In this document: one piece after another, positions 1 through 64,000 of the stretch
Numbering within the stretch: position 1 is the stretch's first letter
Layout of the letters: each line of letters opens with the position of its first letter
Source: Acidobacteriota bacterium
GTDB lineage: Bacteria; Acidobacteriota; Terriglobia; Terriglobales; SCQP01
NCBI GenBank assembly: GCA_027459505.1
Contig: DAIDIE010000001.1
Location: 26,318 to 90,317 of the forward strand
Length of the DNA stretch: 64,000 nucleotides
Direction of reading: 5' to 3'
Program-made: the position numbers and the translations under genes
Notes under the pieces: model-generated
What the model saw: the letters and a program-made list of their open reading frames with translations, nothing else
The model's database searches: none
Told to the model about the DNA's origin: nothing

Positions 1-362
1 TCATCCGCCAAATCCTGCAGCGCTTCGGCTATAGCGTGCTGGAGGCGCCCCAACCTGAACATGCCCTGGAGGTCTGCCGCAAGAACCCCAACATCGCACT
101 CCTGGTCTCGGACGTCATCATGCCCCGCGTCAATGGCCGCGAGATGGCGCGCCGCATGCGCGAGTTGCAGCCCCACTTACGCGTGCTGTTTATTTCCGGC
201 TACACGGATCGCGCCGTGGTTGAAAACGGCTTATTGGAGGCCGGTACCTCGTTTTTACAAAAGCCCTTTAGCCCGGAGGCGTTGGCCAGAAAGGTGCGCG
301 AAATCCTCGATGCCGCGCCGCAGCCCTCCGCCCTCACTCCAGCCCCCCCAGAGCGGCCCTAA
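1..362 (+). CDS. Response-regulator receiver (REC) domain, 5' end outside the window
   Basis: The frame is open from base 3, and the ORF-track M at 36 is an internal GTG. The translation ...IRQILQRFGYSVLEAPQPEHALEVC...LLVSDVIMPRVNGREMARRMRE...VLFISGYTD...FLQKPFSPEAL has CheY-like receiver hallmarks (D-x-x-M-P, S-G-Y, K-P). Confidence 0.8.
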   Translation, partial: IRQILQRFGYSVLEAPQPEHALEVCRKNPNIALLVSDVIMPRVNGREMARRMRELQPHLRVLFISGYTDRAVVENGLLEAGTSFLQKPFSPEALARKVREILDAAPQPSALTPAPPERP

Positions 363-409
363 GCCCCGGGCTCTCGGCTTACACCCCCTCAAGACCCTCT
401 CGGACGCGC

Positions 410-1177
410 ATGTCGTACACTGCAAGGATGATGACCATCGAGGAAGCACTCCGGACCAGCCTGCTCCAGACCTCCGCCAGCGGTCTGTCGTTTGCTGTTC
501 TCGAAGGCCCCGCCGGCGAAGGCGGCGCAGCGCAATTGGCCCGTATGGCCGACTGTGTGCCGCGCGGCGTTGTGCAACGTCTTGGTCAGACCGCCTGCTA
601 CTTCGTTCCCTGGCTGGTCAAAAATCGCCGCGCCATTCAAATCAGCCAGGAACCTGCGCCCGAAGGCGCCTCGCGCAATGAACTCTGCCATCACCTGGAA
701 GTCAAGCCCACTGGCAACCTGCTCTTCGTCAGCGAACGCTTTTATCAGGGCGACAGCTATGGGCTCGCCATGGAGTTCTTTGACAAGGTCGCCTACCTGG
801 CCGCGCTACAACGCTTCGAACGGGATGATTTCTACCGGCTGCTGCGCTCCCAGGCGGCCAGCGACAAGGGTGGCGAATTGACCCCAGAAGCCTATGAATG
901 GCGCCAGGAACTGGCGAAAATGCGCAACGGCGGCGACCCCGATACCGAAGTACGGCTCAGTTATGAACGCGCCGCCGAAACCGACGCCCTCGGCGTCTAC
1001 ATGGCTTCTTTGTTTACCGACGTTTTTTACGAGGACCTGGTGGACACCGAAGAAGCGCTGAAACCGCTTCCGCCCGAGCAGCTTTATGAACGTGTGCGTA
1101 CCCTGGAGCGGCTGTTCCCCCCCAACCGCGGCTTTAGTCTGCAAATCGTCCGGCAGAGAACGCGCCGCCGCGGCTAA
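410..1177 (+). CDS. Hypothetical protein
   Basis: 255-codon ORF on the same strand, 47 nt after the receiver-domain stop. I recognise no motif. Alternative starts at the MMTIEE methionines. Confidence 0.5.
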   Translation: MSYTARMMTIEEALRTSLLQTSASGLSFAVLEGPAGEGGAAQLARMADCVPRGVVQRLGQTACYFVPWLVKNRRAIQISQEPAPEGASRNELCHHLEVKPTGNLLFVSERFYQGDSYGLAMEFFDKVAYLAALQRFERDDFYRLLRSQAASDKGGELTPEAYEWRQELAKMRNGGDPDTEVRLSYERAAETDALGVYMASLFTDVFYEDLVDTEEALKPLPPEQLYERVRTLERLFPPNRGFSLQIVRQRTRRRG

Positions 1178-1252
1178 CTGTCCGCACCAGCAAGACGTGT
1201 GCTGTTTCGGGCCGCCTCCAGCTCTCGTTCGGCCGCTGTTCCCCCAGCGCCC

Positions 1253-1600
1253 TTACCCTGAAAACCCGCATTCAGGCCCGGAAGGTGGCGCGTGGCGTTT
1301 CAGCAACGACTTGAGGAACTCCTTCGTACCGGTGGGTCCGCTGATTTGCAAGCTGAGAGGCCCCCGATCCGGTGCGGCATACAGGTTGAACGCCAGAAAC
1401 CGGCAGCATTCCCGTTCGGCGCTCATCAACTCAAGCACCAGTTCAAGTTGCTTTGTTCCTCCCGGAATGCGGAAGCCGTAGCCTTCCTCCAATTCCTCAA
1501 AAACTGTCGCTTCGGCGATAAACTGTGCCAGCAATGTTGCCTCGCGCAGGCGCAATTGCGCGTCAGATAACGTGCACGCAATCGGAAGTTCTCTGCTCAT
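1253..1600 (-). CDS. Small conserved-looking Cys-containing hypothetical protein
   Basis: ATG at 1600 is preceded by GAGGAG. The product is MSRELPIACTLSDAQLRLRE...AERECCRFLAF... The C-T-L ... E-C-C-x-F pattern recalls small proteins seen next to MerR/ArsR-type regulators (from memory, unverified). The ORF-track start at 1666 is probably over-extended. Confidence 0.5.
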   Translation of the reverse strand: MSRELPIACTLSDAQLRLREATLLAQFIAEATVFEELEEGYGFRIPGGTKQLELVLELMSAERECCRFLAFNLYAAPDRGPLSLQISGPTGTKEFLKSLLKRHAPPSGPECGFSG

Positions 1601-1726
1601 CTCCGCTCCTCGTTGGGCTTGTTTGCCCTGAAGTAAACCATGAACCGGAGCTCCCCCAGACCGCAAGCAGGGCGCACGGAGGGAATCGCCATTTTTCCCG
1701 GGCGGCGTTTGTTCTAAAATATAGGT

Positions 1727-2926
1727 TTGGCCTTCCCTCCGCCCGGCGCATCATCGTACGCGCCGCGCCGGGAATGCCTTTCACTCGCGAGCAGCCCACA
1801 ACAGGAGACTCCGTTGGCAAGCAAACAGAAAAAGATCTTTCTTCCTGAGCAGGACAAAGTAGACGCCCGCGCCAAGCGGAAAATCCTGAGCAAGCGCATC
1901 CGCCCCATCGACTACGATTCCATCAGCAGCGTCTCCGACCTCGTCTCGGCAATGCGCGGCGCTTCCATCCAGGCTCGTAATCTCGGCCGTTGCGCCGAAG
2001 TGCTCGACAACATCTACAGCGACCGTGACCGCCCCACCGTCATGCTCGGCCTCGCCGGCCCGCTCATCGCCGCCGGCCTGCGCAAGATGCTGCGCGATCT
2101 GGTGGCCGGCGGATTCATCGATGTCATCGTCTCCACCGGCGCCATCCTCTATCAGGATATTTATCAGGCCCGCGGCTTCGGCCATTATGAGGGCACCCCC
2201 GAGGCCGACGACACCGTCCTGCGCGACCTCCTGATTGACCGCATCTACGATACCTACGTCGACGAGGAAAAGTTCATCGAGACCGACACCTGGCTTGGCT
2301 ATGTCGCCGACGAACTGCCGCCAGGCAATTACTCCTCCCGCGCCTACATGGATTTCGTCGGCAGCAAACTCGAAGACGAGCAGTCCATCGTCCGCACCGC
2401 CCATAAAATGGGCGTGCCGATGTTCGTGCCCGCCATCAACGACTCCTCCATCGGCATCGGCCTCACCCATCACTATCACCGCATGCTGCAGGAAGGCCGC
2501 CCGCGCCTGTCCATCGACTCCATTCGTGACAACTACGAGCTCACCCAGATCGTGGTGCAGTCCAAGAAAACGGCGGCGCTCTACATCGCCGGCGGCGTGC
2601 CTAAAAACTACATCAACGATTCGGTGGTCATGAGCTACATCTTCGAAGAGGAGAAGGGCCACAGCTACGCCCTGCAGCTCACCGCCGATAATCCCAATTG
2701 GGGCGGCCTCTCCGGCAGTACCTTGCATGAGGCCATGAGTTGGGGCAAGATCCGCAGCAAAGCGACCACCGCCATGTGCTTCGTCGAGCCCTCGGTCTCC
2801 TTTCCGCTGTTGTTCGGCTATGCCTTACAGAAAAAGCTCGCGGCGCGACGCGCCCGCCTGCGCTTTGATTGGGATAATGACGTTTTGCGCTCCATCAGCA
2901 CCGGCGCTAAGGCCAAACGCCGCTAA
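1727..2926 (+). CDS. Deoxyhypusine synthase family protein (bacterial DHS/homospermidine-synthase-like)
   Basis: Motifs GFIDVIVSTGAILYQD, VPAINDSSIGIGL, IAGGVPKNYINDS and LHEAMSWGKI match the deoxyhypusine synthase fold. The start is uncertain because the first ~40 codons are low-complexity. Confidence 0.85.
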   Translation: MAFPPPGASSYAPRRECLSLASSPQQETPLASKQKKIFLPEQDKVDARAKRKILSKRIRPIDYDSISSVSDLVSAMRGASIQARNLGRCAEVLDNIYSDRDRPTVMLGLAGPLIAAGLRKMLRDLVAGGFIDVIVSTGAILYQDIYQARGFGHYEGTPEADDTVLRDLLIDRIYDTYVDEEKFIETDTWLGYVADELPPGNYSSRAYMDFVGSKLEDEQSIVRTAHKMGVPMFVPAINDSSIGIGLTHHYHRMLQEGRPRLSIDSIRDNYELTQIVVQSKKTAALYIAGGVPKNYINDSVVMSYIFEEEKGHSYALQLTADNPNWGGLSGSTLHEAMSWGKIRSKATTAMCFVEPSVSFPLLFGYALQKKLAARRARLRFDWDNDVLRSISTGAKAKRR

Positions 2927-2948
2927 GCCCGGCCATGGCTCCATGACG

Positions 2949-2986
2949 AAGGCGGCCTTTCCCCTGGAAAGCCGCCTTTTCTTTTT
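2949..2986 (+). terminator. Rho-independent terminator after the DHS-like gene
   Basis: AAGGCGGCCTTTCC-CCTG-GGAAAGCCGCCTT hairpin (one bulge) followed by TTTTCTTTTT, 23 nt after the stop at 2926. Confidence 0.65.
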
Positions 2987-3124
2987 GCCGAACTTGGAGC
3001 CAAGGCCCGAGGTCGCCATTTCGCGCCCGCAACGCTGGCCACTGCTAAAGCCACGGCCGTGATCCCGGGGGCTTCGGCGGATGGAATTCAAGCGGCCTTG
3101 CCGCCTACCCGCCGCTGGAATCTT

Positions 3125-4477
3125 TCAGGGCTCCCCAGGCCAGCGCACCCCGTGGGCTCGGCAATACTGCTCGGCAAACCCCATCCGCTCCGCATTGCTC
3201 GGATGTGTATAAAACCACCATTCCAGCCAGCGCGGCGGGGCCGGATCGATCAAATCGGTCCACACGTCGCGCTCGAAGCTCACCACTGCGGCCGCCGGAT
3301 TGGGGCAGACCCGCAGCCCAAAAGCGTCCGCCCGGTGCTCCAGATGCCGCGAAAACCCGTTGCTGAGAGGCATCGCCAAAAAGAACAGCACACTGAGCGT
3401 GAGCCCCAACATTGGCAAACCGGCGATATCCGCCACCCCCTCATAGCCCCAGCCTGGCGCCCCTCGGCGGTACAGGGCAAAGCTGATTCCCAGCAATACG
3501 AACAGCAGTCCTGAACCAAAGGCCACCCCTAGCCAGACGTGGTTTTCCACGTAATGCCCCATCTCGTGGCCCAGCACAAACTCGATTTCCGGCGCCGTCT
3601 CGGCATGCAACAGCGTGTCGTAAAGGACAATCCGGCTGCTGCCAAACAGTCCGGTGACGTAAGCATTGGTGTGCGCGGATTGCCGGCTGCGGTTGACAAC
3701 ATAAATGCGGGCCGAAGGAATGCCCGCGCGCTGCGCCTCCGCCAGCAGTTCCTGGCGAAGCTGCCCCGCCGGCAGCGGCTTGAAATGGTTGAACAACGGC
3801 TCAATCGCCACCGGCTCAATCACCACGCTGAAAATCATCAACAACGTACAGGCCGCCCAGACCCACACCCAGGCGTTCCGCCCGGCGCGCCGCAACACCG
3901 CATAAACAATAAGGATTGCCGCCGTCCCCAGTGCGATTTCCACACCCTGGAACTTGCACCAGTCTCCCAACCATCCTGCAACTGACAGGTGTTCAAAGCC
4001 AAAGGCACGCTCGCGAAAAAATCCCAGGTAGATGCTAAACGGCAGACCAGCCACACCCAGCACCAGCAACAGCAGCGCGCCAAATGCCGCATCTCGTACC
4101 CACGCCGCTCGCAGACGCCGCAGCAGCTGATTTCTCCAGCGCACCGGGATGCCGCTCCAAATAAGAAAACCCAATACCGCGAAACTCCACAGTTGCGCCA
4201 GGGTCCCCCAAAAAATCCCACCGTAAACGTAGTGGCGCGTTCGCGCCAGCAACGCTGGCGAAGGGGGAGGAATACAGGGCAGGGTTGAACCAGCTTTTCC
4301 TGCCAGCACAGCGCTTTTAGGACACTCCGAAGGCCAGGCAAACGGCTGGGGAGCCGCCTGCAGCACCCCTCCGCTCAGCAGCAGCAGCCAGAAAAACGCG
4401 CGCAAGCCCTTGCGCACAATTGCAAAGTTTCTCCTTAAGCTGCTAAAGTACACGACCAAGGCAGAGATCTTGGACAT
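3125..4477 (-). CDS. M48 family (Ste24/HtpX-like) zinc metallopeptidase, membrane-bound
   Basis: HExxH in ...FVLGHEMGHYVENH..., with several hydrophobic helices before it and ...YTHPSNAERM... near the C-terminus. Start set at ATG 4477 (MSKISAL..., then RAFFWLLLLSGGVLQA). TTG 4534 from the track is possible. Confidence 0.8.
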   Translation of the reverse strand: MSKISALVVYFSSLRRNFAIVRKGLRAFFWLLLLSGGVLQAAPQPFAWPSECPKSAVLAGKAGSTLPCIPPPSPALLARTRHYVYGGIFWGTLAQLWSFAVLGFLIWSGIPVRWRNQLLRRLRAAWVRDAAFGALLLLVLGVAGLPFSIYLGFFRERAFGFEHLSVAGWLGDWCKFQGVEIALGTAAILIVYAVLRRAGRNAWVWVWAACTLLMIFSVVIEPVAIEPLFNHFKPLPAGQLRQELLAEAQRAGIPSARIYVVNRSRQSAHTNAYVTGLFGSSRIVLYDTLLHAETAPEIEFVLGHEMGHYVENHVWLGVAFGSGLLFVLLGISFALYRRGAPGWGYEGVADIAGLPMLGLTLSVLFFLAMPLSNGFSRHLEHRADAFGLRVCPNPAAAVVSFERDVWTDLIDPAPPRWLEWWFYTHPSNAERMGFAEQYCRAHGVRWPGEP

Positions 4478-4653
4478 CGCTCCCGGAATTGTGCCCCTTT
4501 TGGCAGCGCAACTCGCCATGGTTTGCTTGCTCAACCCTGCGCCTCCGCCACCTGGCCGTGGCTGGATTTTCGCGCGCCGGCCCCATCGGCGCGCCCTGGG
4601 CGTCCTCCGGCGCGCAAGCGCTTGGGCGAATTGCGCATAAAGGATTTTGCTCT

Positions 4654-5706
4654 ATGGCCAGTATGAAAGAAGTTGCCGCTCAGGCGGGAGTTTCCATCTC
4701 TACGGTTTCTCACGTCCTCAACAATACCCGCTTTGTCGCCCCAGAAACGGTCGCGAGAGTGCAGCGGGCCATGCAGGCAGTCGGTTTCCACCCCAATGCG
4801 GCGGCCCGTCAACTGGCGCGCGGCGCCAGCGAAGTCCTGGGCTTGATCATCTCCGACATTGCCAACCCCTTTTTCCCTGAGTTGGTGAAGGGCTTTGAGA
4901 GCTCCGCTCAACAGCTGGGCTATGAGATCACCCTGGCCACCACCAATTACGACGCCAAGCGCACCTCCACCTGCATCGAACGCATGATCATGTCCCGTGT
5001 TCGCGGCGTCGCCATCATGACCAGCGAAATGGATCCCGCCCTCATCCAGAAGTTGCGCCGCCAGCGCGTCCCTGTCGTTTACCTCGACCTGGGTCCGGTG
5101 GACTGCTTCGCCTCCAATTTGAAGGTCGAGTACGAGCGCGGCATTGCTGAAGCCGTCGAGCACCTCTGGGCGCTCGGCCACGCCCATATTGGCTTTATCA
5201 GCGGCTCTCTGCTGCTGCGTTCTCACCGCCAGCGTGTGGATTCGTTCCGCCGCTGCGCCTCCCAACTCGGTATGCAGGCCTCCACGGAGGTCAGCGATCC
5301 GCACCCGGAAGGCGGCGAAATCGCCGCCCGGCGCCTGCTCAGTATGGCGCAACGTCCCACCGCCATCATGGCCGCCAATGACGTTATGGCGCTCGGCGCC
5401 GTGCGCGCCGCCCGCGCCCTGGGACTCAATATCCCCCAGGATGTCTCCATTGTTGGTCACGATGATGTCCTGTTTGCCGCCCTCATGCATCCGGCTCTCA
5501 CCACCATTGAAGTCTCCCGCCATGAACTCGGCGAGATGGCCGTCCAGGCGCTGCATCTGATGAGTCATGCGGAGGGCAGCATGGGCGAGGAGTACAACCT
5601 GCGCAGCCGCCTCGTGGTTCGTGAAAGCACCGGTCCTGCGCCCGGCGCCAAGGCTGGCGCCTCCGGCAGCGGCAGCGCTCTTCATCGCATGCGCGTTCAC
5701 GCCTGA
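4654..5706 (+). CDS. LacI family transcriptional regulator
   Basis: N-terminal HTH MASMKEVAAQAGVSISTVSHVLNNTRFVAPETVARVQ, followed by a periplasmic-binding-protein-like sugar-binding fold. ATG 4654 replaces the over-extended TTG 4489. Confidence 0.9.
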   Translation: MASMKEVAAQAGVSISTVSHVLNNTRFVAPETVARVQRAMQAVGFHPNAAARQLARGASEVLGLIISDIANPFFPELVKGFESSAQQLGYEITLATTNYDAKRTSTCIERMIMSRVRGVAIMTSEMDPALIQKLRRQRVPVVYLDLGPVDCFASNLKVEYERGIAEAVEHLWALGHAHIGFISGSLLLRSHRQRVDSFRRCASQLGMQASTEVSDPHPEGGEIAARRLLSMAQRPTAIMAANDVMALGAVRAARALGLNIPQDVSIVGHDDVLFAALMHPALTTIEVSRHELGEMAVQALHLMSHAEGSMGEEYNLRSRLVVRESTGPAPGAKAGASGSGSALHRMRVHA

Positions 5707-5886
5707 CGACACGCGGAGCGGCCGCGCCCTCTCGCCCACCCGGCGCCGCCGCTCCCGCTCCACCATACTCCCGCCTTCCGCTCTGAATTCGCTATAATCG
5801 CTGATACCTGAACAACTTTGCTTTGGCATCTCTGCGCCCTTCATTGCTGGGGCGGAGGCTGTCTCAGGCTCTCGGAATACGCATAC

Positions 5887-7854
5887 ATGCTTTCTTCTTT
5901 CTTCCGCCGTTCACGTCTCACCGGTAGCCGCCTTCTGTTGGGATACCTCCTCCTCCTGGCGGCGGCTGGCATCGCTTGCAACGAGTACTACATCCCGCCG
6001 CCTGACGCCACCATCAGCATCGACCAGGTGGTCGCCAACCTTGGCATCCCGTTGCAATTGACCATTGCCAGCCCCTCGACCACCACCAGCAACGGCACAA
6101 CCACCACCACTGACGTGCAGACGCAGACTCAGTTCAGCGCCACCGTGCAGAACTCCAGCAACAATGGCGTCACATGGTCCATTGAGAATCCCAACGGCGG
6201 CGCTGATTTCGCTGCCTCTTCCGCCTCCACCTGTAGTCAACCCTACGGCTGCATCAGCCCCGACGGCGTTTATACCGCGCCCCCCGTTCTGCCCTCACCC
6301 AGTAGTATCGTCATTCGCGCGATTGCCCAGGTTGCGCCCAACCCGCAGGCCACCGCCACCCTGCAACTCATTGCTCCGGTACCCCAGGTCGCCAGTTCCT
6401 TTGTCGTTCCCGCCACCACCAGCCCCGCGCTCGCCGATTGCCAGAGCGCAAATGCGGTCGGCGCCCTGAGCGCGGGCTCCTCCTACGAAGTCTGCCTTAC
6501 CGGAAACTTCTTCTATCCCAATACCGCGGTCTCGTTGGGCGGCGCCAATGTCAGCGCCATCGCCGTTCCCGCCACCGGGCCGAACACCACCGCCATGGTC
6601 CAGGTGACGCCCACTCAGCCGGGACTGCTGGGCCTCAAGCTGACCAACGCCACTCCGGGCAGCAACACCGGTAGTGGCACCGCCAGCCTTCTCGTCGAAC
6701 CCGCCACTGCTCCCGCCAGCTCGGCGCTTGCCGTGCTCGTGGAAAACGTTGCCGCCGCTGGAGCAACTACGCCCAGCTACGCCGACGTGGGTTTCGTCCC
6801 CCGCGCCAGCGCCAATTCCATAGACGTGGTCAACCTCGATAGCGCCACCGCTCTCAGCCAGGTTTCCGGCATCCCCGCCGGCTTCAACCCTTCCGCGCTC
6901 GCCGCCGATCAGGCCACCAATCAGTTGGTTGCGATTGGCGCCGGAAGCACCAATCTGCTCATCATTGACGCCGGCAAGGATCAGGTCTCGCAGAGCGTGG
7001 CTCTGCCCGTAACGGCCCCCGCGGTTGCCTTCAGCGACAACAGTTGCCAGCTTTGCTCGGTGCTGGTCGATGCTGCACGCGGACAGGCGCTGGTGGATAC
7101 ATCGAGCGGCTACTTTGTCGTCTCCCTGGCCCAGGGGAGCGTTACCGCCGGACCCATTAGCTTGCCTGTGGCCGAAAACTTCACTTATGATCCGGCAGCC
7201 GGCCGGCTCTTCGATCCCTATTACGCCAATGGCAGCGGATTGCAGGTCGAAACCATCCTGCCCTCGCAATCTGCTCCGCTTTCCTTCAATGGAACCGCCG
7301 CAAGCGCCTGGTCGGCTGCACAACCCGACGCCGCCGCCTGGAGTCCGCAAGCCAGCCTGCTTTTGGTGAGCGACGAAGCTACCGGAAACTATAGCGCCAT
7401 CAACCTGAATGGCGCCATAACCAATGGCAATGTCCTCAGCGCTTCGTTCACACCCTTCTCCGTGACCACACAATGCACGGGAGCATGGGACGAAGTCACC
7501 CTGGAACCGAGCCAGGGATTTGCCTTGCTGGGAAATGAAGGCAATTGCCTCGCGGTCGCCTCCATACCAAGCTTCATTGGAACCAATGCGCCCGCCAGCC
7601 TCACTCCCCTGTGGGCTCAATTGGGCAGCAATGGCGGAGTGAGCTGGACCAATATTGGCGCTCCCCATGGCCTCGCCACTTATATCGGCCTTGACGGACT
7701 GGCCTACGGCTTGGCGCTACGCTCCGACACCCAACAGCTTCTAAAGGTTAACCTCAGTGCCTTCGTGGCTCTGCCTGCACCTTCCAGTCCGCTGGATTCC
7801 CACCAGGTTGACCCCACCGGCAGCACCGCCCTCACCTACATCACCTTGCAGTAA
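5887..7854 (+). CDS. Secreted putative lipoprotein with Thr-rich linker and beta-propeller-like repeats
   Basis: ATG 5887 gives MLSSFFRRSRLTGSRLLLGYLLLLAAAGIAC (signal peptide with a lipobox-like AGIAC). Then a poly-Thr stretch (TTTSNGTTTTTD) and repeated segments resembling YVTN/lactonase-type blades (e.g. NSIDVVNLDSATAL..., NLLIIDAGKDQV...). Function unknown. Confidence 0.6.
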   Translation: MLSSFFRRSRLTGSRLLLGYLLLLAAAGIACNEYYIPPPDATISIDQVVANLGIPLQLTIASPSTTTSNGTTTTTDVQTQTQFSATVQNSSNNGVTWSIENPNGGADFAASSASTCSQPYGCISPDGVYTAPPVLPSPSSIVIRAIAQVAPNPQATATLQLIAPVPQVASSFVVPATTSPALADCQSANAVGALSAGSSYEVCLTGNFFYPNTAVSLGGANVSAIAVPATGPNTTAMVQVTPTQPGLLGLKLTNATPGSNTGSGTASLLVEPATAPASSALAVLVENVAAAGATTPSYADVGFVPRASANSIDVVNLDSATALSQVSGIPAGFNPSALAADQATNQLVAIGAGSTNLLIIDAGKDQVSQSVALPVTAPAVAFSDNSCQLCSVLVDAARGQALVDTSSGYFVVSLAQGSVTAGPISLPVAENFTYDPAAGRLFDPYYANGSGLQVETILPSQSAPLSFNGTAASAWSAAQPDAAAWSPQASLLLVSDEATGNYSAINLNGAITNGNVLSASFTPFSVTTQCTGAWDEVTLEPSQGFALLGNEGNCLAVASIPSFIGTNAPASLTPLWAQLGSNGGVSWTNIGAPHGLATYIGLDGLAYGLALRSDTQQLLKVNLSAFVALPAPSSPLDSHQVDPTGSTALTYITLQ

Positions 7855-7874
7855 ACGAATCCGGGCTCTCAACG

Positions 7875-7914
7875 CAGAAAAGCGGCTTTCCCCAAGGGGA
7901 AAGCCGCTTTTCTG
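7875..7914. terminator. Bidirectional hairpin terminator between convergent genes
   Basis: Perfect 19-bp inverted repeat CAGAAAAGCGGCTTTCCCC-AA-GGGGAAAGCCGCTTTTCTG with A/T runs on both sides. It lies between the stop at 7854 (+) and the stop at 7959 (-). Confidence 0.7.
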
Positions 7915-7958
7915 TCGCACTCGCAAACGCACTCGGCCGGCGGCTGAGGCAGCTATGG

Positions 7959-9017
7959 CTACCGCGAGGAGGCCAGGCGCCGCACCATTGCCGGCTCGCG
8001 CGAAAAATTCAAACCACTGCCGCACTCGTCGGCGTCCACCAACAACGTGTCATGCGGCTGCACCTGGGCGGTCGCCAGCAGATTGGCCAATGGGTGCACC
8101 AAGTGGCGCTCGATCGCTCGCTTCAAATGACGCGCTCCGTATTTCGGGTCAATCCCCTCCCGCAGCAACAAATCGCGCGCCGCCGGCGTGCAACGAAAAC
8201 TGAACACGCTTTGCAGCGATGACGCCTTCAGCAGCCGCTGCCGCACCTGCTCCAGCTCCAGCTCCAGGACTTGCTCCAATTGTTTGCGCTCCAGGGGATG
8301 GAACACCACCACATGGTCCAGACGGTTGAAAAACTCGGGAGAAAACTTCCGCCGCGCCGCCTCCGTCGCCGTACTCACCAGCCTGCTCTGCTCAATGGCC
8401 GCCCATGCCGGGGCAAATCCTAACCCCGGCTGCAGCACCCGTTGCATCTCGCTGGCGCCCAGGTTACTGGTCATGAAGATCATCGTCTGCATGAACGACA
8501 CCCGGCGGTTGTCCCCCAGCGTCAGCGTCGCCTTGTCCAGAATGCCCAGCAGGAGCTGCCACAGCGCATCACTGGCCTTCTCGATCTCGTCAAACAACAC
8601 CAGCGCCAGAGGAGTTTCTGGGGTCTGGTATTGGTTCAGTGCCTCCTGCGTCAGCACCGGGTGCGTCTCTCGATGCCCCAGGTAGCCCGGCGGCGAACCA
8701 ATCAGCTTGGCGATCTCATGACTGTGCTGGAATTCGCCACAGTCTACCTTAATGACCGCATTGGGCTGGTGAAACAGTGCCTCCGCCAGCGCTTCAACGA
8801 CGTGCGTCTTGCCCGTCCCGGTCGGGCCCAGAAACAGAAAATTGGCAATCGGCCGCTGTTGCGCCTGCAGCCCGGCCAAAAACATTTGATAGGCGTCAAC
8901 GATTGGCTCCAGCGCCGCCCGTTGCCCCACCACGCGCTCCTGCAGGTAGCCGAGCAGCCGCTCCGCCTGGCCCCCGCGCCGCTGTGGATTTAGTACGATT
9001 CGTGCCGCCGTCGCCAT
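7959..9017 (-). CDS. Stand-alone AAA+ ATPase resembling the ClpA/ClpB D2 module plus D2-small domain
   Basis: VVGQ..A...V, Walker A FLFLGPTGTGKTH, Walker B LVLFDEIEKA, GSPPGYLGH, and C-terminal ...GARHLKRAIERHL.... There is no N-domain and no D1 module; 352 aa. Confidence 0.8.
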   Translation of the reverse strand: MATAARIVLNPQRRGGQAERLLGYLQERVVGQRAALEPIVDAYQMFLAGLQAQQRPIANFLFLGPTGTGKTHVVEALAEALFHQPNAVIKVDCGEFQHSHEIAKLIGSPPGYLGHRETHPVLTQEALNQYQTPETPLALVLFDEIEKASDALWQLLLGILDKATLTLGDNRRVSFMQTMIFMTSNLGASEMQRVLQPGLGFAPAWAAIEQSRLVSTATEAARRKFSPEFFNRLDHVVVFHPLERKQLEQVLELELEQVRQRLLKASSLQSVFSFRCTPAARDLLLREGIDPKYGARHLKRAIERHLVHPLANLLATAQVQPHDTLLVDADECGSGLNFSREPAMVRRLASSR

Positions 9018-9265
9018 ATTTTTCTCCGCCCACTTTCAACTGATGATGGCGGGCGAGTTTAGGTTGCGGCGGCACTCCCTCGCCCCCCGTTACCCCTCCA
9101 CAACCGGCCGGCCTCCGCGCCTGCCTGAAATGGCGAATTGCGGCGTCAACTGCACTACCCCGAGGCAACCCGGCGCCACTGGCGCCCTCCTCGGCTGTCC
9201 TTCACACTGCCTCGATCCTGTCCAAGTTCTTTGCGCGCTCCGCCTCCAAAGCGGCTTTCCAGCAG

Positions 9266-10585
9266 CTATGTCGCTGTCTGCCAGGCCTTGCTGGCTTGCA
9301 TTTGCCCCGCCCCGCTCGCCACTTTTTGTAACGCCTTCCCGTAAGCGTGCATCAGCTCCTCGCTCTGCGCGTAAATGGGGAACTCGTCGTTGGTTAGACA
9401 GAACGAGTTGGCGAACATCCGCAATGTCTCCGGATAATCCTCGGCGCGGTAGACGTACTGCGCGGGATCGCCGTTCAGGCTCCAGGGAACGTTGCGGCCC
9501 TGCCCATAATGCGATTGGATCATCGGATGCGCCGGCAACGGCGCCGTGCCCCACAGATCCACATCCACGCCCTCCGCGCTCAGCGCCGCCATGAAGGCGT
9601 CACGCAGCTCCTGGCCCCGCAATGGCGTGTCCAACTCCTCGGGCACGATTGTGATCCGGTACTTGTGGTACACCGATTCACACTCCTGCGGCACAAAAGG
9701 CGCGCGCAGTCCGGGCGTGTTCTGCAAATAGCTGTCCACAATACGGGCGTTTCGCTGCCCGGTACGGTTCACCTCCGCCAGCCGCGCAAGCTGCGTACGC
9801 GCCAGCGCGCACGGCATCTCCTGTACCCGGTAATTCCAGGCCAGCAGGTGCTGGAATTCCATCGTCCGGTTGCTGGCCGGCAGCGTCTCGCCCACCTGCT
9901 TGATCCAGTTGGCGCGATAGTAAACCTCTTCGTCGTTGGTCACCATGAAGCCGCCCTCGCCCACCGCGAAGTTCTTCGTGCCGTTGACGCTGAATCCCGC
10001 CGCCAGCCCCAGATTGCCCGCGCCCCGCCCTTTGTATTTCGCGCCCGGCGCCTGACAGGCATCTTCCAACACCAGCAACTTGTGCTTGCGCGCAACCGCG
10101 TGAATGGCGTCCCAGTCGGCGGTCAGGCCGTGAATATCGACGGCTAGGATGGCGCGCGTCCGCGGCGTAATCTTGGCCTCGATCTTCGCGGCATCGATGT
10201 TCCACGTGCGCGGATCGATATCGACAAAGACGGGGACCGCCCCGGCATGCAGAATGGCGGCGGGAGTGGCCAGAAACGAATAGGCCGAGGTAATCACCTC
10301 ATCGCCGGCCTGAACCCCCGCGGCCGCCACCGCCATGTGCAGCCCCGCCGTGCCACCGTTCACCGCCAGCGCATAGCGCGCCCCCAGAAAGGCCGCGAAC
10401 TCCCGCTCCAGCGCGTCCTGCTCGGGGCAGTGCAGGCCATCGACGGCCGTCATCGCCCACAAGACCTTCCGCTCCAGCACCCCCATCACGGCGCGCTTGT
10501 CCGCTTCGGTCACCACCGGCCAGCTTGTCTTCGCCAACTTCGCGGGAACGCTTTGCGCCCCCCCACGAATTGCCAGGTCACCCAT
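9266..10585 (-). CDS. DegT/DnrJ/EryC1/StrS family PLP-dependent aminotransferase
   Basis: ...FAAFLGARYALAVNGGTAGLHMAV..., ...GDEVITSAYSFLATP..., ...LVLEDACQAPGA..., and the PLP-lysine region FSVNGTKNFAVGEGG. ATG 10585 is preceded by GAGGAGAA. Confidence 0.9.
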   Translation of the reverse strand: MGDLAIRGGAQSVPAKLAKTSWPVVTEADKRAVMGVLERKVLWAMTAVDGLHCPEQDALEREFAAFLGARYALAVNGGTAGLHMAVAAAGVQAGDEVITSAYSFLATPAAILHAGAVPVFVDIDPRTWNIDAAKIEAKITPRTRAILAVDIHGLTADWDAIHAVARKHKLLVLEDACQAPGAKYKGRGAGNLGLAAGFSVNGTKNFAVGEGGFMVTNDEEVYYRANWIKQVGETLPASNRTMEFQHLLAWNYRVQEMPCALARTQLARLAEVNRTGQRNARIVDSYLQNTPGLRAPFVPQECESVYHKYRITIVPEELDTPLRGQELRDAFMAALSAEGVDVDLWGTAPLPAHPMIQSHYGQGRNVPWSLNGDPAQYVYRAEDYPETLRMFANSFCLTNDEFPIYAQSEELMHAYGKALQKVASGAGQMQASKAWQTAT

Positions 10586-10640
10586 GTCGCAGTTCTCCTC
10601 GTCTTCGCGCGGTCTGTGCCGCGGCTTTGCTCCGGTCCGC

Positions 10641-11981
10641 CTATTGTTCCCAGGCGTCGCGGCGCGCGTCGATCAGCCGCCGCAGCTTGCGTCCCGTGCT
10701 CAACGTGCGGGGCGCGTGATAGTGAAAGTCGAACTCAAAAAATCGCTTCTGGTAATAGCGCCAGCAATCCGGAAACCGCTCCTCGATATTGCGGAAAATA
10801 TGCTCCCGCACCTCGTCGGCGCCCGCCTCGGGCCGCAGTTCGAGATGAAACTCGATGCGATCGTCGCGGTCCCCCCGCCGCACGATCACCTGCCAGTCGT
10901 CCGTCACATCGTGGATGTCACGCAGGATCTCCTCGAACCAGTAGGGGCTGATGTTGCCCATTGAGCAATTGATGAGCTCGTCGGAACGGCCCGCGATACG
11001 CGCCACCCGCGGCATCAACTGCAAGCCGCATTGGCATTGCCCGTCTTGCGCCCAACGTGTTACATCCGCGGAGCGGTAGCGGATCAGCGGCATCACCTGG
11101 CGATTGAGCGTGGTGTAGGTGAGTTCGCCATAACCATCCTCATCGGGATCGGCGATCTCATTGACCAGATTCAGATCGTCGAGGTGATATCCGTGCTTTT
11201 CCGGGCACTCGATTCCGTTGGCCCCGAAGGCTTCCGTCTGCCCATAACTCAGCACCACCCGCGCCCCTTTCCAGACCGATTCGATGTAGCGCCGCGTCCG
11301 CTCGCTCAGGTTCTCTCCACCCAGCAAAAGCAGTTTTACCGGCCAGATCCCCTCTTTTTCCGCAACCTCGGTGACGCGAACAATATGTGTTGGCACGCCC
11401 ATAATCACCGTCGGGCGGTACACTTTCACGCGCTCGTAAAACTCCTTGGGCTCCACAAAGGCGCCGATCACGTGCAGGCAGCGCAGCGGAATCAGCGCGT
11501 AGTAGGCGGTGAACGGCGCGTTCCAGAAGGAATAGTCGAACCCGTCCGCTACCACATCCTCGCGGCGTACTCCCAGGTTATACAGTCCCGCCGCCGAATC
11601 GCGGCCATAATGCTGCATTTCCGCATAGGAGAAATAAACCCGCTTATTCACCCCCATCGAAGTGCCGGTCGTTTCAAAACCAAACTCCGGTGGCGCGCAT
11701 AAGAAGTCCTCCACCGGGTTGTTGCGCAGATCGGCCGCCGTCGTAAAAAAGTTCCCCAGGTCGGCGTGACTGTACACCTTGCGCGGATCGATGCCGAATT
11801 CCTTGAACTTCCGCTGATAAAACCGCGAATGCTTGGCCGCGTAGCGCACCGTGCGGTTCATCCCCTGCCGCTGTAAGCGGCGGATCAGCCCGGGTGTCAG
11901 GCGCTGGCCAAAGCGCAAGCGCCGCCCCGGCTGGTTCAACAGCCGTTCGTCAACAAACTTGATGAGGCGATGGATTGCCAT
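10641..11981 (-). CDS. PaaK / coenzyme F390 synthetase-like adenylate-forming enzyme
   Basis: ...FFTTAADLR..., FETTGTSMGVNKRVYFS, ...LLLGGENLSE..., ...LSYGQTEAFG... match the phenylacetate-CoA ligase-like family. ATG 11981 (GAGGAA upstream) is preferred over TTG 11999. Confidence 0.8.
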   Translation of the reverse strand: MAIHRLIKFVDERLLNQPGRRLRFGQRLTPGLIRRLQRQGMNRTVRYAAKHSRFYQRKFKEFGIDPRKVYSHADLGNFFTTAADLRNNPVEDFLCAPPEFGFETTGTSMGVNKRVYFSYAEMQHYGRDSAAGLYNLGVRREDVVADGFDYSFWNAPFTAYYALIPLRCLHVIGAFVEPKEFYERVKVYRPTVIMGVPTHIVRVTEVAEKEGIWPVKLLLLGGENLSERTRRYIESVWKGARVVLSYGQTEAFGANGIECPEKHGYHLDDLNLVNEIADPDEDGYGELTYTTLNRQVMPLIRYRSADVTRWAQDGQCQCGLQLMPRVARIAGRSDELINCSMGNISPYWFEEILRDIHDVTDDWQVIVRRGDRDDRIEFHLELRPEAGADEVREHIFRNIEERFPDCWRYYQKRFFEFDFHYHAPRTLSTGRKLRRLIDARRDAWEQ

Positions 11982-12064
11982 ACGTAACCGGTTCCTCAAC
12001 AGGGCTTCCGCCCCGCCTCTCGCTTCCCTCGCGTCGCTTCCTCCGCACGCCCTCCCCGCCGTGC

Positions 12065-13303
12065 TCAGCGCCCGGCCGCATTGCGCAGAATCAGCGACGA
12101 ATTCTGTCCCCCAAATCCAAATCCGTTACTCATTGCCACCCCGATGTGCGCCGCGCGCGCCTCTCCCGCCACCACATTCAGCAAACAGTCGGGGTCGGGA
12201 GTGCTGTAGTTCAGCGTTGGTGGAATAAAACTCTCCCGCATTGCCAACACCGTCAACACCGCCTCCACCGCCGAGGCGGCGGCGATCAGATGTCCGGTCA
12301 TGGCTTTGGTTGAACTCACCGGAACCCGCGCCGCGGCATCGCCCCACACCCGGCGCAAAGCTGCCGCCTCCGCCTGGTCGTTCAATACCGTGCCCGTGCC
12401 GTGCGCGTTGATGTAGTCGATCTCGCCCGGCCTCAGCCCGGCATCGTGCAAGGCCGCACCAATGGCCTGCGCCGCACCCCGCCCCTGCGGATGACACTTG
12501 GTCAGCCCAAAACAGTCCAACGAGCTGCCATAACCCGCCAGTTGCGCCAGCGGCCGCGCGCCCCGCGCTTCCGCGTGCCCCGCCTCTTCCAGCACGAAGG
12601 CGGCGGCTCCTTCGCCAACCACGAAACCGGTGCGATGACGGTCAAAGGGCCTGCAGGCCCGTTCCGGCCCTTCGTGCGCCAGCGCCGAAAGCAGTTCAAA
12701 TTCCAGCAAACTCAGCGGATCAATCTGGCTGTCGGTGGCGCCGGCAATGACCACCTCCGCCTGCCCCCGTTCAATAATGCGTTTGGCCATTCCCAACGCA
12801 TCGTTCCCAGAAGCGCAGGCGGTATAGCAGGAGTAGCGTGCGCCTCCAACCCCCGCCCGCTGCGCTAAGCCGCTCAGCAACTGCTGGGGCCGGGGGCGCT
12901 CCTCCGCGTTCACATACGCCTCCTGCGCGCGCGCCATCTGCTCCTCGATGACATCAGTCCCCCGCACGCCTGCCACCACCCGGCCCAGCATCTGCAGGTC
13001 CGTGGGGGGCTTGCCCACCGCCCACACCAGGGCGCGATCCTGCGCGGCATCCGCCGCCGGCAGTTGCGCCTCACTCAACGCCTCTTCCAGAACCTGCCGC
13101 GCCAGCGCTGCCATGCGCGGATTGCCACTGGGAAAGACGGCATCGGTAATTTCACCTGCGATCCGCACCGGAAAACCATCCACCGGAAACTGGCGTATCG
13201 CGCCAATGCCGTTGTGTCCCCGGCGCATCCGCTCGGCCGTTTGCCGCTGCCCCACTCCCAGCGCGGAAACCACACCCATTCCGGTAATGACCGCTCGCCT
13301 CAT
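12065..13303 (-). CDS. Beta-ketoacyl-ACP synthase (FabF/KS-alpha type, catalytic triad intact)
   Basis: MRRAVITGMGVVSALG..., active-site Cys in YTACASGNDALG, His in INAHGTGTVLND and KAMTGHLIAAAS, and C-terminal GFGFGGQNSSLIL. ATG 13303 overlaps the upstream stop (ATGA at 13300-13303). Confidence 0.9.
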   Translation of the reverse strand: MRRAVITGMGVVSALGVGQRQTAERMRRGHNGIGAIRQFPVDGFPVRIAGEITDAVFPSGNPRMAALARQVLEEALSEAQLPAADAAQDRALVWAVGKPPTDLQMLGRVVAGVRGTDVIEEQMARAQEAYVNAEERPRPQQLLSGLAQRAGVGGARYSCYTACASGNDALGMAKRIIERGQAEVVIAGATDSQIDPLSLLEFELLSALAHEGPERACRPFDRHRTGFVVGEGAAAFVLEEAGHAEARGARPLAQLAGYGSSLDCFGLTKCHPQGRGAAQAIGAALHDAGLRPGEIDYINAHGTGTVLNDQAEAAALRRVWGDAAARVPVSSTKAMTGHLIAAASAVEAVLTVLAMRESFIPPTLNYSTPDPDCLLNVVAGEARAAHIGVAMSNGFGFGGQNSSLILRNAAGR

Positions 13304-14205
13304 CGCGCGGCTACCTCGGCATAGGAAGCGGGCAGTATCTGTAGTCCAGCCCCCGCCGCCACTCCCTCGCTCCGTTGCGGATCGGCGCCGCTCAGCCTGT
13401 CCACTGCCTCGATCATGCTCAACAACCCGCCACTCGCCGGGCAACGCCGTAAAGGCTCCTCGTCGATTCGTGCCGCAACCACACCACCAGACGCCGCAGT
13501 CGCCCGCAGCAGCCCCACCACCGCCGCTCCTCGCGCCTTGGCACTGCTCCAGCGCTCCAAAACCAGAGCGCCAGCGGCCTCGCGGCTCGTCTCCGTTTCT
13601 ACGCCATAGGCGGGCGAGTCGCCGGCTTCACAGACCATGAGATCCGCCCGCCCTTCCACGATCGTCCAGTAACTTTCCGCCACCGCCTGCTGCGCCGCTT
13701 CCACGCCAGAGGTCATCGTGAAGCTCGGCCCTTGCAATCCGAACAGCAGCGACACATGCGCAGCCGCCATGTTGGCCAGAAGTGTTAAACGGCGGAAGGG
13801 ATGCAGCTTGTGCAACGCCACCTCCCCAAACCGGCTCAACTGCAACTCCCCGCCCCCAGCCTCCTCCAGCGTCTGCACCAGATCCGCTGTGATCGGGGAT
13901 ATGTCAGTGGTCGCCAGGGCCGTTCCCGCCCGGGTCACGTCGGCGTGGCTGGTTAGTTCAGCGGTCGAGCCCATCCCCGCTTGCCGCATGGCCAGCACCG
14001 CTGCCGCCGACGCCAACTGAAAGAGCCGCTGCATCGAGCGCAATACTTTGGGATTGTGTATGTAGGCGGCTGCGTCGAAATCGGGGACCGGCCGCCCGAC
14101 CTCCCCGGGATCACGCAACCAATTCCGCAGCGCCGCGGGGCCCACCCCCGCAGGCGTTAATACCCCAACGCCGGTGATGGCGACGATGCTGGCCTCACCT
14201 TCCAT
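13300..14205 (-). CDS. Truncated KS-like protein without catalytic residues (chain-length-factor-like partner)
   Basis: Thiolase-fold N-half (IVAITGVGVLTPAG...). The Cys position reads FTMTSGVEAAQQA, with no Cys. The His-containing C-half motifs are absent; 301 aa. The start follows the upstream stop directly (TAAATG), and the stop overlaps the next KS start. Confidence 0.7.
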   Translation of the reverse strand: MEGEASIVAITGVGVLTPAGVGPAALRNWLRDPGEVGRPVPDFDAAAYIHNPKVLRSMQRLFQLASAAAVLAMRQAGMGSTAELTSHADVTRAGTALATTDISPITADLVQTLEEAGGGELQLSRFGEVALHKLHPFRRLTLLANMAAAHVSLLFGLQGPSFTMTSGVEAAQQAVAESYWTIVEGRADLMVCEAGDSPAYGVETETSREAAGALVLERWSSAKARGAAVVGLLRATAASGGVVAARIDEEPLRRCPASGGLLSMIEAVDRLSGADPQRSEGVAAGAGLQILPASYAEVAAR

Positions 14206-14949
14206 TTAGCCCCGCATGCCTCCATCCACGTGCAGTACTTCGCCGGTGATGTAGTCAGCATCCGGGGAAACCAAAAAGGCGACCACTCCGGCGATCTCTT
14301 CCGGCTTGCCAAAACGGTTCAGCGTGATGAACGGCAGGATCTTATCCGCTGCCATCTCGCGGATATTCTGGCTCATGTCGGTCTCGATCATGCCCGGCGC
14401 CACGGCGTTCACGTTGATGTTGCGGCTGGCCAGTTCCGCCGCCAGCGCCCGCGTCATCGCATTGATGGCGCCTTTGGAGGCGGCATAGTTGGCGTGCCCG
14501 CGGTTGGGCTTATGCCCGGCCGCCGAAGAGAGATTCACAATCCGGCCCCAGCGCTGCCGCACCATCAGCTTGGCCGCCGCACGGCTGCAATAAAACACGG
14601 AGTCCAGATTGGTCTGCAGCACCGCCCGCCAGTCTTCCTCTTCCATGCTCAGCAGCAGCGTGTCGCGCGTAATGCCGGCGTTGTTGATCAGGATGTCAAG
14701 CCGCCCAAACTGGGTCTGCACCGCTTCAAACATCGCCTGCACTTGCGCGAGCTGCGAGACGTCGGCGGGAAAAATCTCCGCCTCACCCCCTTGGGCGCGA
14801 ATCTCATCGCGCACTTTTTCGGCGTCGGCCTGATGGCTGCGATAGTTGATCCCAACCCGGGCGCCATCCTGCGCCAGCCGCAAAGCAATGGCGCGGCCAA
14901 TCCCCCGGCTGGCGCCGGTGACTAATGCGGTTTTCCCTTTAAGACGCAT
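14206..14949 (-). CDS. 3-oxoacyl-ACP reductase (FabG-type SDR)
   Basis: TGASRGIGRAIA, NNAG, and S...YAASKGA...PG motifs; 247 aa; GAGGAAA RBS. Confidence 0.9.
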   Translation of the reverse strand: MRLKGKTALVTGASRGIGRAIALRLAQDGARVGINYRSHQADAEKVRDEIRAQGGEAEIFPADVSQLAQVQAMFEAVQTQFGRLDILINNAGITRDTLLLSMEEEDWRAVLQTNLDSVFYCSRAAAKLMVRQRWGRIVNLSSAAGHKPNRGHANYAASKGAINAMTRALAAELASRNINVNAVAPGMIETDMSQNIREMAADKILPFITLNRFGKPEEIAGVVAFLVSPDADYITGEVLHVDGGMRG

Positions 14950-14977
14950 AGCTTTCCTCGCGCTCGAAACGGCGCGC

Positions 14978-16291
14978 TCAGACGCTTTGGCTGATCACCA
15001 GCGAAGCGGTGTTGCCCACCGGACTGGCGGCGTTCACCAGCAGGTGGCGCAATGGACGCGCCGCCTGAGCTTCCAACACATAGGCCAAACCCAGGTCGGG
15101 ATCCGGCTGATTCAGATTTTTCACCGGCGGTAAACCAATGTGTCCGCCCACGCACCCCAATCCCGCAACCACCTCCAGCGGGGCCGAGCCCGCCAACAGG
15201 TTGCCGGTGAACGACTTGATCGCGGTCACTGGCACGTAGCTCGAGCGCGCCGTGAGCAGCGCCTTGATGGCCTGCGCCTCGACCGCGTCCGCGTGGCGTG
15301 CACCGCAGGCCTGGGCAAAGATGGCGTCCAATTCCCAGGGATCCAGCCGGGCATCCGCCAGCGCATTTTCCATCGCCGCCTGAAACGCCTGCTGCGTTTC
15401 CGCCGGACGCGGCCCCACCCCGCTGCTGGCCGCCGCGAAACCGCGAATTTCACCGTATATGCGAGCCCCGCGCGCCAGCGCCGCCTCTCGCTCCTCCATC
15501 ACCAAAAACGTTCCGCCCTCGGCGGGCACAAAGCCGGCGCGCTGCCGGTCAAAGGGACGGCTGGCGCCCGCCGCTTCACCCTCGCCGTCGTTGCCGCCCT
15601 GGTACAGCAAACCGGATGATTCAAAGCTCTCCAGCCGCTCTTCATCCAGCAGCGACTCGTAGCCTCCCGCCACCGCGATATCCGCCTTGCCTTGCCGCAC
15701 GGCCCGGAAAGCCTCGCCAATCGCGATCGCGCCCCCTGCTCCGCTCATGCAGATATTGGCGTTCAGCCCCTGCGCCCCCAGCTTCAGACTGACGAAGTAA
15801 AGCACGATGTTCGCCAGACTCTTCAGCAGCCACAACGGATTGATGGTGGAAATCCCCTCCGCGCCAAACAGCCGCAAATCCACCGGATCGCCGTTACGCA
15901 GCGCCACTTCCAGCGCTGGCAGCAGCTCGTCGCGATCCCCCGCATGTCCCGGCGACCCCACAAAGCAGGCAATCCGGAATGGGTCCACTCCCTCTAGATT
16001 GAGTTGCGCGCTCTTGACCGCCAGCTCCGCCGCCGCTACCCCAATGCGCACCGGGCGCGTCATCAGCTTCAGCGACTTGGGGTCGGCGATGAACTGGCGC
16101 GCGTTGAAATCTGGAATCGCACCGCCAAGGCGCGTGCGGAACGGCGCTACATCGAAGTGCGTTATCGCACGCAAACCACTGCGCCCCTCGCCCAATGCCG
16201 CCCACAACTGCTCGGCTGAACAGCCCAGCGGCGAGACCATGCCTATGCCGGTGATGACCACACGGCGTCCGGGTTCACGCGACGTATTCAC
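14978..16291 (-). CDS. KS-like protein lacking both catalytic histidines (KS-beta/CLF-like)
   Basis: RRVVITGIGMVSPLG thiolase-fold N-terminus. Aligned by eye to the upstream KS, INAHGT becomes IFAQAC and TGHMV becomes TGNLL. The Cys region reads NICMSGAGGAIAIGEA, and the Cys alignment is ambiguous. Start GTG 16291 (GGAG upstream) is chosen; the track gives TTG 16327. Either start overlaps the upstream KS stop at 16275. Confidence 0.8.
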   Translation of the reverse strand: MNTSREPGRRVVITGIGMVSPLGCSAEQLWAALGEGRSGLRAITHFDVAPFRTRLGGAIPDFNARQFIADPKSLKLMTRPVRIGVAAAELAVKSAQLNLEGVDPFRIACFVGSPGHAGDRDELLPALEVALRNGDPVDLRLFGAEGISTINPLWLLKSLANIVLYFVSLKLGAQGLNANICMSGAGGAIAIGEAFRAVRQGKADIAVAGGYESLLDEERLESFESSGLLYQGGNDGEGEAAGASRPFDRQRAGFVPAEGGTFLVMEEREAALARGARIYGEIRGFAAASSGVGPRPAETQQAFQAAMENALADARLDPWELDAIFAQACGARHADAVEAQAIKALLTARSSYVPVTAIKSFTGNLLAGSAPLEVVAGLGCVGGHIGLPPVKNLNQPDPDLGLAYVLEAQAARPLRHLLVNAASPVGNTASLVISQSV

Positions 16292-17576
16292 GAAATACCA
16301 AGCTCCCGTTGGATCCACCAAAACCAAACGAATTCGAAATCACCGTCCGCACCTTCGCCTGCCGCCCCACGTTGGGTACGTAGTCCAGATCGCAAACTGG
16401 GTCCGCCATCTCCTGGTTCAGGGTTGGCGGAATGTAACCTTCACCTATCACCAGCAGTGAAATCAATGCCTCAATCGCTCCGGCCGCGTTCACCATATGC
16501 CCCGTCATCGACTTGGTCGAGCTGATGGGGACCTTCCTGGCGTACTCGCCCAGACAGCGCTTGATGGCCATGGTTTCGCTGGCGTCGTTCTGCACGGTCG
16601 AGGTCCCGTGGGCGTTGATGTAGTCCACCTCGCTGGGAGCGATCCCCGCGTCTTCCAACGCCGCATTCATGGCCAACAGCGGCCCTTGTCCGTCCGGAGG
16701 CGAGTCGGTTATGCGATATGCGTTAATGGAGCAGCCAAAACCGGCAATCTCGCCGTAAATGCGCGCTCCCCTCCGGTAGGCGTGCCAGGCGTCTTCCAGC
16801 ACCAGCATGGCCGCGCCTTCCGCCAGCACAAAGCCGTCGCGCGCCCCGTCAAAGGGACGCGATGCCGCCTTGGGATTGTCGTTGCGCTTGGAGAGCGCGC
16901 CCAGCAGGATAAAGCTGGACACCATGGTCGGCTCCATCAGGCTCTCCGCTCCCCCCGCCAGCATGATGTCCGCGTCGCCGCTGCGAATCTTCTCCACCGC
17001 GAATCCCACCGCCTGCGAGCTGGACGTGCACGCGGTTGAGATCGTGTTCATCGGGCCCCGCGCCCCAATCAGCGAACTGAGCGCGTAAACCAGAGCGTAG
17101 GGCGCATAGCGCAGGTATTCGTAACCGGGAATCGCCGCCAGCGCCGCGCGCCGCTCCGCTTCCGTCCGCGCCCGCAACTTGCGGGCCGCTAACTCCGGCA
17201 ATAGGCAATCGCGCCGCCCCTCCGTACCCATCGACACGCCAATGCGGCTGCCATCCACGCTGGCGTCGCCCAGCTTCAGACCCGCGTCGCCCAGCGCTTC
17301 CAGCGCCGCCGCGTAGCCAAACGTGTTCTTGCGGTCCAGCACGTCCTGAATTTCCGCCGGCGCCTTGCCCTGCACCTTCTCCAGATCAAAGCCGCGTACC
17401 TCGCCGGCAATGCGCGTCTCGAAGGTTGAGGCGTCAAACAGCGAAATCGTGTCGATCCCGCAACGGCGCTCCTTCAGCCCTTGCCAGGTTTCGGCGGCAT
17501 TATGCCCAATCGGCGTCACCGCCCCCAGCCCGGTCACCACCACTCGCCTGCCTTTATTTGGACCGTGCGACTTCAT
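16275..17576 (-). CDS. Beta-ketoacyl-ACP synthase II-like (catalytic triad intact)
   Basis: RRVVVTGLGAVTPIG, active site TACTSSSQAVG, INAHGTSTVQND, KSMTGHMVNAAG, SNSFGFGGSNGSLVF. The ATG overlaps the dehydratase stop (ATGA at 17573-17576). Confidence 0.9.
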   Translation of the reverse strand: MKSHGPNKGRRVVVTGLGAVTPIGHNAAETWQGLKERRCGIDTISLFDASTFETRIAGEVRGFDLEKVQGKAPAEIQDVLDRKNTFGYAAALEALGDAGLKLGDASVDGSRIGVSMGTEGRRDCLLPELAARKLRARTEAERRAALAAIPGYEYLRYAPYALVYALSSLIGARGPMNTISTACTSSSQAVGFAVEKIRSGDADIMLAGGAESLMEPTMVSSFILLGALSKRNDNPKAASRPFDGARDGFVLAEGAAMLVLEDAWHAYRRGARIYGEIAGFGCSINAYRITDSPPDGQGPLLAMNAALEDAGIAPSEVDYINAHGTSTVQNDASETMAIKRCLGEYARKVPISSTKSMTGHMVNAAGAIEALISLLVIGEGYIPPTLNQEMADPVCDLDYVPNVGRQAKVRTVISNSFGFGGSNGSLVFREYVA

Positions 17577-18100
17577 TCCGCTCCCGTTCCCTTTCCCTTG
17601 CCCAGCGCCTGCAGCCGCGGCCAGTGCTCGCGCAGCAGCGCCCGGTTCACGTTCTCCGCCCAGCGCTCCAGATCCTGCCGCGCCGACTCCGGAATCACGT
17701 TGTCTCCCCCGCTCTGATATCCCAGCGTCACCTCGGCCGTGGTCATCGTCTGGCCATCGACTTGCGCCGTCCCCTTACAACGGCCCGCGCCATCGGTCAT
17801 CGCCGTCAACTCCACTCGCACCACCACGGTGTCGCCCGGTCGCACAAAACGCCGGAATTTGGCGTTACTCACACCCAGCAGCACCGGCAGTACCACCTCG
17901 CCCGTCTCCGCCCGCACCGTGTACGTGATCAGCCGCCCGGCCAATTGCGCCATCGCTTCCACCAGCAGCACGCCGGGAACCACCGGAAATCCGGGAAAAT
18001 GGTCGGCAAAATAGTCCTCCGCCATCGCCGGGTTTTTTACGCCCACGGCGTGACTGCCCGGCTCCAGCTCGGTGATTTTGTCGATCAGAATGAATCGCAC
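17573..18100 (-). CDS. FabZ-like hot-dog 3-hydroxyacyl-ACP dehydratase with a C-terminal extension
   Basis: GTG 18100 is preceded by AAGGGG. The product VRFILIDKITELEPG...ADHFPGFPVVPGVLLVEAMAQLAG carries the FabZ catalytic His/Glu motif. About 45 extra C-terminal residues follow. The ORF-track start at 18304 is over-extended. Confidence 0.85.
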   Translation of the reverse strand: MRFILIDKITELEPGSHAVGVKNPAMAEDYFADHFPGFPVVPGVLLVEAMAQLAGRLITYTVRAETGEVVLPVLLGVSNAKFRRFVRPGDTVVVRVELTAMTDGAGRCKGTAQVDGQTMTTAEVTLGYQSGGDNVIPESARQDLERWAENVNRALLREHWPRLQALGKGKGTGAE

Positions 18101-18239
18101 GTTCCCCTTGGCCCTTTCCCGCTGTTGGCCAGCCCCTCTGCAACGCAATGCCTGCCCGCTCACTATCCCGCCAACTTCAGGCACACTTCGACTGCGGAGC
18201 CGCCATGTGCCCCTGTGCATCCACCGCTTGGCGACCAGT

Positions 18240-18728
18240 TCAGCTTCCCGCGCTGGTGCTCGCTCCGCCCGTCTCCCCCAACCGCCACGCCACCAGCCGG
18301 GCAAACGTTTCGGGAGTGAACAGCGTCGGAATCTCGCGCGCCGGCAAGCCGGTATGGAATTTCGCCGGGTCCACTTCGGGCATCAGTATGCGCAGACGCT
18401 CCAGGGCGGCTTCGGTCAGAATGCCGTTCTGCTGAAACTCGGCGTCGCTCAACGATCCCTGCGTCGCCTTCTGAATGCCACCGCGCGGAATCTTGATTCC
18501 GAATTCCGATTCCAACTGGAACAGCAGATCCAGAAAATCGAGCGACTCGGCGCCCAGATCCTTCATCAGGCTGGAGTTGGCCTGCACCTCATCCTCGTCC
18601 TTGCCCAGCACGCTGGCCACCGCTTTGCGCACCGTGGTCAGAATCTCGTCGTGACGAGTGGCCAGCACACTGTCGGCGGCCTTGCGGATATGCAGTACCT
18701 CTTCGGAGCTCTTGCTCACTTCAGTCAT
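18240..18728 (-). CDS. Acyl carrier protein with an internal insertion (162 aa)
   Basis: GGAGG RBS. Phosphopantetheine-attachment motif LGAESLDFLDLLFQLESEFGIKIP. About 50 residues are inserted before a helix-IV-like TPETFARLVAWRL. Confidence 0.8.
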   Translation of the reverse strand: MTEVSKSSEEVLHIRKAADSVLATRHDEILTTVRKAVASVLGKDEDEVQANSSLMKDLGAESLDFLDLLFQLESEFGIKIPRGGIQKATQGSLSDAEFQQNGILTEAALERLRILMPEVDPAKFHTGLPAREIPTLFTPETFARLVAWRLGETGGASTSAGS

Positions 18729-18792
18729 CTCGTAGCCTCCGCGGCGCCACCCTCTGCGGCGCCGGAATTGAATTTCTTGCCGCGCTGATGCC

Positions 18793-19557
18793 TCAGCGCA
18801 CGCTCATCAGCGACAGACCGCCATCGGCGATGATGGTCTGTCCGTAAATCCAGTGGGCCGCGTCGGAACACAGAAACGCGACTACGTCGCAGACGTCGTC
18901 CGGCGTCCCGATCCGCCCGGCGGGAGAGTACTCCTCGCACGCCTTTTTCATCTGCTCAAACGTGGAAAACAGCTTCAGCGCGTCGGTCTCTATCGGACCC
19001 GCCGAAAGCGTGTTCACGTTGATGCCCAGCCTCCCCAACTCCACGCCCAGATAGCGGGTCAATGCCTCGGTCGCCGCCTTGGTCACGCCAATCGCGGCGT
19101 AGCCCGGTATATAGTGCTGCGAACCCAGACTCGACAGGCTCACGATCTTGCCCTTGCGGTCCTTCATCAGCGGCACGCAACGCTGCGCGCTGTACAGCAG
19201 CGCGTTGGTGTTGCCGTTCAACGTGTGTTCCCAACCGTCTTTCCTGGTGCGTAGCAGTGGACCAAACGCGGCCACATCAATGGCGTTGTTAATGAAAATG
19301 TCGAGGTGGCCAAATTGCGCCTTCACAAAGTCAAAAAGCTTCGTGATCCCCTCGCTGCTGATGGCGTCGGCTTCGACAATCTCCGCGCGCCGCCCTTTGC
19401 CGCGAATCTCCTCCGCCAGCGCCTTGGCCCGGTCTTCGCTGGTCACGTAATTGATGACCACGTCCGCGCCGTGATCCGCCAGGCGCAGCGCGATCGCCCG
19501 CCCGATTCCCCGGGCCGCGCCGGTCACCAGCGCTACCCTGCCTTGCAAGTCAATCAC
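18793..19557 (-). CDS. FabL-type enoyl-ACP reductase (SDR)
   Basis: GTG 19557 with GAGGAG upstream. VTGAARGIGRAIA, SLSSLGSQHYIPGYAAIGVTKAATEALTRYLGVEL, GPIETDALKLF and GQTIIADGG closely parallel B. subtilis FabL (compared from memory). Confidence 0.8.
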   Translation of the reverse strand: MIDLQGRVALVTGAARGIGRAIALRLADHGADVVINYVTSEDRAKALAEEIRGKGRRAEIVEADAISSEGITKLFDFVKAQFGHLDIFINNAIDVAAFGPLLRTRKDGWEHTLNGNTNALLYSAQRCVPLMKDRKGKIVSLSSLGSQHYIPGYAAIGVTKAATEALTRYLGVELGRLGINVNTLSAGPIETDALKLFSTFEQMKKACEEYSPAGRIGTPDDVCDVVAFLCSDAAHWIYGQTIIADGGLSLMSVR

Positions 19558-19788
19558 ACACGTCTCCTCTGTCCGCCAGACGACCGGCGAACCCAGATGG
19601 CGTTTCCACTGGCCGATGGAGCAGGGCCGGCGCACCCGGAAGGGAGGCCCGGCCGCTTTTCATCCCGCACTAGCCCTTCGGTACAGGCACACGGGCAACC
19701 CAACAAGCTCCCTGTTGGTAAACTCCCGCCACTGCCCTACCGCGGCCCGCACCCTTGCAAACCGAACCGCTGTTCCCAGCGGTCCGCT

Positions 19789-21099
19789 TTACACCACCGC
19801 CTTGACCCGCAACTGCTGCGCCAGGCGATGAAGCGTCTGCTCCAGTCTCTGGAACTGCAGGCTCAGGTCATGCTGCGGCTGGCCGGCGCTTACCTGCGGG
19901 CTCTTGAAGAAAAAGCCCAGCCACTCCTGCACGCCGCTTTCTCCCGCGCGTTGGGCCGCATAGCTCAACAGCGCCAGATCCAGCAGCAGGGGGGCGGCCA
20001 AAATACTGTCTCGGCACAAGAAGTTTACCTTGATCTGCATCTGGTAGCCCAGCCACCCGATCAGGTCAATCGTGTCCCAGCTCTCCTTGTTGTCGCCCCG
20101 CGGGGGATAATAGTTGATTTTCACCTGGTGCGACACGTTGCCGTACAGCTCCGGATAGGTCCCCGCGTCCAGAATCTGGTTCAGTACCGACAGCTTCGAC
20201 TCTTCCTTACTGCGGAAAGCCGCCGGATCGTCCAGCACCGCCCCATCCTGATTGCCCAGAATATTCATCGAAAACCAGCCCGACAGACCCAGCATCCGCT
20301 GCTTGATCCCCGGCGCCAGAATCGTCTTCAACAGCGTCTGCCCGGTCTTCAGATCCTTGCCGCTGATCACGCAGCCCTTCGCCTTGGCCAGATCGATCAT
20401 CACCGGCAGATCAACCGTCAGCGTGGGCGTCGCGTTCACAAACGAACAGCCCTCCTGCAGCGCCGCGTAGGCGTAAACCATGCTGGGCGCAATGCTGGGA
20501 TCGTTCTCGCGCAGCGCCGTCTCGAATATCTTCAGGCCTTGATGCGCCGGTCCGGGGGTAAGAAAAACCTCCGTGGAACCGCACCACATCACAACCACAT
20601 CCTGCAGTCCGTTGCGGCGGCGAAACTCGCGAATGTCGGCACGCAGCGCCTCCGCCTGCTCCATCTTATTGGTCTCCGGCTTCAGCTTGCGGCCTTCCGT
20701 GCGGCGCAGGAAGCGGGGATCGTGAATGCCGGGCATCGGCTGAATCTTCTCCAGCGCCGGCCGCAACTGCTCCAGCAGTCCACGGTCCAGAACCGCCGCG
20801 CGCACCGCCGATTCATAGCAGTTGCCCCCCGAAATGTCCCATCCCCCAAATACCAGTTGATCCAGTTGCGGCAACCGCAGGTAGGTCGCGAGCGGCACCT
20901 TTTGTCCCGGATCTTCCGCGTCGTCGATCTGCATCAACTGCGTGATCGCCCCAAAGGGACGCGCCAGCCCGCTCTTAACCGCTTCCACTCCCGCGATCAG
21001 CGTGGTCGCAATTGAGCCCATTCCGGCCAATAAAATTCCCACCCGGGCGTTCTCAGACTCCGCCTGGGACTTGTCCTGCCAACGTAGAGGTTCTGTCAT
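19789..21099 (-). CDS. ino1: myo-inositol-1-phosphate synthase (inositol-3-phosphate synthase)
   Basis: ARVGILLAGMGSIATTLIAG (NAD site), ...VVVMWCGSTE..., ...SGKDLKTGQTLLKT..., ...NILGNQDG..., ...KESWDTIDL... are typical of the bacterial/archaeal MIPS family. ATG 21099 with a GGAGAG RBS. Confidence 0.9.
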   Translation of the reverse strand: MTEPLRWQDKSQAESENARVGILLAGMGSIATTLIAGVEAVKSGLARPFGAITQLMQIDDAEDPGQKVPLATYLRLPQLDQLVFGGWDISGGNCYESAVRAAVLDRGLLEQLRPALEKIQPMPGIHDPRFLRRTEGRKLKPETNKMEQAEALRADIREFRRRNGLQDVVVMWCGSTEVFLTPGPAHQGLKIFETALRENDPSIAPSMVYAYAALQEGCSFVNATPTLTVDLPVMIDLAKAKGCVISGKDLKTGQTLLKTILAPGIKQRMLGLSGWFSMNILGNQDGAVLDDPAAFRSKEESKLSVLNQILDAGTYPELYGNVSHQVKINYYPPRGDNKESWDTIDLIGWLGYQMQIKVNFLCRDSILAAPLLLDLALLSYAAQRAGESGVQEWLGFFFKSPQVSAGQPQHDLSLQFQRLEQTLHRLAQQLRVKAVV

Positions 21100-21269
21100 G
21101 GATCTCTCCCAACAGCAGCATTGTGGGGAGCCGCCTATTAACCGGGGGTTAAATGAGGATTAAAGACTTTAAACGATTCCTGTGCGAAGCAACACTTGCA
21201 TGCCCCCATCAACCGGCCTCCGCCGCTCCGCCTACTCTGCCCCTCACCAGCCACCGGCATGTCCAACGG

Positions 21270-21390
21270 ATTTGGAACTCAAAATCGCACGCCAAGCGAC
21301 TCTCAAATCCAGCGTTGCATCCCACCCCGCGCCGCGCGGCACCGCAACCGGCGCCGAAACGAGTGGAATAAAAGCGAAGTTTGCCGCAGG
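21270..21390. repeat. Dispersed intergenic repeat, family E2 (degenerate copy)
   Basis: Shares ...TCGAAATCGCA-like, CCAC(G)CCGCGCCGCGCGGC and G(G)TGGAATAAAAGCG blocks with 60985-61170 and partly with 25255-25292. Confidence 0.6.
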
Positions 21391-21392
21391 TG

Positions 21393-21446
21393 GAGCTCGC
21401 GCGGAATTGGGCCGGCTCGCGCGGAATTGGGCCGGCTCGCGTGGAA
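21393..21446. repeat. Tandem 20-bp repeat (about 2.6 copies)
   Basis: GCGGAATTGGGCCGGCTCGC occurs at 21401-21420 and again perfectly at 21421-21440. It is flanked by partial units (GAGCTCGC before, GTGGAA after). Confidence 0.85.
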
Positions 21447-21550
21447 AGAGCACCCGGCATGGGCGGCTTCTGGGTCTCACCGGAGAACGCGAGCCGCTAT
21501 TCCGGCAACGCCGGCGAAGGCCTCAAGAGACGAGACCGTGCCCCCTCCGG
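21436..21550. repeat. Dispersed intergenic repeat, family E1
   Basis: CTCGCGTGGAAAGAGCACCCGGCATGGGCGGCTTC...TCTCACCGGAGAACG...CTCAAGAGACGAGACCGTGCC parallels 61930-62050 block by block. Confidence 0.65.
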
Positions 21551-21659
21551 CATTGGGCCAGGGCACAGCGACTGCTGCTGCCGCCGAAAGACACGGGCTA
21601 CTCGCGTGAGCCGGCTCTCGCCTGGCGCTAAACCACATCTTTAACAACAACCGTGTGAA

Positions 21660-22145
21660 CTACCTACCACCTTGCTGCGGCTCCAGTGCATTCAGCGCCG
21701 CCTGATAGGCATCCCGATGCGTCATCTCGTCCCTGCGAATCTCTGCAAAACGGCTCGCCGCCGCCTGATCCCCTAACGCCGCCGCTTGCTTGGCAAAGCG
21801 GGGATACATGGTGTTAACTTCATACGTCTCGCCTTTGATCGCGTCCCGCAGGTTGTCCGCGTCGCTTCCCACCAGTCCGGAAAGCTGTGCCTCCTCGGCG
21901 AAATGCTGAAAGCGCTCCGTGTGTGCCGTCTGCGCGAATAGCCTCGCCAGACGCGGGTCACCTGACTGGCGGGCATGTTGCGCGTACAACATGTACTTGG
22001 CGAAGGCAAACGCTTCGCCATGCATCGCCGTGGACAAATTATCAATCGTCTGCTGATGGAGTGCGGCTCGCCGCGCCGTTGTGCTTCCAATCGTGAATGC
22101 CACAGCCGCCACCACCACCAGCGCCATACTCCATAACACCTTCAT
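21660..22145 (-). CDS. Rubrerythrin/ferritin-like di-iron protein with signal peptide
   Basis: MKVLWSMALVVVAAVAFTIG, then paired E...ExxH motifs (GEAFAFAKY, TERFQH, GETYE, RRDEMTH). No rubredoxin domain. Confidence 0.75.
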   Translation of the reverse strand: MKVLWSMALVVVAAVAFTIGSTTARRAALHQQTIDNLSTAMHGEAFAFAKYMLYAQHARQSGDPRLARLFAQTAHTERFQHFAEEAQLSGLVGSDADNLRDAIKGETYEVNTMYPRFAKQAAALGDQAAASRFAEIRRDEMTHRDAYQAALNALEPQQGGR

Positions 22146-22450
22146 GAGGTTACCTCCGCGAATCGCTCCTTTGGGCGCAGCCTTGCATTGCGTCCTTTGT
22201 TATCAGTTAGCCGCAAAAGCCAAGGAGTTCGCCGTGACAAGCGTCAACCCCGCGCGAGGGGAAAAAGGTACACTTTGACGCTCTTTCCACGCCCGCCAGC
22301 TTTCCTTGACGCTCCCTTGAGCCTTGTGCTATTCAAAATGCGTGCGCTCCAGGCGCCCGCAGGTTCGCGCGAAGGGCCAAGCCCACTGCCTATTCCCGAT
22401 CCGTTGCACGTCTGATCTCGTGCTGCCTGATTGCGAACCCAGGCCCCAGC

Positions 22451-24028
22451 ATGGAGATCTTTATGACGCTGCAATTGCCCCAGCGCCCCAACCTGGAGCA
22501 GCTCAAAAAACAAGCCAAGTCCTTACTGCAAGCCGCTCGCGCCGGCGACCCATCCGCTCTGCGGCGCTTCCACGCCATCTTCGATGCCTCGCCTGGCCCG
22601 CAACACAGCCTCGCTCTGCATCAGGCGCAGTTCGTCATTGCCCGCGAATACGGCTTTAGTTCCTGGAACCGGCTGCGCGAGGAAATCGAGGAACGTTGCC
22701 TTCCCTTCACCGCCGCGGTCGACGAGTTCCTCCGCTGCGCCACCGGAAATGCCAAAGATCGCGCTCTTCGCCTGCTGCACCGCCATCCCGGTATTGCGCA
22801 CGCCAGCCTCTTCACCGAACTGGTGCTCGGCGACACAGCGGCGGTCGAGCGCTGTCTGCAAGCGCATCCCCAAGCGGCGCTCCAGCCTGGCGGCGTGCAA
22901 AATTGGGAGCCGCTGCTCTACGTCTGTCACTCCTGCCTGCATCGTGATGACCCGCGCCGCGCCGAGGACCTGGTGCGGATTGCGCGCACCCTGCTCCGTC
23001 ACGGCGCCGATCCCAACCCCCAGTACCACTGGAACTGGCACCCCGAGCTCCCTCGCACCGCACTCTGGGGCGCGCTCATCGATATGGAGCACCTCGCACT
23101 GGCCGAGGCCTTACTGGAAGCGGGCGCCCAACCCAACGACGGCGTCTCCCTGCATATCGCCGCCGGTTCGGGAAACCTTGCCGCCCTGGAACTGCTGCAC
23201 CGCTTCCATGTCAATGTCGACGGTATTCCCGGCGGCGTGCCGCCGCTGCGCTATGTGCTCGGATGGGCCGGCCGCACGCAAGGCATTCGCTGGCTGCTGG
23301 AACACGGCGCCGATGCCAACCTGGTTTGGGCCGCGCCCGGCGATGCCCCTTTGCATATCGCCGCGGAACGCTGGGATCTTGCCATGGTCGAGCTGCTCGT
23401 CTCTCATGGCGCCGATGTTCACCGCCGCCGCCCCGATGGGCGCACACCGCATTCCGTCGCCGCGCTGCACGGCAACATGGAAATCGCCGCCTGGCTGCTG
23501 CAACATGGCGCTCAAGACGAGCTCTCGCCGCTGGAACATTTCGTCTCCGCCTGCACTTCCGGCAATGGCAAACACGCCGCGGAAATGCTGGCTGCGGATC
23601 CCACCCTGCGCCATCAACTCCAGCCTGAACATCATCTCCTCATGCAGGTCCCCGCCCAGCGCGGTGATGTGCCGGTGCTGCGAGCCATGCTCTCCTGCGG
23701 CTTTGACCCCAACGTTCCGGATGCCGATGGCGTCAGGGCGCTGCACCGCGCCGCCATGGCCGGCCGCGTGGAAGCCACTCAGGTACTTCTCGCCCACGGC
23801 GCCAATGTCAACGCGCTTGACTCTATGTTTGCCGCTTCCCCGCTGCTCTGGGCATGCGAGGGCTGGAGCCATGATCCTCATGCCCCCGGAACAGACCACC
23901 TGGCCGTCGCCCGCCTCCTGCTGGCAGCGGGATCGCCGCGAGACTGGACGCCTCCCCAGAAGGCCCCCGACCCGGAGGGCACCCAGGAGCGGCTGCAGGA
24001 ATTTTGTCTGGCAGCCGAGGCCGGATAG
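22451..24028 (+). CDS. Ankyrin-repeat protein
   Basis: Repeated ...PLHIAA..G....V.LLL.HGAD.N... units (e.g. APLHIAAERWDLAMVELLVSHGADVH, RALHRAAMAGRVEATQVLLAHGANVN). Start is ATG 22451 or the Met 4 codons later. Confidence 0.85.
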   Translation: MEIFMTLQLPQRPNLEQLKKQAKSLLQAARAGDPSALRRFHAIFDASPGPQHSLALHQAQFVIAREYGFSSWNRLREEIEERCLPFTAAVDEFLRCATGNAKDRALRLLHRHPGIAHASLFTELVLGDTAAVERCLQAHPQAALQPGGVQNWEPLLYVCHSCLHRDDPRRAEDLVRIARTLLRHGADPNPQYHWNWHPELPRTALWGALIDMEHLALAEALLEAGAQPNDGVSLHIAAGSGNLAALELLHRFHVNVDGIPGGVPPLRYVLGWAGRTQGIRWLLEHGADANLVWAAPGDAPLHIAAERWDLAMVELLVSHGADVHRRRPDGRTPHSVAALHGNMEIAAWLLQHGAQDELSPLEHFVSACTSGNGKHAAEMLAADPTLRHQLQPEHHLLMQVPAQRGDVPVLRAMLSCGFDPNVPDADGVRALHRAAMAGRVEATQVLLAHGANVNALDSMFAASPLLWACEGWSHDPHAPGTDHLAVARLLLAAGSPRDWTPPQKAPDPEGTQERLQEFCLAAEAG

Positions 24029-24112
24029 TCCCTGGCCATCCCCCTGGATCGAGCAAACCCGCGCCTTCGCCTGCCGCTGTTTATACTGGAACACGGGACA
24101 AAGGGCGCGCAC

Positions 24113-25168
24113 ATGAGTGATTCCGAAGCGGTTTGGGAGCGCTACTCGCGGCAGATTCTATTTACGCCTTTTGGCCGCCGCGGCCAGCAGCGCCTGCGCG
24201 CCGCTCATGTCGCCATCGTCGGCTGTGGCGCTTTGGGCAGCGCCCAAGCCCTGCTGCTCACCCGCGCCGGCGTTGGCCGCCTCACCCTTATCGACCGCGA
24301 CTTTGTCGAACCCAGCAATCTGCAGCGCCAGAACCTGTTTGACGAGCAGGACGCCGCCGAAGGCCGCCCCAAAGCCACCGCCGCCGCCACTCACCTGACC
24401 TGCATGAATCGCGAGGTGGCTCTCAACCCGGTCATTGCGGATTTGACCCCGGCCAATATCCATCAGCTCCTCGCACCCGCTGACATCGTCCTGGACGGCT
24501 GCGACAACTTCGAGACTCGCTACCTGATCAACGACTGGTCCATCGAGCAGGCGCGCCCCTGGATTTACGGCGCCGTGGTGGGAGCCTATGGCGTGACCTT
24601 GAACGTGCTGCCCGGTGGCCCCTGCCTGGAGTGCGTGCTGGGCGCAATGCCCACCGCTCCCCAGGCCACCTGCGATACCGCCGGGGTGTTGAACTGGGTC
24701 GTTAACCTCGTCGCCTCACTGCAGGTTGGCGAGGCTGTCAAGTACATCGCCGCCAACGCCACCGGCGCTCCCCCGGAAGAGAGCGGCCTCAGTACCCTCC
24801 GCAATACCATTTGGGCGGCTGACGTTTGGGTGAACCACTTTCAGCAGGTGCCCTTACCCGATCGCGATCCGCAATGCCGCGCCTGCGCGCAACGCGACTT
24901 CGTCCATCTCCGCGCCGAACTCCGCCCCCACATAACCCTCTGCGGCCGCGACTCGGTGCAAATACACGAGCAGCACCGCCAACTCGACCTTTCCCGTCTC
25001 CACCAACTCCTCGCCTCCCAGGGCCGCGTCCGCTCCACGGCCATGATGCTGAAGTTCTGGACCGGACCCTACGAGCTCACCGTCTTCAGCGATGGTCGCG
25101 CCATCGTCAAAGGCACCACCGAGCCCTCGGTCGCCCGCTCGCTGTACGCCCGCTACATCAGCGCCTAG
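24113..25168 (+). CDS. ThiF/MoeB/HesA family adenylyltransferase (E1-like)
   Basis: YSRQILF, VAIVGCGALGSAQALLLTRAGVGRLTLIDRDFVEPSNLQRQ, CDNFETRYLIND, CxxC pairs (CLEC, CRAC), and a C-terminal ...FSDGRAIVKGT...ARSLYARYI domain like the long ThiF/MoeB forms. Confidence 0.85.
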   Translation: MSDSEAVWERYSRQILFTPFGRRGQQRLRAAHVAIVGCGALGSAQALLLTRAGVGRLTLIDRDFVEPSNLQRQNLFDEQDAAEGRPKATAAATHLTCMNREVALNPVIADLTPANIHQLLAPADIVLDGCDNFETRYLINDWSIEQARPWIYGAVVGAYGVTLNVLPGGPCLECVLGAMPTAPQATCDTAGVLNWVVNLVASLQVGEAVKYIAANATGAPPEESGLSTLRNTIWAADVWVNHFQQVPLPDRDPQCRACAQRDFVHLRAELRPHITLCGRDSVQIHEQHRQLDLSRLHQLLASQGRVRSTAMMLKFWTGPYELTVFSDGRAIVKGTTEPSVARSLYARYISA

Positions 25169-25254
25169 GCCGCACCCCGCGCGCAAGCTGCGCGCCTCAA
25201 TCCCCCATCAACGCGCGAGGGCAATCCGAACGAAATTCCGCCTGGGGTGACGCC

Positions 25255-25292
25255 CTACACCAAAGCCGGTGGAATGAAAGCGGCCGTGCCGC
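25255..25292. repeat. Short copy of repeat family E2
   Basis: ACACCAAAGCCGGTGGAATGAAAGCGGCCGTGCCGC compares with ACACCGAAGCGGGTGGAATAAAAGCGGCCGTGCCGC at 61134-61169. Confidence 0.6.
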
Positions 25293-25330
25293 AATTACAC
25301 CAGCCTTCTCCCTTGTGGCACCATTACCCT

Positions 25331-26881
25331 ATGTCTCTCGAACGCCGAGTCGAGGAGTTGCGCCGGCGCCAGGCGGCGGCGCTGGCCGGAGGTGGACCCG
25401 AGCGGCGCCAACGCCAGCACGACCAAAACAAACTCACCGCCCGGGAACGCGTCGAGCTGCTGCTCGACGAGGGCAGCTTCGAGGAGTTTGATCAGCTCGT
25501 CACCCACCGCTGTGACGAGTTCGGCATGGACCAGCAGCGCATCCCCGGAGACGGCTTTGTCACCGGCTCGGGACGCATCGACGGCCGCCCCGTCTTCGTC
25601 TTCGCACAGGATTTCACCGTCTTCGGCGGCTCGCTCTCCGAAACCAATGCCGAGAAGATCTGCAAAGTCATGGACCTGGCCATGAGCGTTGGCGCCCCCG
25701 TGATTGGCCTCAACGACAGCGGCGGTGCCCGCATCCAGGAGGGCGTGGCCTCCCTCGCTGGCTATACCAAAATCTTCCTGCGTAACACCCTCGCCAGTGG
25801 CGTCGTTCCCCAGATCTCCGCCATCCTCGGCCCCTGCGCCGGCGGTGCGGTCTATTCTCCCGCCATCACCGATTTCATCTTCATGGTCGACCGTTCCTCC
25901 TACATGTTTGTCACCGGACCTGATGTCATCAGGACCGTCACCCACGAGGAGGTCTCCAAAGAGGACCTGGGCGGCGCCACCACCCACAACCAGGCCAGCG
26001 GCGTCGCCCATTTCCTTGCTCCCGATGACGCTGGCTGCCTGCGCATGGTCCGCGAGCTGTTAAGCTACCTGCCCTCCAACAACCTCGACGACCCGCCGCG
26101 GCGCCGCACCAGCGATCCCGTCGACCGCCTCGCGCCACAACTGAATTCCCTGGTGCCCCCTGAATCCAATCAGCCCTATGACATGCGCCAGGCCATTACC
26201 GCCGTCGCCGATGACGGCGTCTTTTTCGAAGTGCAGGAATTGTTCGCGCCAAATCTGGTGATTGGCTTTGCCCGCCTCAACGGCGAGTCCGTTGGCATCG
26301 TCGCCAACCAGCCCGCCTATCTCGCCGGCGTGTTGGACATCAATGCCAGCGTCAAAGGCGCGCGCTTTGTGCGCTTCTGCGATTGCTTCAACATTCCCCT
26401 TATTACCTTTGAAGACGTGCCCGGCTTCCTGCCCGGCACCCAACAGGAGTGGGGTGGCATCATCCGCCACGGCGCCAAGCTGCTCTACGCCTTTGCGGAA
26501 GCAACCGTACCCAAGATCACTGTGATCACCCGCAAGGCCTACGGCGGCGCCTACTGCGTCATGGCTTCCAAGTTCCTCCGCACCGACATCAATTACGTCT
26601 GGCCTACCGCGGAATTGGCGGTTATGGGTCCCGAGGGGGCCGTCAACATCGTCTTCCGCCGCGAGATCGAGCAGGCCGAAGACCCCGATGCCTTTCGCCG
26701 CGAGAAGCTCGATGAGTTCCGCGACCGCGTCGCCAATCCCTTCACTGCCCTCGAACGTGGATACGTCGATGCGATAATCCAGCCCGAGGAGACCCGTAAG
26801 CGCCTCATCAAGGCACTGGGACTGTTGCGCGGCAAGCGCGCCAGCAACCCGGCCAAAAAGCACGGTAACATCCCGCTCTGA
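25331..26881 (+). CDS. pccB: Acyl-CoA carboxylase carboxyltransferase subunit (propionyl-CoA carboxylase beta / methylmalonyl-CoA carboxyltransferase family)
   Basis: [14 protein letters not shown]...[20 protein letters not shown]..., [47 protein letters not shown], and [13 protein letters not shown] 25331 replaces the longer track start. Confidence 0.9.
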
Positions 26882-26931
26882 ACACGCGCCGGGAGATGCC
26901 GCCCCAGCGACCGCCCGCATCCCTCTTCCTT

Positions 26932-28149
26932 ATGGCCGCAAGCTGTGATTTCGACGTCGCCATCGTCGGTGCCGGCCCCGCCGGCAGCACCGCCGCAGCG
27001 GACTTGGCCAGCGCCGGCGCACGCGTCGCCGTCTTCGAGCGCGAGCGCTTTCCCCGCGATAAAGTCTGCGGCGAGTTCCTCTCCGGCGAGGTAGCGGAAT
27101 CCTTGGGGCCACTGCTCACCGGCCTCGGCGCCCGGCGTATCGCTGGTGGCAGTTGGAATCCGGCCCACGGCCGTCCCTTCCACCTTGCCCTGCCTCGCCC
27201 CGCCTGGGGCCTCTCCCGCCTCGCCCTGGATGCTGCCCTATACCAGCGCGCGCTGGCTTTGGGCGCGGTCTTTCACCTGGGCTGCGCGGTAGAAAGCGTC
27301 TCCCGGGAAGCCGGCAACTGGCGCCTTACCACTAAGGCCTCCATCTGCCCCGCCAGTGATCCTGCTGGACATGCTTCCACCCTGCCTCCCAGTGTGTCCG
27401 CCAGCGCTAGCGTCAGCAGGGCCGCTGCTCCCGGCGGCCACCACATTACAGCTCGTCACCTGCTGCTCGCCTGTGGCCGCTGGTGGCGCCTGCGCGGCCT
27501 CCCTATAGCTAACGCTGCGGTGCCCGGTCCCCATAGCCTCTCCTTAGGCGTCAAATTGCGCGTTAGCGATCTGCCTGCGCAAGAGACGGTGGACATGTTC
27601 TCGTTCCGCGGCGGTTACGTGGGAGTGGCGCCAGTGGAACACGGCTGGGTGAATGTTTGTGGCCTGGTCGCGCCCGCGGCTTACGGCAAAGGACGCAACC
27701 TGCTCGCCTGGTTGGTCAACTCGGTCCCTCACCCCGCCCTGCGCGAGCGCCTGGCCCAAGCCCGTCTTGCCACCCCTGCCGTCTTTACGGCCCCGGTTAG
27801 CATACAAGCCATGCGTCCCCTGCTGTTCGTTGACGGGCACCCGGTAGTGCTCGCCGGTGATGCTGCTGGTTTCATCGATCCCTTCACCGGATCGGGCATC
27901 AGCCGTGCCATCCTAGGCGCCCGCCTCGCAGCCCAAGCGCTGCTCAGCCAGGAAGAAGCCGCACTGCACGACTACAACGCGCGAATGATCGCGGCCACCG
28001 GCTCCGGCTTCCACTGCGCCAGCCTGCTCCGCCCCTTGCTCTCTGCCCCCGTGCCCCTACAGCGCTGCGCCGGCCATCTGCTCCGCCTCCCCGGCCTCTC
28101 CGCCAGCCTTGTTCGCCATACCCGCTGGCAAGACCACGGCGGGCGATAA
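26932..28149 (+). CDS. FAD-dependent oxidoreductase (geranylgeranyl-reductase-like family)
   Basis: FDVAIVGAGPAGSTAAADLASAGARVAVFERERFPRDKVCGEFLS dinucleotide-binding motif, and GDAAGFIDPFTGSGI near the C-terminus. Confidence 0.75.
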   Translation: MAASCDFDVAIVGAGPAGSTAAADLASAGARVAVFERERFPRDKVCGEFLSGEVAESLGPLLTGLGARRIAGGSWNPAHGRPFHLALPRPAWGLSRLALDAALYQRALALGAVFHLGCAVESVSREAGNWRLTTKASICPASDPAGHASTLPPSVSASASVSRAAAPGGHHITARHLLLACGRWWRLRGLPIANAAVPGPHSLSLGVKLRVSDLPAQETVDMFSFRGGYVGVAPVEHGWVNVCGLVAPAAYGKGRNLLAWLVNSVPHPALRERLAQARLATPAVFTAPVSIQAMRPLLFVDGHPVVLAGDAAGFIDPFTGSGISRAILGARLAAQALLSQEEAALHDYNARMIAATGSGFHCASLLRPLLSAPVPLQRCAGHLLRLPGLSASLVRHTRWQDHGGR

Positions 28150-28419
28150 CCGGTCCAGCCTTCCGCCTGGCAGGCGCCCTCGAAAACCACTCTCTCCACT
28201 GGTCGATTCCTTGCCCCGCTTCCGGTGAAACCGCGAAACCGGCGAGGCCGCGCGCATCTCCCATGCGCCCCACGCCACCAAGCCAGGCCTCACTGCTGGA
28301 ACTCGGGCGCGAGAGCGTCGCCCTTCCCACAAAAGATCGCGGCGGGTGGAAGGGCGCTCTGTTTCAGCCGCGCAAGCCGGCTTCGATATCCGCCGCCTCT
28401 GCCCGCTTCCGCTTCCTCT

Positions 28420-29247
28420 CTACTTCACCGCGACTATGCCCGGAAGGCATGCCTGTGCGATCAATACGCTCCCGTCCTGCGCGATCGCCCGCATCTGCTT
28501 AAGCAGCTCATTGAGCTCCTCCGCCGTGGCCACTCCCGTGCGCACCATAACAGGAACCGTTTCCGCGAAAGTGTGCTCCCATAGTTGCTTCTCAGGGCCG
28601 CTCAAATAGGCAGGCTGCTCCAGATAGACCCGTATTGATTGAAACCCGGCGCCGGCGGCCGCGGCTGGCAATCGTACGCCGAAGTCGTAGTCCACTCCAA
28701 GTTTCAGTCCCATGGCCATGCCGAGTTGAACGAAGCGGGTGTAGGCAGCGGACTCCGGGGAGCAAAAGACGCTTGAAAGCTTCAAATCCTGGCAAACCAG
28801 TACGCCTCCGGGCCTCAGCAAACGATAGGCCTCGGCGATCACCTTTGACGGACTCGTCAGATGACACAACAGCAGCCGCATGTGGACAACATCAAAGCTA
28901 TGCGACGCAAGCCCCGTCTCATAGGCATCCACTTCCAAGTACTCAATGGGAATCGGGTGATCGCATTGCGCGCAATGGCTTTTAGCCACCGCCAACTGCT
29001 CCGGGTTCACGTCACCGGCGAGTACCCTTCCGCTGGTTCCCACCTGGCCTGCCAACCAGCACGATATCGCCCCAATACCACAGGCAAGGTCGAGCACCCG
29101 GCTCCCTTCACGAAGCCCAGCATCATGCAGCATCCGGCGCGTGGATGCCCCATAGACCCGGTCAAGCAACCGCAAACGATTTGCTCCAGCATCTCCAACA
29201 TCGAGCACGTATACGTCGCTGGCAGTTCCCTTGGCGCCGTCCAACAT
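28420..29247 (-). CDS. Class I SAM-dependent methyltransferase
   Basis: Motif I VLDLACGIGAIS, followed by GRVLAGDVNPEQL and LRPGGVLV. Start ATG 29247 (MLDGAKG) is preferred over 29307. Confidence 0.75.
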   Translation of the reverse strand: MLDGAKGTASDVYVLDVGDAGANRLRLLDRVYGASTRRMLHDAGLREGSRVLDLACGIGAISCWLAGQVGTSGRVLAGDVNPEQLAVAKSHCAQCDHPIPIEYLEVDAYETGLASHSFDVVHMRLLLCHLTSPSKVIAEAYRLLRPGGVLVCQDLKLSSVFCSPESAAYTRFVQLGMAMGLKLGVDYDFGVRLPAAAAGAGFQSIRVYLEQPAYLSGPEKQLWEHTFAETVPVMVRTGVATAEELNELLKQMRAIAQDGSVLIAQACLPGIVAVK

Positions 29248-29562
29248 GAGTAACACTCCTTTGCGAGCGCGAAAATAGACCGGGACCAGCTCTGATGCAA
29301 ACAACAACGCAGTGGGGCGGAGATCATCTTAACAGGTAAAGGCACGGCCTCTTAGCTTGAGGCCCCCTGGCCAATCTTCCTTTTGGGATCGCATCCCCCA
29401 ACTAATCCAAACCGCGGCTTTATCAAGCTCCGCTGGCGCGTCCTCCGGTGAGGTCCCGAATCCGCCCGGACCGCCCCCCTCTCCCGGGTGAGGGGGCCGC
29501 CGTTCGGAATTGCACCTCTGAACAAAGTCGAGCGATTCCCCCGCCCGCCCCGGGCATGGCCA

Positions 29563-29585
29563 TATATACCCCCAAGGGGTATATA
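29563..29585. promoter_or_regulatory. CsoR-type operator overlapping the copZ promoter
   Basis: Perfect 10-bp inverted repeat TATATACCCC-CAA-GGGGTATATA. It lies 22 nt upstream of the copZ ATG (AGGAGG RBS at 29593-29598). TATA-rich hexamers inside the arms could serve as the -10. A GC-core flanked by AT arms is the known architecture of CsoR operators. Confidence 0.65.
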
Positions 29586-29606
29586 ATCGTGTAGGAGGAT
29601 CCCTAG

Positions 29607-29813
29607 ATGGCACAACTTCAACTCAACATCTCTGGCATGAGCTGCGGCCACTGCGTCCAGTCCGTGCGCAAAGCCCTGACCTCCCTGCCCGGCGTGGAAA
29701 TCAAAAACGTCGAGGTCGGGCGCGCCGAGGTGGACTACGATCCCGCTCAGGTGCAGCCCGCTCAAATCGTCAGCGCCATCGATCGCCAGGGCTTCCAAGC
29801 ACACCAGAACTAA
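29607..29813 (+). CDS. copZ: Copper chaperone CopZ (HMA domain)
   Basis: 68 aa with GMSCGHCV metal-binding motif and a strong RBS. Confidence 0.9.
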   Translation: MAQLQLNISGMSCGHCVQSVRKALTSLPGVEIKNVEVGRAEVDYDPAQVQPAQIVSAIDRQGFQAHQN

Positions 29814-29856
29814 CGCCATGAATGCCGGCTCGTACGCGCGGCCTTAAAGGAGCGCT

Positions 29857-30255
29857 ATGAACATTGCCGTCACAACCATCGCCATTGCCCTGATCGTTTG
29901 GGTGAACTGGTACTTCCTGTTTGCGGGTCGTGCCCCCGTCCCAGCCGCGATCTCCACCCCGCTGGCGACTTCAGGAACGGTGCCGGCGCAAGCGGCTCAG
30001 GAGATCACCATTCGCGTCGAGGGCGGCTACGATCCCAGCAGCATCGCCGTCCGCGCCGGGCAGCCTGTGCGCCTGGTCTTTGATCGCCGCGAGGATAACC
30101 CCTGCAGCGCGGAGATCGTCTTCCCCGACTTCCGCATTCGCAAACCGCTGGCCGCCTTTGCTTCCACCAGCGTCGAGTTCACGCCCCCGCGCCCGGGAAC
30201 GTATGAGTTTAGCTGCGGCATGGGCATGCTGCACGGCCGTGTGATCGCCAGCTAG
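29857..30255 (+). CDS. Membrane-anchored cupredoxin-like domain protein
   Basis: N-terminal TM helix ([20 protein letters not shown]), then a ~90-aa domain ending [14 protein letters not shown] (Cys/Met/His ligand-like pattern). Located between copZ and copA. Confidence 0.65.
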
Positions 30256-30281
30256 ATGCCCACACAGAGGAGGCAGGACCT

Positions 30282-32894
30282 ATGCCAACAAGTCAGACCA
30301 AGCCGGTAGCCACCGAACTTGCGGTGACGGGAATGACCTGCGCCTCCTGCGTCGCACGTGTGGAGAAGACGCTGAAGCGCCTGCCCGGCGTTGAAGACGC
30401 CGCCGTCAATCTCGCCACCAATAAAGCCTCCATCCGTTTCCACCCTGAACAGATCCGGCTGCGGCAACTGGTCGACGCCGTGCGCGAGATCGGCTACGAC
30501 GCGCCCCTCACCACCAGCACTTTTCAGGTCAGTGGCTTGGAAATGACCCAGGACCCACAACCGCTGCAGCGCGCCGTCGCCAGCCTTCCCGGCGTCGCCT
30601 CAGCGCAGCTCAATTTGGCCAGTGGCGAACTCCGCGTCGAGCACACCGGCAACCTGAGGTCCGAGATCATCCGGATAGTCGAGCAGCGCGGCTTTCAGGT
30701 AGCGGAGCGCGGTGCCCCGGAGACTGACCCCGCGGCCCACGAACACGCCCATGACTACGCCGATGCCGAGACCAGCCGCCTGCGCACGCGCTTTTGGGTG
30801 GCGCTGGCCGCCAGCGCCGTCGTGATGTTCTTCTCCATGCTGCTGCAGGCCTCCCTGCCCCGCATGGCGGGCGCAACGCTTTCCGATCCGCTGATGAAGT
30901 GGATGTCGCCGCTCAGCCACGCCTTGCTGCAGGCCTTGGGCGGCGCCCCCCTCTGGACGCCCGGCCTGCTGCGCTGGCTCCTCCTGCTGCTCACACTCCC
31001 GGTCGTCGGTTGGGCGGGACGGCATTTCTATGTCCGCGCCTGGAAGGCCTTCCGTCACCACGCCGCGGATATGAACACCCTCATCGCCGTGGGAACCGCC
31101 GCCGCTTTTCTCTTCTCCCTGATCTCTACCCTGGCGCCCACGCTGTTCACTCATCACGGCCTGGCCGCGGACGTCTACTACGAAGCCGTTGACTGGATCA
31201 TTGCCCTGATCCTGCTCGGCAACTGGATGGAGAGCCGCGCCCGCCGCCAGACCGCCGGCGCCATCCGCTCCCTCATCAAACTGCAAAGCCGCACCGCGCA
31301 CCTGCTGCGCGACGGCCAGGAATCTGAAGTTCCCGTCGACGCGCTGCAACCCGGCGACCTGGTCCGCATCCGCCCCGGGGAACGCATTCCCGCCGACGGC
31401 CTCGTCCGTGAAGGCGCCAGCAGCGTCGATGAAAGCATGCTTACCGGCGAATCCATGCCGGTCGAAAAGCAGCCCGGCGCCGAGCTCATAGGCGGCACCG
31501 TGAACGGCAACGGCGGACTCGTCGCCGAGCTGCGCCGCGTCGGAGAGCAAACCACCCTGGCGCAGATTGTGCGCCTGGTGGAACAAGCGCAGGGCTCCAA
31601 GGCCCCCGTCCAGCGCCTCGCCGACCGCGTCGCCGGCGTCTTCGTCCCGGTGGTCATCTCCCTTGCCATTGCCACCTTCGCCATCTGGTTTGATTTCGGT
31701 CCCTCGCCCCACCTGCTCTGGGCCTTTCTCACCGGCGTCACCGTGCTCGTCATTGCCTGCCCCTGCGCCATGGGACTGGCCGTACCCACTGCGGTGATGG
31801 TGGGCACCGGACAGGGCGCACGCCAGGGTGTGCTGATCCGCGGCGGAGAAGCACTGGAAAAATTGCAGGCGGTGCGCACCATCGTGCTCGATAAAACGGG
31901 AACCATCACCGCCGGACGCCCCGAAGTTACGGACCTGCTGCCCACGCAGGCATCCAGCGAGCCCGAACTGCTCGCCACCGCCGCCTCTCTCGAAGCGCAC
32001 TCCGAACATCCCCTGGGGCAAGCGATTGTCCGCGCCGCACAGAGCCGCGGGTTGCCCCTTGCGGAAATCGACGGCTTCACCGCCATTCCCGGCAAGGGCA
32101 TTCATGGCCAAAGCCGCGGTACCGCTGAGACATTGCTGGTGGGCAGTGACGCCTACATCGCCTCAGCATTTCCGGAAGCCTCCAACGCCCGCACGGCCGC
32201 AGCCACGACCCTTGCGCAGTGGGCCAGCCAGGGCAAAACAATCGTCGGCGCGGCTCGCGGAACACGCTTGCTCGGCTGGTTGGCCGTTGCCGACCCGATT
32301 AAGCCCGGCTCCGCCGATGCCATCCGGAGTCTGCGCCACCTCGGCCTGCGCCTCGTAATGCTCACCGGCGATGCGCCCGCCACCGCGCAGGCCATTGCCT
32401 CCCAGTTGGGCATTGAGGAAGTGCGCGCGGGCGTGCTGCCGGCCGGCAAAGCTGACGAGGTGCGCCGCTTGCAGCAACAGGGGCTCAGCGTTGCCATGGT
32501 TGGTGATGGCATAAACGATGCCCCCGCCCTCGCGCAGGCCGATGTGGGCGTCGCCATTGGCACCGGCACTGATGTCGCCATGGAAGCCAGCGACGTCACC
32601 CTGGTACGCGGCGATTTGCGTGCCCTGCTGCGCGCCATCCTGCTCTCGCGCCGGACCATGCGGATCATCCGCCAAAACCTGTTTTGGGCCTTCGGATACA
32701 ACGTGATCGGCATCCCCATTGCCGCCGGCCTGTTGTATCCCGCCTTTCACATTTTGCTGTCCCCAGTACTGGCCAGTGCGGCCATGGCTTTCAGTTCGGT
32801 AAGCGTGGTCAGCAACAGCCTGCGCCTGCGCCACACCGGGGGTGATGAGCGGTTTGCCGGCCAAAGCCAACTCCGCGCCAGGACAACCGCCTAG
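30282..32894 (+). CDS. copA: Copper-translocating P1B-type ATPase
   Basis: HMA with GMTCASCV, a second HMA-like repeat lacking CxxC, TGES (LTGESMPV), CPC (ACPCAMGLA), DKTGT, and GDGINDAP. Confidence 0.95.
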
Positions 32895-33026
32895 AATTGC
32901 CCATACCGGCGCACAAGACCACCGGCCGCCCGGCTAGCACGCCGCGAGCTTCGGCTCGCCGAACCGGAGAACTGGAACGATCGCTACTCGGCCGCTTTCC
33001 CCCGGAAGCGCCGCAAGGAGAATGCA

Positions 33027-33383
33027 GTGACCAGAACCAGCAAGCAAGCTAACCTCTGCTGCTCGCCGCCGCGCCATGCGGTCGGACCCGGCGGCCACGC
33101 CAGCAGCGTCGATGCCGAGGTGCAAAAGCGTCTGCTCAATCGCTTGAAACGCGCCGAGGGACAAGTCCGCGGTGTCCAGCGCATGATCGAAGAGGGACGC
33201 TATTGTCCCGATATCCTCGGACAGCTCTCCGCCCTCAATGAGTCCTTGCGCGCCGCTGCCCGCGAACTGCTGCGCCATCACCTCGAACACTGCGCCACCG
33301 AGGCCATCCGCTCCGGAGACCAGCAACGCGCCCGCGACGCCTACGAGGAGATCACCGCCATCTTCACCCGCTACGCGCGCTGA
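33027..33383 (+). CDS. csoR: CsoR family copper-sensing repressor
   Basis: GTG start with AAGGAG upstream. LNRLKRAEGQVRGVQRMIEEGRYCPDIL...HHLEHC carries the C-H-C ligand signature of CsoR. Confidence 0.85.
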   Translation: MTRTSKQANLCCSPPRHAVGPGGHASSVDAEVQKRLLNRLKRAEGQVRGVQRMIEEGRYCPDILGQLSALNESLRAAARELLRHHLEHCATEAIRSGDQQRARDAYEEITAIFTRYAR

Positions 33384-33407
33384 GCGCGGCATCTAAAGGA
33401 AAATCCC

Positions 33408-34250
33408 TCAGCCCTCGAACACCCAGTTGTCAATCAATCGTGTCTTTCCGCAGAAGGCAGCCACTGCGAACAATGCCGGCGCCGCCAACTCCTGCCGCGG
33501 CAACAGGGTATCCGGATCGACCGCCTCGTAATAATCCAGCTTCAGGCCCGGCGTCTCCGCAATGCGCGCGCGCGCATTGCCCAGCAGCATCCCCAGCCGC
33601 CGCTCGCCGCTCCGCACGGCGTCCTCAATTTCGCGCAGCGACGCCGGAATCGCCAGCGCGGCGCGGCGCTCCTCCGCCTTCAGGTACGCGTTGCGCGAGC
33701 TCAACGCCAGCCCATCCGCATCGCGCACGATCGGGCACGCAACAATTTCCACGGGTACATTCAAGTCCCGCACCATGCGCCGGATCACCGCCAACTGCGC
33801 CGCGTCCTTCTGCCCAAAGTAGGCGCGGCTGGGCAATGTCCACAACAGCAGCTTCAACACCACCGTCGCCACCCCGCGGAAATGCCCGGGGCGGCTCGCC
33901 CCGCACAGCCGTCCCCCCAGCCCTTCAACTTCGACAAACGTGGCAAACCCGTTGGGATAAACCGCCGCCGCCTCGGGCGCCAGCACCAGGTCGACCCCTT
34001 CGCTCCGTAACAGTTCGCAGTCCCCCTCCAACTGCCGCGGATAGCGCGCCAGATCTTCATTGGGCCCAAACTGGGTGGGGTTCACAAAAATGCTGACTGC
34101 GCAGAACCGGTCCCGCGCTTTGGCCGCGCGTACCAGCGCGACATGTCCCGCATGCAGCGCTCCCATGGTGGGCACAAACCCAAGGCTGCCCTGCTCCCGC
34201 AGCGCCGCGCAGCCGCGGGAATACTCTTCCGGATGGCTGAAAATTTCCAT
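33408..34250 (-). CDS. panC: Pantoate--beta-alanine ligase
   Basis: GFVPTMGALHAGHVALV, SIFVNPTQF and GHFRGVATVV motifs. ATG 34250 lies 2 nt after the upstream stop. The track start at 34382 is over-extended. Confidence 0.9.
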   Translation of the reverse strand: MEIFSHPEEYSRGCAALREQGSLGFVPTMGALHAGHVALVRAAKARDRFCAVSIFVNPTQFGPNEDLARYPRQLEGDCELLRSEGVDLVLAPEAAAVYPNGFATFVEVEGLGGRLCGASRPGHFRGVATVVLKLLLWTLPSRAYFGQKDAAQLAVIRRMVRDLNVPVEIVACPIVRDADGLALSSRNAYLKAEERRAALAIPASLREIEDAVRSGERRLGMLLGNARARIAETPGLKLDYYEAVDPDTLLPRQELAAPALFAVAAFCGKTRLIDNWVFEG

Positions 34251-34252
34251 GC

Positions 34253-35419
34253 TCAGGACTGAACCTTTTCCAGCGTGAACACCACCACCTCCGGTTGCGT
34301 TCCCTGCCGCATCGGAGGTCCCCACGTGCCCGCCCCTGATGAGGTATAAACCCACATCCGCCCGAAGCGCCGCAGTCCCCACGTAAATTCTCGAAAGACG
34401 CGCCGCGTAAACCAGGTAAACGGAAACACCTGCCCGCGATGTGTGTGCCCCGACAGCTGCAGCCCAAAGCCAGCCTCTTCGGCGGCGCTCAGGTGGTGTG
34501 GCACGTGCAGCAGCAGGATCGCCGCCCGTTCCGTATCCACGCGCAACGACTCCAGCACCGCGCGGTAGCGCTGTTCGTTCACTGAGCTGGGATAGCTAAC
34601 GCCCGCCACCTGGAGTTCTTCAAGCTCCCGCAGTTCATCCGAGAGAATCGAGATGCCGGCGTTTTCCAATGCGCGGTGAAAACTCGAAGCGCCCAGAAAT
34701 TCGTCATGGTTGCCACTGGTAAACCAGCTTCCCAACGGCGGCCGCACCTCCACCCAGGCCGTCAGCATCGCCTCCGCATCCACCGGGGTGCCATCAAACA
34801 AGTCCCCGGCGATAAAGACAACGTCGGGTTCCAGACCGCGCAACACTCCGGCCAGCTTGCGCAGAAAGCGCGCACCCCGTACGTGCCCCAGGTGTATATC
34901 GCTGACCAGCGCCGCCCTCCTCCCATGCCAGTTCTCCGGCAGACCGGCGAGCGGAAGCCGCACATGCCTCACCCGTGTCCAGCCGGCATTGATCAGCGCA
35001 TAGACACTCAGCAGCAACGCCGCGCCGTAATACCCAATCAGCATGTCCCGCCGCGGCCAGTCCAAATGAAACAGCGTCGAGATGCCCCAGCTCGCCCAAA
35101 TCAGCCACGAAGCCCAGAACAGGAAGTTCACCGCGCCCAGCCACACCGCCGCGGCGCTGTAGTACAACCGGTAGAAGGGTGCGCTATGATGCCGCGCCAG
35201 CAGCGAGGCGCTGAGAAAGCTGAGCGACAGCAGACCCAGCAGCAGCGCCGCACATCCAGCCTGAACCGCGCTCAACGGCCAGAAATGACTCACGGTTTCA
35301 AAAATCAGCCAATGGCCAAAGAAGATGATTCCTTGCGCCACCGTGAGAAAGCGCCCTATCCTCCTGCGTCGCCGCGGAGTCGCCTGACTGGGGGTGGCGG
35401 AAACCGGCGGTGCACTCAT
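34253..35419 (-). CDS. Membrane-anchored metallophosphoesterase
   Basis: About 150 aa with 4-5 hydrophobic helices. Then SDIHLGH, GDLFDG, GNHDEF and GHTHRG calcineurin-like phosphoesterase motifs. Confidence 0.8.
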   Translation of the reverse strand: MSAPPVSATPSQATPRRRRRIGRFLTVAQGIIFFGHWLIFETVSHFWPLSAVQAGCAALLLGLLSLSFLSASLLARHHSAPFYRLYYSAAAVWLGAVNFLFWASWLIWASWGISTLFHLDWPRRDMLIGYYGAALLLSVYALINAGWTRVRHVRLPLAGLPENWHGRRAALVSDIHLGHVRGARFLRKLAGVLRGLEPDVVFIAGDLFDGTPVDAEAMLTAWVEVRPPLGSWFTSGNHDEFLGASSFHRALENAGISILSDELRELEELQVAGVSYPSSVNEQRYRAVLESLRVDTERAAILLLHVPHHLSAAEEAGFGLQLSGHTHRGQVFPFTWFTRRVFREFTWGLRRFGRMWVYTSSGAGTWGPPMRQGTQPEVVVFTLEKVQS

Positions 35420-36306
35420 TGCTTGGCGGCCGAGGCTTGCGTTCTGCCCAGGTGGTAGCTTTCGTCTTGAGAGGGAAAACTGCCCCCCTCCACATCGTGG
35501 CGAAACAGTTCCGCGGCGTGGCGCACCTGCGCGCCCAAGTCGGCGTATGCGCGCACAAACTTCGGCCGCGGCTCCGGCGTCAAACCCAGCAGATCGTGCA
35601 GCACCAGAACCTGCCCGTCACACTGCGGCCCCGCCCCAATCCCGATCGTCGGCACTGGCACGCTGCGCGTGATCTCCGCCGCCAGTTCCGCCGGAATACC
35701 CTCCAGCACCAATGCAAAAATACCCGCCTCCACCAGCACTGCGGCGTCGTCCAGCAGTTGTTTGGCCTGCTCCGGCGAGCGGCCCTGTACCTTGTAGCCG
35801 CCCATGGCGTGCAGCGATTGCGGAGTCAACCCGATATGGCCCATGACGGGAATCTCAGCTTCCACCAGCGCGCGCACCGCCGCCGCCCGCCGCCGCCCTC
35901 CCTCCAGCTTCACCGCCTCCGCTCCACCCTCTTTGATAAAGCGGATGCCGGTCTTCACCGCCTGCCGCGGACTCAGCTGATACGATCCGTACGGCAGATC
36001 CCCAATCACCAGCGCGCGACGGGTCACGCGGCTGACCGCGCGCGTCGCCCACAACATCTCTTCCACCGTGATCGGAAGCGTCGAGGCATACCCCTGCGCC
36101 GTCATGGCAAAAGAGTCACCCACCAGCAGCAGGTCAATCCCGCTCTCATCCAGCAGGCGCGCAAAGCTGGCGTCATAGGCGGTCAGACAGGTGATTTTCT
36201 CGCCGCGCTGCTTCTTTGCCGCGCAGCTATGCACCGTGACTTTCAGTTGGGAAGGACTGACAACGCCCGCCGCTTGCGAGCGCGTCGATAGAGGCTGCAG
36301 GCTCAT
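35416..36306 (-). CDS. panB: 3-methyl-2-oxobutanoate hydroxymethyltransferase
   Basis: KITCLTAYDASFARLLDESGIDLLLVGDS, KLEGG and GHIGLTPQ motifs. ATG 36306. The stop overlaps the next start (35416-35419). Confidence 0.9.
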   Translation of the reverse strand: MSLQPLSTRSQAAGVVSPSQLKVTVHSCAAKKQRGEKITCLTAYDASFARLLDESGIDLLLVGDSFAMTAQGYASTLPITVEEMLWATRAVSRVTRRALVIGDLPYGSYQLSPRQAVKTGIRFIKEGGAEAVKLEGGRRRAAAVRALVEAEIPVMGHIGLTPQSLHAMGGYKVQGRSPEQAKQLLDDAAVLVEAGIFALVLEGIPAELAAEITRSVPVPTIGIGAGPQCDGQVLVLHDLLGLTPEPRPKFVRAYADLGAQVRHAAELFRHDVEGGSFPSQDESYHLGRTQASAAKQ

Positions 36307-36474
36307 GATTTTGGTGCTCGTCCCATCGCCCGGGATCGAGTCCTCCTGTCTTCGAGTTGGAAACGCATGGTGCCTGTCCAGCCGCGGTGTGCTTGCGCCC
36401 CCACTGGCTGCAATCAGGCCCAATTGCTATGGTAGCGCCGTTTTCCGCCGCTCCGTTCCCGCCCTCGCCCGCCT

Positions 36475-37125
36475 TCAGCCTTGTGAACCCAGTGGCAAAA
36501 AGTACTGCGTCCCGTGGATCGGTTCTGAAACCCGCTGCAGCAAGGCCTGCAGATCAGTGCTGCGCTCCACGAAATCGATCTCGGTCGTGTTGATCACCAG
36601 CAGGTCGCTTTGTGAATAGTGGAAGAAGAAATGGTCGTACGCCTTCACCACCTCTTCCAGATACTCATCCGAAAGTTGCCGCTCGGCGGGAAAGTTCTTG
36701 CGGTTCAACCGCTCCCGCAGCACCTCCGGCGTGGCCTGCAGGTAAATCACCAGGTCCGGCGTGGGCAGCGCCGGGCGGAACAGTTGATAGTACTGGTTGT
36801 AGACCGCCAGATCGTCGTCGCTCAGGTTGATATAGGCAAACAGCTTGTCTTTTTCAAAGATGTAGTCGGCCACCACCGGATCATAGGGACGGCCTGGCCC
36901 CAAAGGACTGAGCTGCTGATAGCGCTGCAGCAGAAAGTGCATCTGCGTCCGCAGCGACGAACCTGGCTCGCCCGCGTAAAAACTCTCCAGAAAGGGATTG
37001 TCTTCCGGCTCCAGAATGCGGCGCGCCTGCATGGTGTCGGCCAGGATACGGGCCAAGGTGCTTTTGCCCACGCGGATGGGCCCTTCTACGGCGATATACC
37101 TGGGCGGTTCGAAAAGCTGAGCCAT
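36475..37125 (-). CDS. Deoxynucleoside kinase family protein
   Basis: YIAVEGPIRVGKSTLARILA P-loop, ...EDNPFLESFY..., and ~215 aa length are typical of the dNK family. Confidence 0.75.
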   Translation of the reverse strand: MAQLFEPPRYIAVEGPIRVGKSTLARILADTMQARRILEPEDNPFLESFYAGEPGSSLRTQMHFLLQRYQQLSPLGPGRPYDPVVADYIFEKDKLFAYINLSDDDLAVYNQYYQLFRPALPTPDLVIYLQATPEVLRERLNRKNFPAERQLSDEYLEEVVKAYDHFFFHYSQSDLLVINTTEIDFVERSTDLQALLQRVSEPIHGTQYFLPLGSQG

Positions 37126-37186
37126 GCGTCTGCAGTCCCCACCGGCGCTGGATGGCCTTGTATGGGTACGAACATTCTACTCTGGA

Positions 37187-37726
37187 TCAACCCCCGCCTG
37201 CCCCTCCAACCAGCCCCTCCTTGAAACGCCGCACCCGCTCCCGCGGCGCGCGCTGCAACAGCGCGGAAATGCTTTTCCCAGTAGCCGGGTCCCGCAATTC
37301 CGGATTCAGCTCCGCCAGCGGCGCCAGCACAAATCGGCGCTGGCGGAAACGCGCATGCGGCACCTGCAGCCCGGCCAGCGAAATCTGCCGCTCGCCCCAC
37401 AGCACAATGTCGAGGTCCAGCGTCCGCGGCCCCTGCTCATTTTCTTTCGTGCGCCGCCGCCCAGCCTCGTGTTCAATTGCGTGCAGACGCCGCAGCAACT
37501 CCTGCGGATCGAGCGGCTCTTCCGCCACCGCTTCCACAACACAGTTCAGAAACCACGGCTGCTCCCGCCTGCCGACCGGCTCGGTCTCGTAAACGCTGGA
37601 AACGCGCAACACGCGCAGCCCCGCCGCTCCCAGTTGCACTAGGGCGCGTCGCAACCAGTCCATGCGGTCGCCAACGTTCGACCCCATTCCGAGGTAAATC
37701 AGTTCGGCCACGGCGCTACTCTTCAA
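37187..37726 (-). CDS. folK: 2-amino-4-hydroxy-6-hydroxymethyldihydropteridine diphosphokinase
   Basis: [34 protein letters not shown] and [15 protein letters not shown]. Confidence 0.85.
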
Positions 37727-38780
37727 ATAAACTCGTTTGCGGCGCGGCCGCCGCGCTGGGAGGCTTGATCTTGAAATGCTGGTAGGCCAGTGAGGTCGCC
37801 ACCCGTCCGCGCGGCGTGCGGTTCAGAAACCCGATTTGAATCAGAAACGGTTCGTAGATCTCTTCAATCGCATCCGGCTCCTCCGCCAGCGATGCCGCCA
37901 GCGTGTTCACCCCTACCGGACCGCCTTCATACTTCTGGATCAGCGTCAGCATCAGCCGGCGGTCCGCCTCGTCGAAACCGTACTCATCCACCTCCAGCAT
38001 CGCCAGCGCGTCGTTCGCCACCGGGCCGGTAATGCGCCCCTGCGCTCGCACTTGGGCGTAGTCGCGAACCCGCCGCAATAAACGGTTGGCAATGCGTGGA
38101 GTCCCACGGCAACGGCGCGCCAGCGTGCGAATCCCCTCGTCATCCGCCGGTACGTCCAGAATCCGCGCCGAGCGGTGCAGAATCACCGCCAGTTCTTCCG
38201 GCGTATAAAAATCCAGCCGCAGAATTAATCCGAAGCGCGAACGCAACGGCGATGACAGCAGTCCGGCGCGCGTAGTGGCGGCGACAAACGTAAATGGCTT
38301 CAGATCCAGAGTGTGCGTCCGGGCTGCCGGCCCCTGCCCGATCAGAATGTCGAGCTTGTAATCTTCCAGCGCCGAGTACAGCACCTCTTCCAACTGCGGC
38401 TGCAGCCGGTGCACCTCGTCGAAGAAAAGCACCTGCTTGTCCTGCAGGTTGGTGAGAATTGCCGTGAGGTCGCCTTTGATCTGCAGCAGCGGTCCGGAGG
38501 TCTGCTGAAACGCTACTCCCATCTCCTGCGACACAATCGTCGCCAGCGTCGTTTTCCCCAGCCCCGGTGGCCCATACAGCAGCACGTGATCGAGTGCCTC
38601 GCCCCGGCTGCGCGCCGCGGTGATGGCCAATTCCAACTGCTGCTTGGCCTTCGTTTGGCCCACAAACTCGTCAAAGCGGCTGGGCCGCAGACGTGTCTCA
38701 AAGCTGGCGTCATCCTCGCCCGCCTGCGAGCCCACCAGCCGAGGAGAAGAGGAACGCGCGTCCGGCATGTCCATTAGCAT
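37716..38780 (-). CDS. ruvB: Holliday junction branch migration helicase RuvB
   Basis: [53 protein letters not shown], and the winged-helix C-terminus. Start ATG 38780 (MLMDMPD) is preferred. Confidence 0.9.
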
Positions 38781-38936
38781 ACAGGCAGCGGCAAGCCCCC
38801 GCGCCGTCGTGCACCGGCAAAACGGTACGGCCGCCCTTATCGGGGACTCACCCACTGAAAGCTGTCGAGAAAGCGCGCGCCGCCCGGGCCCGGCCCTGCC
38901 CATCACCCCGCAAGGCCCGAGGCCAACCGCGTCACC

Positions 38937-39338
38937 TCAGTGCGCCGCTAAGGGCACTTTCAGATTCATCACGATGTCACTGCGTGTATCGTAGGCGGAA
39001 ATCTCGCGGGTCGAGCTCTTCTTGCCGTTGTACTCGGCATAAAGCTGGTAGTTCGTATTGGATGCGAGGGCGTGGAATTCGAACTTGCCGTCATCTCCCA
39101 CGATGTAGGAGCGCACCATGTGCGTTTCCGCGTTCTTCAGATACACCACCGCCTTGGGCAGGATGTTGTCGTTGGCGTCCAGCACCACACCGGTAACCGA
39201 TCGCGTACTCTGCGCCAGCAGAACAGTGCTTCCTGGCAACACCAGCAACAGCAGCACCAGCACCACCGCCAGAGCGCGCCCGGGCGCAACCCCACGCCGC
39301 GAAAGTCTCTCATCCGATCTGACCAGCATAGACTTCAT
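38937..39338 (-). CDS. Secreted carboxypeptidase-regulatory-like (CarboxypepD_reg) domain protein
   Basis: Signal peptide (ALAVVLVLLLLVLPGSTVLLAQ), then SVTGVVLDANDNILPKAVVYLKN...DDGKFEFHAL, typical of the transthyretin-like CarboxypepD_reg fold. Confidence 0.6.
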   Translation of the reverse strand: MKSMLVRSDERLSRRGVAPGRALAVVLVLLLLVLPGSTVLLAQSTRSVTGVVLDANDNILPKAVVYLKNAETHMVRSYIVGDDGKFEFHALASNTNYQLYAEYNGKKSSTREISAYDTRSDIVMNLKVPLAAH

Positions 39339-39454
39339 CCTCCCGCTCCCATCCGCGAGCCCTCGCCCGAGTTCGCCTCAACGTTGAACGGCACTCCCTA
39401 CATCACCGTCTCGCGCAGGTCGCGCAAGGCTGTCGAAAGACCGTCACGCCCTAC

Positions 39455-39500
39455 GGACAACTGACAACTGTCAACTGACAACTCAACCGACAACTGTCAC
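39455..39500. repeat. GACAAC-type short-period repeat block (family E3)
   Basis: GGACAACTGACAACTGTCAACTGACAACTCAACCGACAACTGTCAC. The left flank ACGCCCTACGGACAACT matches ACGCCCTGCGGACAACT at 43309-43325. Confidence 0.7.
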
Positions 39501-39508
39501 TTCCACTC

Positions 39509-39969
39509 TCAACCCTTTTTCCGATGTCTCCCACTCGGCTTCAGGTGCAGAAAGATGGTTTCTTTCTCGTCGCCATAGACGTGCACCCGCGCCGTGGTGC
39601 TCTGGTATCCACGCGCGGAAATGCTCAGATCATAGTCCGCCGCGCCGGCTGGCACGCGCGCCACAAACTCGCCAATCGCATTGGTGCGCAACCGCATCGC
39701 ACGCGGCGCTTTGCTCTGCGCCTGCGCCGGCGGATGCAACCGGACCGACACCTGCGCCCCCGCTACCCCAAAGCCATCCGGGTTGAAAACTGTGCCGTAA
39801 ATTTCCGCCGTGGCAGGCTGTGCCGGCTGCTTGGCCGCTGCCTTCTGATGGGATCCCCGCCCGCCAACCATGGCCGCGGATACCGCGCGTGCGCCCGGCC
39901 GCGCCCCCGCCGCGACAACTCCCAACGGCAACAGCAACATCGCGGCCGCGACAGAACGGCTAATCACGC

Positions 39970-39973
<4 letters not shown>
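39509..39973 (-). CDS. Secreted carboxypeptidase-regulatory-like domain protein
   Basis: Signal peptide (AAAMLLLPLGVVAAGA), then AEIYGTVFNPDGFGVAGAQVSVRL...ANAIGEFV. The start overlaps the upstream stop (39970-39973). Confidence 0.6.
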
Positions 39974-40389
<416 letters not shown>

Positions 40390-40728
40390 TCTCGTCCTTA
40401 CCTTATTCCGGTCCTGGTGGGGACGCTTGCTCGCGGCCCTAAAAAATTCTAGCCGAGAACGACCAACCCTACCGGCCCTGAGTATTGTTCCGCGCCGTGG
40501 CGCTGACAGGAAGATGCCAACCCCCGACAGGCCAGTTGTACTTGGCCAATCCCGCTTCAGAATAGCCGCACTCAACAACCGTCTGCCGACTGCGCTGCCG
40601 GGGCCTCGGTAACGGGCACCTCCTCACCCCGCCTGTTTGGGGGTAGTCTGAAAGTGTCCACTGGGACTCTAACCCGCCTCGGGTGCACCGCCCTGGGAGA
40701 AGCCTCCAGTTAAGCAAGGAGCAAACCG

Positions 40729-42180
40729 TTGCCCAACCATCCTTCTCTATCCTGGTCCTCTGGCTGGCCTTCTCCGTCCTGGCGTGTTGTTGCCCTTTGC
40801 TCCGCTCTGCTCTCTGTGGCCACCCTCGCCGCCGCCCAGCAACCCAGCGCCTCCGCCTGGACCCACTATCAAGACATGGCGCAGTCCCTGCTGCAGCGCT
40901 ACGTGCGGGTCAACACCACCAACCCGCCCGGACACGAACTGCGCGCCGCCCGTTTCTGGCAGCGCACCTTTCAGCGCGAAGGCATTCCCGGCCAGATCAT
41001 TCCTTTTGCCCCCGGCCGCGCCGATTTCATCGCCGTGCTCCACAGCGACTCCAAGCACCGCCCCATCGTGCTGCTCAATCACGAGGATGTCGTCACCTCG
41101 GTGCCCTCGCGCTGGATGGCGCCCCCCTTTTCCGGCGCCATCGTCCACGGCCAGCTCTTTGGCCGCGGCTCGGAGGACATGAAAGACGAGGGCGTCGCCC
41201 AGGCCATGGCCATGTTCATCCTCCATCGCCAGCACATCGCTTTGCACCGCGATGTGATCTTCCTCGCCGTCGGCGATGAGGAAGTCGATGACCTCGGCGC
41301 CCAGTACATCATTCAGCACAAGCGCGCCCTGCTGCGCAATGCGCGCTACCTGATCACCGAAGGCGGAGAGAACATCCGCGCCAGCCGCAACGGCCCCGTG
41401 CAGTACGTCGGCATCGATATTGCCGAAAAAGCGCCTTATTGGCTGCATCTGGTCGCCGGCGGTCACCCTGGACACGGCGCCCGCCCGGTCCCCAACTCCG
41501 CCCCCAACCGCCTCGTCCGTGCCCTCAACCGGGTGGTGAATTGGCGGACGCCGCTCCACGTCACCCCCGAGGTCGAACAGTTCTTCCGCGCCCTGGCCCC
41601 CATGCAGCCGCCCGCCCGCCGCCAGCAGTTCCTGCACCTGCGCCAGGCCCTCAAAGATCCCGCCTTCGCCGATTGGATCTCGCAACAGACCATGTTCAGC
41701 TACATGCTGCGCGACACCATCAGCCTTACCATGATGCAGGGCTCCCAGCAGACCAACGTGATTCCCGCCCAGGCCTGGGCCAATCTGGATGTCCGCCTGC
41801 TCCCCGGAACCGCCCCCAGCCAGTTCCTTGCCGAAATTGAAAAGGTCATCGACGATCCCGGCATCCAGGTCACCGAGGTGGGAACCTTCCGTCCGCCCAA
41901 CCAGTCGCCCACCACCACCGATCTGTACCGCGACATGGTGGCGGTTTCCCATAAGTATTTTCCCGGAACTCCCGTTACCCCGCGCCTGCTCAGCGGCTTT
42001 ACCGAGAGTGAAATGTTCCGCCGCATCGGTATCGATTCCTACGGCTTTTGTCCTTACGCGGTGACCGAGCCGGAAGCCGATTCGGAACACGCCGACAATG
42101 AACGCATGGACGTTCGCGAGCTGCGCGCCGGTCAGCCCGTGATGTACGACCTGATCCGCCGCATCGCCACACAACCATAA
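40729..42180 (+). CDS. Secreted M20 family metallopeptidase (ArgE/DapE/CPG2-like)
   Basis: Signal-like N-terminus ending ATLAAAQQ. Then TTNPPGHE, VLLNHEDVV, GRGSEDMKDEG and LITEGGE (metal-ligand motifs of M20). Confidence 0.85.
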   Translation: MPNHPSLSWSSGWPSPSWRVVALCSALLSVATLAAAQQPSASAWTHYQDMAQSLLQRYVRVNTTNPPGHELRAARFWQRTFQREGIPGQIIPFAPGRADFIAVLHSDSKHRPIVLLNHEDVVTSVPSRWMAPPFSGAIVHGQLFGRGSEDMKDEGVAQAMAMFILHRQHIALHRDVIFLAVGDEEVDDLGAQYIIQHKRALLRNARYLITEGGENIRASRNGPVQYVGIDIAEKAPYWLHLVAGGHPGHGARPVPNSAPNRLVRALNRVVNWRTPLHVTPEVEQFFRALAPMQPPARRQQFLHLRQALKDPAFADWISQQTMFSYMLRDTISLTMMQGSQQTNVIPAQAWANLDVRLLPGTAPSQFLAEIEKVIDDPGIQVTEVGTFRPPNQSPTTTDLYRDMVAVSHKYFPGTPVTPRLLSGFTESEMFRRIGIDSYGFCPYAVTEPEADSEHADNERMDVRELRAGQPVMYDLIRRIATQP

Positions 42181-42257
42181 CCAGCCGCGCGGCGGCGCCA
42201 AAGTTAACAATTCCGCCGCGCGCCGGCGCCGCTTCTCGCCCGCCACGGCTCAACATC

Positions 42258-42701
42258 ATGACCACTCCTCCGACATCCCGTCCCGTCCTGGGCGTTGGCG
42301 TCATTCTCGTTCACGACGCGCACGTCCTTCTCGGCAGGCGCGGCAAGCCGCCCCTCCAGGGCATGTGGAGCTTCCCCGGAGGCTCGGTGGAATGGGGCGA
42401 AACCGTGCGCGACGCCGCCCATCGCGAGTTCCTGGAAGAGACCTGTCTTGATGTGGAGATTCTGGAGGTGGCCGAAGTCTTTGAGCGGATCGAGCGCGAC
42501 CCTGGCGGCGGCACGCGCTTTCATTTCGTGATTGTCGACTTCATGGCGCGCCTGCGCCGCCAGGCCGACCGCGACTGCGCCCGCGCCGCCACCGACATCA
42601 CCGAGGTCCGCTGGGTGGCGCTGGACGCGGTCTCCTCTCTGGAAGTTACCCCCGGCCTGCTCGAGGTGCTCCAGCGCGCCCGCCAGCGCTTCAACTTTTA
42701 A
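42258..42701 (+). CDS. NUDIX hydrolase
   Basis: Nudix box GGSVEWGETVRDAAHREFLEETCL. Confidence 0.85.
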   Translation: MTTPPTSRPVLGVGVILVHDAHVLLGRRGKPPLQGMWSFPGGSVEWGETVRDAAHREFLEETCLDVEILEVAEVFERIERDPGGGTRFHFVIVDFMARLRRQADRDCARAATDITEVRWVALDAVSSLEVTPGLLEVLQRARQRFNF

Positions 42702-43075
42702 GCGCTGGACTTCTTCCCCAGCCGCCAGCCGCGGCCCCATTCATACGCCGTTACGTGCAGCAATCCCCCCATGATGGCAATGTTCTTCAAAACCTCCATC
42801 TGTTGAAAGCCCGGCGCGATGTGCCCGTAATAGGTGGCGCCCACCAGATAAATGGCCATAATCAAGGCCACCAGCCCCGCCCGCAAGCCAATAATCAGCA
42901 GGATGCCGCCAACCAGCTCGACCACGATGGCAATCACCGTGGCCAGCCCTGGCGCGGGCATATGGCTGTGCGCGAAGTAACCGGCGGTACCGTGGAAGCT
43001 CCGCAGCTTGTTGAAGCCGCTCAGAACGAAAATCAGGGCCAGCAGGACGCGTGAAAAAATCACCAATGGACGCAC
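42698..43075 (-). CDS. DoxX family membrane protein
   Basis: 125 aa with four hydrophobic helices; RVLLALIFVLSGFNKL is typical of DoxX. The stop overlaps the convergent NUDIX stop by 4 nt. Confidence 0.8.
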   Translation of the reverse strand: MRPLVIFSRVLLALIFVLSGFNKLRSFHGTAGYFAHSHMPAPGLATVIAIVVELVGGILLIIGLRAGLVALIMAIYLVGATYYGHIAPGFQQMEVLKNIAIMGGLLHVTAYEWGRGWRLGKKSSA

Positions 43076-43316
43076 GGCGGTCCTCCCTAAAACAAAGGCT
43101 TACAGGCGAGCCTCGCCGCCGAAAGAACCTTACCGGTTCCTCCCGGCCCCGAAGCTGCCACTTTGGATGCAAACCACACACCAAACGTTGGCACCACTGT
43201 TGCCTGCGATCCAGCACTCGCTTGAACACCCGGAAACCGCCCCATGATCCCATCTACTGCGGCCGACGCCCCCCGCCCGAGTCATGCGCGACACCCAACC
43301 AGCCGCAACGCCCTGC

Positions 43317-43347
43317 GGACAACTTCAACCGGTAACTGACAACCGCC
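43317..43347. repeat. Short copy of repeat family E3
   Basis: GGACAACTTCAACCGGTAACTGACAACCGCC with the same left flank as the 39455 copy. Confidence 0.55.
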
Positions 43348-43485
43348 ACCCGACCACTGCCCCACGCCCATGGCATCGCCGGCGCGCAGAATCCGCCGCA
43401 CGCCTCATGCGATTGGGAGTCCGTTGTATCCCAAACATGGCAAAGCACTTGTATTGAATGGAGGAGGCGGTCGGAGGGGGGTGTT

Positions 43486-43562
43486 TGGTAGCGCCAGCGG
43501 GATTCGAACCCGCGATCTTCGCCTTGAGAGGGCGACGTCCTGGGCCGCTAGACGATGGCGCC
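43486..43562 (-). tRNA. tRNA-Glu: tRNA-Glu (anticodon CUC), CCA encoded
   Basis: The reverse complement folds as a cloverleaf. Acceptor GGCGCCA/TGGCGCT. D-arm GTCT-AGCGGCCCA-GGAC. Anticodon arm TCGCC-CTCTCAA-GGCGA. T-arm GCGGG-TTCGAAT-CCCGC. Discriminator A plus CCA. The TCGTCTAG..GGCCCAGGAC region is characteristic of bacterial tRNA-Glu. Confidence 0.9.
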
Positions 43563-43661
43563 ACGCCCGTGGAGTGCTCTACTAGAGTACCAAAGCCCCC
43601 AGCAACTGCCAAACCGCGCGGCTCCGAGCCATTCGCAGCAAGGCTGGCGCGAACTGACCTC

Positions 43662-44936
43662 TCACGCAATCACCGGCAGCGCCATGGCATAACTAATCTT
43701 CAGCTTCGCCTGTGCCGTGCGCAGCGCCTGCTCCACCTCCGCCGGCGTCTCCGCGTGGGCAAAGATAAAGCCCAGATACGTTCCCCCTTCCGGCAGCGGC
43801 CGTAGCATCTGTTTCGGCTTTGCCGTGATCAGCACCTCTTCCACCCCAGGCACCTCGCGCGCCCGCTCCACCCCGCTCACCTTCTGCAGCAGTCCCCCAC
43901 TGCCAATGGGAAGCATGAACACACCTCGTGCGCCGCTAAAGTGCAACTGCGCCGGTGCGAATACCTCCGGCAGCAAACGCTGGATCAGCAGCCGCTCCAG
44001 TCCCGGCAGCGTCCGCGCGCACAGCCCGCCTATCGGCCGCGGCGCGGTCTCCAGCACATACGCCCGGCCGCCGCTCCATCGCACCTCGGCGTGCACCGGC
44101 CCATGCGCCAGTCCGCTGGCGCCCAGCGACGCGCGCACCGCCTGCTCGATCAGCTTCTGATCGCGTTGCGGCAGCCGCGATGGCGTAACGTAAATCGTCT
44201 CCTCAAAAAACGGCCCGTCCAGCGGATCGGGTTTGTCGTAGAGCGCCAGCGTCTCCAGCCGCCCTTCCCGCACGAACCCTTCCAGCACAAACTCCGGCCC
44301 GGGAAGGAAGTCCTCCACCAGAATGGTCTCCGCCGCGCTCGCGCCAGTTGACCGGATGGCCGGCTCCAGCAGAAGCTCGCGCGTGCGCTGAAACGCGGTG
44401 ATGAACTCCGCCGGATTGTTGGAGCGGATCACACCACGGCTGCCCGACAGATGCAGCGGCTTGCTGACCACCGGATAGTGCAGTCCCGCCGCCGTCCGCG
44501 CCAACTCCGCCGCGCTGATCTGCAGCGGCAGCAGGCGGTGCGCCGGCGCCGGCAAGCGCGCCGCCAGGTGCGCCATCCGCATCAGGTTCTTCCGCGTGCA
44601 AACCTGAACCGCCTCGGGCGTGGCGCCTCGCACGCCCAACCCGCGCGCCAGTTCGGCCGCGGTCAACGCCGCCCGGTCATCCAGCGCCAGCACCGCCGTA
44701 TTCTCCGCTCGGATGTCGCTCCACCGCCGGCGCAACGCCTCCAGCACCGGGGCCTGCGAGCCGGCCTCTTCAAACCGCACCGCCAGCGCCTGGTCTCCCC
44801 AGGGATCGTCCAGGTGCGAGCAGCGGTCCGAGACCAGGGCGCAGTCCACGCCCAGGCTAGCCGCCGCTTCGCGAAACGCCTGCGCCTGGTACCCCAGCTT
44901 GTTGGTCACCAGCACGAGTTGGGCTTTGCTCTCCAT
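43662..44936 (-). CDS. ATP-grasp enzyme (L-amino-acid-ligase / carnosine-synthase-like architecture)
   Basis: ATG 44936 (MESKAQLVLVTNKLG) lies 5 nt after the extended radical SAM stop. Motifs YPVVSKPLHLSGSRGV, ILVEDFLPGPEFVLEG and GPVHAEVRW...YVLETAPRPIGG are ATP-grasp hallmarks. The track start GTG 44993 is rejected. Confidence 0.8.
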   Translation of the reverse strand: MESKAQLVLVTNKLGYQAQAFREAAASLGVDCALVSDRCSHLDDPWGDQALAVRFEEAGSQAPVLEALRRRWSDIRAENTAVLALDDRAALTAAELARGLGVRGATPEAVQVCTRKNLMRMAHLAARLPAPAHRLLPLQISAAELARTAAGLHYPVVSKPLHLSGSRGVIRSNNPAEFITAFQRTRELLLEPAIRSTGASAAETILVEDFLPGPEFVLEGFVREGRLETLALYDKPDPLDGPFFEETIYVTPSRLPQRDQKLIEQAVRASLGASGLAHGPVHAEVRWSGGRAYVLETAPRPIGGLCARTLPGLERLLIQRLLPEVFAPAQLHFSGARGVFMLPIGSGGLLQKVSGVERAREVPGVEEVLITAKPKQMLRPLPEGGTYLGFIFAHAETPAEVEQALRTAQAKLKISYAMALPVIA

Positions 44937-44941
44937 GACGC

Positions 44942-46426
44942 TCAAATCAGACGGGCAAACTGCTCGTCGGTAGGCTCGCTTCAACAGAACCACGGCTCAT
45001 TTAAATACGGAATCGTCGCCCGCGCGGGCAGCACCACACCCGCCGCCGCGGCCAGTGGGGCGGCTTGCTGGTCTTCTTCGGCCTCGGCCGGAGTCTCAGC
45101 TACAGACTCCACCGCCCGCGTCAGGTTTCGCACCGCCGCAAAAATTCTTTCCCGCGTGGCCGCCACGCTGTTGGCCACCGCCGTCCCCGGCGCCGTCGCC
45201 GTTTGCACCAGTTCCTGCACCCGCAGGCACAGCTCATCAACCCTCGAGTCGGTGTGCCGCCATTCGTAGCTCAACTGCCGCGCGTTGAACTCGCCCAGCC
45301 AGCCCTCTTCCCGTCCCAGTTCCAATAGCCCGGAACCCTCGGGCAGCAATAGCCGCACCGCCAATTGAATGGGCGCCACCTGCGCTTCCAGCTCCAGCCG
45401 CTGCAACGCGTCGAGCATGCGCTGGTAGCTTTCCAGGCTGGTCCAGGGCGTGAAGGCGACCAGGGTCGGGTTCAGCGCTATCCCGTGCCGCCGCACCAAT
45501 TCCACCGCGCGCTCCACGTCCGCGCGCGTGTGCCGCTTTTGCAGCCGTTCCAGTACAGTATCGTCAAACGACTCCACCGCGCTGGTAATCAGCGCACATC
45601 CCGTGGCCTGCAATTCCGGCAGCAGCTCCGCATGTTGCAGCAGGTGCTCGACCTTTATAGTCGCGTCATAGGTGACTTCCGGAAACCGCGCATGCAGCCC
45701 TCGCACCACGCGCAACGCATGCGTGGGCCCATTCAGAAAATCAGGATCGCCGAAGGTGATGTGCTGCGCGCCCGCCTCGACCTGCTGCGCAATGTCGGCC
45801 AGCACCACCTCCGGCGCCACCACCCGGAACTGTCCCTGGTACACCGGAACGATGGGGCAGTGCCGGCAGTGGTGCTTGCAGCCACGGCTGGCCTCCGTGT
45901 AACCCACCAGCTTAGCCGCTCGCCCCTCCTGCTCCAGTTGTGCATAGCGGGAGAGAGGCGGTAATCCCACCCGTTCGGGTGGCACAAACGCCAGCCGCGG
46001 CACGCTCTGCCCTGCCTCAGCCGCCTCGCGCTCGCCCTCCACCCGGCCGTCACGCAGCGCCACCGCCAGCCGGCATAGCTCTTCTTCAAATTCCCCGCCG
46101 AGAACGCTGGCAAAGCCGTGCGCGCGCAAGAAGCGCGCATTCAGCGGCGCGTACAATCCATAGGCCGCCAGGTGCGCGGACCCGTTGAGTTCTTTCAACC
46201 GCGGCGCCAATTGCATGGCCAAGCGCGTCGCCGTGTGCATCGGCAGGTGGATGGCGATCAGGTCGGCCCCCCTCACCGCTTCCATCACCTGCGTTTCGTT
46301 CAGCGGCTGGCGCGAAAGATCAAACACCTCTACCGCGATCCCTGCGCGCCGTAGCCACGCCGCCGGCGAGGCCAGCCCAAAGGGCTGCCGTCCCATCTCG
46401 TAGGTGGCCATCAAAACAGCACGCAT
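44942..46426 (-). CDS. B12-binding-domain-like radical SAM protein, predicted selenoprotein (TGA 44981-44983 read as Sec; tail ...EPWFC-U-SEPTDEQFARLI)
   Basis: Radical SAM cluster motif SRGCKHHCRHCPIV (CX3CX2C). N-terminal MRAVLMATYEMGRQPFGLASPAAWLRRAG...DLIAIHLPMHTA region. An in-frame TGA directly after Cys is followed by 12 sense codons and a second TGA at 44942-44944. There is a hairpin 12 nt downstream of the first TGA. See findings. Confidence 0.7.
44950..44983 (-). other. Candidate Sec codon (44981-44983) plus SECIS-like hairpin (44950-44968)
   Basis: mRNA: UGA AGCGAGCCUACC GACG(A)GCA-GUU-UGC(C)CGUC. It has 7 base pairs with one A/C mismatch and G and U in the apical loop. The stem starts 12 nt after the UGA. 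Confidence 0.5.
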
Positions 46427-46587
46427 ATTTCGATCATAAAACGTGCGCAACGCTCCCGGGAATTTACACACCCTGCTGGCCGTCAATCCCGCGCCGGATC
46501 AGGTACGATTAAGTACGCATCACGTCCACGACGATGGAGACGAACCCGGGCTTCGGCCACGCCGCCGAGGTAGTGTATTTTCCCCGC

Positions 46588-47784
46588 ATGGCCCCCAACT
46601 TTGAACGCAGACTGTTTGACCTGATCGAGAGCGTCTCGCGCGCCGAGCGCGACGGCTCGTTCTCCAACGCGCTGGCCGACAGCATCATGCGCGAATTCGG
46701 CCCCAGCCTCAAACTGCGCTCGGTGGCCATCTTCCGTCCGCAAGGCCTGCGCTACGAACCTACCTACTGCGCCGGCGAGCCGCTCTGGGATGTCGTGGAT
46801 GGCTCCCTGTCCACGCGCACCGTGCAGCGCCGTTTGCAGGGACAACTGTGGTGGGTGCAGCGCGGCCTCAAACGCGTCACCCCGCAACAGACCGAGTGGT
46901 TCGACCTCATCCTCATCCCCGTCGCCCGCAACCTGCAGTTCATCATCGGTCTGCTCACCAACTCGCTGGCCGGCGATGAGGGCGAGGAGCGCGAAACCAC
47001 TTTCCACGTCATGGGCCAGTTGATCCGGCTCTTTGTCGATCGCCACCACCAGCGCCAGCGCCTGCAGGAGATTCTCACCCTCGCCCGCCAGCAACAGCTC
47101 AGCCTCCTGCAGCCGGAGTTGCCGCGCATTCCCGGCTTCCAGGTCGCGGGTGTATCGCTCCCCAATCAGGAAGTGGGAGGCGATTACTTCCAGGTCATCA
47201 AGCTGGCCCCGGATTTGTTCGCGCTGGCGCTGGCCGACGCCAAAGGCAAGGGCTTTGAAGCCGCCGTGCAGGTTACCGGCCTGCATGCCGGGCTGCGCGT
47301 GGTCAGCGAAACCCCCTTCAAGGTCTCCCACAAAGTGGGCCTGCTCAACCGCAGCCTCGCCCAGGGCGATGAAATGCGCAACCTGGTCTCGCTGTTCTAC
47401 GCCGAACTCGACACCCAGGGACGCCTGCTTTACGTCAACTGCTCGCACCCGCCGCCGTTCGTGGTTCGCGCCGGCGGTGTCATTGAAGAACTACCCGACG
47501 GTGGCATGTTCCTCGGCCTCAGCCCCGACAGCATTTACCGCATCGGCATCTTCGAGCTGCGCCCTGGCGACGTGCTGGTCGTCTACTCCGACGGCTGGAG
47601 CGAGTTGTTCAACGATCAGGGCGAGGAGTTCGGCGCCGACCGCTTACGCGAAACGCTGCGCCAGGTGCACCGCTGGGAACCCCAGGCCGTCATCGACCTC
47701 ATCCAGGCCAGTTGCGACCAGTTCCGCGGCGAAGCTCCTTACCAGGACGACCGTACGCTGCTGGTGCTCAAACGCGATGGATAG
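46588..47784 (+). CDS. PP2C/SpoIIE-family serine phosphatase with N-terminal GAF-like sensor region
   Basis: C-terminal half has GGDYFQV, ALADAKGKGFEAA, VYSDGWSE and QDDRTLLVLKR. Start ATG 46588 is preferred. Confidence 0.8.
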   Translation: MAPNFERRLFDLIESVSRAERDGSFSNALADSIMREFGPSLKLRSVAIFRPQGLRYEPTYCAGEPLWDVVDGSLSTRTVQRRLQGQLWWVQRGLKRVTPQQTEWFDLILIPVARNLQFIIGLLTNSLAGDEGEERETTFHVMGQLIRLFVDRHHQRQRLQEILTLARQQQLSLLQPELPRIPGFQVAGVSLPNQEVGGDYFQVIKLAPDLFALALADAKGKGFEAAVQVTGLHAGLRVVSETPFKVSHKVGLLNRSLAQGDEMRNLVSLFYAELDTQGRLLYVNCSHPPPFVVRAGGVIEELPDGGMFLGLSPDSIYRIGIFELRPGDVLVVYSDGWSELFNDQGEEFGADRLRETLRQVHRWEPQAVIDLIQASCDQFRGEAPYQDDRTLLVLKRDG

Positions 47785-47856
47785 CGCAATCGTGACGGTG
47801 CTCAGCCCTGGCTCTGCCCTGTCCCTTTAAATCCCCTCGCCCCGGAGGCATGCATT

Positions 47857-48366
47857 ATGGATTCCAGCTCCCAGAGCTTCCTCGAACTATCCCGCCAGCA
47901 ATTCCTGCAGTGGATACCGCGCCTGCGCGCCGCCGTCGAGCCCCTCTCCCCCGAACAACTCTGGTGGCGGCCTAACCAACACTCCAACAGCGTTGCCAAC
48001 CTGCTGCTGCATCTCAATGGCAACGTTTCGCAATGGCTGTTGGCCAACGTTGGCGGGCTGCCCTATGAACGCCATCGTCCGGAGGAGTTCAGCGCCCGTG
48101 GGACGGCGACCGCGGCCGAGCTCCTGAATCCGTTGCAGGCCACCCTGGAACGCGCCGCGGAGATCCTCGCCACGCTGTCCGAAGAGGCCTTGCGGCGCGA
48201 ACACAGCATTCAGGGCTACGCGGTCAACGGAATGGCGGCCATCTACCACGTGGTCGAGCACTTCAGCATGCACTATGGCCAGATTCTCTACGTCGCCAAA
48301 TTGCTGCAGGATCGCGACCTCGGCTTTTACGCCCACCTCAACCGCGCTAAAACCGCTCAGCAGTGA
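47857..48366 (+). CDS. DinB/DUF1572 family protein
   Basis: Four-helix-bundle His pattern: NSVANLLLHLNGN ... HVVEHFSMHYGQI. Confidence 0.75.
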   Translation: MDSSSQSFLELSRQQFLQWIPRLRAAVEPLSPEQLWWRPNQHSNSVANLLLHLNGNVSQWLLANVGGLPYERHRPEEFSARGTATAAELLNPLQATLERAAEILATLSEEALRREHSIQGYAVNGMAAIYHVVEHFSMHYGQILYVAKLLQDRDLGFYAHLNRAKTAQQ

Positions 48367-48381
48367 CCCTAGCGCTGCGCG
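48326..48381. repeat. Left copy of 56-bp direct repeat (contains the DinB-family stop and a 4-codon aroA-tail remnant)
   Basis: TTTACGCCCACCTCAACCGCGCTAAAACCGCTCAGCAGTGACCCTAGCGCTGCGCG is 54/56 identical to 59465-59520. The offset is 11,139 bp. Confidence 0.9.
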
Positions 48382-48419
48382 CCTTCCACACCATGGCGCG
48401 TGTCGACGATCAACCGCAC

Positions 48420-48899
48420 TCACCGCCGGCCTTGTTTCCTGCCGGCACACGAGTGTATATAGTCGTTCACGTTGATGGCGTGCCAATCGCCGTTCTCGAT
48501 TTCCTCGCGGATCTGCGCCGGCGTCTTTCCCTTACGTGTTTCCTGGTAGGCGAACGCGGCTTCCATCAAGCACACTTCGCAGACCGAGGCGTGATCGGAA
48601 ACATAGCAGTCCAGCAGACTGCGGTGCCCCAGCGTTTTGTCGCAACGGCAATAGCAGGGGAGTTGGTACAGCACTGGCTTGATCTTGGCGGCCAAGGCAT
48701 AGATGTTGCGCACTCGCGGATCCTGATACTTGCTTGGGGGTTGCACCGCTGGCAGCGGACCCGGCGGATGGGCGTGGTAGGCTGGCGCGGCCCCCTTCGC
48801 CGGCGTCGCCGCCGTTACATGATCCGCACCTGCGGGCGTTTGCGCGGCAGCCAAGCCCAACAGTGCCCAGGCGCCAAGAATAAAACGCAAACGGGTCAT
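48420..48899 (-). CDS. Secreted PCYCxC-motif protein
   Basis: ATG 48899 overlaps the upstream stop (ATGA). Signal peptide MTRLRFILGAWALLGLAAAQ. Motif LPCYCRCDKTLGH plus a downstream CEVC. It resembles the family annotated as PCYCGC-motif (lipo)proteins (from memory). Confidence 0.65.
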   Translation of the reverse strand: MTRLRFILGAWALLGLAAAQTPAGADHVTAATPAKGAAPAYHAHPPGPLPAVQPPSKYQDPRVRNIYALAAKIKPVLYQLPCYCRCDKTLGHRSLLDCYVSDHASVCEVCLMEAAFAYQETRKGKTPAQIREEIENGDWHAINVNDYIHSCAGRKQGRR

Positions 48900-49954
48900 C
48901 GTTTTCCCTCTCTCTCTTCCGGTCGCAACGGTGCCAGTGGCGCTAAGCGGAAACAACTCCGGCTGCTGCCATTGCCGTCAAAAAGCCGAAGCCTCCCGCG
49001 CCGGATGGCGTGCAGACCGTTCCGCAAACGCCTGCGGCGGTTACGGCTGGCACGAATCTCCCGGGCCAGCAACAGCCCGGCTGCATCGGCTTCCTGCCAA
49101 AGCACTGGCTTGTGCGGTCGCAAGGAATTGACTCGGCAAGGTTGCACCCCCGCCAACTCGGACTGGCCAACCACCTGCGCCCCGCCATCACTCATTGGCG
49201 CAAAGAGCCCGGCGGATCGCCACGATAAAAGCACCTCCGCCCGATTCGACTGGCTCCAGCGCCGCAGCATTGACTCAGTCTCCGCGGGTCCTGTCCAGAA
49301 AACGACAACGTGCACCCCTTGGAGAGCATCCACCGCCGCGTCCTCGCTGGCCAGCAGCACCTTTGGCGCACTCACTCCAAGCGCCTTCGCCGCCGCTAAA
49401 AACGCCAGCTCCCCCTCGCGGCCGTCGTGATCGTTTGCCGTTACCAGCAGAACGCGAGCCGCTGATCTCCCCCCCGTGCGGTAGACGGCGTGGGCTAGCA
49501 GTTGCGCCTGTTGGCGATCGCTGGGCGCCACCCGGAATATCCAGGACAGATGAGCGCTGGTCGTCGTGTTGTCGCTGGCGGTGCTGACGACCGGGACGCC
49601 GAGTTTGGCGGCGATCAACTCGCAGAGGTGCGTAGTCTCACCGTCGGGCGCAAGCAGCGCCAATGCGTGGTCGGCGAAGGCCAGTTGGACGACTTTGCTC
49701 GTCGTTTGGCCCCATTCCTGGCTGGCATCGGCCACATCCACATCAACGCACGGCACTCCCCTCAATCCCGCCCGAATCCCTTGCAACCAAGCCTCCCCAG
49801 CCGCTTTCTCCCGCCCCCGCAACCCCGCCACAACCCCTATAGAAGTGGCGCCGGCGCATGCATGCTCCACGCCCTGCGGCGATTGCGCCGCCGTCACCGC
49901 AATGCCGCCCAACAGCGACACCAGCAACCCCACCATCGCCCGGCCCCCGCTCAT
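48896..49954 (-). CDS. Periplasmic binding protein, type 1 (LivK/Peripla_BP_6-like)
   Basis: Signal peptide, then SIGVVAGLRG...WLQGIR...PVVSTASDNTTT...IFRVAPSD...ARVLLVTANDHDGREG, a pattern like ABC branched-chain amino-acid/amide binding proteins. ATGA overlaps at both ends. Confidence 0.6.
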   Translation of the reverse strand: MSGGRAMVGLLVSLLGGIAVTAAQSPQGVEHACAGATSIGVVAGLRGREKAAGEAWLQGIRAGLRGVPCVDVDVADASQEWGQTTSKVVQLAFADHALALLAPDGETTHLCELIAAKLGVPVVSTASDNTTTSAHLSWIFRVAPSDRQQAQLLAHAVYRTGGRSAARVLLVTANDHDGREGELAFLAAAKALGVSAPKVLLASEDAAVDALQGVHVVVFWTGPAETESMLRRWSQSNRAEVLLSWRSAGLFAPMSDGGAQVVGQSELAGVQPCRVNSLRPHKPVLWQEADAAGLLLAREIRASRNRRRRLRNGLHAIRRGRLRLFDGNGSSRSCFRLAPLAPLRPEEREGKR

Positions 49955-51333
49955 TGCCCCCCGCTAATCTTCTCGAATTTGAACTGCCGGTGCTCCACCC
50001 GCGCTACGGGAACGGGGGCAATATCGTTGAGCGTGTAATCGAAGAAGCTTGGCCCGCTCACCCCACAGTAGCCCTTCATCTCATAATTCTTCAGTGCCTC
50101 CATAATCCCTGGGCGGCTCAAGCCGCCGCGCTGAATGGCGCCGATCAATATGTTCATGCCGTCATAGGCCCGCGCCGCATACGCATCCGGCAGCCGATGG
50201 TAGCGCTGCTCGAACTCCCGGCGGAATGCCCGCCAGCGCGGATCGGTGCGGGTGGGATCAAGAGCGCAGGTCACAACCAGGCCATTGGCGGCCGCTCCGG
50301 CCGCCTGCAGAAAGCGTTGCGTGCATAAGCGGCTACCGCCGAAGACGGCCGCCTGGATGTGCGCCGCGCGCAGCGCCCGCAGCTGAACCGCCGCACCCCT
50401 TGGACCACCCCACAGCACTACGGCCTGCGGATGCGTCGCCGCAATGATTCGGGCCAACCGCGCCGCGCTGTTGGGATTGGTCTGCGCGGGATCGTATTCC
50501 AACTCCGCCACCGGTGGGGCGCCGGCGCGCCGTGCCACATTGACGAACTCCCGGATCCCGAGACGCCCATACCGGCTAACGCTCACCAAAACCGCGATCC
50601 GTGTCAACTTCCGCCTTCGAAAAATAACATTGGCTAGCGCATATCCCTGCTGCCGGTCGTCGGGAAACTCCCGCAGCAGCCACGGTACCCGCGTCTCGGT
50701 CAGCGTCGGGTCGGAAGTGCCGGTATTCACTATCGGCAACCCCACCTTCAACGCGACCCGCAGTGCGACGTGCGTGCTGACCGCGTTTATCGATCCCAGC
50801 ATCGCCCAGACGTGTTGACGAAACACCATGTCCGCGATTTCGTTGGCCGACGATCCCCACAGTGCGGCATCGTTGTGGAGTCTAAGAACATAGGGAATGC
50901 CCGCACCCCCCGAGCGGAGATGGAATCCCCCCTTGGCATTGGCTTGCTCCACGGCCAATTGCGCGCCCTCAAGCATTGCGAGCCCAAAGCCGTGTCCGCG
51001 CGCGCTCTTTTTAATGGGACCGAGCAGTCCGATGGCCACTTGCTGCGGTGCCCGATCACTCTCCCCCGTCACCTGGTTCGGCGTCCGGTCGAGCCGCAGC
51101 GTTTCCGGCGACAGATACCACTCGTGGTACGGCTTGGCGAAATGACGGAACGCGACCGCCGCCAGCGGCATGTTGGCGTAGCGCAAGTGCGCGGCTGCCG
51201 GTGTCGGCGCGCACCCCCCCGGCAGTTGCGCGCCGCTGAGCCCGCTCAGCAACAAGCCAATACCTATCAGCCTCAGCCGCCAAAGCATAAACCCTCCTGC
51301 TCTCATCCGCCTACTTCGATTCCGGCGATTCAA
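49951..51333 (-). CDS. Periplasmic binding protein, type 1 (LivK/Peripla_BP_6-like), paralogous in architecture to the next gene
   Basis: VAIGLLGPI...MLEGAQLAVEQANAKGG..., GSINAVSTHVALRVALKVGLPIVNTGTSDPTLTE..., REFPDDRQQG..., IAVLVSVSRYGRLG. The start is uncertain (51333, 51306 or 51288). Confidence 0.65.
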   Translation of the reverse strand: MNRRNRSRRMRAGGFMLWRLRLIGIGLLLSGLSGAQLPGGCAPTPAAAHLRYANMPLAAVAFRHFAKPYHEWYLSPETLRLDRTPNQVTGESDRAPQQVAIGLLGPIKKSARGHGFGLAMLEGAQLAVEQANAKGGFHLRSGGAGIPYVLRLHNDAALWGSSANEIADMVFRQHVWAMLGSINAVSTHVALRVALKVGLPIVNTGTSDPTLTETRVPWLLREFPDDRQQGYALANVIFRRRKLTRIAVLVSVSRYGRLGIREFVNVARRAGAPPVAELEYDPAQTNPNSAARLARIIAATHPQAVVLWGGPRGAAVQLRALRAAHIQAAVFGGSRLCTQRFLQAAGAAANGLVVTCALDPTRTDPRWRAFRREFEQRYHRLPDAYAARAYDGMNILIGAIQRGGLSRPGIMEALKNYEMKGYCGVSGPSFFDYTLNDIAPVPVARVEHRQFKFEKISGGQ

Positions 51334-51799
51334 AAATCGCCATGCATTCCATCTCGATCAGCAGGTCGGGACGGCAGAGAATCGCCTGAATGCCGGTCGA
51401 AGCCGGCAGTGGCGCCAGTTCCTGCCGCCGGAAAAACTCCGTGCGGATTTCGTTGAAGGCAACATAGTCGCGCTCAATATCCCGCAGGTAGCACGTGGTG
51501 CGAACGACATCCTTCCAACTTGCGCCCTCCGCTTCCAGCAGAGCGGTGATGTTTTGGTAGGTTCTCCAGGTCTGCGCGCTAAAGTCTCCCAGGTGGATCG
51601 TCTTGCCGTGCTCGTCAATACTGGCCGTTCCGGATATCATCAGGATGGTGACTCCCTTGATGTCCAGACGCAAACCGCGCGAAAACGACACCGGCTGCGG
51701 GTAATCGTAGGCCTCACAAAGGTTTTTGAGCGCGGTTATGGGTTGTTTCGCGATCGGCACGTGGGCCGCCGGCTGACTCGGTGCGAGGATGGAACTCAT
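51311..51799 (-). CDS. RidA/YjgF/chorismatase-superfamily protein
   Basis: ATG 51799 with AAGGAGA RBS. ILMISGTASIDEHGK..., QTWRTYQNITALLEAEGASWKDVVRTTCYL.D...F...R, and ...PASTGIQA.L......IEMECMA resemble the RidA fold. No signal peptide. Confidence 0.65.
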   Translation of the reverse strand: MSSILAPSQPAAHVPIAKQPITALKNLCEAYDYPQPVSFSRGLRLDIKGVTILMISGTASIDEHGKTIHLGDFSAQTWRTYQNITALLEAEGASWKDVVRTTCYLRDIERDYVAFNEIRTEFFRRQELAPLPASTGIQAILCRPDLLIEMECMAIFESPESK

Positions 51800-51800
51800 G

Positions 51801-52904
51801 CTAATTCTCCTTTTTGAATAGGGGTTGTGGGTTGAGCCCGAGACTGACGCCTTGGGCCGTGGCCACCCAAAGGCGGCCCGGTTGAAAAGCAACATCGTAG
51901 AGATAGGCGCTCGCGGGAGCAGTGGCGGTCTTGCGCCTGGCCGCGACTCGGCCGGCGCCGTTGACCAGCTCGACTTCGGTTCCTGCACCCTGCCGCCGGT
52001 AGACAATCCATCGCCGGCGGGCCGGCTCAAACTCATTCAGCCCGCGATTGGTGCAAATCCAAACCGCCGCTCCGCGAGCATGAACCTTGTTGATGAAGTT
52101 CGAAATCAATCCGCTGTCGCTGGCCAAATAGTTGTGCCAATCGCGGCCGTCATACCCGCTCAAGCCGAAGTAAGTGCCGGCCCACCACCATTGCGTGGCC
52201 CGGTCGTAGCTCACCGAGGAGACCACGTCATTGACCAGTCCCTGATTGCGGAACAGCACGATTTCCGGCGACTGGTTGGGGTTGGTGAAGGGGCGCCAGT
52301 AACGGCCCCGTTGGTTGTACTCCAGAATTCCGCTGCCCCACATCGCCACCAGCACCCGTCCGGGTGCGACCGTCACCCCATATCCCCATGGATCGCCCAT
52401 GGGCGCGTTCTCCTGCGTGTACGTGGTCCATTCCTGGGTGTCCGGATCGAACCGGCTCACCCCGGCCGCCGTCGCAAACCACAGCGTGCGCCCTTCAATA
52501 GCGATCCCGTAGACAACGTTGTTCACCAATCCGCTGTTGAGCTGGGTGTAGTTATGGAACACACCGCCGGAATATTGGCTGACCCCGCCAAAAGTCCCGA
52601 TCCAAAGATCGCCCGTTTGCGGATCCGGCGCTAGCGACAAAACCGCCTGCTGGACCAGGCCGTCCTTGCTCGTCAAAGTCTTCCAGCGGCCGTGGCGGTA
52701 ATACGCCAAACCGTTTTCCGTTCCCGCCCAAACGCGGTGCCCTTGTAACGCAAGGCAGAAAACCCGCCCCGGCGGCAAGCCCTCCCTGGGCCCAAAGTTT
52801 TGCCAACGCGTGTAAATGATCGGCGCTGGCGCCACTGCCGGCGCCGCGCCCACCAGGGCGGCGACCAGCCCCACCACAATTGCGAGATGAAGTGTCCGAT
52901 TCAT
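51801..52904 (-). CDS. Secreted beta-propeller protein (two-component-regulator-propeller-like repeats)
   Basis: Signal peptide MNRTLHLAIVVGLVAALVGAAPA. Repeated ...WAGTENGLAYY..., LWIGTFGGVSQY, LWFATAAGVSRF, WWAGTYFGLSGY, VWICTNRGLNEF and LWVATAQGVSL units. Confidence 0.65.
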   Translation of the reverse strand: MNRTLHLAIVVGLVAALVGAAPAVAPAPIIYTRWQNFGPREGLPPGRVFCLALQGHRVWAGTENGLAYYRHGRWKTLTSKDGLVQQAVLSLAPDPQTGDLWIGTFGGVSQYSGGVFHNYTQLNSGLVNNVVYGIAIEGRTLWFATAAGVSRFDPDTQEWTTYTQENAPMGDPWGYGVTVAPGRVLVAMWGSGILEYNQRGRYWRPFTNPNQSPEIVLFRNQGLVNDVVSSVSYDRATQWWWAGTYFGLSGYDGRDWHNYLASDSGLISNFINKVHARGAAVWICTNRGLNEFEPARRRWIVYRRQGAGTEVELVNGAGRVAARRKTATAPASAYLYDVAFQPGRLWVATAQGVSLGLNPQPLFKKEN

Positions 52905-52920
52905 GTTTTCCTCGCCAGCG

Positions 52921-54780
52921 CTAGAACGTGTGCAGATACTGAATGAGGTCGTTGAGATCGCGCTTGCTCATTCCGGCGATAACTCCGTGCTTTTGCGTCT
53001 GGTTGTATTTGGTCCAGATTTCTTCCAGCGAGCGCGCTTCGCCATTGTGCAGGTACGGCGGACTGAGCGCGATTTCCTCCAACTGCGGAATATCCACCCT
53101 TCCACCGTGAAAGCAGGAATTGTCGTCGGCGGCCGTCATCGTGCCCACATTCACGCTGAAGCGCGCCGTGCCATGCGACGCTGGGTTGTGGCAGCCGGCG
53201 CAGCCCATGTTGTCGAACAGGGCCTTGCCGCGCCGCTGCTGCCGCGTCAGTGGTTGGCCAACGCGGTGATAAGGATTCGGGGGCAGCGGTATCGAGCTCA
53301 CAAAAGCCACCAGATCTTCCAGCTCCCTCTTGTGGCCCAGAAATCCCTGCGACCGGAAAATGATCGCCGCCGCGCCCACGCCGTCCTGCGTTTCCAGGTT
53401 GGGGCTGCTGGCGTTCCAATTGAACGGAGCCGTTCCGGCAATTCCCCGCAGCGTGCGTACGGTGACCCGGCAGCGCCCCATGGTTCGGCTTTGCAGGTCC
53501 CACGCCAACCCGTTTTGATCGCCTTCCGGATGGCAACTCGCGCAAGCGACCCCGCCTTGGTAGGCGAAGCGAGCGCTATAAAACAACCGTTGCCCGCGCC
53601 GCCGCGGCGTGATGGCTTCAACGCCATTGAGCGGGATTGTCGCCGTCGTCCAGGTGCGCAAGTCAATGCGCGTGAGGGAGTCGTCCAGCCGGTTGACAAC
53701 TACCGCAAAGCGCCCGGCCGGCGCCACCGCCACCGCCACCGGATCGCGTCCGCTCGCAATCTCGCGCTCTTCAAAGCGCGCCGCCGTGTCCATGCGATCG
53801 GCCATCCGCGCCGGGGGATGGCCGAGCAGCCCCAACAGGCCGCGCGTGTCAAACACTGCAACGCGATTGGAGGCCGCGCTCGTGACTAGAATGTGTCCTC
53901 CGCCTCTGGTGAAGGCCAGACCCTCGGGTAACGCGAAGCCACGCTCCATCGAGTCCAGCGGAAATTGCAGCGTGGCCGGCGTTGTGCCCTCTCTGGGAAG
54001 CAGTGCGGCCATGGCGTTGTTCAGCGTCCAGCCCTGGGAAACGCGGACGATGGGCACCTCGTTGTGCGGGCGAATCTCAGGAATCAAAATGACGCCGGGC
54101 CAAGGGCGGGGCGCCTCCGCCGGCGTGCGCAACTGAACCGCATTGGGCACCGCGATGCGCCGGGCCACGGTAAGGCTCGCAACCCGGATCACCGTCACCT
54201 CCGATACCGGCGCTTGGTCATAAGGATGCAGCGGCGCTTGGAGGCCCGAAACGTAGACATACCGGCCACCGCGCGACAGCATCACCCCATGCGGCCAACG
54301 CCAGGCCGCAAGCCGCTTCAACTCCTTGCCCGTCTTCAGATCGTCGATCGAAACGTCGTTGCTTTCGCTGTTGGCGATGAATAGATGCCGCCCCTCGCGA
54401 TCAGTCGTCAGGCCAACCGGCCCCCAGCCAGTAGGCAACGTGCGCAGCAGGCCAAGACTGTGCGCGTCAAGTTCGCTGACATTGTTCGCCCAGGTGTTCG
54501 AAACGAAAAGGGTGCGGCCACCGGACGCTATGGCCAGCCCGGATGGGTGCGCACCCACTGTGGCACGGCGCAGAATCTTGCCCGAAGCCGCATCCAACGC
54601 CAACAGCTCGTTGCTGCCTTGGCACAGCACATAGAGCGTGCGCCCGCTGGGCGAAAAAACGACCGCCTCGGGATCAAGATAGTGCGGCGCGCCCGCCGCG
54701 GGCGCGCCCTGAGCGCCGCTGCCGTACCCTACGGCGGCCATCACCAACAACACGCAAGACCGGCGCCAGCGCTTAAACAT
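52921..54780 (-). CDS. Secreted YVTN-type beta-propeller fused to a di-heme cytochrome c peroxidase/MauG-like domain
   Basis: Signal peptide. Blades GRTLYVLCQGSNELLALD, GRTLFVSNTWANNVSELD, GRHLFIANSESNDVSIDD and GRYVYVSG. Two CxxCH sites (CASCH, CAGCH). C-terminal PPYLHNGEARSLEEI is typical of CCP/MauG. Confidence 0.75.
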   Translation of the reverse strand: MFKRWRRSCVLLVMAAVGYGSGAQGAPAAGAPHYLDPEAVVFSPSGRTLYVLCQGSNELLALDAASGKILRRATVGAHPSGLAIASGGRTLFVSNTWANNVSELDAHSLGLLRTLPTGWGPVGLTTDREGRHLFIANSESNDVSIDDLKTGKELKRLAAWRWPHGVMLSRGGRYVYVSGLQAPLHPYDQAPVSEVTVIRVASLTVARRIAVPNAVQLRTPAEAPRPWPGVILIPEIRPHNEVPIVRVSQGWTLNNAMAALLPREGTTPATLQFPLDSMERGFALPEGLAFTRGGGHILVTSAASNRVAVFDTRGLLGLLGHPPARMADRMDTAARFEEREIASGRDPVAVAVAPAGRFAVVVNRLDDSLTRIDLRTWTTATIPLNGVEAITPRRRGQRLFYSARFAYQGGVACASCHPEGDQNGLAWDLQSRTMGRCRVTVRTLRGIAGTAPFNWNASSPNLETQDGVGAAAIIFRSQGFLGHKRELEDLVAFVSSIPLPPNPYHRVGQPLTRQQRRGKALFDNMGCAGCHNPASHGTARFSVNVGTMTAADDNSCFHGGRVDIPQLEEIALSPPYLHNGEARSLEEIWTKYNQTQKHGVIAGMSKRDLNDLIQYLHTF

Positions 54781-56479
54781 GCTTCCCCCTGGCCGTCTCC
54801 TCTTCCGCTTCGGTAACGGTCACAATCTGGTCGGCCCGGGTCTGGCCCAGTCGCTGCACGACCCCGCTTGGCCAATGAACCTCGACCTGATCGGCATGAG
54901 TCGCCCGCCCCAGACCGAAGTGCGGCCGGGAGTCGCTTTGCGAGAGATATCCGGAAGCGGAAACGCACTCAATCATCTGCCGATGTCCGCCGGCGGTGAC
55001 GAAAACGCGCGCCCCATAACCATTGCGATTGCTTCGCCGCCCCACCAGACGCAACTTCAGCCAGTGGTGCGGATCCGGCCCGCGCGCCGTGTTCTTCAGC
55101 AGCACCCCGTCCCCATTCAGCGATATCAGAAAGGCGCCCATGCGGCCGTCGTTGTCGAAGTCGGCAAAGGCCGCCCCACGCCCCACCAAACGGCGCCGGA
55201 AGATCCCGCCACCCGCCTCGGAAACGTCGCTGAAGCGCGCCCCTTCCGCCCCGGCGCCCATATTGCGCAGCAGCGAAGGCTCCATCGCCACCGGCCAGTT
55301 CAACCCCCCGTTGAGAATGAAGATATCCTTCCAGCCGTCGTTGTCGAAGTCGAAAATTCCGTCGCCCCAGGAGACGTATTGCCCGGATATCGCGGCTACT
55401 CCCGCGGCTACCGTGACATCGTCGAAGCCGCGCGCTCCGCGGTTGCGGAAAAGACGGTGATAGTGCGTGTCGGTGACAAACAGATCAAGCTGGCCGCGGT
55501 TTTCCAGATCGGCGAAAATCGGCCCCATCGCCGAATCGGTTTCGCCGTCCTGCCCGTAGGCCACCCCCAGCTCCGCCCCCACCTCGCTAAAAGTGCCGTT
55601 GTGGTTGTTATGGAAGAGATAGCTCTCCATGCTGTCGTTGGCGACGTAGATATCGGGCCAACCGTCGTTGTCGTAGTCGCCAACCGTCACGCTCATCGCC
55701 CTGCCACCCGGCTTGAACACGCCAGCGTCATGCGTCACGTCGCTGAACGTGCCGTTGCCGTTGTTATGAAAAAGCCGGTTCGATTCCCCGTCGTAGTTGA
55801 GCGGCCCGGGAAAGTGATCGGCGCCGTAGTAGGTGCGCAGGCGGGGATCGAAACGCAGGTAGTTGCCCACGAACAGGTCCAGACGGCCATCGCGGTCGAT
55901 ATCCACCCACGCGGCGCCCGTCCCAAAACGAGGATTGCCCACGCCCGCTTGGGCGGTGATATCCGTGAACGTTCCGTCGCCGTTGTTGTGATACAGAATC
56001 GCCGAACCGTAGTTGGTGACGTAGATGTCATCGAATCCGTCGTTGTCGAAATCACCCACCGTCACGCCCATGGCGAACCCCCGGCCACTCACGCCTGCTT
56101 TCGCCGTCACATCGGTGAAGGTGCCGTCGCCATTGTTGCGATAAAGACGATTGCCGGCATCCTGGCGCGTCGCCGGCGAGCTATCAGTGACTCCCGGTAT
56201 GTAGCGCCCGTTGAGAACATACAGATCCAGCAGGCCATCGTTGTTGTAGTCCATCCAGGCGCAGCCCGATCCCGTGGCCTCGACGATGTTGCTCAAGTCG
56301 GTTTCGCCGAAAACATGGCGGAACTCGATGCCCGCTCTTCGCGTCACGTCGCGAAACAGCGGCCAGCCCTGAGGCGCGGTAGGGGCGGCGGTACGAACCG
56401 GCCGCGCCAGCCCGCGCATCGCCCAGGCGGCGGGCGTCGCCGCCAGAAACTGCAGCAGCTGTCTCCGGGAAGTCTTCAT
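54773..56479 (-). CDS. CRTAC1-like protein: Tat-signal, FG-GAP/VCBS repeats, ASPIC/UnbV C-terminal domain
   Basis: ATG 56479 gives MKTSRRQLLQFLAATPAAWA (twin-arginine signal). Repeated NNGDGTFTD(V/I)T and DYDNDG/DFDNDG units. C-terminal SASGYLSQSDSRPHFGLG. The start overlaps the upstream TAA by 1 nt (TAATG). Confidence 0.8.
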   Translation of the reverse strand: MKTSRRQLLQFLAATPAAWAMRGLARPVRTAAPTAPQGWPLFRDVTRRAGIEFRHVFGETDLSNIVEATGSGCAWMDYNNDGLLDLYVLNGRYIPGVTDSSPATRQDAGNRLYRNNGDGTFTDVTAKAGVSGRGFAMGVTVGDFDNDGFDDIYVTNYGSAILYHNNGDGTFTDITAQAGVGNPRFGTGAAWVDIDRDGRLDLFVGNYLRFDPRLRTYYGADHFPGPLNYDGESNRLFHNNGNGTFSDVTHDAGVFKPGGRAMSVTVGDYDNDGWPDIYVANDSMESYLFHNNHNGTFSEVGAELGVAYGQDGETDSAMGPIFADLENRGQLDLFVTDTHYHRLFRNRGARGFDDVTVAAGVAAISGQYVSWGDGIFDFDNDGWKDIFILNGGLNWPVAMEPSLLRNMGAGAEGARFSDVSEAGGGIFRRRLVGRGAAFADFDNDGRMGAFLISLNGDGVLLKNTARGPDPHHWLKLRLVGRRSNRNGYGARVFVTAGGHRQMIECVSASGYLSQSDSRPHFGLGRATHADQVEVHWPSGVVQRLGQTRADQIVTVTEAEEETARGKHV

Positions 56480-58074
56480 TATTGTTCTGCTCCTTGAACG
56501 GGACTGGCGCCGGAACCCGGCGGCATTGGCGGCATCCGCCTGCACAGCGTCACTGAACACTGCTTCCGCGTTCCCCGCTGCGCTGCGGGCTTCAACATCG
56601 AAACCGTTCTTCTGCTCGCGCCGGTCTTGGAACGCCGCGGCACGCCGGTCCTCTTTCCGCCGCCCTGCGTCCGCGCTGCCGGCGCCCCCGCGGCAGTCGC
56701 TGCCGGCCCGCCAATGACGTAAGGAATCCGCTTTCGCCGTAATATCAGCGGCCACCGGTTCGGCGGCGCAAGCGCCTCACTTTCGTGACAGCCGGTGCAG
56801 GCGTGTTGCTCGTCCGGGCGCACCCAGATCCAGCTCCGCTGCTCCCGCAACACCCGGTCAGCCGCATCCAGCAGTTGAAACCGGATCGCCCGGTCCGCGG
56901 CTACTTGCACATAAAACGACCCATCACTTGCCACCGGCGCCGTGCCCAGCGTTTCCGAGCCATGCGAACTCCGCCCCAAAATCCGCACCCGCACCGCCGC
57001 GGCGGCCACGGCCCGTGGGTTCATGCTGAGGCGGCTGTTCAAACACAATAGTTGCCCCTCCCCCATGCGGTAGAGCGGCAAGTTCAGCCACTGCAAAATG
57101 CTTGGATACACCAACGGCGCCGCATGCGCCTGCAAGCGAACCACTTCCACCAGCGACCCTGCCACCCCATCCCCGCGCAACAGCGGCCGCACGCGGTGTG
57201 TGCGCGGATGAAACATGACGGGAAGATAGCGACTGCCCCTGCGCTGGGAGGCCACTACCCACCCGTTCTCGAACGGGCGTGGCCAATACAAACTTCCGGT
57301 CTCGATCCCCAGCGGCAACGCCCGCACCGCCCCCGCACGCAATTCCCACAGTGTCGCGGCTCGGCCCGGTTGTTGCCCGCGGAAGACGAGCGTGCCCGCT
57401 GCGATTTCTGCCGCTTCTGTATTTCTCGTGCCGGTGTGCGTCACGTCGCGCAACACCCGGAGGCCGGAGCCGTCGGGATGAAGTACGTAGAGCTGCCGGC
57501 TCCGTTGCACCAGCCCCGGCGCGCGCAGTGGCCATCCCGCTGAAACCAGCAGTCGGCCGTCGTGCAACACGTCCTCCAGCCGGAAGTCCCCGGGGCCGAA
57601 CGTGATCGGCTGGGTCGCTGCGGAGGCTGTGCGCACATAGATCTGGGCCCGCCCCCGAACCGACTCACCTGTATACGCGATGGCGCCTTCCGCCAGATAC
57701 AAAGGGTGAAGGCAGTTGTCGCGACCGTGGGTCAGCTGCCGCAAACCCGTGCCATCCGCCTTCAATGTCCAAACTTGCCAGCGAGAATCCGCTTTACGTT
57801 GGGCGGAAAAAAGAATCTGTTTGCCGTCGAACGAGACTTCCGGATCGCGAACGGCAAAAAACGGCAGGTTCAGCACGGTTCGATCGCGCTTGCCTCCGCT
57901 CCCCACCAACACAAGTTTGCTGCCCCTTGGAAAACGGCGGATCAGCCGGCCGGCATCCACCGCGGGCGCCTCAACTCCTACCCAACGAACACTCCGCGCA
58001 CCGGAGCTCTGGGCTGAAAGGATGGCGCCGGCGAGCAAACCGGCGGTCAAGAAAATGATGATTCGACGAGCCAT
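56479..58074 (-). CDS. Secreted PD40/TolB-like beta-propeller protein with C-terminal CxxCH heme motif
   Basis: ATG 58074 gives MARRIIIFLTAGLLAGAILSAQ. Then FDGKQILFSAQRKADSRWQVWTLKADGTGLRQLT (PD40-like). The C-terminal LGTAPVASDGSFYVQVAADRAIRFQLLD......WIWVRPDEQHACTGCHE resembles the segment annotated in some databases as the hydrazine-synthase-alpha middle domain (from memory). Confidence 0.7.
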   Translation of the reverse strand: MARRIIIFLTAGLLAGAILSAQSSGARSVRWVGVEAPAVDAGRLIRRFPRGSKLVLVGSGGKRDRTVLNLPFFAVRDPEVSFDGKQILFSAQRKADSRWQVWTLKADGTGLRQLTHGRDNCLHPLYLAEGAIAYTGESVRGRAQIYVRTASAATQPITFGPGDFRLEDVLHDGRLLVSAGWPLRAPGLVQRSRQLYVLHPDGSGLRVLRDVTHTGTRNTEAAEIAAGTLVFRGQQPGRAATLWELRAGAVRALPLGIETGSLYWPRPFENGWVVASQRRGSRYLPVMFHPRTHRVRPLLRGDGVAGSLVEVVRLQAHAAPLVYPSILQWLNLPLYRMGEGQLLCLNSRLSMNPRAVAAAAVRVRILGRSSHGSETLGTAPVASDGSFYVQVAADRAIRFQLLDAADRVLREQRSWIWVRPDEQHACTGCHESEALAPPNRWPLILRRKRIPYVIGGPAATAAGAPAARTQGGGKRTGVPRRSKTGASRRTVSMLKPAAQRGTRKQCSVTLCRRMPPMPPGSGASPVQGAEQ

Positions 58075-58567
58075 ATTGCAGAGCGTGCCCACGGATGCTG
58101 ACGGCCATCTCATTTCTTCTCTTCCGTCGGCGCAGTCCGTATGTAATAGCACCGCCGCCCCGGATTCCATGACAATTCGCAGGAAAACGCCCGTAGTTCA
58201 CCATAAACAGCGAACTAGTCTGGCGGCATCGAGAGAGGTACTCGAAAGGCATTAGCATCCCTGGCAGGACCAGAGGCAGTTCGAATCGGATTGACTTGGA
58301 AATTGCAGGCCAAAATGCCTTGGGCGTTGCGCGGGCGCGCAGCGCCGGCACGCCGCGTCATGAACTGGCGCCGGCAAGGGACGTATGGGGAAAGAGCCGT
58401 GCCGCATGCCCTGAGGTTCTGGGAACGGGCCGCCGGCGTGAGTTATCGAGAAGTCGCGGTGACGTTGTGGCCGCCTCGGGGAATGGCGGTTGCGATGCTG
58501 CCTTCCCGAGACAGCGGCCGGCGGTGGAGCGTGTTACTGTCGCGCCGCCCCCGCGCGTTGGCAAAGC

Positions 58568-59263
58568 TTAGGCGTCCGGATTGCCGGCTTTTGCGCGCAG
58601 CTCGGAAAGTGCGCGGATCACTACCCGCCGCCCGTTGATGCGCGCCACCCCTTCATTCCGCAGAACGGTCAAGGCGCGACTGACTGTTTCTGCGCTCAGG
58701 CCGAGCAGTTCCCCGATTTCCTGCCGCGACAGCGGCAGCTGCAGCGCAATCGGACTGCTTCCGGGCGTCGGGCTGGGGAGAAGACTCAGCAGAAATGACG
58801 CGACCTTGGCGCAGGCGTCACGCTGTCCGCCAGCCCCGATTTGCCCTCGGTTCCTCGCCGCGTCCCGCAAAAGGAATCGCATCAGCGCCAGGGCTAACTC
58901 AGGCCGCTGGGTCATCGCCGCCAACAGCGCTTCGCGAGGAGCCGCACAGATGTCGCATTTGCCTATCGCCACCGCCCGCAAGGGATAGCATTCTTCCGCC
59001 ACTGCCTCCAACCCAAACAAATCGCCGGCCTGCACCAGACGGGCAATCCGCGAGTGCCCGTCCTGCAGATCGTCAATGATTTTTATATTCCCAGCCCTCA
59101 CGGCATACACATGGCGAGCCTCGCTCCCATGCAAAAAAATCACTTGATCAGCGCCTACGGGAGCCGGGCGAAAAAGGCAAGTCAGCGCGGAGCTGGCGGC
59201 TCTATCGAAACCGCCCGCTCGTAGCGTGGCAACCACAGGACACGTCTGGCATCGCGCTCTCAT
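58568..59263 (-). CDS. Crp/Fnr family transcriptional regulator with Cys-rich N-terminus
   Basis: cNMP-binding-like barrel (...GDLFGLEA...) and C-terminal HTH LSRQEIGELLGLSAETVSRALTVLRNEGV. The N-terminal MRARCQTCPV...LTC plus the later CDIC offer FNR-like Cys ligand candidates. Confidence 0.8.
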   Translation of the reverse strand: MRARCQTCPVVATLRAGGFDRAASSALTCLFRPAPVGADQVIFLHGSEARHVYAVRAGNIKIIDDLQDGHSRIARLVQAGDLFGLEAVAEECYPLRAVAIGKCDICAAPREALLAAMTQRPELALALMRFLLRDAARNRGQIGAGGQRDACAKVASFLLSLLPSPTPGSSPIALQLPLSRQEIGELLGLSAETVSRALTVLRNEGVARINGRRVVIRALSELRAKAGNPDA

Positions 59264-59385
59264 ATTCGCGTTTCTCGCATTCGGTCAGCCAGCAACGCTG
59301 GCCCACAGGCACGGGCGGCCTTCCTTCCGGCGATTAAGGCAGCGTACCAGACCGGTATGGCCAAATGGGGTGTTCCGGAACCGTT

Positions 59386-59399
59386 TTGATCATGACCAA
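59386..59399. promoter_or_regulatory. FNR/CRP-type box upstream of the Crp/Fnr gene
   Basis: TTGATCATGACCAA compared with consensus TTGAT-N4-ATCAA (one mismatch). It is centred about 130 nt upstream of ATG 59263. Confidence 0.4.
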
Positions 59400-59464
59400 C
59401 TTCCTATGGTCAACCGGAGGGAAAGCCCTGCGGTATACTCGGTCACTTGTCCTACTGAAACTGG

Positions 59465-59520
59465 TTTACGCCCACCTCAACCGCACTAAAACCGCTCAGC
59501 AGTGACCCTAGCGCTGTGCG
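59465..59520. repeat. Right copy of 56-bp direct repeat (contains the aroA stop and a 13-codon DinB-tail remnant)
   Basis: TTTACGCCCACCTCAACCGCACTAAAACCGCTCAGCAGTGACCCTAGCGCTGTGCG. On the + strand it reads ...VYAHLNRTKTAQQ*, against the intact DinB-family C-terminus FYAHLNRAKTAQQ*. Confidence 0.9.
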
Positions 59521-60830
59521 ATCCGCTCCAGCGTGTCGTAGAACTCCGGATACGAGATCGAGGCGCACTCGGCGTCTTCTATCACCGTTTCGCCCTGCGC
59601 CTTCAGCGCGGCGATGGCAAACGCCATGGCAATGCGGTGGTCCCCAAAGCTGTTGATGCGCGCTCCCCGCAGCGTCTGCTCGCCCGGCACGCGCAGCCCG
59701 TCCCGGCGCTCCTCGCACTCCACCCCCATCGCCCGCAGGTTGTGCACGATGCTCACAATCCGGTCGCTCTCTTTGACGCGCAGCTCCGCCGCATCCTGAA
59801 AATCCATGCCGCTATCGGAGACGGTAGCCAGCACCGACAGCACCGGGATCTCGTCAATCAGCGCCACCGTCTCCTGTCCCGCCAGCGTCGTTCCCCGCAG
59901 CCGTCCGCGCGCGGGGCCACTCACCTGGATGGTCCCCACCAGTTCGCCGCCGCGGTCTTCAATGTGCAGGATCTCGATCTGCGCGCCCATGCGGCGCAGC
60001 ACATCGAGCAACACCGCGCGCGTGGGATTCAAGGAAATCTCCTGCAGCACCAGCTCCGAGCCGGCAAACATCGCCCCGGCGCACAGGAAAAACGCCGCCG
60101 AACTGGGGTCGCCGGGAATGCGGTACTCCTGTGGCTGCAATTCCGCCACCGGCCCGCTCACGCTTACCCGCTGCCGCCCCCGCCGTACTTCAACGCCAAA
60201 ATTTCGCAGCGCCAGCTCGGTATGATCGCGCGTGGGCTGCGGCTCTTCCACCGTGGTCTCGCCCTGCGCATACATGCCGGCCAGCAGGATGGCGCTCTTC
60301 ACCTGCGCGCTCGCCACCGGCAACGTGTAAGTAATCCCCTGCAGGCTCGTCACCGGAGAAAAGCGCAGCGGCGGACGCCCGCCCTCCTCGGCCCCAATAT
60401 TGGCCCCCATCTCCAGCAGCGGCTTGATCACCCGCGCCATGGGACGGCGCGCAATCGATTCGTCCCCGGCGATCACCGAGGCAAACGGCTGCGCCGCCAG
60501 AATGCCGGAGAGCATGCGGATCGCGGTCCCGGAATTCCCCGCGTCCAGCACGCGCTGCGGCGCCTGCAATCCGCGCAGGCCGACGCCGTGAATGGTGATC
60601 TCGCCCTTCTCGCGATCGCTTTCCACCCGCACTCCCATGGTCTGCATGCAGGCCAGAGTGCTGTGGCAGTCCGCTCCCGAGGAGTAGTGCGTCAATTTGG
60701 TGACCCCCGCCGCCAGGCTGCCCAGCATGGCGTAGCGATGCGATATGCCCTTATCACCCGGCGGTGCGACTGTTCCGGAGAGATTGCGGGCGGCGAGGAT
60801 GGTGCGTGTGGCGACTTGCGTCTGCGTCAA
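59508..60830 (-). CDS. aroA: 3-phosphoshikimate 1-carboxyvinyltransferase (EPSP synthase)
   Basis: PPGDKGISHRYAMLG, LDAGNSGTAIRML and GDHRIAMAFAIAAL. TTG start at 60830. Confidence 0.9.
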   Translation of the reverse strand: MTQTQVATRTILAARNLSGTVAPPGDKGISHRYAMLGSLAAGVTKLTHYSSGADCHSTLACMQTMGVRVESDREKGEITIHGVGLRGLQAPQRVLDAGNSGTAIRMLSGILAAQPFASVIAGDESIARRPMARVIKPLLEMGANIGAEEGGRPPLRFSPVTSLQGITYTLPVASAQVKSAILLAGMYAQGETTVEEPQPTRDHTELALRNFGVEVRRGRQRVSVSGPVAELQPQEYRIPGDPSSAAFFLCAGAMFAGSELVLQEISLNPTRAVLLDVLRRMGAQIEILHIEDRGGELVGTIQVSGPARGRLRGTTLAGQETVALIDEIPVLSVLATVSDSGMDFQDAAELRVKESDRIVSIVHNLRAMGVECEERRDGLRVPGEQTLRGARINSFGDHRIAMAFAIAALKAQGETVIEDAECASISYPEFYDTLERIAQR

Positions 60831-60865
60831 GGAAGTCTCGTTATCCGTTACCGGTGGTGAGTGGT

Positions 60866-60924
60866 GAGTTGTCAGTTGTCCGTTTGTCCGTTGTCAGTTG
60901 TCCGTTGTCCGTGGACCGTGGACC
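60866..60924. repeat. GACAAC-type repeat block (family E3, inverted orientation)
   Basis: GAGTTGTCAGTTGTCCGTTTGTCCGTTGTCAGTTGTCCGTTGTCCGTGGACCGTGGACC is the reverse complement of GGACAAC/TGACAAC units. Confidence 0.7.
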
Positions 60925-60984
60925 AACGGCCGCCAGAAGCTGCCGCTCAAGCCCTGACGAGCCAGGGCCGAGTCGAACTGCTTT

Positions 60985-61170
60985 CGAGTTCGAAATCGCA
61001 GGCCGAAGCCGTAGCAAAGGTCCGGGGTTGCCGTTTAGGTCCCGCACCGCTGGCGACTAGTAAAGCGCGGCCACCATCCGTGAGCTTCGGCCGGGGTCCC
61101 CACGCCGCGCCGCGCGGCGTGGGGTGGGGCCGGACACCGAAGCGGGTGGAATAAAAGCGGCCGTGCCGCC
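60985..61170. repeat. Dispersed intergenic repeat, family E2 (fullest copy), containing a 12-bp-stem GC palindrome
   Basis: GTTCGAAATCGCA ... CCCCACGCCGCG-CCG-CGCGGCGTGGGG (61098-61124) ... GGTGGAATAAAAGCGGCCGTGCCGCC. Blocks are shared with 21270-21390 and 25255-25292. Confidence 0.65.
61150..61170 (-). terminator. Possible small terminator downstream of rnpB
   Basis: The minus strand reads GGCGGC-ACG-GCCGCU followed by UUUAUU, about 50 nt after the RNase P RNA 3' end. The stem is short, and the motif is also part of repeat family E2. Confidence 0.4.
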
Positions 61171-61219
61171 TCAATTGCCGGGAGCTTGCACTCTTCCCGC
61201 GCCCACCCCAAAAATCTCT

Positions 61220-61670
61220 GCCGCAAGCGGACTGTAAGCCGGATTCTGTACCTGACGGTTCCCCGCCAGGCGGCAATCATTCTTCTAGGAGAGCCATTAC
61301 TGGCTCCCTCCAGCAACCTACCCGGAAGTTGCACCCCGCCAAGGCGGGGAACGGGCCGGGCCGGCCCATGCGCCCTGCGGCGCTCCTTCCCTATTTGGTC
61401 TTGCTCCGTGTGGGGTTTGCCCTGCCCCCGGCCGTTACCGGCGGGGCGGTGCGCTCTTACCGCACCTTTTCACCCTTACCGGACGGCGCAGCCGCCCGGC
61501 GGTACGTTTTCTGTGGCACTTTCCGTGAACCGGCGTTGTGACACCGGCCCCCTGGCCGTTAGCCAGCACACTGCCCTGTGGAGTCCGGACTTTCCTCTCC
61601 CCGGGACCGGCCGCCACCGCCGCAGCGTGTGGCGCGGTCTCCCAGGCAGCAATTGCCCGTCCGCTTGCAA
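61220..61670 (-). ncRNA. rnpB: RNase P RNA, bacterial type A
   Basis: The reverse complement contains GAGAGGAAAGTCCGGACTCCACAGGGCAG (P4/CR-I) and ACAGAAAACGTACCGCC. It also contains GGTAAGGGTGAAAAGGTGCGGTAAGAGCGCACCG, GGGTAGGTTGCTGGAGGGAGCCAGTAATGGCTCTCCTAGAAGAATGATTGCC and ACAGAATCCGGCTTACAG. P1 pairs GCAAGCGGAC (61659-61668) with GTCCGCTTGC (61223-61232). The ends are good to a few nt. Confidence 0.95.
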
Positions 61671-61929
61671 GCAAGTCCTTATTTTAGCAATTCCGCCTGG
61701 CGCCGCCCCCTCGATTCCCTCCCCCGCTTCCCAGCCGCCAAAGGAGCGAGCCACCGAGTCCTCCCTGAGGGAGAGATCGCCGGAGGAAATCGCAGGTGGA
61801 GGGCCGCGAAATTCCCCCGGGGTCCCCGGCAAAGCGCAGTTTGCTTTGTTGGGGCGGGAAGGGCGGTCCCCTCGCGCCGGGGCCCCCGCGAAGCCCCGTT
61901 GGCATTGAATGTCTGGCTTCGTTGTGTGG

Positions 61930-62050
61930 CTCGCGCGGGAGAGGAGCCCGGCATGGGCCGCTTCACGTTCTCACTGGAGAACGTGCCAGCGACCCAACAG
62001 TAAGCAATGCCAGCGGGCGGCTCAGGAGACGAGGCCGTGCCTCCCTCCCT
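61930..62050. repeat. Dispersed intergenic repeat, family E1 (with perfect 9-bp hairpin)
   Basis: CTCGCGCGGGAGAGGAGCCCGGCATGGGCCGCTTC, then the hairpin CACGTTCTC-ACTG-GAGAACGTG (61964-61985), then ...CTCAGGAGACGAGGCCGTGCC. It parallels 21436-21550. Confidence 0.65.
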
Positions 62051-62110
62051 GCCTTATAATTTATTGTTCCGGGCGCGGGCTGAACTGCGCTGGCCGGGCG
62101 AGGACGTTTC

Positions 62111-62857
62111 ATGTCAGGACATTCAAAATGGGCGACCATTAAGCATAAAAAGGCCGCCACCGACGCCAAACGCGGGAAAATCTTCACCCGCCTCATCAAA
62201 GAAATCACCATCGCCGCCCGCAGTGGCGGCGGCGACATCGACAGCAACCCCCGCCTGCGCACCGCGGTGCTGGCCGCCAAGGCGGAGAACATGCCCGCCG
62301 ACAACATCAAACGCGCCGTCCAGCGCGGGACCGGCGAGTTGCCCGGCGCCATCTACGAAGAACTCACCATGGAAGGCTACGGCCCCGGCGGCGTGGCCAT
62401 CATGGTGGACCTCACCACTGACAACCGCAATCGCACGGTCAGCGAAATCCGCCACCTGCTCTCGAAAAACGGCGGCAACCTGGGCGAATCCGGCTGTGTG
62501 GGCTGGCTGTTCACCAAGCGCGGTTCGATCAGCGTCTCCAAGGACGCCATTGGTGAAGACGACCTCATGGCGGCCGTGCTCGACGCCGGCGCCGAAGACC
62601 TGCGCGATGACGGCTCCAGCTGGGAAGTGCTCACCCCGCCCGACACCTTCGAGCCGGTGTTGAACGCGGTGAAGGCCAAGGGCCTGGAGCCGGAAAACGC
62701 CGAGGTCACCATGATTCCGCAGAACTACATCAAGCTGGAAGGCAAGGAAGCCAGCCAGATGGTCCGTCTGCTGGAAGCCCTCGACGACCACGACGACGTG
62801 CAGCACGTCTACTCCAACTTCGACATGGACGAAGCCGCCCTCGCCAGCGTGTCGTAA
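62111..62857 (+). CDS. yebC: YebC/PmpR family DNA-binding transcriptional regulator
   Basis: MSGHSKWATIKHKKAATDAKRGKIFTRLIKEI... is the hallmark N-terminus; 248 aa. Confidence 0.9.
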   Translation: MSGHSKWATIKHKKAATDAKRGKIFTRLIKEITIAARSGGGDIDSNPRLRTAVLAAKAENMPADNIKRAVQRGTGELPGAIYEELTMEGYGPGGVAIMVDLTTDNRNRTVSEIRHLLSKNGGNLGESGCVGWLFTKRGSISVSKDAIGEDDLMAAVLDAGAEDLRDDGSSWEVLTPPDTFEPVLNAVKAKGLEPENAEVTMIPQNYIKLEGKEASQMVRLLEALDDHDDVQHVYSNFDMDEAALASVS

Positions 62858-62880
62858 ACTTCTGACCGCAACCCACCGCC

Positions 62881-62988
62881 GAGTGCCCCACTCAACGCCT
62901 TTTGTTGAGTGGGCATCGCCGAGGTCATGTGCGCCGCCAACTCCTCGCAACTCCCCACCGGCAACTGACAACCGACAACTCGTCAACG
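62881..62988. repeat. ~108-bp composite repeat: hairpin + conserved spacer + GACAAC-type tail (copy 1)
   Basis: GAGTGCCCCACTCAACGCCTTTTGTTGAGTGGGCATCGCCGAGGTCATGTGCGCCGCCAACTCC...CAACTGACAACCGACAACTCGTCAACG. It has a 10-bp stem CCCACTCAAC/GTTGAGTGGG. It is about 90 percent identical over the first ~80 nt to 63541-63650 (by eye). Confidence 0.85.
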
Positions 62989-63054
62989 TGAGGAGTCGCG
63001 CCAGGAACGCGGGTCAGTAACCCGCTTCGCGCCGCGATCCTCTTTGATACCGCT

Positions 63055-63468
63055 TTAAACGCTTCCCGCATCAGCCTTCAGTTGCCTGGCGTAGGCCCAG
63101 TGCGTAAGCGCCATGGAAGCAGCGAATGCAAGGACGATTCCGTCAATTCCGGTCACCACCGAAATCCAGTCTAGATCGGGCCAGTTCAGTGCAACAACAA
63201 GCGAGAGCTGAATGCCCAGCCATACCAGGAACACCTTAAATCCGAACCGCGGCTTCCATATGTAGAAGCCAAACATGAGGAGGCATACCAGCCAGGGGAC
63301 GGCCGCGGCCAGTTCAACCAAGCCGGGCAGCAATCCAGGGTGTGGATCGCTTGCAAACGAAAGCGTCATCCACCCGAACCAGGACACCACCAGCGCAAGT
63401 AAACCGGCAATCACCGCGAAAAACCAGCGGACCAGCCCCAAGGAGCCTCCTGATTTCACACCCTGCAC
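63055..63468 (-). CDS. Hypothetical small membrane protein
   Basis: 137 aa with 4 predicted hydrophobic helices (WFFAVIAGLLALVVSWFGW, AAAVPWLVCLLMFGFYIW, VFLVWLGIQLSLVVAL, GIDGIVLAFAASMAL). It is flanked on both sides by the 108-bp repeat. Confidence 0.55.
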   Translation of the reverse strand: MQGVKSGGSLGLVRWFFAVIAGLLALVVSWFGWMTLSFASDPHPGLLPGLVELAAAVPWLVCLLMFGFYIWKPRFGFKVFLVWLGIQLSLVVALNWPDLDWISVVTGIDGIVLAFAASMALTHWAYARQLKADAGSV

Positions 63469-63540
63469 CGTGGGGTGATAGCCCCAGTTCGGCCGCTATA
63501 TCCAGAGCAAGCCGGGGTGTCTCCCGGCTAGCAGGGCAGC

Positions 63541-63650
63541 CGAGTGCCCTTTCAACGCCTTTTGTTGAGTGGGCATCGCCGAGGTCATGCGCGCCGCCAG
63601 CTCCCGGCAACTCCCCACTTGCAACCGACAACTGACAACCGACAACTGAC
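63541..63650. repeat. ~110-bp composite repeat (copy 2, hairpin degenerate)
   Basis: GAGTGCCCTTTCAACGCCTTTTGTTGAGTGGGCATCGCCGAGGTCATGCGCGCCGCCAGCTCC...CAACCGACAACTGACAACCGACAACTGACA. Confidence 0.85.
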
Positions 63651-64000
63651 ATCTCCCAACCTAAGTCCAGGAGCGACAGCAACAGCGTCGGGACAAGGAT
63701 ACCGCGCTTTAATCTCACTGCGGCCAGAACGATGCCGGTCGACCATGCCAGCAGAAACACTTCCCACCGGATCTGGAAGAAAGATATGGAAATGAACGCT
63801 CCCGTAAGCAGCGCTGCGAGCAAATCCGGATTCATGTGATTTCCGAGGAAGCGAACGCCCCAGTCGAATATCCAGACCACGCGCCCGCCAGCCACAACGA
63901 GGACACCGGTCGTTGCGCACCCCGGTCAACGCGCGCTCCGGCCATTGCCTGCTCCGGCCTCAACGCCCTCCGGTCAGCGCGTCGCGGAGCGACGCTTTGG

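Follow-up and report, generated by a model that had tools for sequence, protein, structure and literature searches.

Aminocyclitol pathways starting from myo-inositol, such as those of streptomycin, hygromycin A and rhizopine, rely on a myo-inositol-1-phosphate synthase (MIPS), a phosphatase, a dehydrogenase and an StsC-type aminotransferase; in hygromycin A, the inosamine is amide-linked to an acid that FAS-like enzymes lengthen on an ACP. The eleven-gene operon of an uncultured soil Acidobacterium, located in a window of 64,000 nt (the whole stretch of DNA analysed), has MIPS and a DegT/StrS-family aminotransferase in common with them, and its rearranged relatives add a phosphatase and a Zn-dehydrogenase. 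Unlike these pathways, however, the acid partner would come from two ketosynthase (KS) pairs within a complete reducing type II system, there are no glycosyltransferases, the dehydrogenase of the rearranged cluster is IolM-type and not Gfo/Idh/MocA, and the hosts are Acidobacteria and Betaproteobacteria-like MAGs instead of actinomycetes.

As for the chain-building genes, the ishigamide (Iga11-Iga12), aryl-polyene (ApeO-ApeC) and ladderane (amxFabF2-amxFabFmut) systems likewise combine a FabF-like KS with an adjoining inactive KS-like partner (preprint 10.64898/2026.05.19.726425). The discrete ketoreductase (KR), the dehydratase (DH, of ApeI-like type) and the dedicated ACP of highly reducing type II PKS systems are also found in the cassette, whose truncated KS-like partner is modelled with a fold like that of short CLFs. 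In contrast to these systems, the cassette carries two KS/KS-like pairs in one operon, a FabL-type enoyl reductase (ER) implying a saturated rather than a polyene chain, a long ACP with an insertion, and linked MIPS and DegT genes. It lacks the export and acyltransfer genes of aryl polyenes and, unlike the ladderane cluster, does not reside in anammox bacteria.

In cispentacin biosynthesis, the ACP is charged by an adenylate-forming enzyme and then served by a KS/CLF-like heterodimer and by FabI, before an aminotransferase acts on the ACP-bound ketone (PMC10698177). Like the cassette, the cispentacin/coronafacic-acid operon (AmcB-AmcH) is small and groups an aminotransferase with an ACP, an adenylate-forming enzyme, a FabZ-like protein, an enoyl reduction step and a heterodimer of KS/CLF-like type, but the Amc pathway uses a class III aminotransferase, a single elongation with cyclisation and a borrowed FabI, and has no MIPS. 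Finally, the closest solved relative of the cassette DegT is of the Fic25/DADH type, and the alignment covers the whole protein, C-terminal region included, although the cassette has no LysW-like amino-group carrier protein, transketolase or other DADH genes, its carrier being an ACP.

Organisation of the cassette

Positions 9266-21099 of the minus strand hold eleven co-directional ORFs, in the order proposed by a first-pass annotation; every ORF and its domains were recovered (Pfam, NCBIfam), with two start codons revised. They are given below in transcriptional order, followed by a possible accessory gene.

19789..21099, minus strand: MIPS, myo-inositol-1-phosphate (inositol-3-phosphate) synthase, 436 aa, first gene of the operon
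18793..19557, minus strand: FabL-type enoyl-ACP reductase (SDR), about 254 aa
18240..18728, minus strand: dedicated long ACP, 162 aa
17573..18100, minus strand: FabZ/ApeI-like 3-hydroxyacyl-ACP dehydratase, 175 aa, GTG start at 18100
16275..17576, minus strand: KS1, FabF-like ketosynthase, catalytically complete, 433 aa
14978..16327, minus strand: KS-like partner 1 (CLF-like), at most 449 aa, overlapping the end of KS1
14206..14949, minus strand: FabG-type 3-oxoacyl-ACP reductase, 247 aa
13300..14205, minus strand: truncated KS-like partner 2, 301 aa
12065..13303, minus strand: KS2, FabF-like ketosynthase, catalytically complete, 412 aa
10641..11981, minus strand: PaaK/F390-synthetase-type adenylate-forming enzyme (ligase), 446 aa
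9266..10585, minus strand: DegT/DnrJ/EryC1/StrS-family PLP aminotransferase, 439 aa, last core gene
7959..9017, minus strand: stand-alone ClpB-D2-like AAA+ ATPase (AAA_2 and ClpB_D2-small), 352 aa, possible accessory gene

Nearly all junctions agreed with the first-pass description: gaps of 64 nt between ER and ACP, 139 nt between ACP and DH (with the DH start at GTG 18100), 28 nt between KS-like partner 1 and KR, 83 nt between KS2 and the ligase (if the latter starts at ATG 11981, as does the identical 446-aa database protein P0065) and 55 nt between ligase and DegT; ATGA overlaps of DH with KS1 and of truncated partner 2 with KS2; an overlap of KS1 with KS-like partner 1; and TAAATG joining KR to truncated partner 2. 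The exception is the MIPS-ER gap, put at 153 nt, which becomes about 231 nt once the ER start is set to GTG 19557. This codon, rather than 19635 (to which the longest ORF extends), is most likely the start, because a GAGGAG motif lies upstream and the resulting length agrees with 255-aa orthologues. The start of KS-like partner 1 is uncertain (16327, 16291 or 16261).

Condensing enzymes and reductive cycle

Cys-His-His and the Lys are all in place in KS1 as well as in KS2, as expected of the two intact KSs that had been proposed. KS1 has both KS domains (Pfam) and reaches 444.5 bits on the FabF equivalog, against 367.6 bits for KS2, both below the cut-off of 493.75. KS-like partner 1 matches both KS domains more weakly (Pfam), with Gly at the Cys position, and indeed lacks both His: His2 is replaced by Asn (also in 4/4 orthologues examined) and His1 by Gln, at a variable position. 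The truncation of partner 2 is likewise real, since its 301 aa comprise the N-terminal KS domain only (PF00109, 1.2e-11), without the Cys and with the His/Lys region missing. About 41 homologues were found, nearly all of 285-340 aa and every named one from Terriglobales, and their alignment has 42 invariant columns. The AlphaFold model of this protein (pLDDT 86.6) is a compact KS fold, whose best size-normalised match is 6SMP_F, a 348-residue chain of the type II PKS AntDE:AntF (TMq 0.65). Its counterpart in the rearranged cluster is full-length (403 aa), and the truncated protein is a lineage-specific shortening of such a second CLF-like partner. The sequence holds two condensing units, KS1 with KS-like partner 1 and KS2 with truncated partner 2, in each of which the intact KS gene overlaps an inactive KS-like gene; the proposed KS/CLF-like heterodimer logic is upheld.

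Judging from domains and motifs, the cassette has a complete reducing cycle, with FabG-type KR, FabZ/ApeI-like DH and FabL-type ER, which operates on the dedicated ACP of 162 aa. The PP-binding domain (Pfam) matches only residues 32-82 of this ACP, which stays below every NCBIfam ACP cut-off and far under those of acpP. Its Ser lies in AESLDFLDL and an insertion of about 50 aa precedes the last helix; the Ser motif and a C-terminal IPxLFTPETFxRLVAW are conserved in 20 orthologues. At E<=1e-10, 369 representative clusters match the ACP, and among the best 150 of these most are 130-170 aa long, the match usually spanning the insertion. KR scores 310.5 bits on TIGR01830 (cut-off 297.75), with a conserved classical Tyr-x3-Lys motif, and 273.5 bits on the flexirubin FlxB model, below its cut-off. 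DH matches PF07977 (8e-22) and FabZ models at about 114 bits, right at the cut-off of one model (NCBIfam), and conserves the catalytic DHFPGFPVVPG...E; its orthologues carry the ApeI-like PF22818. Concerning the dedicated ER, a genuine FabL type is indicated by its Ser...Tyr-x6-Lys motif, conserved in 25 orthologues, and by its best PDB match, B. subtilis FabL 3OIC (200.8 bits vs. 145 for the next, FabG), FabL being also its top NCBIfam match (282.5 bits, below the cut-off of 328).

Conservation of the cassette

The eleven genes were found in identical order in every complete locus among 18 other species-level Terriglobales/Acidobacteria MAG genomes, at 45-80% amino acid identity, while the flanks are unrelated between species. 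This recurrence is far beyond chance. No cultured strain carries the cassette among the matches, and given the constant order and the differing flanks it is therefore an accessory cassette and not a housekeeping FAS-II, as had been suspected. Domains and catalytic motifs are intact in all 11 proteins and conserved in 20-25 orthologues, and in 13 relatives the cassette begins with a MIPS orthologue. FabD, FabH, thioesterase and acyltransferase, already reported as missing, were not found in the scanned ORFs of the window (most of the larger ones), nor did the Pfam/NCBIfam domain scan of the cassette reveal a nucleotidyltransferase, 4,6-dehydratase, glycosyltransferase or CDP-alcohol phosphatidyltransferase. 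The combination also keeps its standing as one without a described pathway: none was matched in the NCBIfam curated models or the full-text literature, and no specific NCBIfam cluster-family model reached its cut-off.

Inositol, aminotransferase and ligase genes

MIPS (PF07994, 7e-82; PF01658, 1.5e-31) has inositol-3-phosphate synthase 7NWR as best PDB match (437 bits, residues 11-426) and is predicted to convert glucose-6-phosphate to inositol phosphate. DegT (PF01041, 2.4e-83) has its PLP lysine within NGTKNF, a feature retained by 22 orthologues. Its best PDB matches are Fic25 (8GYH, 252.9 bits, full length) and Gln:scyllo-inositol transaminase (7B0D, 188 bits), the excess of the former being due to a common C-terminal region; DegT is similar, too, to sugar-nucleotide aminotransferases of the perosamine synthase, ArnB and PseC types. 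The ligase has AMP-binding and AMP-binding_C_2 domains (Pfam), with conserved TTGT(S/T), YGQTE and GRxDE motifs and the C-terminal GRKLRRL Lys. Its best NCBIfam match is the DVU_1553 family (147.9 bits, below the cut-off of 300), PaaK and FlxY being weaker, and its best PDB match is the PaaK-type 4R1L (129 bits). NatL2 and AjiA1, named in the PDB as PaaK-like ligases and belonging to the type that directly forms amides or esters, appear weakly among its PDB matches. More distant homologues of the ligase (45-46% identity) have a phosphatase gene and an aminotransferase gene as neighbours in further lipid/head-group clusters, which fits a ligase using an amine made next door.

All 11 proteins have orthologues (33-58% identity) in a rearranged cluster of other soil MAGs (L022, L024, L025, L032, L037), one of them labelled Betaproteobacteria; the cassette is part of a wider family extending to non-Acidobacteria MAGs. 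In this cluster, the ligase and DegT genes show translational coupling with those of an IolM-type inosose dehydrogenase and of an inositol monophosphatase (IMPase); the DegT gene overlaps that of the dehydrogenase, and the IMPase gene comes next. In L022 and L024, the four genes form a single tightly coupled operon divergent from MIPS. The L022 dehydrogenase scores 485 bits on scyllo-inosose 3-dehydrogenase IolM (NCBIfam cut-off 450), and the best match of its IMPase is inositol-1-monophosphatase (197 bits). Linkage of the IMPase to the cluster recurs in three distinct gene arrangements. These IMPase and Zn-dehydrogenase genes lie inside the rearranged cluster and outside the present window. 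An MBL-fold hydrolase, specific to this cluster type, and a B12 radical-SAM enzyme are also added.

Proposed product and alternative explanations

The cassette probably directs the synthesis of an undescribed amino-inositol lipid and not of ordinary membrane fatty acids. Tentatively, it is read as an accessory operon for a specialised lipid with an inositol-derived head group, quite possibly an N-acyl aminocyclitol lipid. The two pairs would be KS/CLF-type heterodimers, acting for instance in early vs. late elongation, and would yield a largely saturated chain, with malonyl loading and phosphopantetheinylation borrowed from primary metabolism. Inositol phosphate would be dephosphorylated and oxidised to inosose by IMPase and the IolM-type Zn-dehydrogenase, DegT would transaminate inosose to inosamine, and the PaaK-like enzyme would join the chain carboxylate to the amine or, alternatively, charge the ACP with the chain or a starter; it may do either, coupling and loading being both compatible with its sequence. 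By analogy with the rearranged cluster, the inosose step may also take place in this organism, but it is unproven here because no IMPase or dehydrogenase gene lies within 10 kb, either in the window or in the remaining Terriglobales loci. Counting against the N-acyl aminocyclitol reading are the Fic25 likeness of DegT, the lack in the cassette of a thioesterase to release the acid for the amide-ligase step, and an ER under the curated FabL cut-off (282 vs. 328).

The amino function that had been attributed to the aminotransferase is retained, yet it is best explained as part of an aminocyclitol head group made with MIPS instead of an aminated chain, because the rearranged cluster couples DegT to the IolM-type dehydrogenase and the inositol monophosphatase. 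The converse is rather unlikely: the PaaK-like enzyme would load a starter on the long ACP, the KS pairs would extend it and DegT would aminate an ACP-bound keto intermediate (e.g. 3-oxoacyl), the inositol (phosphate) being attached by an ester or phosphodiester or used elsewhere. Fic25 transaminates a ketone bound to a carrier protein (PMC11726168), cispentacin is a full precedent (PMC10698177) and the missing thioesterase would fit; however, the DegT-IolM-IMPase arrangement would be useless for aminating the chain, AmcC belongs to class III and is not a DegT, and the cispentacin models lie far below cut-off (NCBIfam: AmcF 219.6/325; AmcB 24/80; AmcE 48.9/140).

That the genes are only loosely associated is improbable. 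The FAS-like genes would then make an unusual acyl chain, e.g. for an inositol phospholipid or acyl-inositol, for which MIPS by itself would suffice, while DegT and the ligase would serve an unrelated sugar/envelope pathway, in line with the likeness of DegT to sugar-nucleotide enzymes. Against this, the cassette keeps all 11 genes in an unchanged order across 45-80% identity, and they are still linked in the rearranged cluster, and the sugar-nucleotide, glycosyltransferase and phosphatidyltransferase genes listed above are absent from the cassette. A characterised type II family (aryl polyene/flexirubin, ladderane, aromatic type II PKS) or a second housekeeping FAS-II is very improbable, even though DH orthologues are ApeI-like, KR reaches 273.5 bits on FlxB and exceeds the FabG cut-off, the ligase matches FlxY weakly, and the ladderane cluster also has a heterodimer of intact and mutated FabF. 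The ER, the single ACP and the single DH speak against it, as do the absence of exporter, acyltransferase, cyclase and aromatase and of fabD/fabH/plsX neighbours, the scores below cut-off (FlxB, FlxY, rSAM_ladder_B12; KS1 and KS2 on FabF; the ACP far below acpP) and a distribution of only 18 species genomes, none cultured.

As for the flanks, the ClpB-D2-like ATPase gene, 248 nt downstream of DegT, is the only flank gene of the window common to relatives. It lies 0.2-0.8 kb downstream of DegT in four of their loci (L012, L016, L019, L021) and about 3.9 kb downstream in L015, and also occurs in L043 without the cassette.

Gene content and active sites of the cassette

Eleven consecutive, co-directional open reading frames (ORFs) are present on the minus strand at 9266-21099, in a window whose G+C content is 61–67%, and Pfam and NCBIfam searches upheld the protein assignments that the first-pass annotation had given to all eleven. 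They are listed below in gene order, together with their identity to the orthologues found in a second, rearranged cluster type.

Cassette proteins (9266-21099, minus strand) and identity to their rearranged-cluster orthologues
MIPS; inositol-phosphate synthase, PF07994 and PF01658, 437 bits to the solved enzyme 7NWR; 56%
ER; enoyl reductase, an SDR with FabL as top-scoring model; 58%
ACP; long ACP of 162 aa with a PP-binding core; 52%
DH; dehydratase, FabA/FabZ fold; 44%
KS1; full FabF-like ketosynthase; 55%
KS-like; CLF-like partner of KS1, both KS domains present; 44%
KR; FabG, curated cut-off passed; 52%
tKSlike; truncated KS-like partner of KS2, 301 aa, N-terminal KS domain only; full-length counterpart (see text)
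KS2; full FabF-like ketosynthase; 46%
AMP; adenylating enzyme (ligase), PaaK/F390-synthetase type; 53%
DegT; DegT-family aminotransferase, PF01041 (2.4e-83); 57%

Concerning the junctions, the ATGA overlaps and TAAATG, like the 64-, 139-, 28-, 83- and 55-nt gaps, are as first read, but the MIPS-ER gap is not, as the ER start differs. Because of a GAGGAG motif upstream and the agreement with 255-aa orthologues, this start was placed at GTG 19557, which is most probably correct and would make the gap about 231 nt. No RNA element was found in or upstream of the operon (Rfam), and sigma-70 promoter and terminator scans remained at background level.

When the four KS-family proteins were aligned with their orthologues, KS1 and KS2 proved to retain Cys-His-His and Lys. 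For KS-like, the four orthologues examined all have Gly in place of Cys and Asn in place of the second His; tKSlike has no Cys, and its C-terminal half is missing altogether. That tKSlike is a pseudogene was considered and rejected, since its length and 42 invariant residues are kept across 21 sequences and its fold is predicted with confidence. Its homologues number about 41, almost all of 285–340 aa, and those with a name all come from Terriglobales MAGs. The AlphaFold model is a compact KS fold (pLDDT 86.6), which in the size-normalised structural comparison is matched best by a chain of 348 residues from the AntDE:AntF type II PKS complex.

The ER carries a Tyr-x6-Lys motif, a spacing typical of enoyl-ACP reductases, and the KR the classical Tyr-x3-Lys, each kept in about 25 orthologues. 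The closest solved relative of ER is B. subtilis FabL (3OIC; 200.8 bits, 55 bits above any FabG). A role for ER as the missing inositol dehydrogenase was rejected on the basis of this motif and of the FabL score, 55 bits ahead of every other SDR. The ACP serine, the DegT PLP lysine and the dehydratase His/Glu are also conserved among orthologues.

Accessory nature and conservation

Gene content, curated scores and distribution, as far as available, agree with the earlier view that this is not a housekeeping FAS-II locus. No FabD, FabH, PlsX or Acc subunit was found in the cassette or among the other window ORFs scanned, and the cassette does not show the plsX-fabH-fabD-fabG-acpP-fabF neighbourhood. 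Both KS1 (444.5) and KS2 (367.6) are below the FabF equivalog cut-off of 493.75, and the ACP (51.6) is below that of AcpP (70.45); KR alone reaches its housekeeping-type curated cut-off (310.5 vs. 297.75). Order-wide presence including cultured strains was not observed: a scan with tKSlike as marker, in which each of 185,579 species was represented by a single genome, gave 18 loci, all in Terriglobales/Acidobacteria MAGs and none in cultured strains, with a sensitivity limited by the use of two peptide patterns.

The possibility that the genes are scattered in relatives was also examined, and no scattering was seen: the order MIPS-ER-ACP-DH-KS1-KSlike-KR-tKSlike-KS2-AMP-DegT is identical in every locus long enough to judge, with protein identities of 45–80% across the cassettes of relatives. 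The cassette is a real, conserved, accessory biosynthetic operon, and the first-pass interpretation is both supported and sharpened.

The flanks in relatives are unrelated to those of the window, with one exception, a stand-alone, ClpB-D2-like AAA+ gene frequently found after DegT. In the window, this gene (7959-9017, minus strand, 352 aa, equivalent to the ClpB D2 module) comes after DegT with a gap of 248 nt; the downstream distance is 0.2–0.8 kb in loci L012, L016, L019 and L021 and about 3.9 kb in L015, and L043 has the gene without the cassette.

As for AMP2, a paralogue of the ligase (44–49% identity), it is a twelfth gene adjoining MIPS in most relatives, usually co-directional although divergent in L005, and it is absent from the window. 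The duplication is lineage-specific, as both paralogues are equally distant from the one ligase of the rearranged cluster. In the 560-nt gene-free stretch upstream of MIPS (21100-21660), which is the AMP2 site in most relatives, tblastn found no AMP2 remnant and Rfam no RNA motif.

The rearranged cluster type

A second tier of adenylating-enzyme homologues (51–55% identity) lies in the rearranged cluster, which occurs in further soil MAGs, including one with the label Betaproteobacteria. Every cassette protein of the window has an orthologue there, the counterpart of tKSlike being a full-length, 403-aa KS-like protein in which both His are kept and Cys and Lys are missing. Four extra genes code for an MBL-fold hydrolase (between ACP and DH), a B12-type radical SAM, a Zn-dehydrogenase and an inositol-monophosphatase-family protein. 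The genes for the last two follow those for the ligase and DegT, to which they are translationally coupled; the operon formed in this way is divergent from MIPS. The Zn-dehydrogenase scores 485 bits against the 450 cut-off of the NCBIfam scyllo-inosose 3-dehydrogenase (IolM) model; the top match of the phosphatase is inositol-1-monophosphatase, and its linkage to the cluster occurs in three distinct arrangements.

According to the metagenome scan, the B12-type radical SAM is the last gene of the rearranged cluster. It codes for about 545 aa, always comes after KS2 (L022, L024, L025, L026-L028, L034, L035, L037 and L039) and has only weak matches, to the PhpK, BchE, ladderane-B12, HpnR and HpnJ models. 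In L041-L053, loci without cluster genes, there are also homologues with 68–77% identity over the N-terminal ~96 aa. The B12-binding radical-SAM gene of the window (44981-46486, minus strand) was rejected as its orthologue; being only 22% identical, it belongs to a separate small unit. It overlaps an ATP-grasp/L-amino-acid-ligase-type gene (43662-44993, minus strand), the pair lying just upstream of a tRNA-Glu(CTC) at 43486-43562.

Comparison with known cluster families

The initial statement that the cassette matches no described pathway was borne out, both by curated models, which stayed below cut-off, and by the searched literature, where no such cluster was found. By analogy, the cassette would work like highly reducing type II PKS/FAS-like systems (ishigamide, aryl polyene and the ladderane amxFabF2/FabFmut pair, the latter described in preprint 10.64898/2026.05.19.726425), and it falls outside each of those compared. 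The specific models FlxB, FlxY, AmcB/E/F, rSAM_ladder_B12 and PaaK were all below cut-off.

For aryl polyene/flexirubin systems, the scores were 273.5 vs. 340 (FlxB) and 109.6 vs. 520 (FlxY). These systems have two ACPs and two DHs without an enoyl reductase, whereas the cassette has a FabL-type ER, one ACP and one DH, and it contains no aryl-polyene-type export/acyltransfer genes (LolA/MMPL, acyltransferase). Unlike aromatic type II PKSs, it has a full KR/DH/ER set and no cyclase, aromatase or oxygenase, and its KSs find their best matches in FabF, not in the actinorhodin KS. With ladderane clusters, which include amxACP, amxFabZ, FabF2/FabFmut and radical-SAM enzymes, it shares the pairing of an intact and a mutated KS, but the host differs (Terriglobales vs. 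anammox bacteria), and the cassette has no radical-SAM gene; the one in the rearranged cluster reaches 61 vs. 360 on TIGR04072. Two KS chains of about 412 aa from one PDB entry, 9S5H_B and 9S5H_C, possibly the FabF pair of the ladderane system, have lower scores than ordinary FabF; no relevant literature on entries 9S5H and 9S3L was found. The cispentacin/CFA models were also below cut-off (AmcB 24 vs. 80, AmcE 48.9 vs. 140, AmcF 219.6 vs. 325), and the ligase differs from PaaK phenylacetate-CoA ligase in both score (117–118 bits vs. cut-offs of 646–700) and context, with no paa genes.

Of the enzymes expected in an inositol-derived aminocyclitol pathway, the cassette has MIPS and a DegT/StrS-family aminotransferase with a conserved PLP lysine, which would form the aminocyclitol. 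An inositol-phosphate phosphatase and an inositol/inosose dehydrogenase are operon-coupled to DegT in the rearranged cluster; none occurs within the window or within 10 kb of the Terriglobales loci. No aminocyclitol/inosamine lipid cluster or Acidobacteria inositol aminolipid was found in the literature searched, including a 2026 aminocyclitol review.

The long ACP and its core

A search with the long ACP among 1.84 billion representatives returned 369 clusters at E ≤ 1e-10, the best 150 of which are mostly of 130–170 aa and usually aligned through the insertion. The protein is thus a member of a broad family without a name. A 135-aa relative occurs in L057 (JGI 3300069939), another orphan cassette with genes for an ApeI-like DH, KS, KS, KR, nitroreductase, cysteine-desulfurase/rhodanese, ACP, SDR, two Zn-ribbon radical-SAM proteins, a FabA-like protein and a methyltransferase. 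As a long-ACP relative is thus found in a different DH-KS-KS-KR cassette, the core looks like a reusable module.

Proposed product

The sequences show a complete KR/DH/ER reducing cycle with a private ACP and, for each of the two intact KSs, an inactive partner. These pairs would act as KS/CLF-type heterodimers giving a saturated chain, DegT would make an aminocyclitol, and the PaaK-like enzyme would couple acid and amine. MIPS, a phosphatase, an inositol/inosose dehydrogenase and a DegT/StrS-type aminotransferase constitute the textbook inosamine route (streptomycin, hygromycin A, rhizopine), and the presence of this gene set in the rearranged cluster is the strongest clue to the role of DegT in the cassette. 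The system probably combines a type II reducing synthase with an aminocyclitol pathway, and its product is probably new.

Acid-amine coupling is favoured by remoter members of the ligase subfamily, which lie beside a phosphatase and an aminotransferase in other lipid/head-group clusters, and by the PaaK-like amide- or ester-forming enzymes among the weaker PDB matches of the ligase. Against the scheme as a whole stand the lack of a phosphatase, dehydrogenase or thioesterase near the Terriglobales cassettes and the closest solved relative of DegT, Fic25, which transaminates a carrier-protein-bound ketone (PMC11726168). The main rival is amination of the chain on the ACP, the ligase serving as loader, for which cispentacin biosynthesis provides a full precedent (PMC10698177); we consider it unlikely. 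A broader reading is put forward tentatively: the cassette and its rearranged relatives may specify an unrecognised bacterial lipid class, in which a saturated, possibly further modified chain from a private two-KS/CLF type II synthase is amide-linked to an inositol-derived aminocyclitol. Such lipids would come from uncultured soil Terriglobales and Betaproteobacteria-like bacteria, and the long-ACP/DH-KS-KS-like-KR core would be a reusable module plugged by lineages into different head-group/tailoring sets.

Ligase homologues of 45–46% identity were observed in L055 (Blastocatellia-like, JGI 3300005529) and L056, in HAD phosphatase/class III aminotransferase/ligase triads. One triad is accompanied by an MBL hydrolase, two KS, FabA, a radical SAM, an MGDG-synthase-like glycosyltransferase and an ABC transporter, the other by a PEP mutase/nucleotidyltransferase and a CDP-alcohol phosphatidyltransferase. 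Such triads suggest that an amine-plus-ligase head-group module recurs.

Should this prediction be correct, a cyclitol-headed aminolipid not assigned in any lipidomic survey is produced by abundant uncultured soil Acidobacteria. The enzymatic logic would be new, with an amine derived through MIPS, a PaaK-like ligase and a reducing type II synthase with dual KS/CLF. In that case, tKSlike and the long ACP would be a metagenome marker for such lipids. With 11–12 genes, the cassette is tractable for heterologous expression.

Other features of the window

A high-GC3 ORF at 61186-61908 (plus strand) was discarded as spurious, as it overlaps the RNase P RNA. The other features observed were as follows.

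1727-2926, plus strand: deoxyhypusine-synthase-family protein (PF01916, 2.5e-83), here in a bacterium, with CAAX/M48 peptidase and LacI-type regulator genes downstream
5818-7854, plus strand: 678-aa ORF opposite a 457-aa ORF (6295-7668, minus strand), with no Pfam match, between the LacI regulator and the AAA+ gene
22451-28149, plus strand: ankyrin-repeat protein (525 aa), then a ThiF-family enzyme, an acyl-CoA carboxyltransferase and an FAD oxidoreductase; in relatives, no gene of this set is conserved beside the cassette
29857-33383, plus strand: copper-handling set of a cupredoxin-like protein, a heavy-metal P-type ATPase with an HMA domain and a CsoR-type metal-sensing repressor
61219-61668, minus strand: RNase P RNA, bacterial class A (270.9 bits)

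Follow-up and report, generated by a model that had tools for sequence, protein, structure and literature searches.

A widespread soil-bacterial gene cassette pairs a predicted radical SAM selenoprotein with an ATP-grasp enzyme of L-amino-acid-ligase type

A two-gene cassette on the minus strand

We found that two adjacent genes in the 64-kb stretch of genome analysed here (the window) form a genuine cassette that is widespread among soil bacteria and that encodes a radical SAM protein predicted to contain selenocysteine together with an ATP-grasp ligase of the L-amino-acid-ligase (LAL) type. The two genes are as follows.

44942..46426, minus strand: radical SAM selenoprotein of 494 aa, with Sec predicted as residue 482 (from the match to NF040546, Pfam domains and translation across the UGA)
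43662..44936, minus strand: L-amino-acid-ligase-type ATP-grasp enzyme of 424 aa (from Pfam, PDB matches and synteny)

The cassette is co-transcribed, and the two genes are probably translationally coupled. As a reading of this DNA made from the sequence alone (the sequence-only reading) had described, the ATP-grasp gene follows after a 5-nt gap, with its ATG at 44936 placed just past the read-through stop of the radical SAM gene. That reading had also described an operon lacking a precursor peptide, transporter or regulator, and we likewise found no precursor-like ORF, conserved small ORF, transporter or regulator within it. The pairing is not a product of chance, since both proteins have thousands of homologues and the same arrangement occurs in unrelated genomes.

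An in-frame UGA is predicted to encode selenocysteine

The radical SAM gene starts at ATG 46426 (MRAVLMATYEMGRQPFGLASP); an upstream TTG at 46486 was considered as the start and rejected, as the homologues support ATG 46426. From this start the ORF reads ...NEPWFC to a TGA at 44981-44983, and the same frame goes on through SEPTDEQFARLI to a second TGA at 44942-44944, giving with read-through a tail of ...EPWFC-U-SEPTDEQFARLI. Two features define this region.

44981..44983, minus strand: in-frame UGA predicted to be read as selenocysteine (Cys481-Sec482), from codon comparison across loci
44950..44968, minus strand: SECIS-like hairpin GACG(A)GCA-GUU-UGC(C)CGUC, 16-34 nt past the U of the UGA

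When this codon was compared across related loci, TGA was present in 64/74 genome loci and TGC or TGT in 10/74, and the metagenome loci contributed 34 with TGA and 29 with TGC/TGT. All loci together thus comprise 98 TGA and 39 TGC/TGT forms, and the frame is kept beyond the codon. The peptide past the UGA is in frame and conserved (AEPT..Q..), and two Cys-form homologues, P0017 and P0114, have CCAEPT... across the same position. A hairpin occurs at the same offset (+16 to +34) in 66 Sec-form loci, where the apex is AGUU/AGGUN and the complementary stems vary widely in sequence; its mean folding energy is -11.2 kcal/mol in these 66 loci versus -6.5 kcal/mol in 12 Cys-form loci (Mann-Whitney p=2e-5). 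The window hairpin folds at -7.7 kcal/mol and contains one A.C mismatch, as does that of one related locus (L031). The element emerged only by comparing loci; Rfam gave no SECIS family match in 43000-47000, where a tRNA was the sole match, and a single-sequence fold of the 91 nt around the UGA was not significant (z=0.49). Because TGA alternates with TGC/TGT while the downstream frame and the hairpin are conserved, we predict that the UGA is read through as selenocysteine. The Cys-Sec tail proposed in the sequence-only reading is therefore upheld by the codon exchange across loci, the conserved downstream peptide and the hairpin. Within the 64-kb window, tRNA-Glu is the only tRNA, and no sel gene was found among the ORFs scanned.

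We consider it highly improbable that the UGA is a plain stop, with a protein ending at Cys481 and the downstream similarity being a coincidence or a relic, or that the two genes are merely neighbours. Such a stop would agree with the truncation of the protein at the Cys by gene callers and in most database entries, with the imperfect window hairpin, and with the lack of an Rfam SECIS match or a significant local fold z-score. It is at odds with the swap of TGA and TGC/TGT at exactly one codon, with the conservation of frame and peptide beyond that codon in 98 TGA loci, with a hairpin that is found in Sec forms and is largely missing from Cys forms, and with the curation of the family as a selenoprotein by NCBI. 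Synteny seen from the direction of both genes argues against mere adjacency.

The radical SAM protein belongs to a curated family that is sister to ArsL

The window radical SAM protein is a member of NF040546, a curated, uncharacterised family named 'CUAEP/CCAEP-tail radical SAM (seleno)protein', which it matches at 610.2 bits (curated cut-off 500, E=2e-183) over model positions 2-467 of 468 with U entered as C. The tail of the window protein reads EPWFC-U-SEP, with the E-P and the remaining tail kept, although the Ala that follows Sec in the family motif is Ser in the window copy (CUSEP). This copy also differs from most members in having no Cys at positions 34 and 87, its nearest relatives are only ~55% identical to it, and the usual YggX neighbour has been lost beside it. 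At least 8,000 sequence clusters related to NF040546 were scored in one search, and a scan of genomes for relatives found at least 574 encoded among the 600 candidate stretches listed.

The CKHHCRHC segment, already named as a cluster motif in the sequence-only reading, corresponds to a CxxxCxxC motif formed by C183, C187 and C190, all of which are invariant across 122 NF040546 members, and Pfam detects a Radical_SAM domain (E=7e-13). The N-terminal region forms a Rossmann, B12-binding-like domain, for which the PF02310 B12-binding match reaches 26.2 bits against a Pfam cut-off of 32.1. Among solved folds the nearest is AprD4, at only 18% identity to the window protein and with an equivalent of the N-terminal domain that is not known to bind cobalamin; TsrM and OxsB, both cobalamin enzymes, come next. 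An AF2 model of the protein has a pTM of 0.84 and a pLDDT below 50 in the C-terminal tail, and the tail is thus predicted to be disordered or flexible on a confident core. No SPASM domain was matched by Pfam or NCBIfam profiles, and RiPP-maturase models scored far under their cut-offs (TIGR03975, 27.8 bits vs 281.85). The sequence-only reading had suggested a small-molecule or peptide-modifying pathway; of the two, peptide modification is less likely than small-molecule amino-acid chemistry, given the missing SPASM domain and precursor ORF and the low scores of the RiPP-maturase models.

Judged by family models and alignment, the closest characterised relative of the window protein is ArsL, from a sister family. 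The sequence-only reading could not map the gene pair to a described pathway, a view that is revised for the radical SAM protein by this kinship and by the NF040546 membership. The ArsL model (NF040542) is the next-best family (281.3 bits, under its cut-off of 450), the window protein is 35% identical over 415 aa to a Bacillus protein with an RCCLKC tail, and 49 positions are invariant across both the CUAEP and ArsL families. The two share the same two-domain architecture and the CxxxCxxC motif. In a MAFFT alignment, Cys481-Sec482 falls on the first two Cys of the ArsL RCCLKC motif, with the third ArsL Cys opposite a Pro, so that ArsL has a vicinal Cys-Cys on its short C-terminal tail where the window protein has Cys-Sec. 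RCCLKC lies at the very end of ArsL, whereas the CUAEP family has W-[YF]-C-U-[AS]-E-P followed by 11-30 residues and no third tail Cys. The CUAEP family alone has Cys277, which is invariant in 122 members and is V/L in ArsL.

ArsL is an enzyme of the biosynthesis of arsinothricin, an arsenic antibiotic, in which a 3-amino-3-carboxypropyl (ACP) radical is joined to arsenite held on the C-terminal Cys-rich tail; this tail binds arsenite and is required for activity. In the literature, ArsL is the sole canonical-fold radical SAM enzyme known to combine an ACP radical with formation of a carbon-metalloid bond.

The ATP-grasp enzyme is of the L-amino-acid-ligase type

Pfam assigns ATP-grasp_4 (PF13535, 92.6 bits, 2.5e-26) and LAL_C2 (PF18603, 67.1 bits, 1.7e-18) to the ligase, an architecture in common with BL00235, BacD/YwfE and DdaF. 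Its best PDB match is the L-amino-acid ligase BL00235 (3VOT, E=5e-24), with BacD second, and its motifs match those of BL00235 along the whole length (aligned residues 81-417). Identity to these three enzymes is nonetheless low: BacD and DdaF are weak, sub-threshold matches, and the named NCBIfam ligase models all score far under their cut-offs. Housekeeping ATP-grasp clades fared no better in NCBIfam (Ddl, 17.7 bits vs ~245; CPS-like, 25 vs 316), and neither PurK/PurT nor RimK, nor protein ligases of the RimK/LysX/TTL type, were matched.

From its domain content and alignments, we conclude that the ligase is of LAL type, with a putative peptide-bond-forming activity, and does not belong to a housekeeping clade. 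The earlier assignment to the L-amino-acid ligases rather than to RimK/LysX is thus supported by LAL_C2 and the BL00235 alignment, and the HMM assignment of subfamily that had been proposed as a check placed no housekeeping model (Ddl, PurK/PurT-like or CPSase-like) near its cut-off. BacD and DdaF each couple an unusual 'warhead' amino acid with a partner.

The gene pair is conserved across phyla

In 52/67 genome loci the gene immediately downstream of the radical SAM gene encodes the ligase; seen from the ligase, 49/56 metagenome loci have the radical SAM gene beside it. The gap is often below 70 nt (5 nt in the window). One culturable carrier of the radical SAM gene is Thermomicrobium roseum DSM 5159 (NC_011961.1). 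The pair is conserved across phyla, which answers the gene-neighbourhood check of both proteins that had been suggested with the sequence-only reading. The ligase is absent next to the radical SAM gene in 15/67 loci, in some of which DUF169 is found instead, and in a few loci the ligase and YggX occur without an adjoining radical SAM gene. YggX (Fe2+ trafficking) is the usual third neighbour and is convergent in most loci. Both YggX and DUF169 were searched for in the window and are absent; the earlier reading was silent on YggX.

Several further candidates were set aside. A fusion of the radical SAM and ligase ORFs via long 25-aa tails was tested and is not present. A 316-aa protein encoded upstream of the ligase at two loci (L084/L085), in the position otherwise taken by the radical SAM gene, matches no Pfam family and does not resemble the radical SAM protein. 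Aconitase, a LigD domain, glucokinase, G6PD, a POT peptide permease and an SSS transporter, all named by eye from the sequences, occur in at most 20/80 loci and looked lineage-specific. Literature hints on DUF169 are weak: it lies near Nitrospina HgcA-like genes, and it is listed as co-occurring with YedE.

The window pair is flanked by two features.

43486..43562, minus strand: tRNA-Glu(CUC) (ARAGORN and Rfam, 64.9 bits)
46534..47784, plus strand: divergent SpoIIE/PP2C phosphatase (Pfam SpoIIE, 2.8e-35)

The tRNA-Glu(CUC) lies 99 nt past the ligase stop on the same strand, as had been noted earlier, and it is incidental to the pair, for no tRNA adjoins the pair in any of 80 related loci. The divergent neighbour had been called a GAF-PP2C phosphatase; its SpoIIE/PP2C domain was recovered, no GAF domain was detected by Pfam at E<=0.01, and the gene is likewise incidental, with no tblastn match in the 80 related loci.

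The genes around the window pair are housekeeping genes. Across about 160 neighbourhoods we found no recurrent arsenic, selenium or metal-resistance gene and no recurrent gene for an exporter or for self-resistance. Because of this context and the lack of recurring resistance or exporter genes, a physiological metabolite fits better than an antibiotic as the product.

The kinship with ArsL raises the prospect of a true arsenic pathway, in which an isofunctional ArsL would convert arsenite to hydroxyarsinothricin and the ligase would form an arsinothricin-type peptide. Beyond the sister relationship itself, such a pathway would draw on the capacity of thiol and selenol triads to bind As(III) and on the presence of LAL-type ligases in ArsL islands, as ArsL-family genes also sit beside such ligases inside arsenic islands (Bacillus, Priestia, Alicyclobacillus and Pantoea plasmids). 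We regard it as very unlikely. The window protein scores 281 bits against the ArsL cut-off of 450 and lacks the RCCLKC tail. Each of the five plasmid loci inspected had its ArsL-family gene within an ars island, whereas the window has no ars operon and none of ArsM, ArsQ, ArsN1, ArsR and ACR3, which recur in none of about 160 loci. The ligases of the ArsL islands are only ~25% identical to the window ligase (other plasmid-borne ATP-grasp proteins, ~30%). Common descent of the two gene pairs was rejected on this identity, which points instead to convergence.

A tentative two-step pathway

We tentatively propose an ArsL-like first step, by analogy, in which a soft heteroatom held by the Cys-Sec pair would be built into a new amino acid that the ligase would then join to a partner. 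The [4Fe-4S] cluster of the radical SAM enzyme would cleave the C-gamma-S bond of SAM to give an ACP radical, and the flexible C-terminal arm would bring Cys481-Sec482 into the active site, with Cys277 as a possible third ligand. The arm would hold a metalloid or chalcogen (As(III), Sb(III), Se or Te) or a thiophilic metal, onto which the radical would form a carbon-heteroatom bond to release a non-proteinogenic L-2-amino-4-(X)-butanoate. With ATP, the ligase would couple this butanoate to a second amino acid or to an amine, yielding a dipeptide-like product, and YggX, the convergent neighbour elsewhere, might protect the oxygen-labile cluster. We base this proposal on the NF040546 membership, the comparative signs of Sec read-through, the kinship with ArsL, the aligned vicinal Cys-Sec, the predicted disordered tail, the concentration of CU motifs in heavy-metal proteins, the independent link of the ArsL family with LAL-type ligases and the coupling to the ligase, whose assigned role is in line with the attachment of warhead amino acids by the known LALs BacD and DdaF. 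Counting against it are an ArsL model score well below cut-off, a different tail, a regiochemistry of SAM cleavage taken over from ArsL by analogy, the lack of recurring metalloid or metal genes, the housekeeping context, the 15/67 loci without a ligase, the few loci with ligase and YggX but no adjoining radical SAM gene, the low identity of the ArsL-island ligases to this one and the mismatch in the window hairpin.

A different chemistry, to which we give a real but clearly minor chance, would use a 5'-deoxyadenosyl radical to abstract H from a small-molecule or amino-acid substrate, with the Cys-Sec arm as a mobile redox or H-atom donor instead of a substrate holder and with the ligase conjugating the product of this rearrangement or reduction. 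Selenols donate H atoms and electrons very readily, and the predicted disordered tail would suit a swinging arm. The canonical CxxxCxxC motif and class-B-like architecture, the cobalamin-free 5'-dAdo enzyme AprD4 as nearest solved fold, and the absence of metal or metalloid genes recurring in the neighbourhoods examined are also consistent with this chemistry. However, AprD4 is a distant relative at 18% identity, and the closest characterised homologue, at 35% identity and with an aligned vicinal Cys pair, is ArsL, a non-canonical enzyme with a substrate-binding tail.

Modification of a macromolecule is a further alternative, and one that we consider quite unlikely. Here ACP would be placed on a protein or RNA residue or base and the ATP-grasp enzyme would amidate or extend the new carboxylate, as in the diphthamide pathway of archaea and eukaryotes, where a Dph2 step is followed by Dph6. 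A pathway design in which radical transfer of ACP from SAM precedes an ATP-dependent amide formation is established, and the housekeeping context, the very wide distribution and the absence of an exporter or resistance gene would be in keeping with it. But neither Dph2, which falls outside PF04055, nor Dph6, which is no ATP-grasp enzyme, is homologous to the window enzymes, and their target is a protein. Moreover, the ligase has LAL_C2 and matches free-amino-acid ligases over its full length and not RimK/LysX/TTL-type enzymes, no gene for a candidate target is conserved in the vicinity, the adjoining tRNA is not a conserved neighbour, and the vicinal Cys-Sec tail would have no role.

Returning to the ArsL-like proposal, its broadest form would have hundreds of soil-bacterial species use a Cys-Sec arm and ACP transfer to make an organo-metalloid or organo-chalcogen amino acid that the ligase turns into a small peptide, an extension that we find doubtful. 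Carriers of the pathway in that reading are mainly Acidobacteriota, and also Chloroflexota, Methylomirabilota, Latescibacterota and others.

ArsL's nearest sister family, NF040546, is much larger and is predicted to use selenocysteine. Its members are tightly tied to an amino-acid ligase and, as a rule, to YggX, and ArsL is itself repeatedly paired with such ligases; together, these pairings place an orphan selenoprotein in a concrete two-step pathway that can be put to the test. In the broadest form of the proposal, the family would be a second and far more widespread instance of carbon-heteroatom bond formation of the ArsL type, found outside arsenic resistance islands. A product holding As, Sb, Se, Te or a metal would bear on soil metalloid cycling and on new glutamate-analogue natural products.

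The Cys-Sec tail also has counterparts in proteins whose folds and reactions are unrelated to those of the window enzyme. The GCUG of mammalian thioredoxin reductase places a vicinal Cys-Sec on a flexible terminal segment, as in the window tail, and a MerB-like SAO protein, HgcA and MerT selenoproteins have a CU motif linked to soft-metal handling. According to a preprint by Haft, CU motifs are rare and concentrated in proteins that handle heavy metals.

Layout of the gene pair and its surroundings

The sequence-only reading had proposed a tightly coupled radical SAM gene and ATP-grasp ligase gene, followed by a tRNA-Glu(CUC), as a system without a known product. Its description of the sequence was accurate, as we recovered the same open reading frames, the Pfam domains of both genes (Radical_SAM and, below threshold, B12-binding in the first; ATP-grasp_4 and LAL_C2 in the second), and the tRNA. 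The divergent neighbour had been called a GAF-PP2C phosphatase; Pfam detected the PP2C part and no GAF domain.

46426 (ATG) to 44981-44983 (TGA), minus strand: radical SAM open reading frame, ending ...IPYLNEPWFC before the TGA
44936 (ATG) to 43662, minus strand: ligase open reading frame, 424 aa, starting 5 nt past the second TGA of the radical SAM frame
43486-43562: tRNA-Glu(CUC), 99 nt beyond the end of the ligase open reading frame
from 46534, divergent: gene with a SpoIIE/PP2C domain

Past its first TGA, the radical SAM frame stays open for 12 more codons (SEPTDEQFARLI) before reaching another TGA at 44942-44944. Within the window, the surroundings of the pair are housekeeping genes (RuvB, HPPK, deoxynucleoside kinase, PanB, NUDIX, DoxX and M20 peptidase). 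The gene at 30282-32894 (plus strand), 11 kb away, encodes a heavy-metal P-type ATPase bearing an HMA domain at its N-terminus, and we found no connection between it and the pair. The window also encodes a LysW-like zinc-ribbon protein (PF21344; 39970-40278, minus strand, in an ORF listed as 39970-40578) with a C-terminal run of ~55 almost pure Asp/Glu residues; no LysX-type ATP-grasp or LysZ/LysY-type enzyme was present among the neighbouring ORFs scanned.

The ligase had been likened to L-amino-acid ligases (LALs), and this assignment held. By sequence, the solved structure nearest to it is the LAL BL00235 (3VOT; E=5e-24, residues 81-417 aligned), the next PDB match is BacD, and none of the NCBIfam housekeeping ATP-grasp models came close to its own cut-off. 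Homologues of the ligase match those of the radical SAM enzyme in number, and their source names are all generic, for instance "biotin carboxylase" or "ATP-grasp domain-containing protein".

Assignment of the radical SAM protein to the CUAEP family

The sequence-only reading could match the pathway to no described one; the radical SAM protein itself can be placed. With the UGA written as Cys, it scored 610 bits (cut-off 500) against NCBIfam NF040546, the CUAEP/CCAEP-tail radical SAM (seleno)protein family (hereafter CUAEP), the second-best family being ArsL, the radical SAM enzyme of arsinothricin biosynthesis (281 bits, cut-off 450). This score places the gene in a named, uncharacterised selenoprotein family. 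The sole paper we found naming NF040546 calls its structure and function not well known, and describes CU motifs as rare and found in heavy-metal-linked proteins.

At least 8,000 relatives were scored in a protein search; nearly all of the best 120 end at ...EPW[YF]C, and two Cys-form relatives among these 120 have the sequence CCAEPT.... A genome scan returned at least 600 candidate stretches, with a relative encoded in 574 of the 600 listed, and 80 loci fetched from it form our genome comparison set. The nearest relatives share only about 55% identity with the window protein. Positions 34 and 87, which are Cys in 84% and 92% of family members, respectively, are Val and Ala in the window protein. 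In an AF2 model the core is confident (pTM 0.84) and the tail is disordered from residue 445 onwards; the nearest solved folds are AprD4, TsrM, OxsB and MgmA. One family gene with an in-frame TGA (ESWFC*AEP) lies on the megaplasmid of the cultured, completely sequenced Thermomicrobium roseum DSM 5159 (NC_011961.1, 796591-798027), where RefSeq annotation stops the protein at Cys and a PLP aminotransferase and an MFS transporter are found in place of the ligase.

Selenocysteine is predicted at residue 482

The codon after the tail Cys is TGA in 64 genome loci and TGC/TGT in 10, with the downstream peptide in frame and conserved, mostly 11, 18 or 25 residues long after Sec; among 80 ligase-anchored metagenome loci, 34 TGA codons stand against 29 for Cys. 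Sec-form loci have a hairpin 16-34 nt past the UGA, with an AGUU or AGGUN apex and stems that differ yet pair (GGGACC/GGUCCC, CAGAGC/GCUCUG, AAGAGC/GCUCUU and others). The 66 Sec forms fold with a mean energy of -11.2 kcal/mol, compared with a mean of -6.5 in 12 Cys forms (p=2e-5). The window hairpin (44950-44968) has a value of -7.7 kcal/mol and one A.C mismatch, as in the related locus L031, and gave no Rfam match. Because TGA and Cys codons exchange ahead of a conserved frame, and because Sec-form loci carry this hairpin, we conclude that residue 482 is very probably Sec.

The radical SAM-ligase pair is conserved

Of the 67 genome loci that extend 1.6 kb or more beyond the radical SAM gene, 52 have the ligase gene next downstream, on the same strand, and the other 15 have no ligase beside it. 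Likewise, where metagenome loci reach 1.5 kb or more upstream of the ligase, a radical SAM gene is present there in 49 of 56. None of the 80 genome loci has a tRNA adjoining the pair or a counterpart of the PP2C gene. Thus, the pair is conserved, and tRNA-Glu(CUC) and the phosphatase are not. These data show that the genes for an NF040546 selenoprotein and a LAL-type ligase form a tightly coupled cassette that is conserved, and it is very improbable that the protein has no Sec or that the two genes adjoin by chance. No fusion of the two ORFs occurred among the compared loci.

YggX (PF04362, Fe2+ trafficking), usually convergent to the ligase, follows it in 65 of 71 metagenome loci and is present in 43 of 80 genome loci; a few loci, such as L084 and L085, have ligase and YggX without the radical SAM gene. 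A DUF169 gene (PF02596) lies between the two genes, or after the radical SAM gene when the ligase is absent, in 9 of 80 genome loci (L002, L009, L012, L020 at 11710-12438, L030, L036, L052, L064 and L065), and its protein could be a substitute or a further partner. Neither YggX nor DUF169 was found in the window, where tRNA-Glu(CUC) and the DoxX gene hold the YggX place (43000-43660). The remaining recurrent neighbours looked lineage-specific and were dismissed as parts of the unit.

Comparison with ArsL

ArsL is reported to cleave SAM to methylthioadenosine and a 3-amino-3-carboxypropyl (ACP) radical and to have a Cys-rich tail that is arsenite-binding and essential; our search of the PDB gave no structure of ArsL. 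A Bacillus ArsL-family protein with the RCCLKC tail is 35% identical to the window protein over 415 aa, and an alignment of 122 CUAEP members with 5 ArsL-family proteins revealed 49 shared invariant positions. In this alignment, Cys481 and Sec482 fall opposite the first and second Cys of RCCLKC, whereas the third has no counterpart in the CUAEP family; conversely, Cys277, invariant in the 122 CUAEP members, is V/L in ArsL. ArsL-family genes are also found with LAL-type ligases in plasmid arsenic islands.

Plasmid loci with an ArsL-family gene and a LAL-type ATP-grasp gene
Pantoea agglomerans, L087 (NZ_CP134727.1, 81113-85856): ArsR, rSAM-hyp-ATP-grasp-MFS-ArsM-CobW-aquaporin, GNAT
Alicyclobacillus acidocaldarius, L169 (NC_013206.1, 28853-38372): both genes in arsenic island
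Bacillus cereus, L082: both genes in arsenic island
Priestia megaterium, L170: both genes in arsenic island

Such clusters often also carry an MFS transporter and ArsM, whereas the canonical arsQ-arsL-arsM of Pseudomonas lacks a LAL-type ligase. The island ligases share only about 25% identity with the window ligase, so the pairing arose more than once. This repeated origin points to a functional reason and argues for the ligase substrate being the amino acid that an ArsL/CUAEP-type enzyme would make. The gene content of the island clusters suggests that they make peptide-conjugated, arsinothricin-type products; our literature search found nothing connecting arsinothricin with an ATP-grasp ligase.

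Our tentative proposal, to which we give somewhat less than an even chance, is that an ACP radical would be transferred, as in ArsL, onto a soft heteroatom that Cys-Sec would hold, perhaps together with Cys277, and that the ligase would then couple the new amino acid at the expense of ATP. Canonical 5'-deoxyadenosyl chemistry, with the tail serving as a redox arm, is a possible though weaker candidate, and a diphthamide-like modification of a macromolecule is unlikely. A true arsenic pathway, as the likeness to ArsL might imply, seems slightly less probable still, since ars, mer, exporter and resistance genes are missing and the setting is housekeeping; the same features speak against an antibiotic. 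The sequence-only observation stands, and its interpretation is supported in part: the radical SAM protein falls in a named family, and the pathway is undescribed and best seen as one of the ArsL kind.

Follow-up and report, generated by a model that had tools for sequence, protein, structure and literature searches.

Genes and features at the locus

The window, by which we mean the whole 64-kb stretch of DNA analysed here, carries on its minus strand a radical SAM gene and, just downstream, a gene for an ATP-grasp ligase (Table 1). At its end the radical SAM open reading frame (ORF) reads CCG TGG TTC TGT TGA, corresponding to ...YLNEPWFC followed by TGA, and past this TGA the same frame continues as AGC GAG CCT ACC GAC GAG CAG TTT GCC CGT CTG ATT TGA, which translates as SEPTDEQFARLI up to a second stop. 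A preliminary description of this DNA, made from its letters without database searches, had reported the first TGA, the 12 further sense codons and the second stop, and we confirmed all three on the minus strand. It had also pointed out that ATG 44936 of the ATP-grasp gene lies 5 nt past the second stop, whereas a longer ATP-grasp ORF from GTG 44993 would overlap the radical SAM ORF by 13 nt; both spacings were reproduced, and the public record likewise starts the ATP-grasp gene at ATG 44936 (424 aa).

Sources differ on the start of the radical SAM gene, with TTG 46486 in the ORF list and 46411 in the public record; we set it at ATG 46426 (MRAVLMATYEMG...) because orthologues open with MRxVLISTYELG. 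The public record of the protein (P0001) has 476 aa and ends at ...WFC, i.e. it is truncated. Both the ORF track and this record lose a Cys-Sec dyad that probably does the chemistry of the enzyme, and the correct annotation for the gene would be a 494-aa selenoprotein.

Table 1. Features of the radical SAM locus, in coordinates of the window
Feature	Position	Strand	Evidence or remark
Full-length radical SAM gene, predicted selenoprotein	44942..46426	(-)	494 aa + stop, U = residue 482; NF040546
CX3CX2C motif C183-K-H-H-C187-R-H-C190, [4Fe-4S] ligand of radical SAM	45857..45880	(-)	All 3 Cys invariant across a 29- and a 120-sequence alignment
Cys481 codon (TGT), first residue of predicted Cys-Sec dyad	44984..44986	(-)	Invariant in all alignments
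In-frame UGA, predicted selenocysteine U482	44981..44983	(-)	Aligned codons across 80 loci
C-terminal tail after predicted Sec, 12 sense codons S-E-P-T-D-E-Q-F-A-R-L-I	44945..44980	(-)	Conserved as protein in 80 loci; NF040546 profile match
Candidate SECIS-type hairpin GACG(A)GCA-GUU-UGC(C)CGUC	44950..44968	(-)	Starts 12 nt, loop 20 nt after UGA
Predicted true stop codon (TGA) of radical SAM gene	44942..44944	(-)	Sequence and translation
ATP-grasp partner gene, L-amino-acid-ligase type, 424 aa	43662..44936	(-)	Starts 5 nt after radical SAM stop

Family assignment of the read-through protein

The preliminary description had named a family with a CUAEP/CCAEP tail, and this family proved to be real: when translated through the TGA, the protein matched NCBIfam NF040546 (CUAEP/CCAEP-tail radical SAM (seleno)protein), an equivalog with a curated whole-protein cutoff of 500 bits, at 610.4 bits (E = 2e-183), with an alignment that takes in the tail, running from 4 to 491 of 494 in the protein and from 2 to 467 of 468 in the profile. 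The radical SAM gene is a member of NF040546, a family named by Haft as an uncharacterised CU selenoprotein (bioRxiv 10.1101/2022.07.06.499078). Among Pfam domains, Radical_SAM (PF04055) was recognized at 49.5 bits, and the B12-binding domain PF02310 scored 26.3 bits, below its cutoff of 32.1.

The window gene shares with other members of NF040546 the CX3CX2C motif, an ending of the form ...EPW[YF]-C-U/C-x-E-P and the alternation of Sec and Cys among orthologues. It differs in that its tail reads C-U-S-E-P instead of C-U-A-E-P, as the preliminary description had read it, with the E-P and the following Q kept; at the position after Sec/Cys, Ala is found in 78/80 of the loci compared below, Val in 1 and Ser in 1, the window alone.

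Conservation beyond the in-frame TGA

Our comparison set comprised 80 loci, namely the window and 79 orthologous loci from other genomes. The codon aligned with the window TGA is TGA in 66 of these, TGC in 10 and TGT in 4, with TAA or TAG in 0, and the tail [A/S/V]-E-P-x-x-x-Q occurs in 80/80 loci, with 11-29 in-frame codons to the next stop. A Cys codon at the position of the TGA in 14/80 loci, together with a tail kept as protein in every one, is in keeping with the recoding that the preliminary description had proposed. Public protein records end either in ...EPW[YF]C, truncated, or in ...EPWYCCAEP...; the Cys-form orthologue P0002, for example, ends in CCAEPTSEQFARMIV. Both this tail and that of the orthologous locus L010 (AEPTDEQFARLGQ) are nearly identical to the tail of the window protein, at just 55-57% overall protein identity.

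Two codon choices near the TGA are also skewed. The dyad Cys (the position of residue 481) is encoded by TGT in 50/66 TGA loci, as against 22% TGT for the other Cys codons of the same genes. The Gln codon that falls in the hairpin loop is CAG in 66/66 TGA loci and, among Cys loci, CAG in 7 and CAA in 4 (p = 2e-4), although p-values across loci, here and below, overstate independence and are too optimistic because the orthologous loci are phylogenetically related.

A candidate SECIS element formed by the tail codons

The SECIS-like hairpin that the preliminary description had drawn 12 nt past the UGA, with G/U in its loop, is the minimum-free-energy (MFE) fold at 44968-44950. As a 26-nt element it has a folding energy of -7.7 kcal/mol (z = -2.67), with 3/200 shuffles as stable, and within a 66-nt stretch it is unremarkable (z = -0.6). 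On its own sequence the window hairpin is therefore just modestly above chance, and what makes it significant is how it compares with orthologues. Published rules for bacterial SECIS elements specify a loop of 3-9 nt whose first two positions include G, a stem of 4-16 bp, a distance of 16-37 nt from the UGA and an MFE <= -7.5 kcal/mol (PMC13188914). The window hairpin satisfies these, with a loop of GUU/AGUUU (G then U), a 7-bp stem carrying one mismatch, and 20 nt from the UGA, its energy being a bare pass. It is among the weakest in the set, and its one mismatch, A.C, is common to the orthologous locus L014.

Among orthologues the pattern is far stronger. A hairpin of 6-9 bp, starting 12-13 nt past the UGA and bearing a G-U apical loop, is conserved in position in 66/66 TGA loci and is absent from most Cys-codon loci, the mean folding energy being -10.4 kcal/mol for Sec loci vs -5.4 kcal/mol for Cys loci (Mann-Whitney p = 1.2e-6, with the optimism noted above). 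When alignment columns were paired according to the hairpin, 87.5% and 89.6% of cells in two register classes were paired, vs 31-58% with the partners slid. Compensatory changes were seen at four stem pairs per register class, with 38 and 12 cells changed on both sides, and 0/500 shuffles equalled the observed pairing and covariation values. Conservation and covariation of the hairpin in relatives, a check that the preliminary description had named, thus came out in its favor.

We also trained a covariance model on 37 orthologous elements, leaving the window copy out, and searched the window with it. The single match in 64 kb was the hairpin site, at 19.2 bits (E = 1.7e-5); a sequence-only model scores this copy higher, at 23.3 bits, and since structure adds nothing for the window copy alone, the structural claim rests on orthologue covariation. 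Rfam returned only noise and no SECIS-like family, either for the whole window at gathering thresholds or for a 201-nt region at E up to 10, a null result that is uninformative because no Rfam family matched the gene-specific element.

Conservation of the tail alone proves just continued translation beyond the UGA, and as such would also fit a UGA decoded without SelB or Sec, whether by near-cognate suppression (as Trp or Cys) or under a genetic code in which UGA is sense. We hold this to be highly improbable, as the aligned orthologue residue is always Cys, a Sec signature, and the G-U-loop hairpin, at SECIS distance, is specific to TGA loci. Moreover, because TGA ends about 21/53 other predicted genes, the genetic code is standard in the window.

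The ATP-grasp partner and the gene neighborhood

The downstream gene encodes a protein with the Pfam domains ATP-grasp_4 (PF13535, 92.6 bits) and LAL_C2 (PF18603, 67.1 bits), both above cutoff, and reached no NCBIfam equivalog; its closest solved structures are the L-amino acid ligase BL00235 (3vot, E = 5e-24) and BacD (E = 1e-7). An ATP-grasp orthologue adjoins the radical SAM gene in 50/67 loci with room for one. In some loci a DUF169 gene sits between the two genes, and other loci are without the ATP-grasp gene.

Such loci bear on another account of the conservation past the TGA, namely that it does not extend the radical SAM protein at all and reflects either a 5' leader or regulatory hairpin of the ATP-grasp gene or the N-terminus of the ORF from GTG 44993. 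That ORF does exist, and the hairpin lies ~15 nt upstream of ATG 44936, where it could affect ATP-grasp translation. We give this account next to no probability: the tail is kept both where the DUF169 gene splits the pair and where the ATP-grasp gene is absent, what is conserved is the radical SAM reading frame (A-E-P-T-x-x-Q), and Cys-form orthologues read straight through the region. ATP-grasp orthologues, for their part, begin to align within residues 1-8 of the product made from ATG 44936, the same start as in the public record.

Several further candidates in the neighborhood were set aside. Genes resembling zwf, pgi and glk were considered as functional partners and probably reflect lineage synteny of housekeeping genes; YggX (Fe2+ trafficking) was likewise considered and is absent near the window gene. 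A search of the window for other selenoproteins, as same-frame ORF pairs split by a TGA, matched antisense or adjacent-gene artefacts only. No ars genes were found near the locus in a Pfam sweep of the window.

Selenocysteine as the preferred reading of the TGA

Taking the evidence together, we estimate at about 93% the probability that the TGA at 44983-44981 is read as selenocysteine, which would yield a 494-aa product ending ...EPWF-C-U-SEPTDEQFARLI. The hairpin, with G-U in its loop, would serve as a bacterial SECIS and recruit SelB with Sec-tRNA(Sec), so that the ribosome would put in Sec at the UGA, translate 12 more codons and terminate at what would be the real stop, 44944-44942. We infer that selA, selB, selC and selD are present in the source genome and that the protein is made there at full length.

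None of selA, selB, selD or tRNA-Sec lies within the 64-kb window, a result that bears on the window only and not on the rest of the genome. A Pfam scan of another 52 genes predicted in the window likewise showed no SelA, SelB-wing or AIRS domain, ARAGORN found no tRNA-Sec in the window or across 80 flanking loci, and no selA, selB, selD or tRNA-Sec was seen among the flanks of the 80 loci. With the machinery not found in the window, one might suppose that the TGA is a real stop here, Sec decoding having been lost or being unexpressed, so that the enzyme would be 13 residues short (...WFC) and the tail and hairpin would be relics that have not yet decayed. The atypical Ser after the UGA and the A.C mismatch in a hairpin at the weak end of the range would fit such decay. 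We nevertheless consider it very unlikely. The 12-codon tail is intact, in frame and nearly identical to those of L010 and P0002 despite the divergence of the proteins as a whole; the mismatched hairpin is found in L014 too; and the ATP-grasp start follows the second stop by 5 nt, not the first. A truncated enzyme would also probably be inactive, judging by ArsL, which forms no product once its C-terminal tail is deleted (10.1101/2024.02.01.577332).

Selenocysteine thus remains our reading of the TGA. The recoding event and the family are already known and curated, and the call made in the preliminary description is correct and not new. In the literature searched we found no match for the anatomy of the SECIS or for the conserved ATP-grasp partner of NF040546, neither of which alters the standing of the recoding event as a known, curated phenomenon. 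In soil metagenomes the radical SAM family is represented by thousands of homologues, and a family-specific SECIS made of the tail's own codons, along with a conserved L-amino-acid-ligase partner, offers starting points for experiments.

Possible function of the two-gene system

After its own family, the radical SAM protein best matches the ArsL profile (NF040542), at 281.5 bits over residues 4-401, with the cutoff of 450 not reached. AlphaFold modelled the Cys orthologue P0002 with a pLDDT of 92.6 and low confidence in the tail past CC, and the best matches of the model are AprD4 (6fd2, E = 7e-19), OxsB, TsrM and MgmA; AprD4 is not known to use cobalamin. Searching the PDB by sequence for a structure of ArsL or of the family gave distant matches only (AprD4, E = 5e-7). 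The architecture suggested by these comparisons is that of a class-B radical SAM enzyme, in which a Rossmann-like domain at the N-terminus is joined to a CX3CX2C barrel, and on this analogy we tentatively suggest, while regarding it as rather doubtful, that the enzyme has an ArsL-like role.

The functional proposal rests on homology to ArsL. ArsL binds As(III) through its tail and generates a 3-amino-3-carboxypropyl (ACP) radical from SAM (10.1101/2024.02.01.577332; 10.64898/2026.04.29.721666), its non-canonical cleavage of SAM giving this radical and methylthioadenosine (10.1101/2024.02.01.577332). In ArsL, the flexible C-terminal RCCLKC tail holds As(III) while the ACP radical forms the C-As bond. 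The Cys-Sec tail would most likely be the same kind of arm, either holding a metalloid, a metal or a chalcogen as a soft atom or cycling as a selenenylsulfide at the active site, and the downstream ATP-grasp ligase would act on the radical SAM product. A fuller version of this scheme is more speculative still, and we think it unlikely to hold in all its parts: the radical SAM and ATP-grasp genes would form a two-gene pathway, widespread among the Acidobacteriota of soils and in several further phyla, in which the ACP radical is joined to As, Sb, Se, S or a metal, bound as a soft atom on the Cys-Sec arm, to give an unknown non-proteinogenic amino acid that is then ligated to a second amino acid, Sec acting as a substrate-binding ligand and not as a redox residue.

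Comparison with known systems

As an RNA element, the family hairpin shares with the E. coli fdhF-type SECIS and the bSECISearch consensus its place within the coding region immediately 3' of the UGA, its small apical loop with G then U, its upper stem of 6-9 bp and the 20 nt from UGA to loop (PMC13188914). It differs in being shorter than the fdhF element, which spans 40 nt, and in that no conserved bulged U was identified; unlike in fdhF, moreover, the sequence of its stem is dictated by the tail codons, and tail residues 5-6 and 9-11 therefore co-vary with the RNA pairing. In fdhF, the loop nucleotides G23/U24 lie at nearly the same distance from the UGA as in the family hairpin. Some orthologues have the loop AGGUC, as in fdhF.

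At the protein level, the closest characterised homologue is ArsL, with its unusual carbon-arsenic bond formation using a Cys-rich tail. The two proteins share the N-terminal domain, the CX3CX2C core and a short, flexible, Cys-rich C-terminal tail in which chalcogen ligands sit side by side (CC in ArsL, CU in the window protein as we read it). The ArsL tail, RCCLKC, provides three ligands, whereas the CUSEP tail would provide two, and the last ~90 residues of the window protein are unaligned, so that the two tails are not aligned with one another, the ArsL profile match stopping at residue 401. The settings differ as well, the window locus being without arsM/arsQ neighbors and having an ATP-grasp ligase as partner.

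A C-terminal Cys-Sec redox tail, GCUG, is found in thioredoxin reductase. That enzyme has an unrelated fold and cofactors, and the window protein is predicted to have 12 residues past its Sec; what the two would have in common is a flexible C-terminal arm bearing an adjacent Cys-Sec pair a few residues short of the end of the protein.

Recoding of an in-frame UGA in the radical SAM gene

The radical SAM ORF, re-read on the minus strand, closes with ...CCG TGG TTC TGT TGA, with the TGA at 44983-44981, and continues in the same frame as AGC GAG CCT ACC GAC GAG CAG TTT GCC CGT CTG ATT TGA, encoding S-E-P-T-D-E-Q-F-A-R-L-I before a second stop at 44944-44942. The preliminary description had proposed this TGA as a selenocysteine (Sec) codon followed by a 12-codon tail; its positions, frame and reading past the TGA are accurate to the base, and its Sec call is correct. 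The sequence also bears out its remarks on gene spacing, as ATG 44936 opens a 424-aa ORF 5 nt past the second stop and the alternative start, GTG 44993, gives a 13-nt overlap with the radical SAM ORF. The downstream gene in the public protein collection (P0121) begins at ATG 44936, and the public record of the radical SAM protein (P0001; 476 aa, NCBI) is truncated at ...WFC. Of the 53 other genes predicted in the window, about 21 stop at TGA, and the organism is therefore on the standard code.

For profile searches, the stop was replaced by Cys. The resulting 494-aa read-through protein matches NF040546, the NCBIfam equivalog model for CUAEP/CCAEP-tail radical SAM (seleno)proteins, at 610.4 bits (E = 2e-183; cutoff 500), verifying the family assignment of the preliminary description. 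Protein residues 4-491 align with profile positions 2-467 of 468, which takes in the tail; Pfam returned Radical_SAM, with a B12-binding domain below threshold. The window gene is an ordinary family member whose tail has Ser in place of Ala, and the recoding phenomenon, which NCBIfam already curates as a family of selenoproteins, is not novel. We found no literature mention of the family beyond Haft's preprint (bioRxiv 10.1101/2022.07.06.499078), and NF040546 is not mentioned in the text of a 2026 prokaryotic selenoproteome review.

About three quarters of the best 120 protein matches end in ...EPW[YF]C, while the remainder read ...EPWYC-C-AEP[T/N]xxQ...; the C-terminus of one such Cys-form orthologue (P0002), CCAEPTSEQFARMIV, is near the window's U-SEPTDEQFARLI. 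Scanning species-representative genomes yielded 80 loci, mostly from Acidobacteriota MAGs with some from Latescibacterota, Calditrichia, Chloroflexota, Methylomirabilota and Entotheonella; the motif was not obtained from one (L072), and codons were compared across the other 79 plus the window. The comparison that had been suggested, of Cys codons against TGA and of tail conservation at the protein level, agrees with recoding: the aligned codon is TGA in 66 (Sec loci) and a Cys codon in 14 (TGC 10, TGT 4), with no TAA or TAG among these 80, and an in-frame [A/S/V]-E-P-x-x-x-Q... tail, 11-29 codons to the stop, is present in 80/80. Only the window has Ser after the UGA.

In 50 of the 66 Sec loci, window included, TGT is the Cys codon directly before the UGA (44984-44986 in the window, minus strand), compared with 96 of 443 Cys codons elsewhere in these GC-rich genes (Fisher p = 1e-17) and 3 of 14 Cys-form orthologues at the same position. 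This bias suggests that a U in front of the UGA is favoured by selection, though across lineages that are non-independent.

A candidate SECIS element downstream of the UGA

Published consensus features of bacterial SECIS elements are an apical loop of 3-9 nt, an upper stem of 4-16 bp, a G at the first or second loop position, with G or U as the usual next base, a UGA-to-loop distance of 16-37 nt and a minimum free energy at or below -7.5 kcal/mol (PMC13188914). The hairpin proposed in the preliminary description, GACG(A)GCA-GUU-UGC(C)CGUC (44968-44950, minus strand), is the minimum-free-energy fold, with a loop of GUU (or A-GUU-U), 7 bp including one A.C mismatch, a spacing of 20 nt and an energy of -7.7 kcal/mol, and so passes this consensus, narrowly on energy. 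As a 26-nt element it has z = -2.67, equalled by 3 of 200 shuffles; folded within 66 nt, it is ordinary (z = -0.6). When 37 orthologous elements, with the window and its twin L014 left out, were used to build a covariance model, its single significant hit across the window was at 44942-44983 (19.2 bits, E = 1.7e-5). A sequence-only model gave the element 23.3 bits, and therefore the window copy is recognised by sequence, with structure adding nothing measurable. In the E. coli fdhF SECIS, loop bases G23/U24 lie almost equally far from the UGA, and its AGGUC loop recurs in some orthologues of the window gene.

The decisive support for the predicted SECIS comes from comparing loci. Each of the 66 TGA loci folds a hairpin of 6-9 bp whose first base lies 12-13 nt past the UGA and which centres on the tail's invariant Gln codon. 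In gapless alignments of the two registers into which the hairpins fall, 87.5% (39 sequences) and 89.6% (27 sequences) of cells are paired, against 31-58% in a slid-partner control, with two-sided changes at four stem pairs per register class (for example, A-U 17, C-G 14, G-C 2); in 500 shuffles neither the covariation score nor the percentage paired came up to the observed value. Applied to Cys loci, these two structures pair only 54% of cells, vs 88% in Sec loci. With p-values that overstate independence because the sequences are kin, the 26-nt segment averages -10.4 kcal/mol in TGA loci vs -5.4 in Cys-codon loci (Mann-Whitney p = 1.2e-6), and the loop Gln codon is CAG in 66/66 Sec loci vs CAG 7, CAA 4 in Cys loci (p = 2e-4), as expected if the loop G is under selection.

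Tail residues 5-6 and 9-11 (window 44945-44980, minus strand, and orthologues) co-vary at the amino-acid level, with G-D...V-P, E-E...A-L and D-E...A-R among the combinations. Their codons form both strands of the SECIS stem, so that part of the tail's protein sequence is set by RNA pairing rather than protein function.

Selenocysteine machinery and genomic context

The 64-kb window holds no tRNA-Sec, tRNA-Glu(CUC) being its sole tRNA, and no SelA, SelB-wing or AIRS-domain protein was found among 52 further genes predicted there; nor does a tRNA-Sec lie near the radical SAM gene in any of the 80 loci. Sec use is known in some Acidobacteria (Zhang et al. 2006, PMC1794560). Because tail and hairpin are intact although orthologues are only about 55-60% identical, we infer that the window's genome probably encodes the Sec machinery.

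Features of the window surrounding the radical SAM gene
Feature	Coordinates	Strand	Remarks
Same-strand gene run	9266-21099	-	
Cupredoxin-like protein, then heavy-metal P-type ATPase with HMA domain	29857-32894	+	
LysW-like zinc ribbon protein (PF21344)	39970-40578	-	4.4 kb from radical SAM gene, side opposite PF13798
tRNA-Glu (anticodon CUC)	43486-43562	-	100 nt downstream of ATP-grasp stop, same strand
Radical SAM gene	44942-46426	-	
SpoIIE/PP2C-type phosphatase gene	46534-47784	+	divergent from radical SAM gene, ~107 bp between
PCYCGC-motif protein (PF13798)	48420-48956	-	2 kb from radical SAM gene
RNase P RNA, bacterial class A	61219-61668	-	270.9 bits

The downstream gene encodes ATP-grasp_4 and LAL_C2 domains, and its product is closest to L-amino acid ligase BL00235 and BacD. 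Of the 67 loci whose flanking DNA is long enough, 50 have an ATP-grasp orthologue adjoining the radical SAM gene; it is almost always the next gene downstream in the same orientation, and it partners both Sec and Cys forms. In eight loci (L003, L008, L012, L013, L016, L022, L028, L056) a DUF169 gene (PF02596, ~238 aa), absent from the window, lies between the two, directly after the radical SAM gene, and may represent a third, optional component. In 44 of 80 loci, a gene for a YggX-type Fe(2+)-trafficking protein (PF04362) lies ~1.4 kb beyond the UGA, usually on the other strand and convergent to the ATP-grasp gene; the 64-kb window has no copy. Its presence could reflect lineage synteny or be tied to the maintenance of Fe-S clusters. 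Other recurring neighbours, seen by inspection of sequences (G6P dehydrogenase, G6P isomerase and glucokinase-like), look like housekeeping genes and are read as lineage synteny.

The phosphatase gene is not conserved beside orthologues. Elsewhere, the same-strand run encodes a DegT-type aminotransferase, an AMP-binding enzyme, three ketoacyl synthases, a FabA-like dehydratase, two short-chain reductases and myo-inositol-1-phosphate synthase, and resembles a dedicated biosynthetic cluster for a lipid or polyketide-like product; the cupredoxin-like and ATPase genes are likely a copper-export pair.

Enzyme architecture and proposed mechanism

Conserved Cys/Sec sites comprise the cluster cysteines C183, C187 and C190, C277, C481 and the Sec position. 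Sequence searches found no close solved structure; the folds closest to the AlphaFold model of P0002 (pLDDT 92.6) are AprD4, OxsB, TsrM and MgmA, which probably places the modelled enzyme in the class-B radical SAM architecture, with a Rossmann-like N-domain and a barrel. Past the CC, pLDDT falls to 53 and then 35, pointing to a flexible C-terminal end.

In the mechanism we propose, the hairpin would recruit SelB with Sec-tRNA(Sec), Sec would go in at UGA 482, and translation would stop 12 codons on; this recoding is the well-supported part. The Cys-Sec tail might then act as a flexible arm offering a soft atom to the active site, by analogy with ArsL, or alternatively cycle as a selenenylsulfide, with the ATP-grasp ligase processing the radical SAM product. 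We hold this arm-and-ligase proposal only tentatively, at roughly three chances in ten. The remaining interest lies in the chemistry of this large, mostly soil-bacterial family, for which SECIS anatomy and the conserved ligase partner are added handles.

ArsL, the closest characterised homologue (281.5 bits, below its cutoff of 450), cleaves SAM non-canonically to give a 3-amino-3-carboxypropyl (ACP) radical, and its RCCLKC C-terminal tail binds As(III), with removal or mutation of the tail abolishing product (10.1101/2024.02.01.577332; 10.64898/2026.04.29.721666). The window protein resembles it in having a C-terminal tail, which carries RCCLKC in ArsL and Cys-Sec here, although the alignment to ArsL covers residues 4-401 only and ends before the tail.
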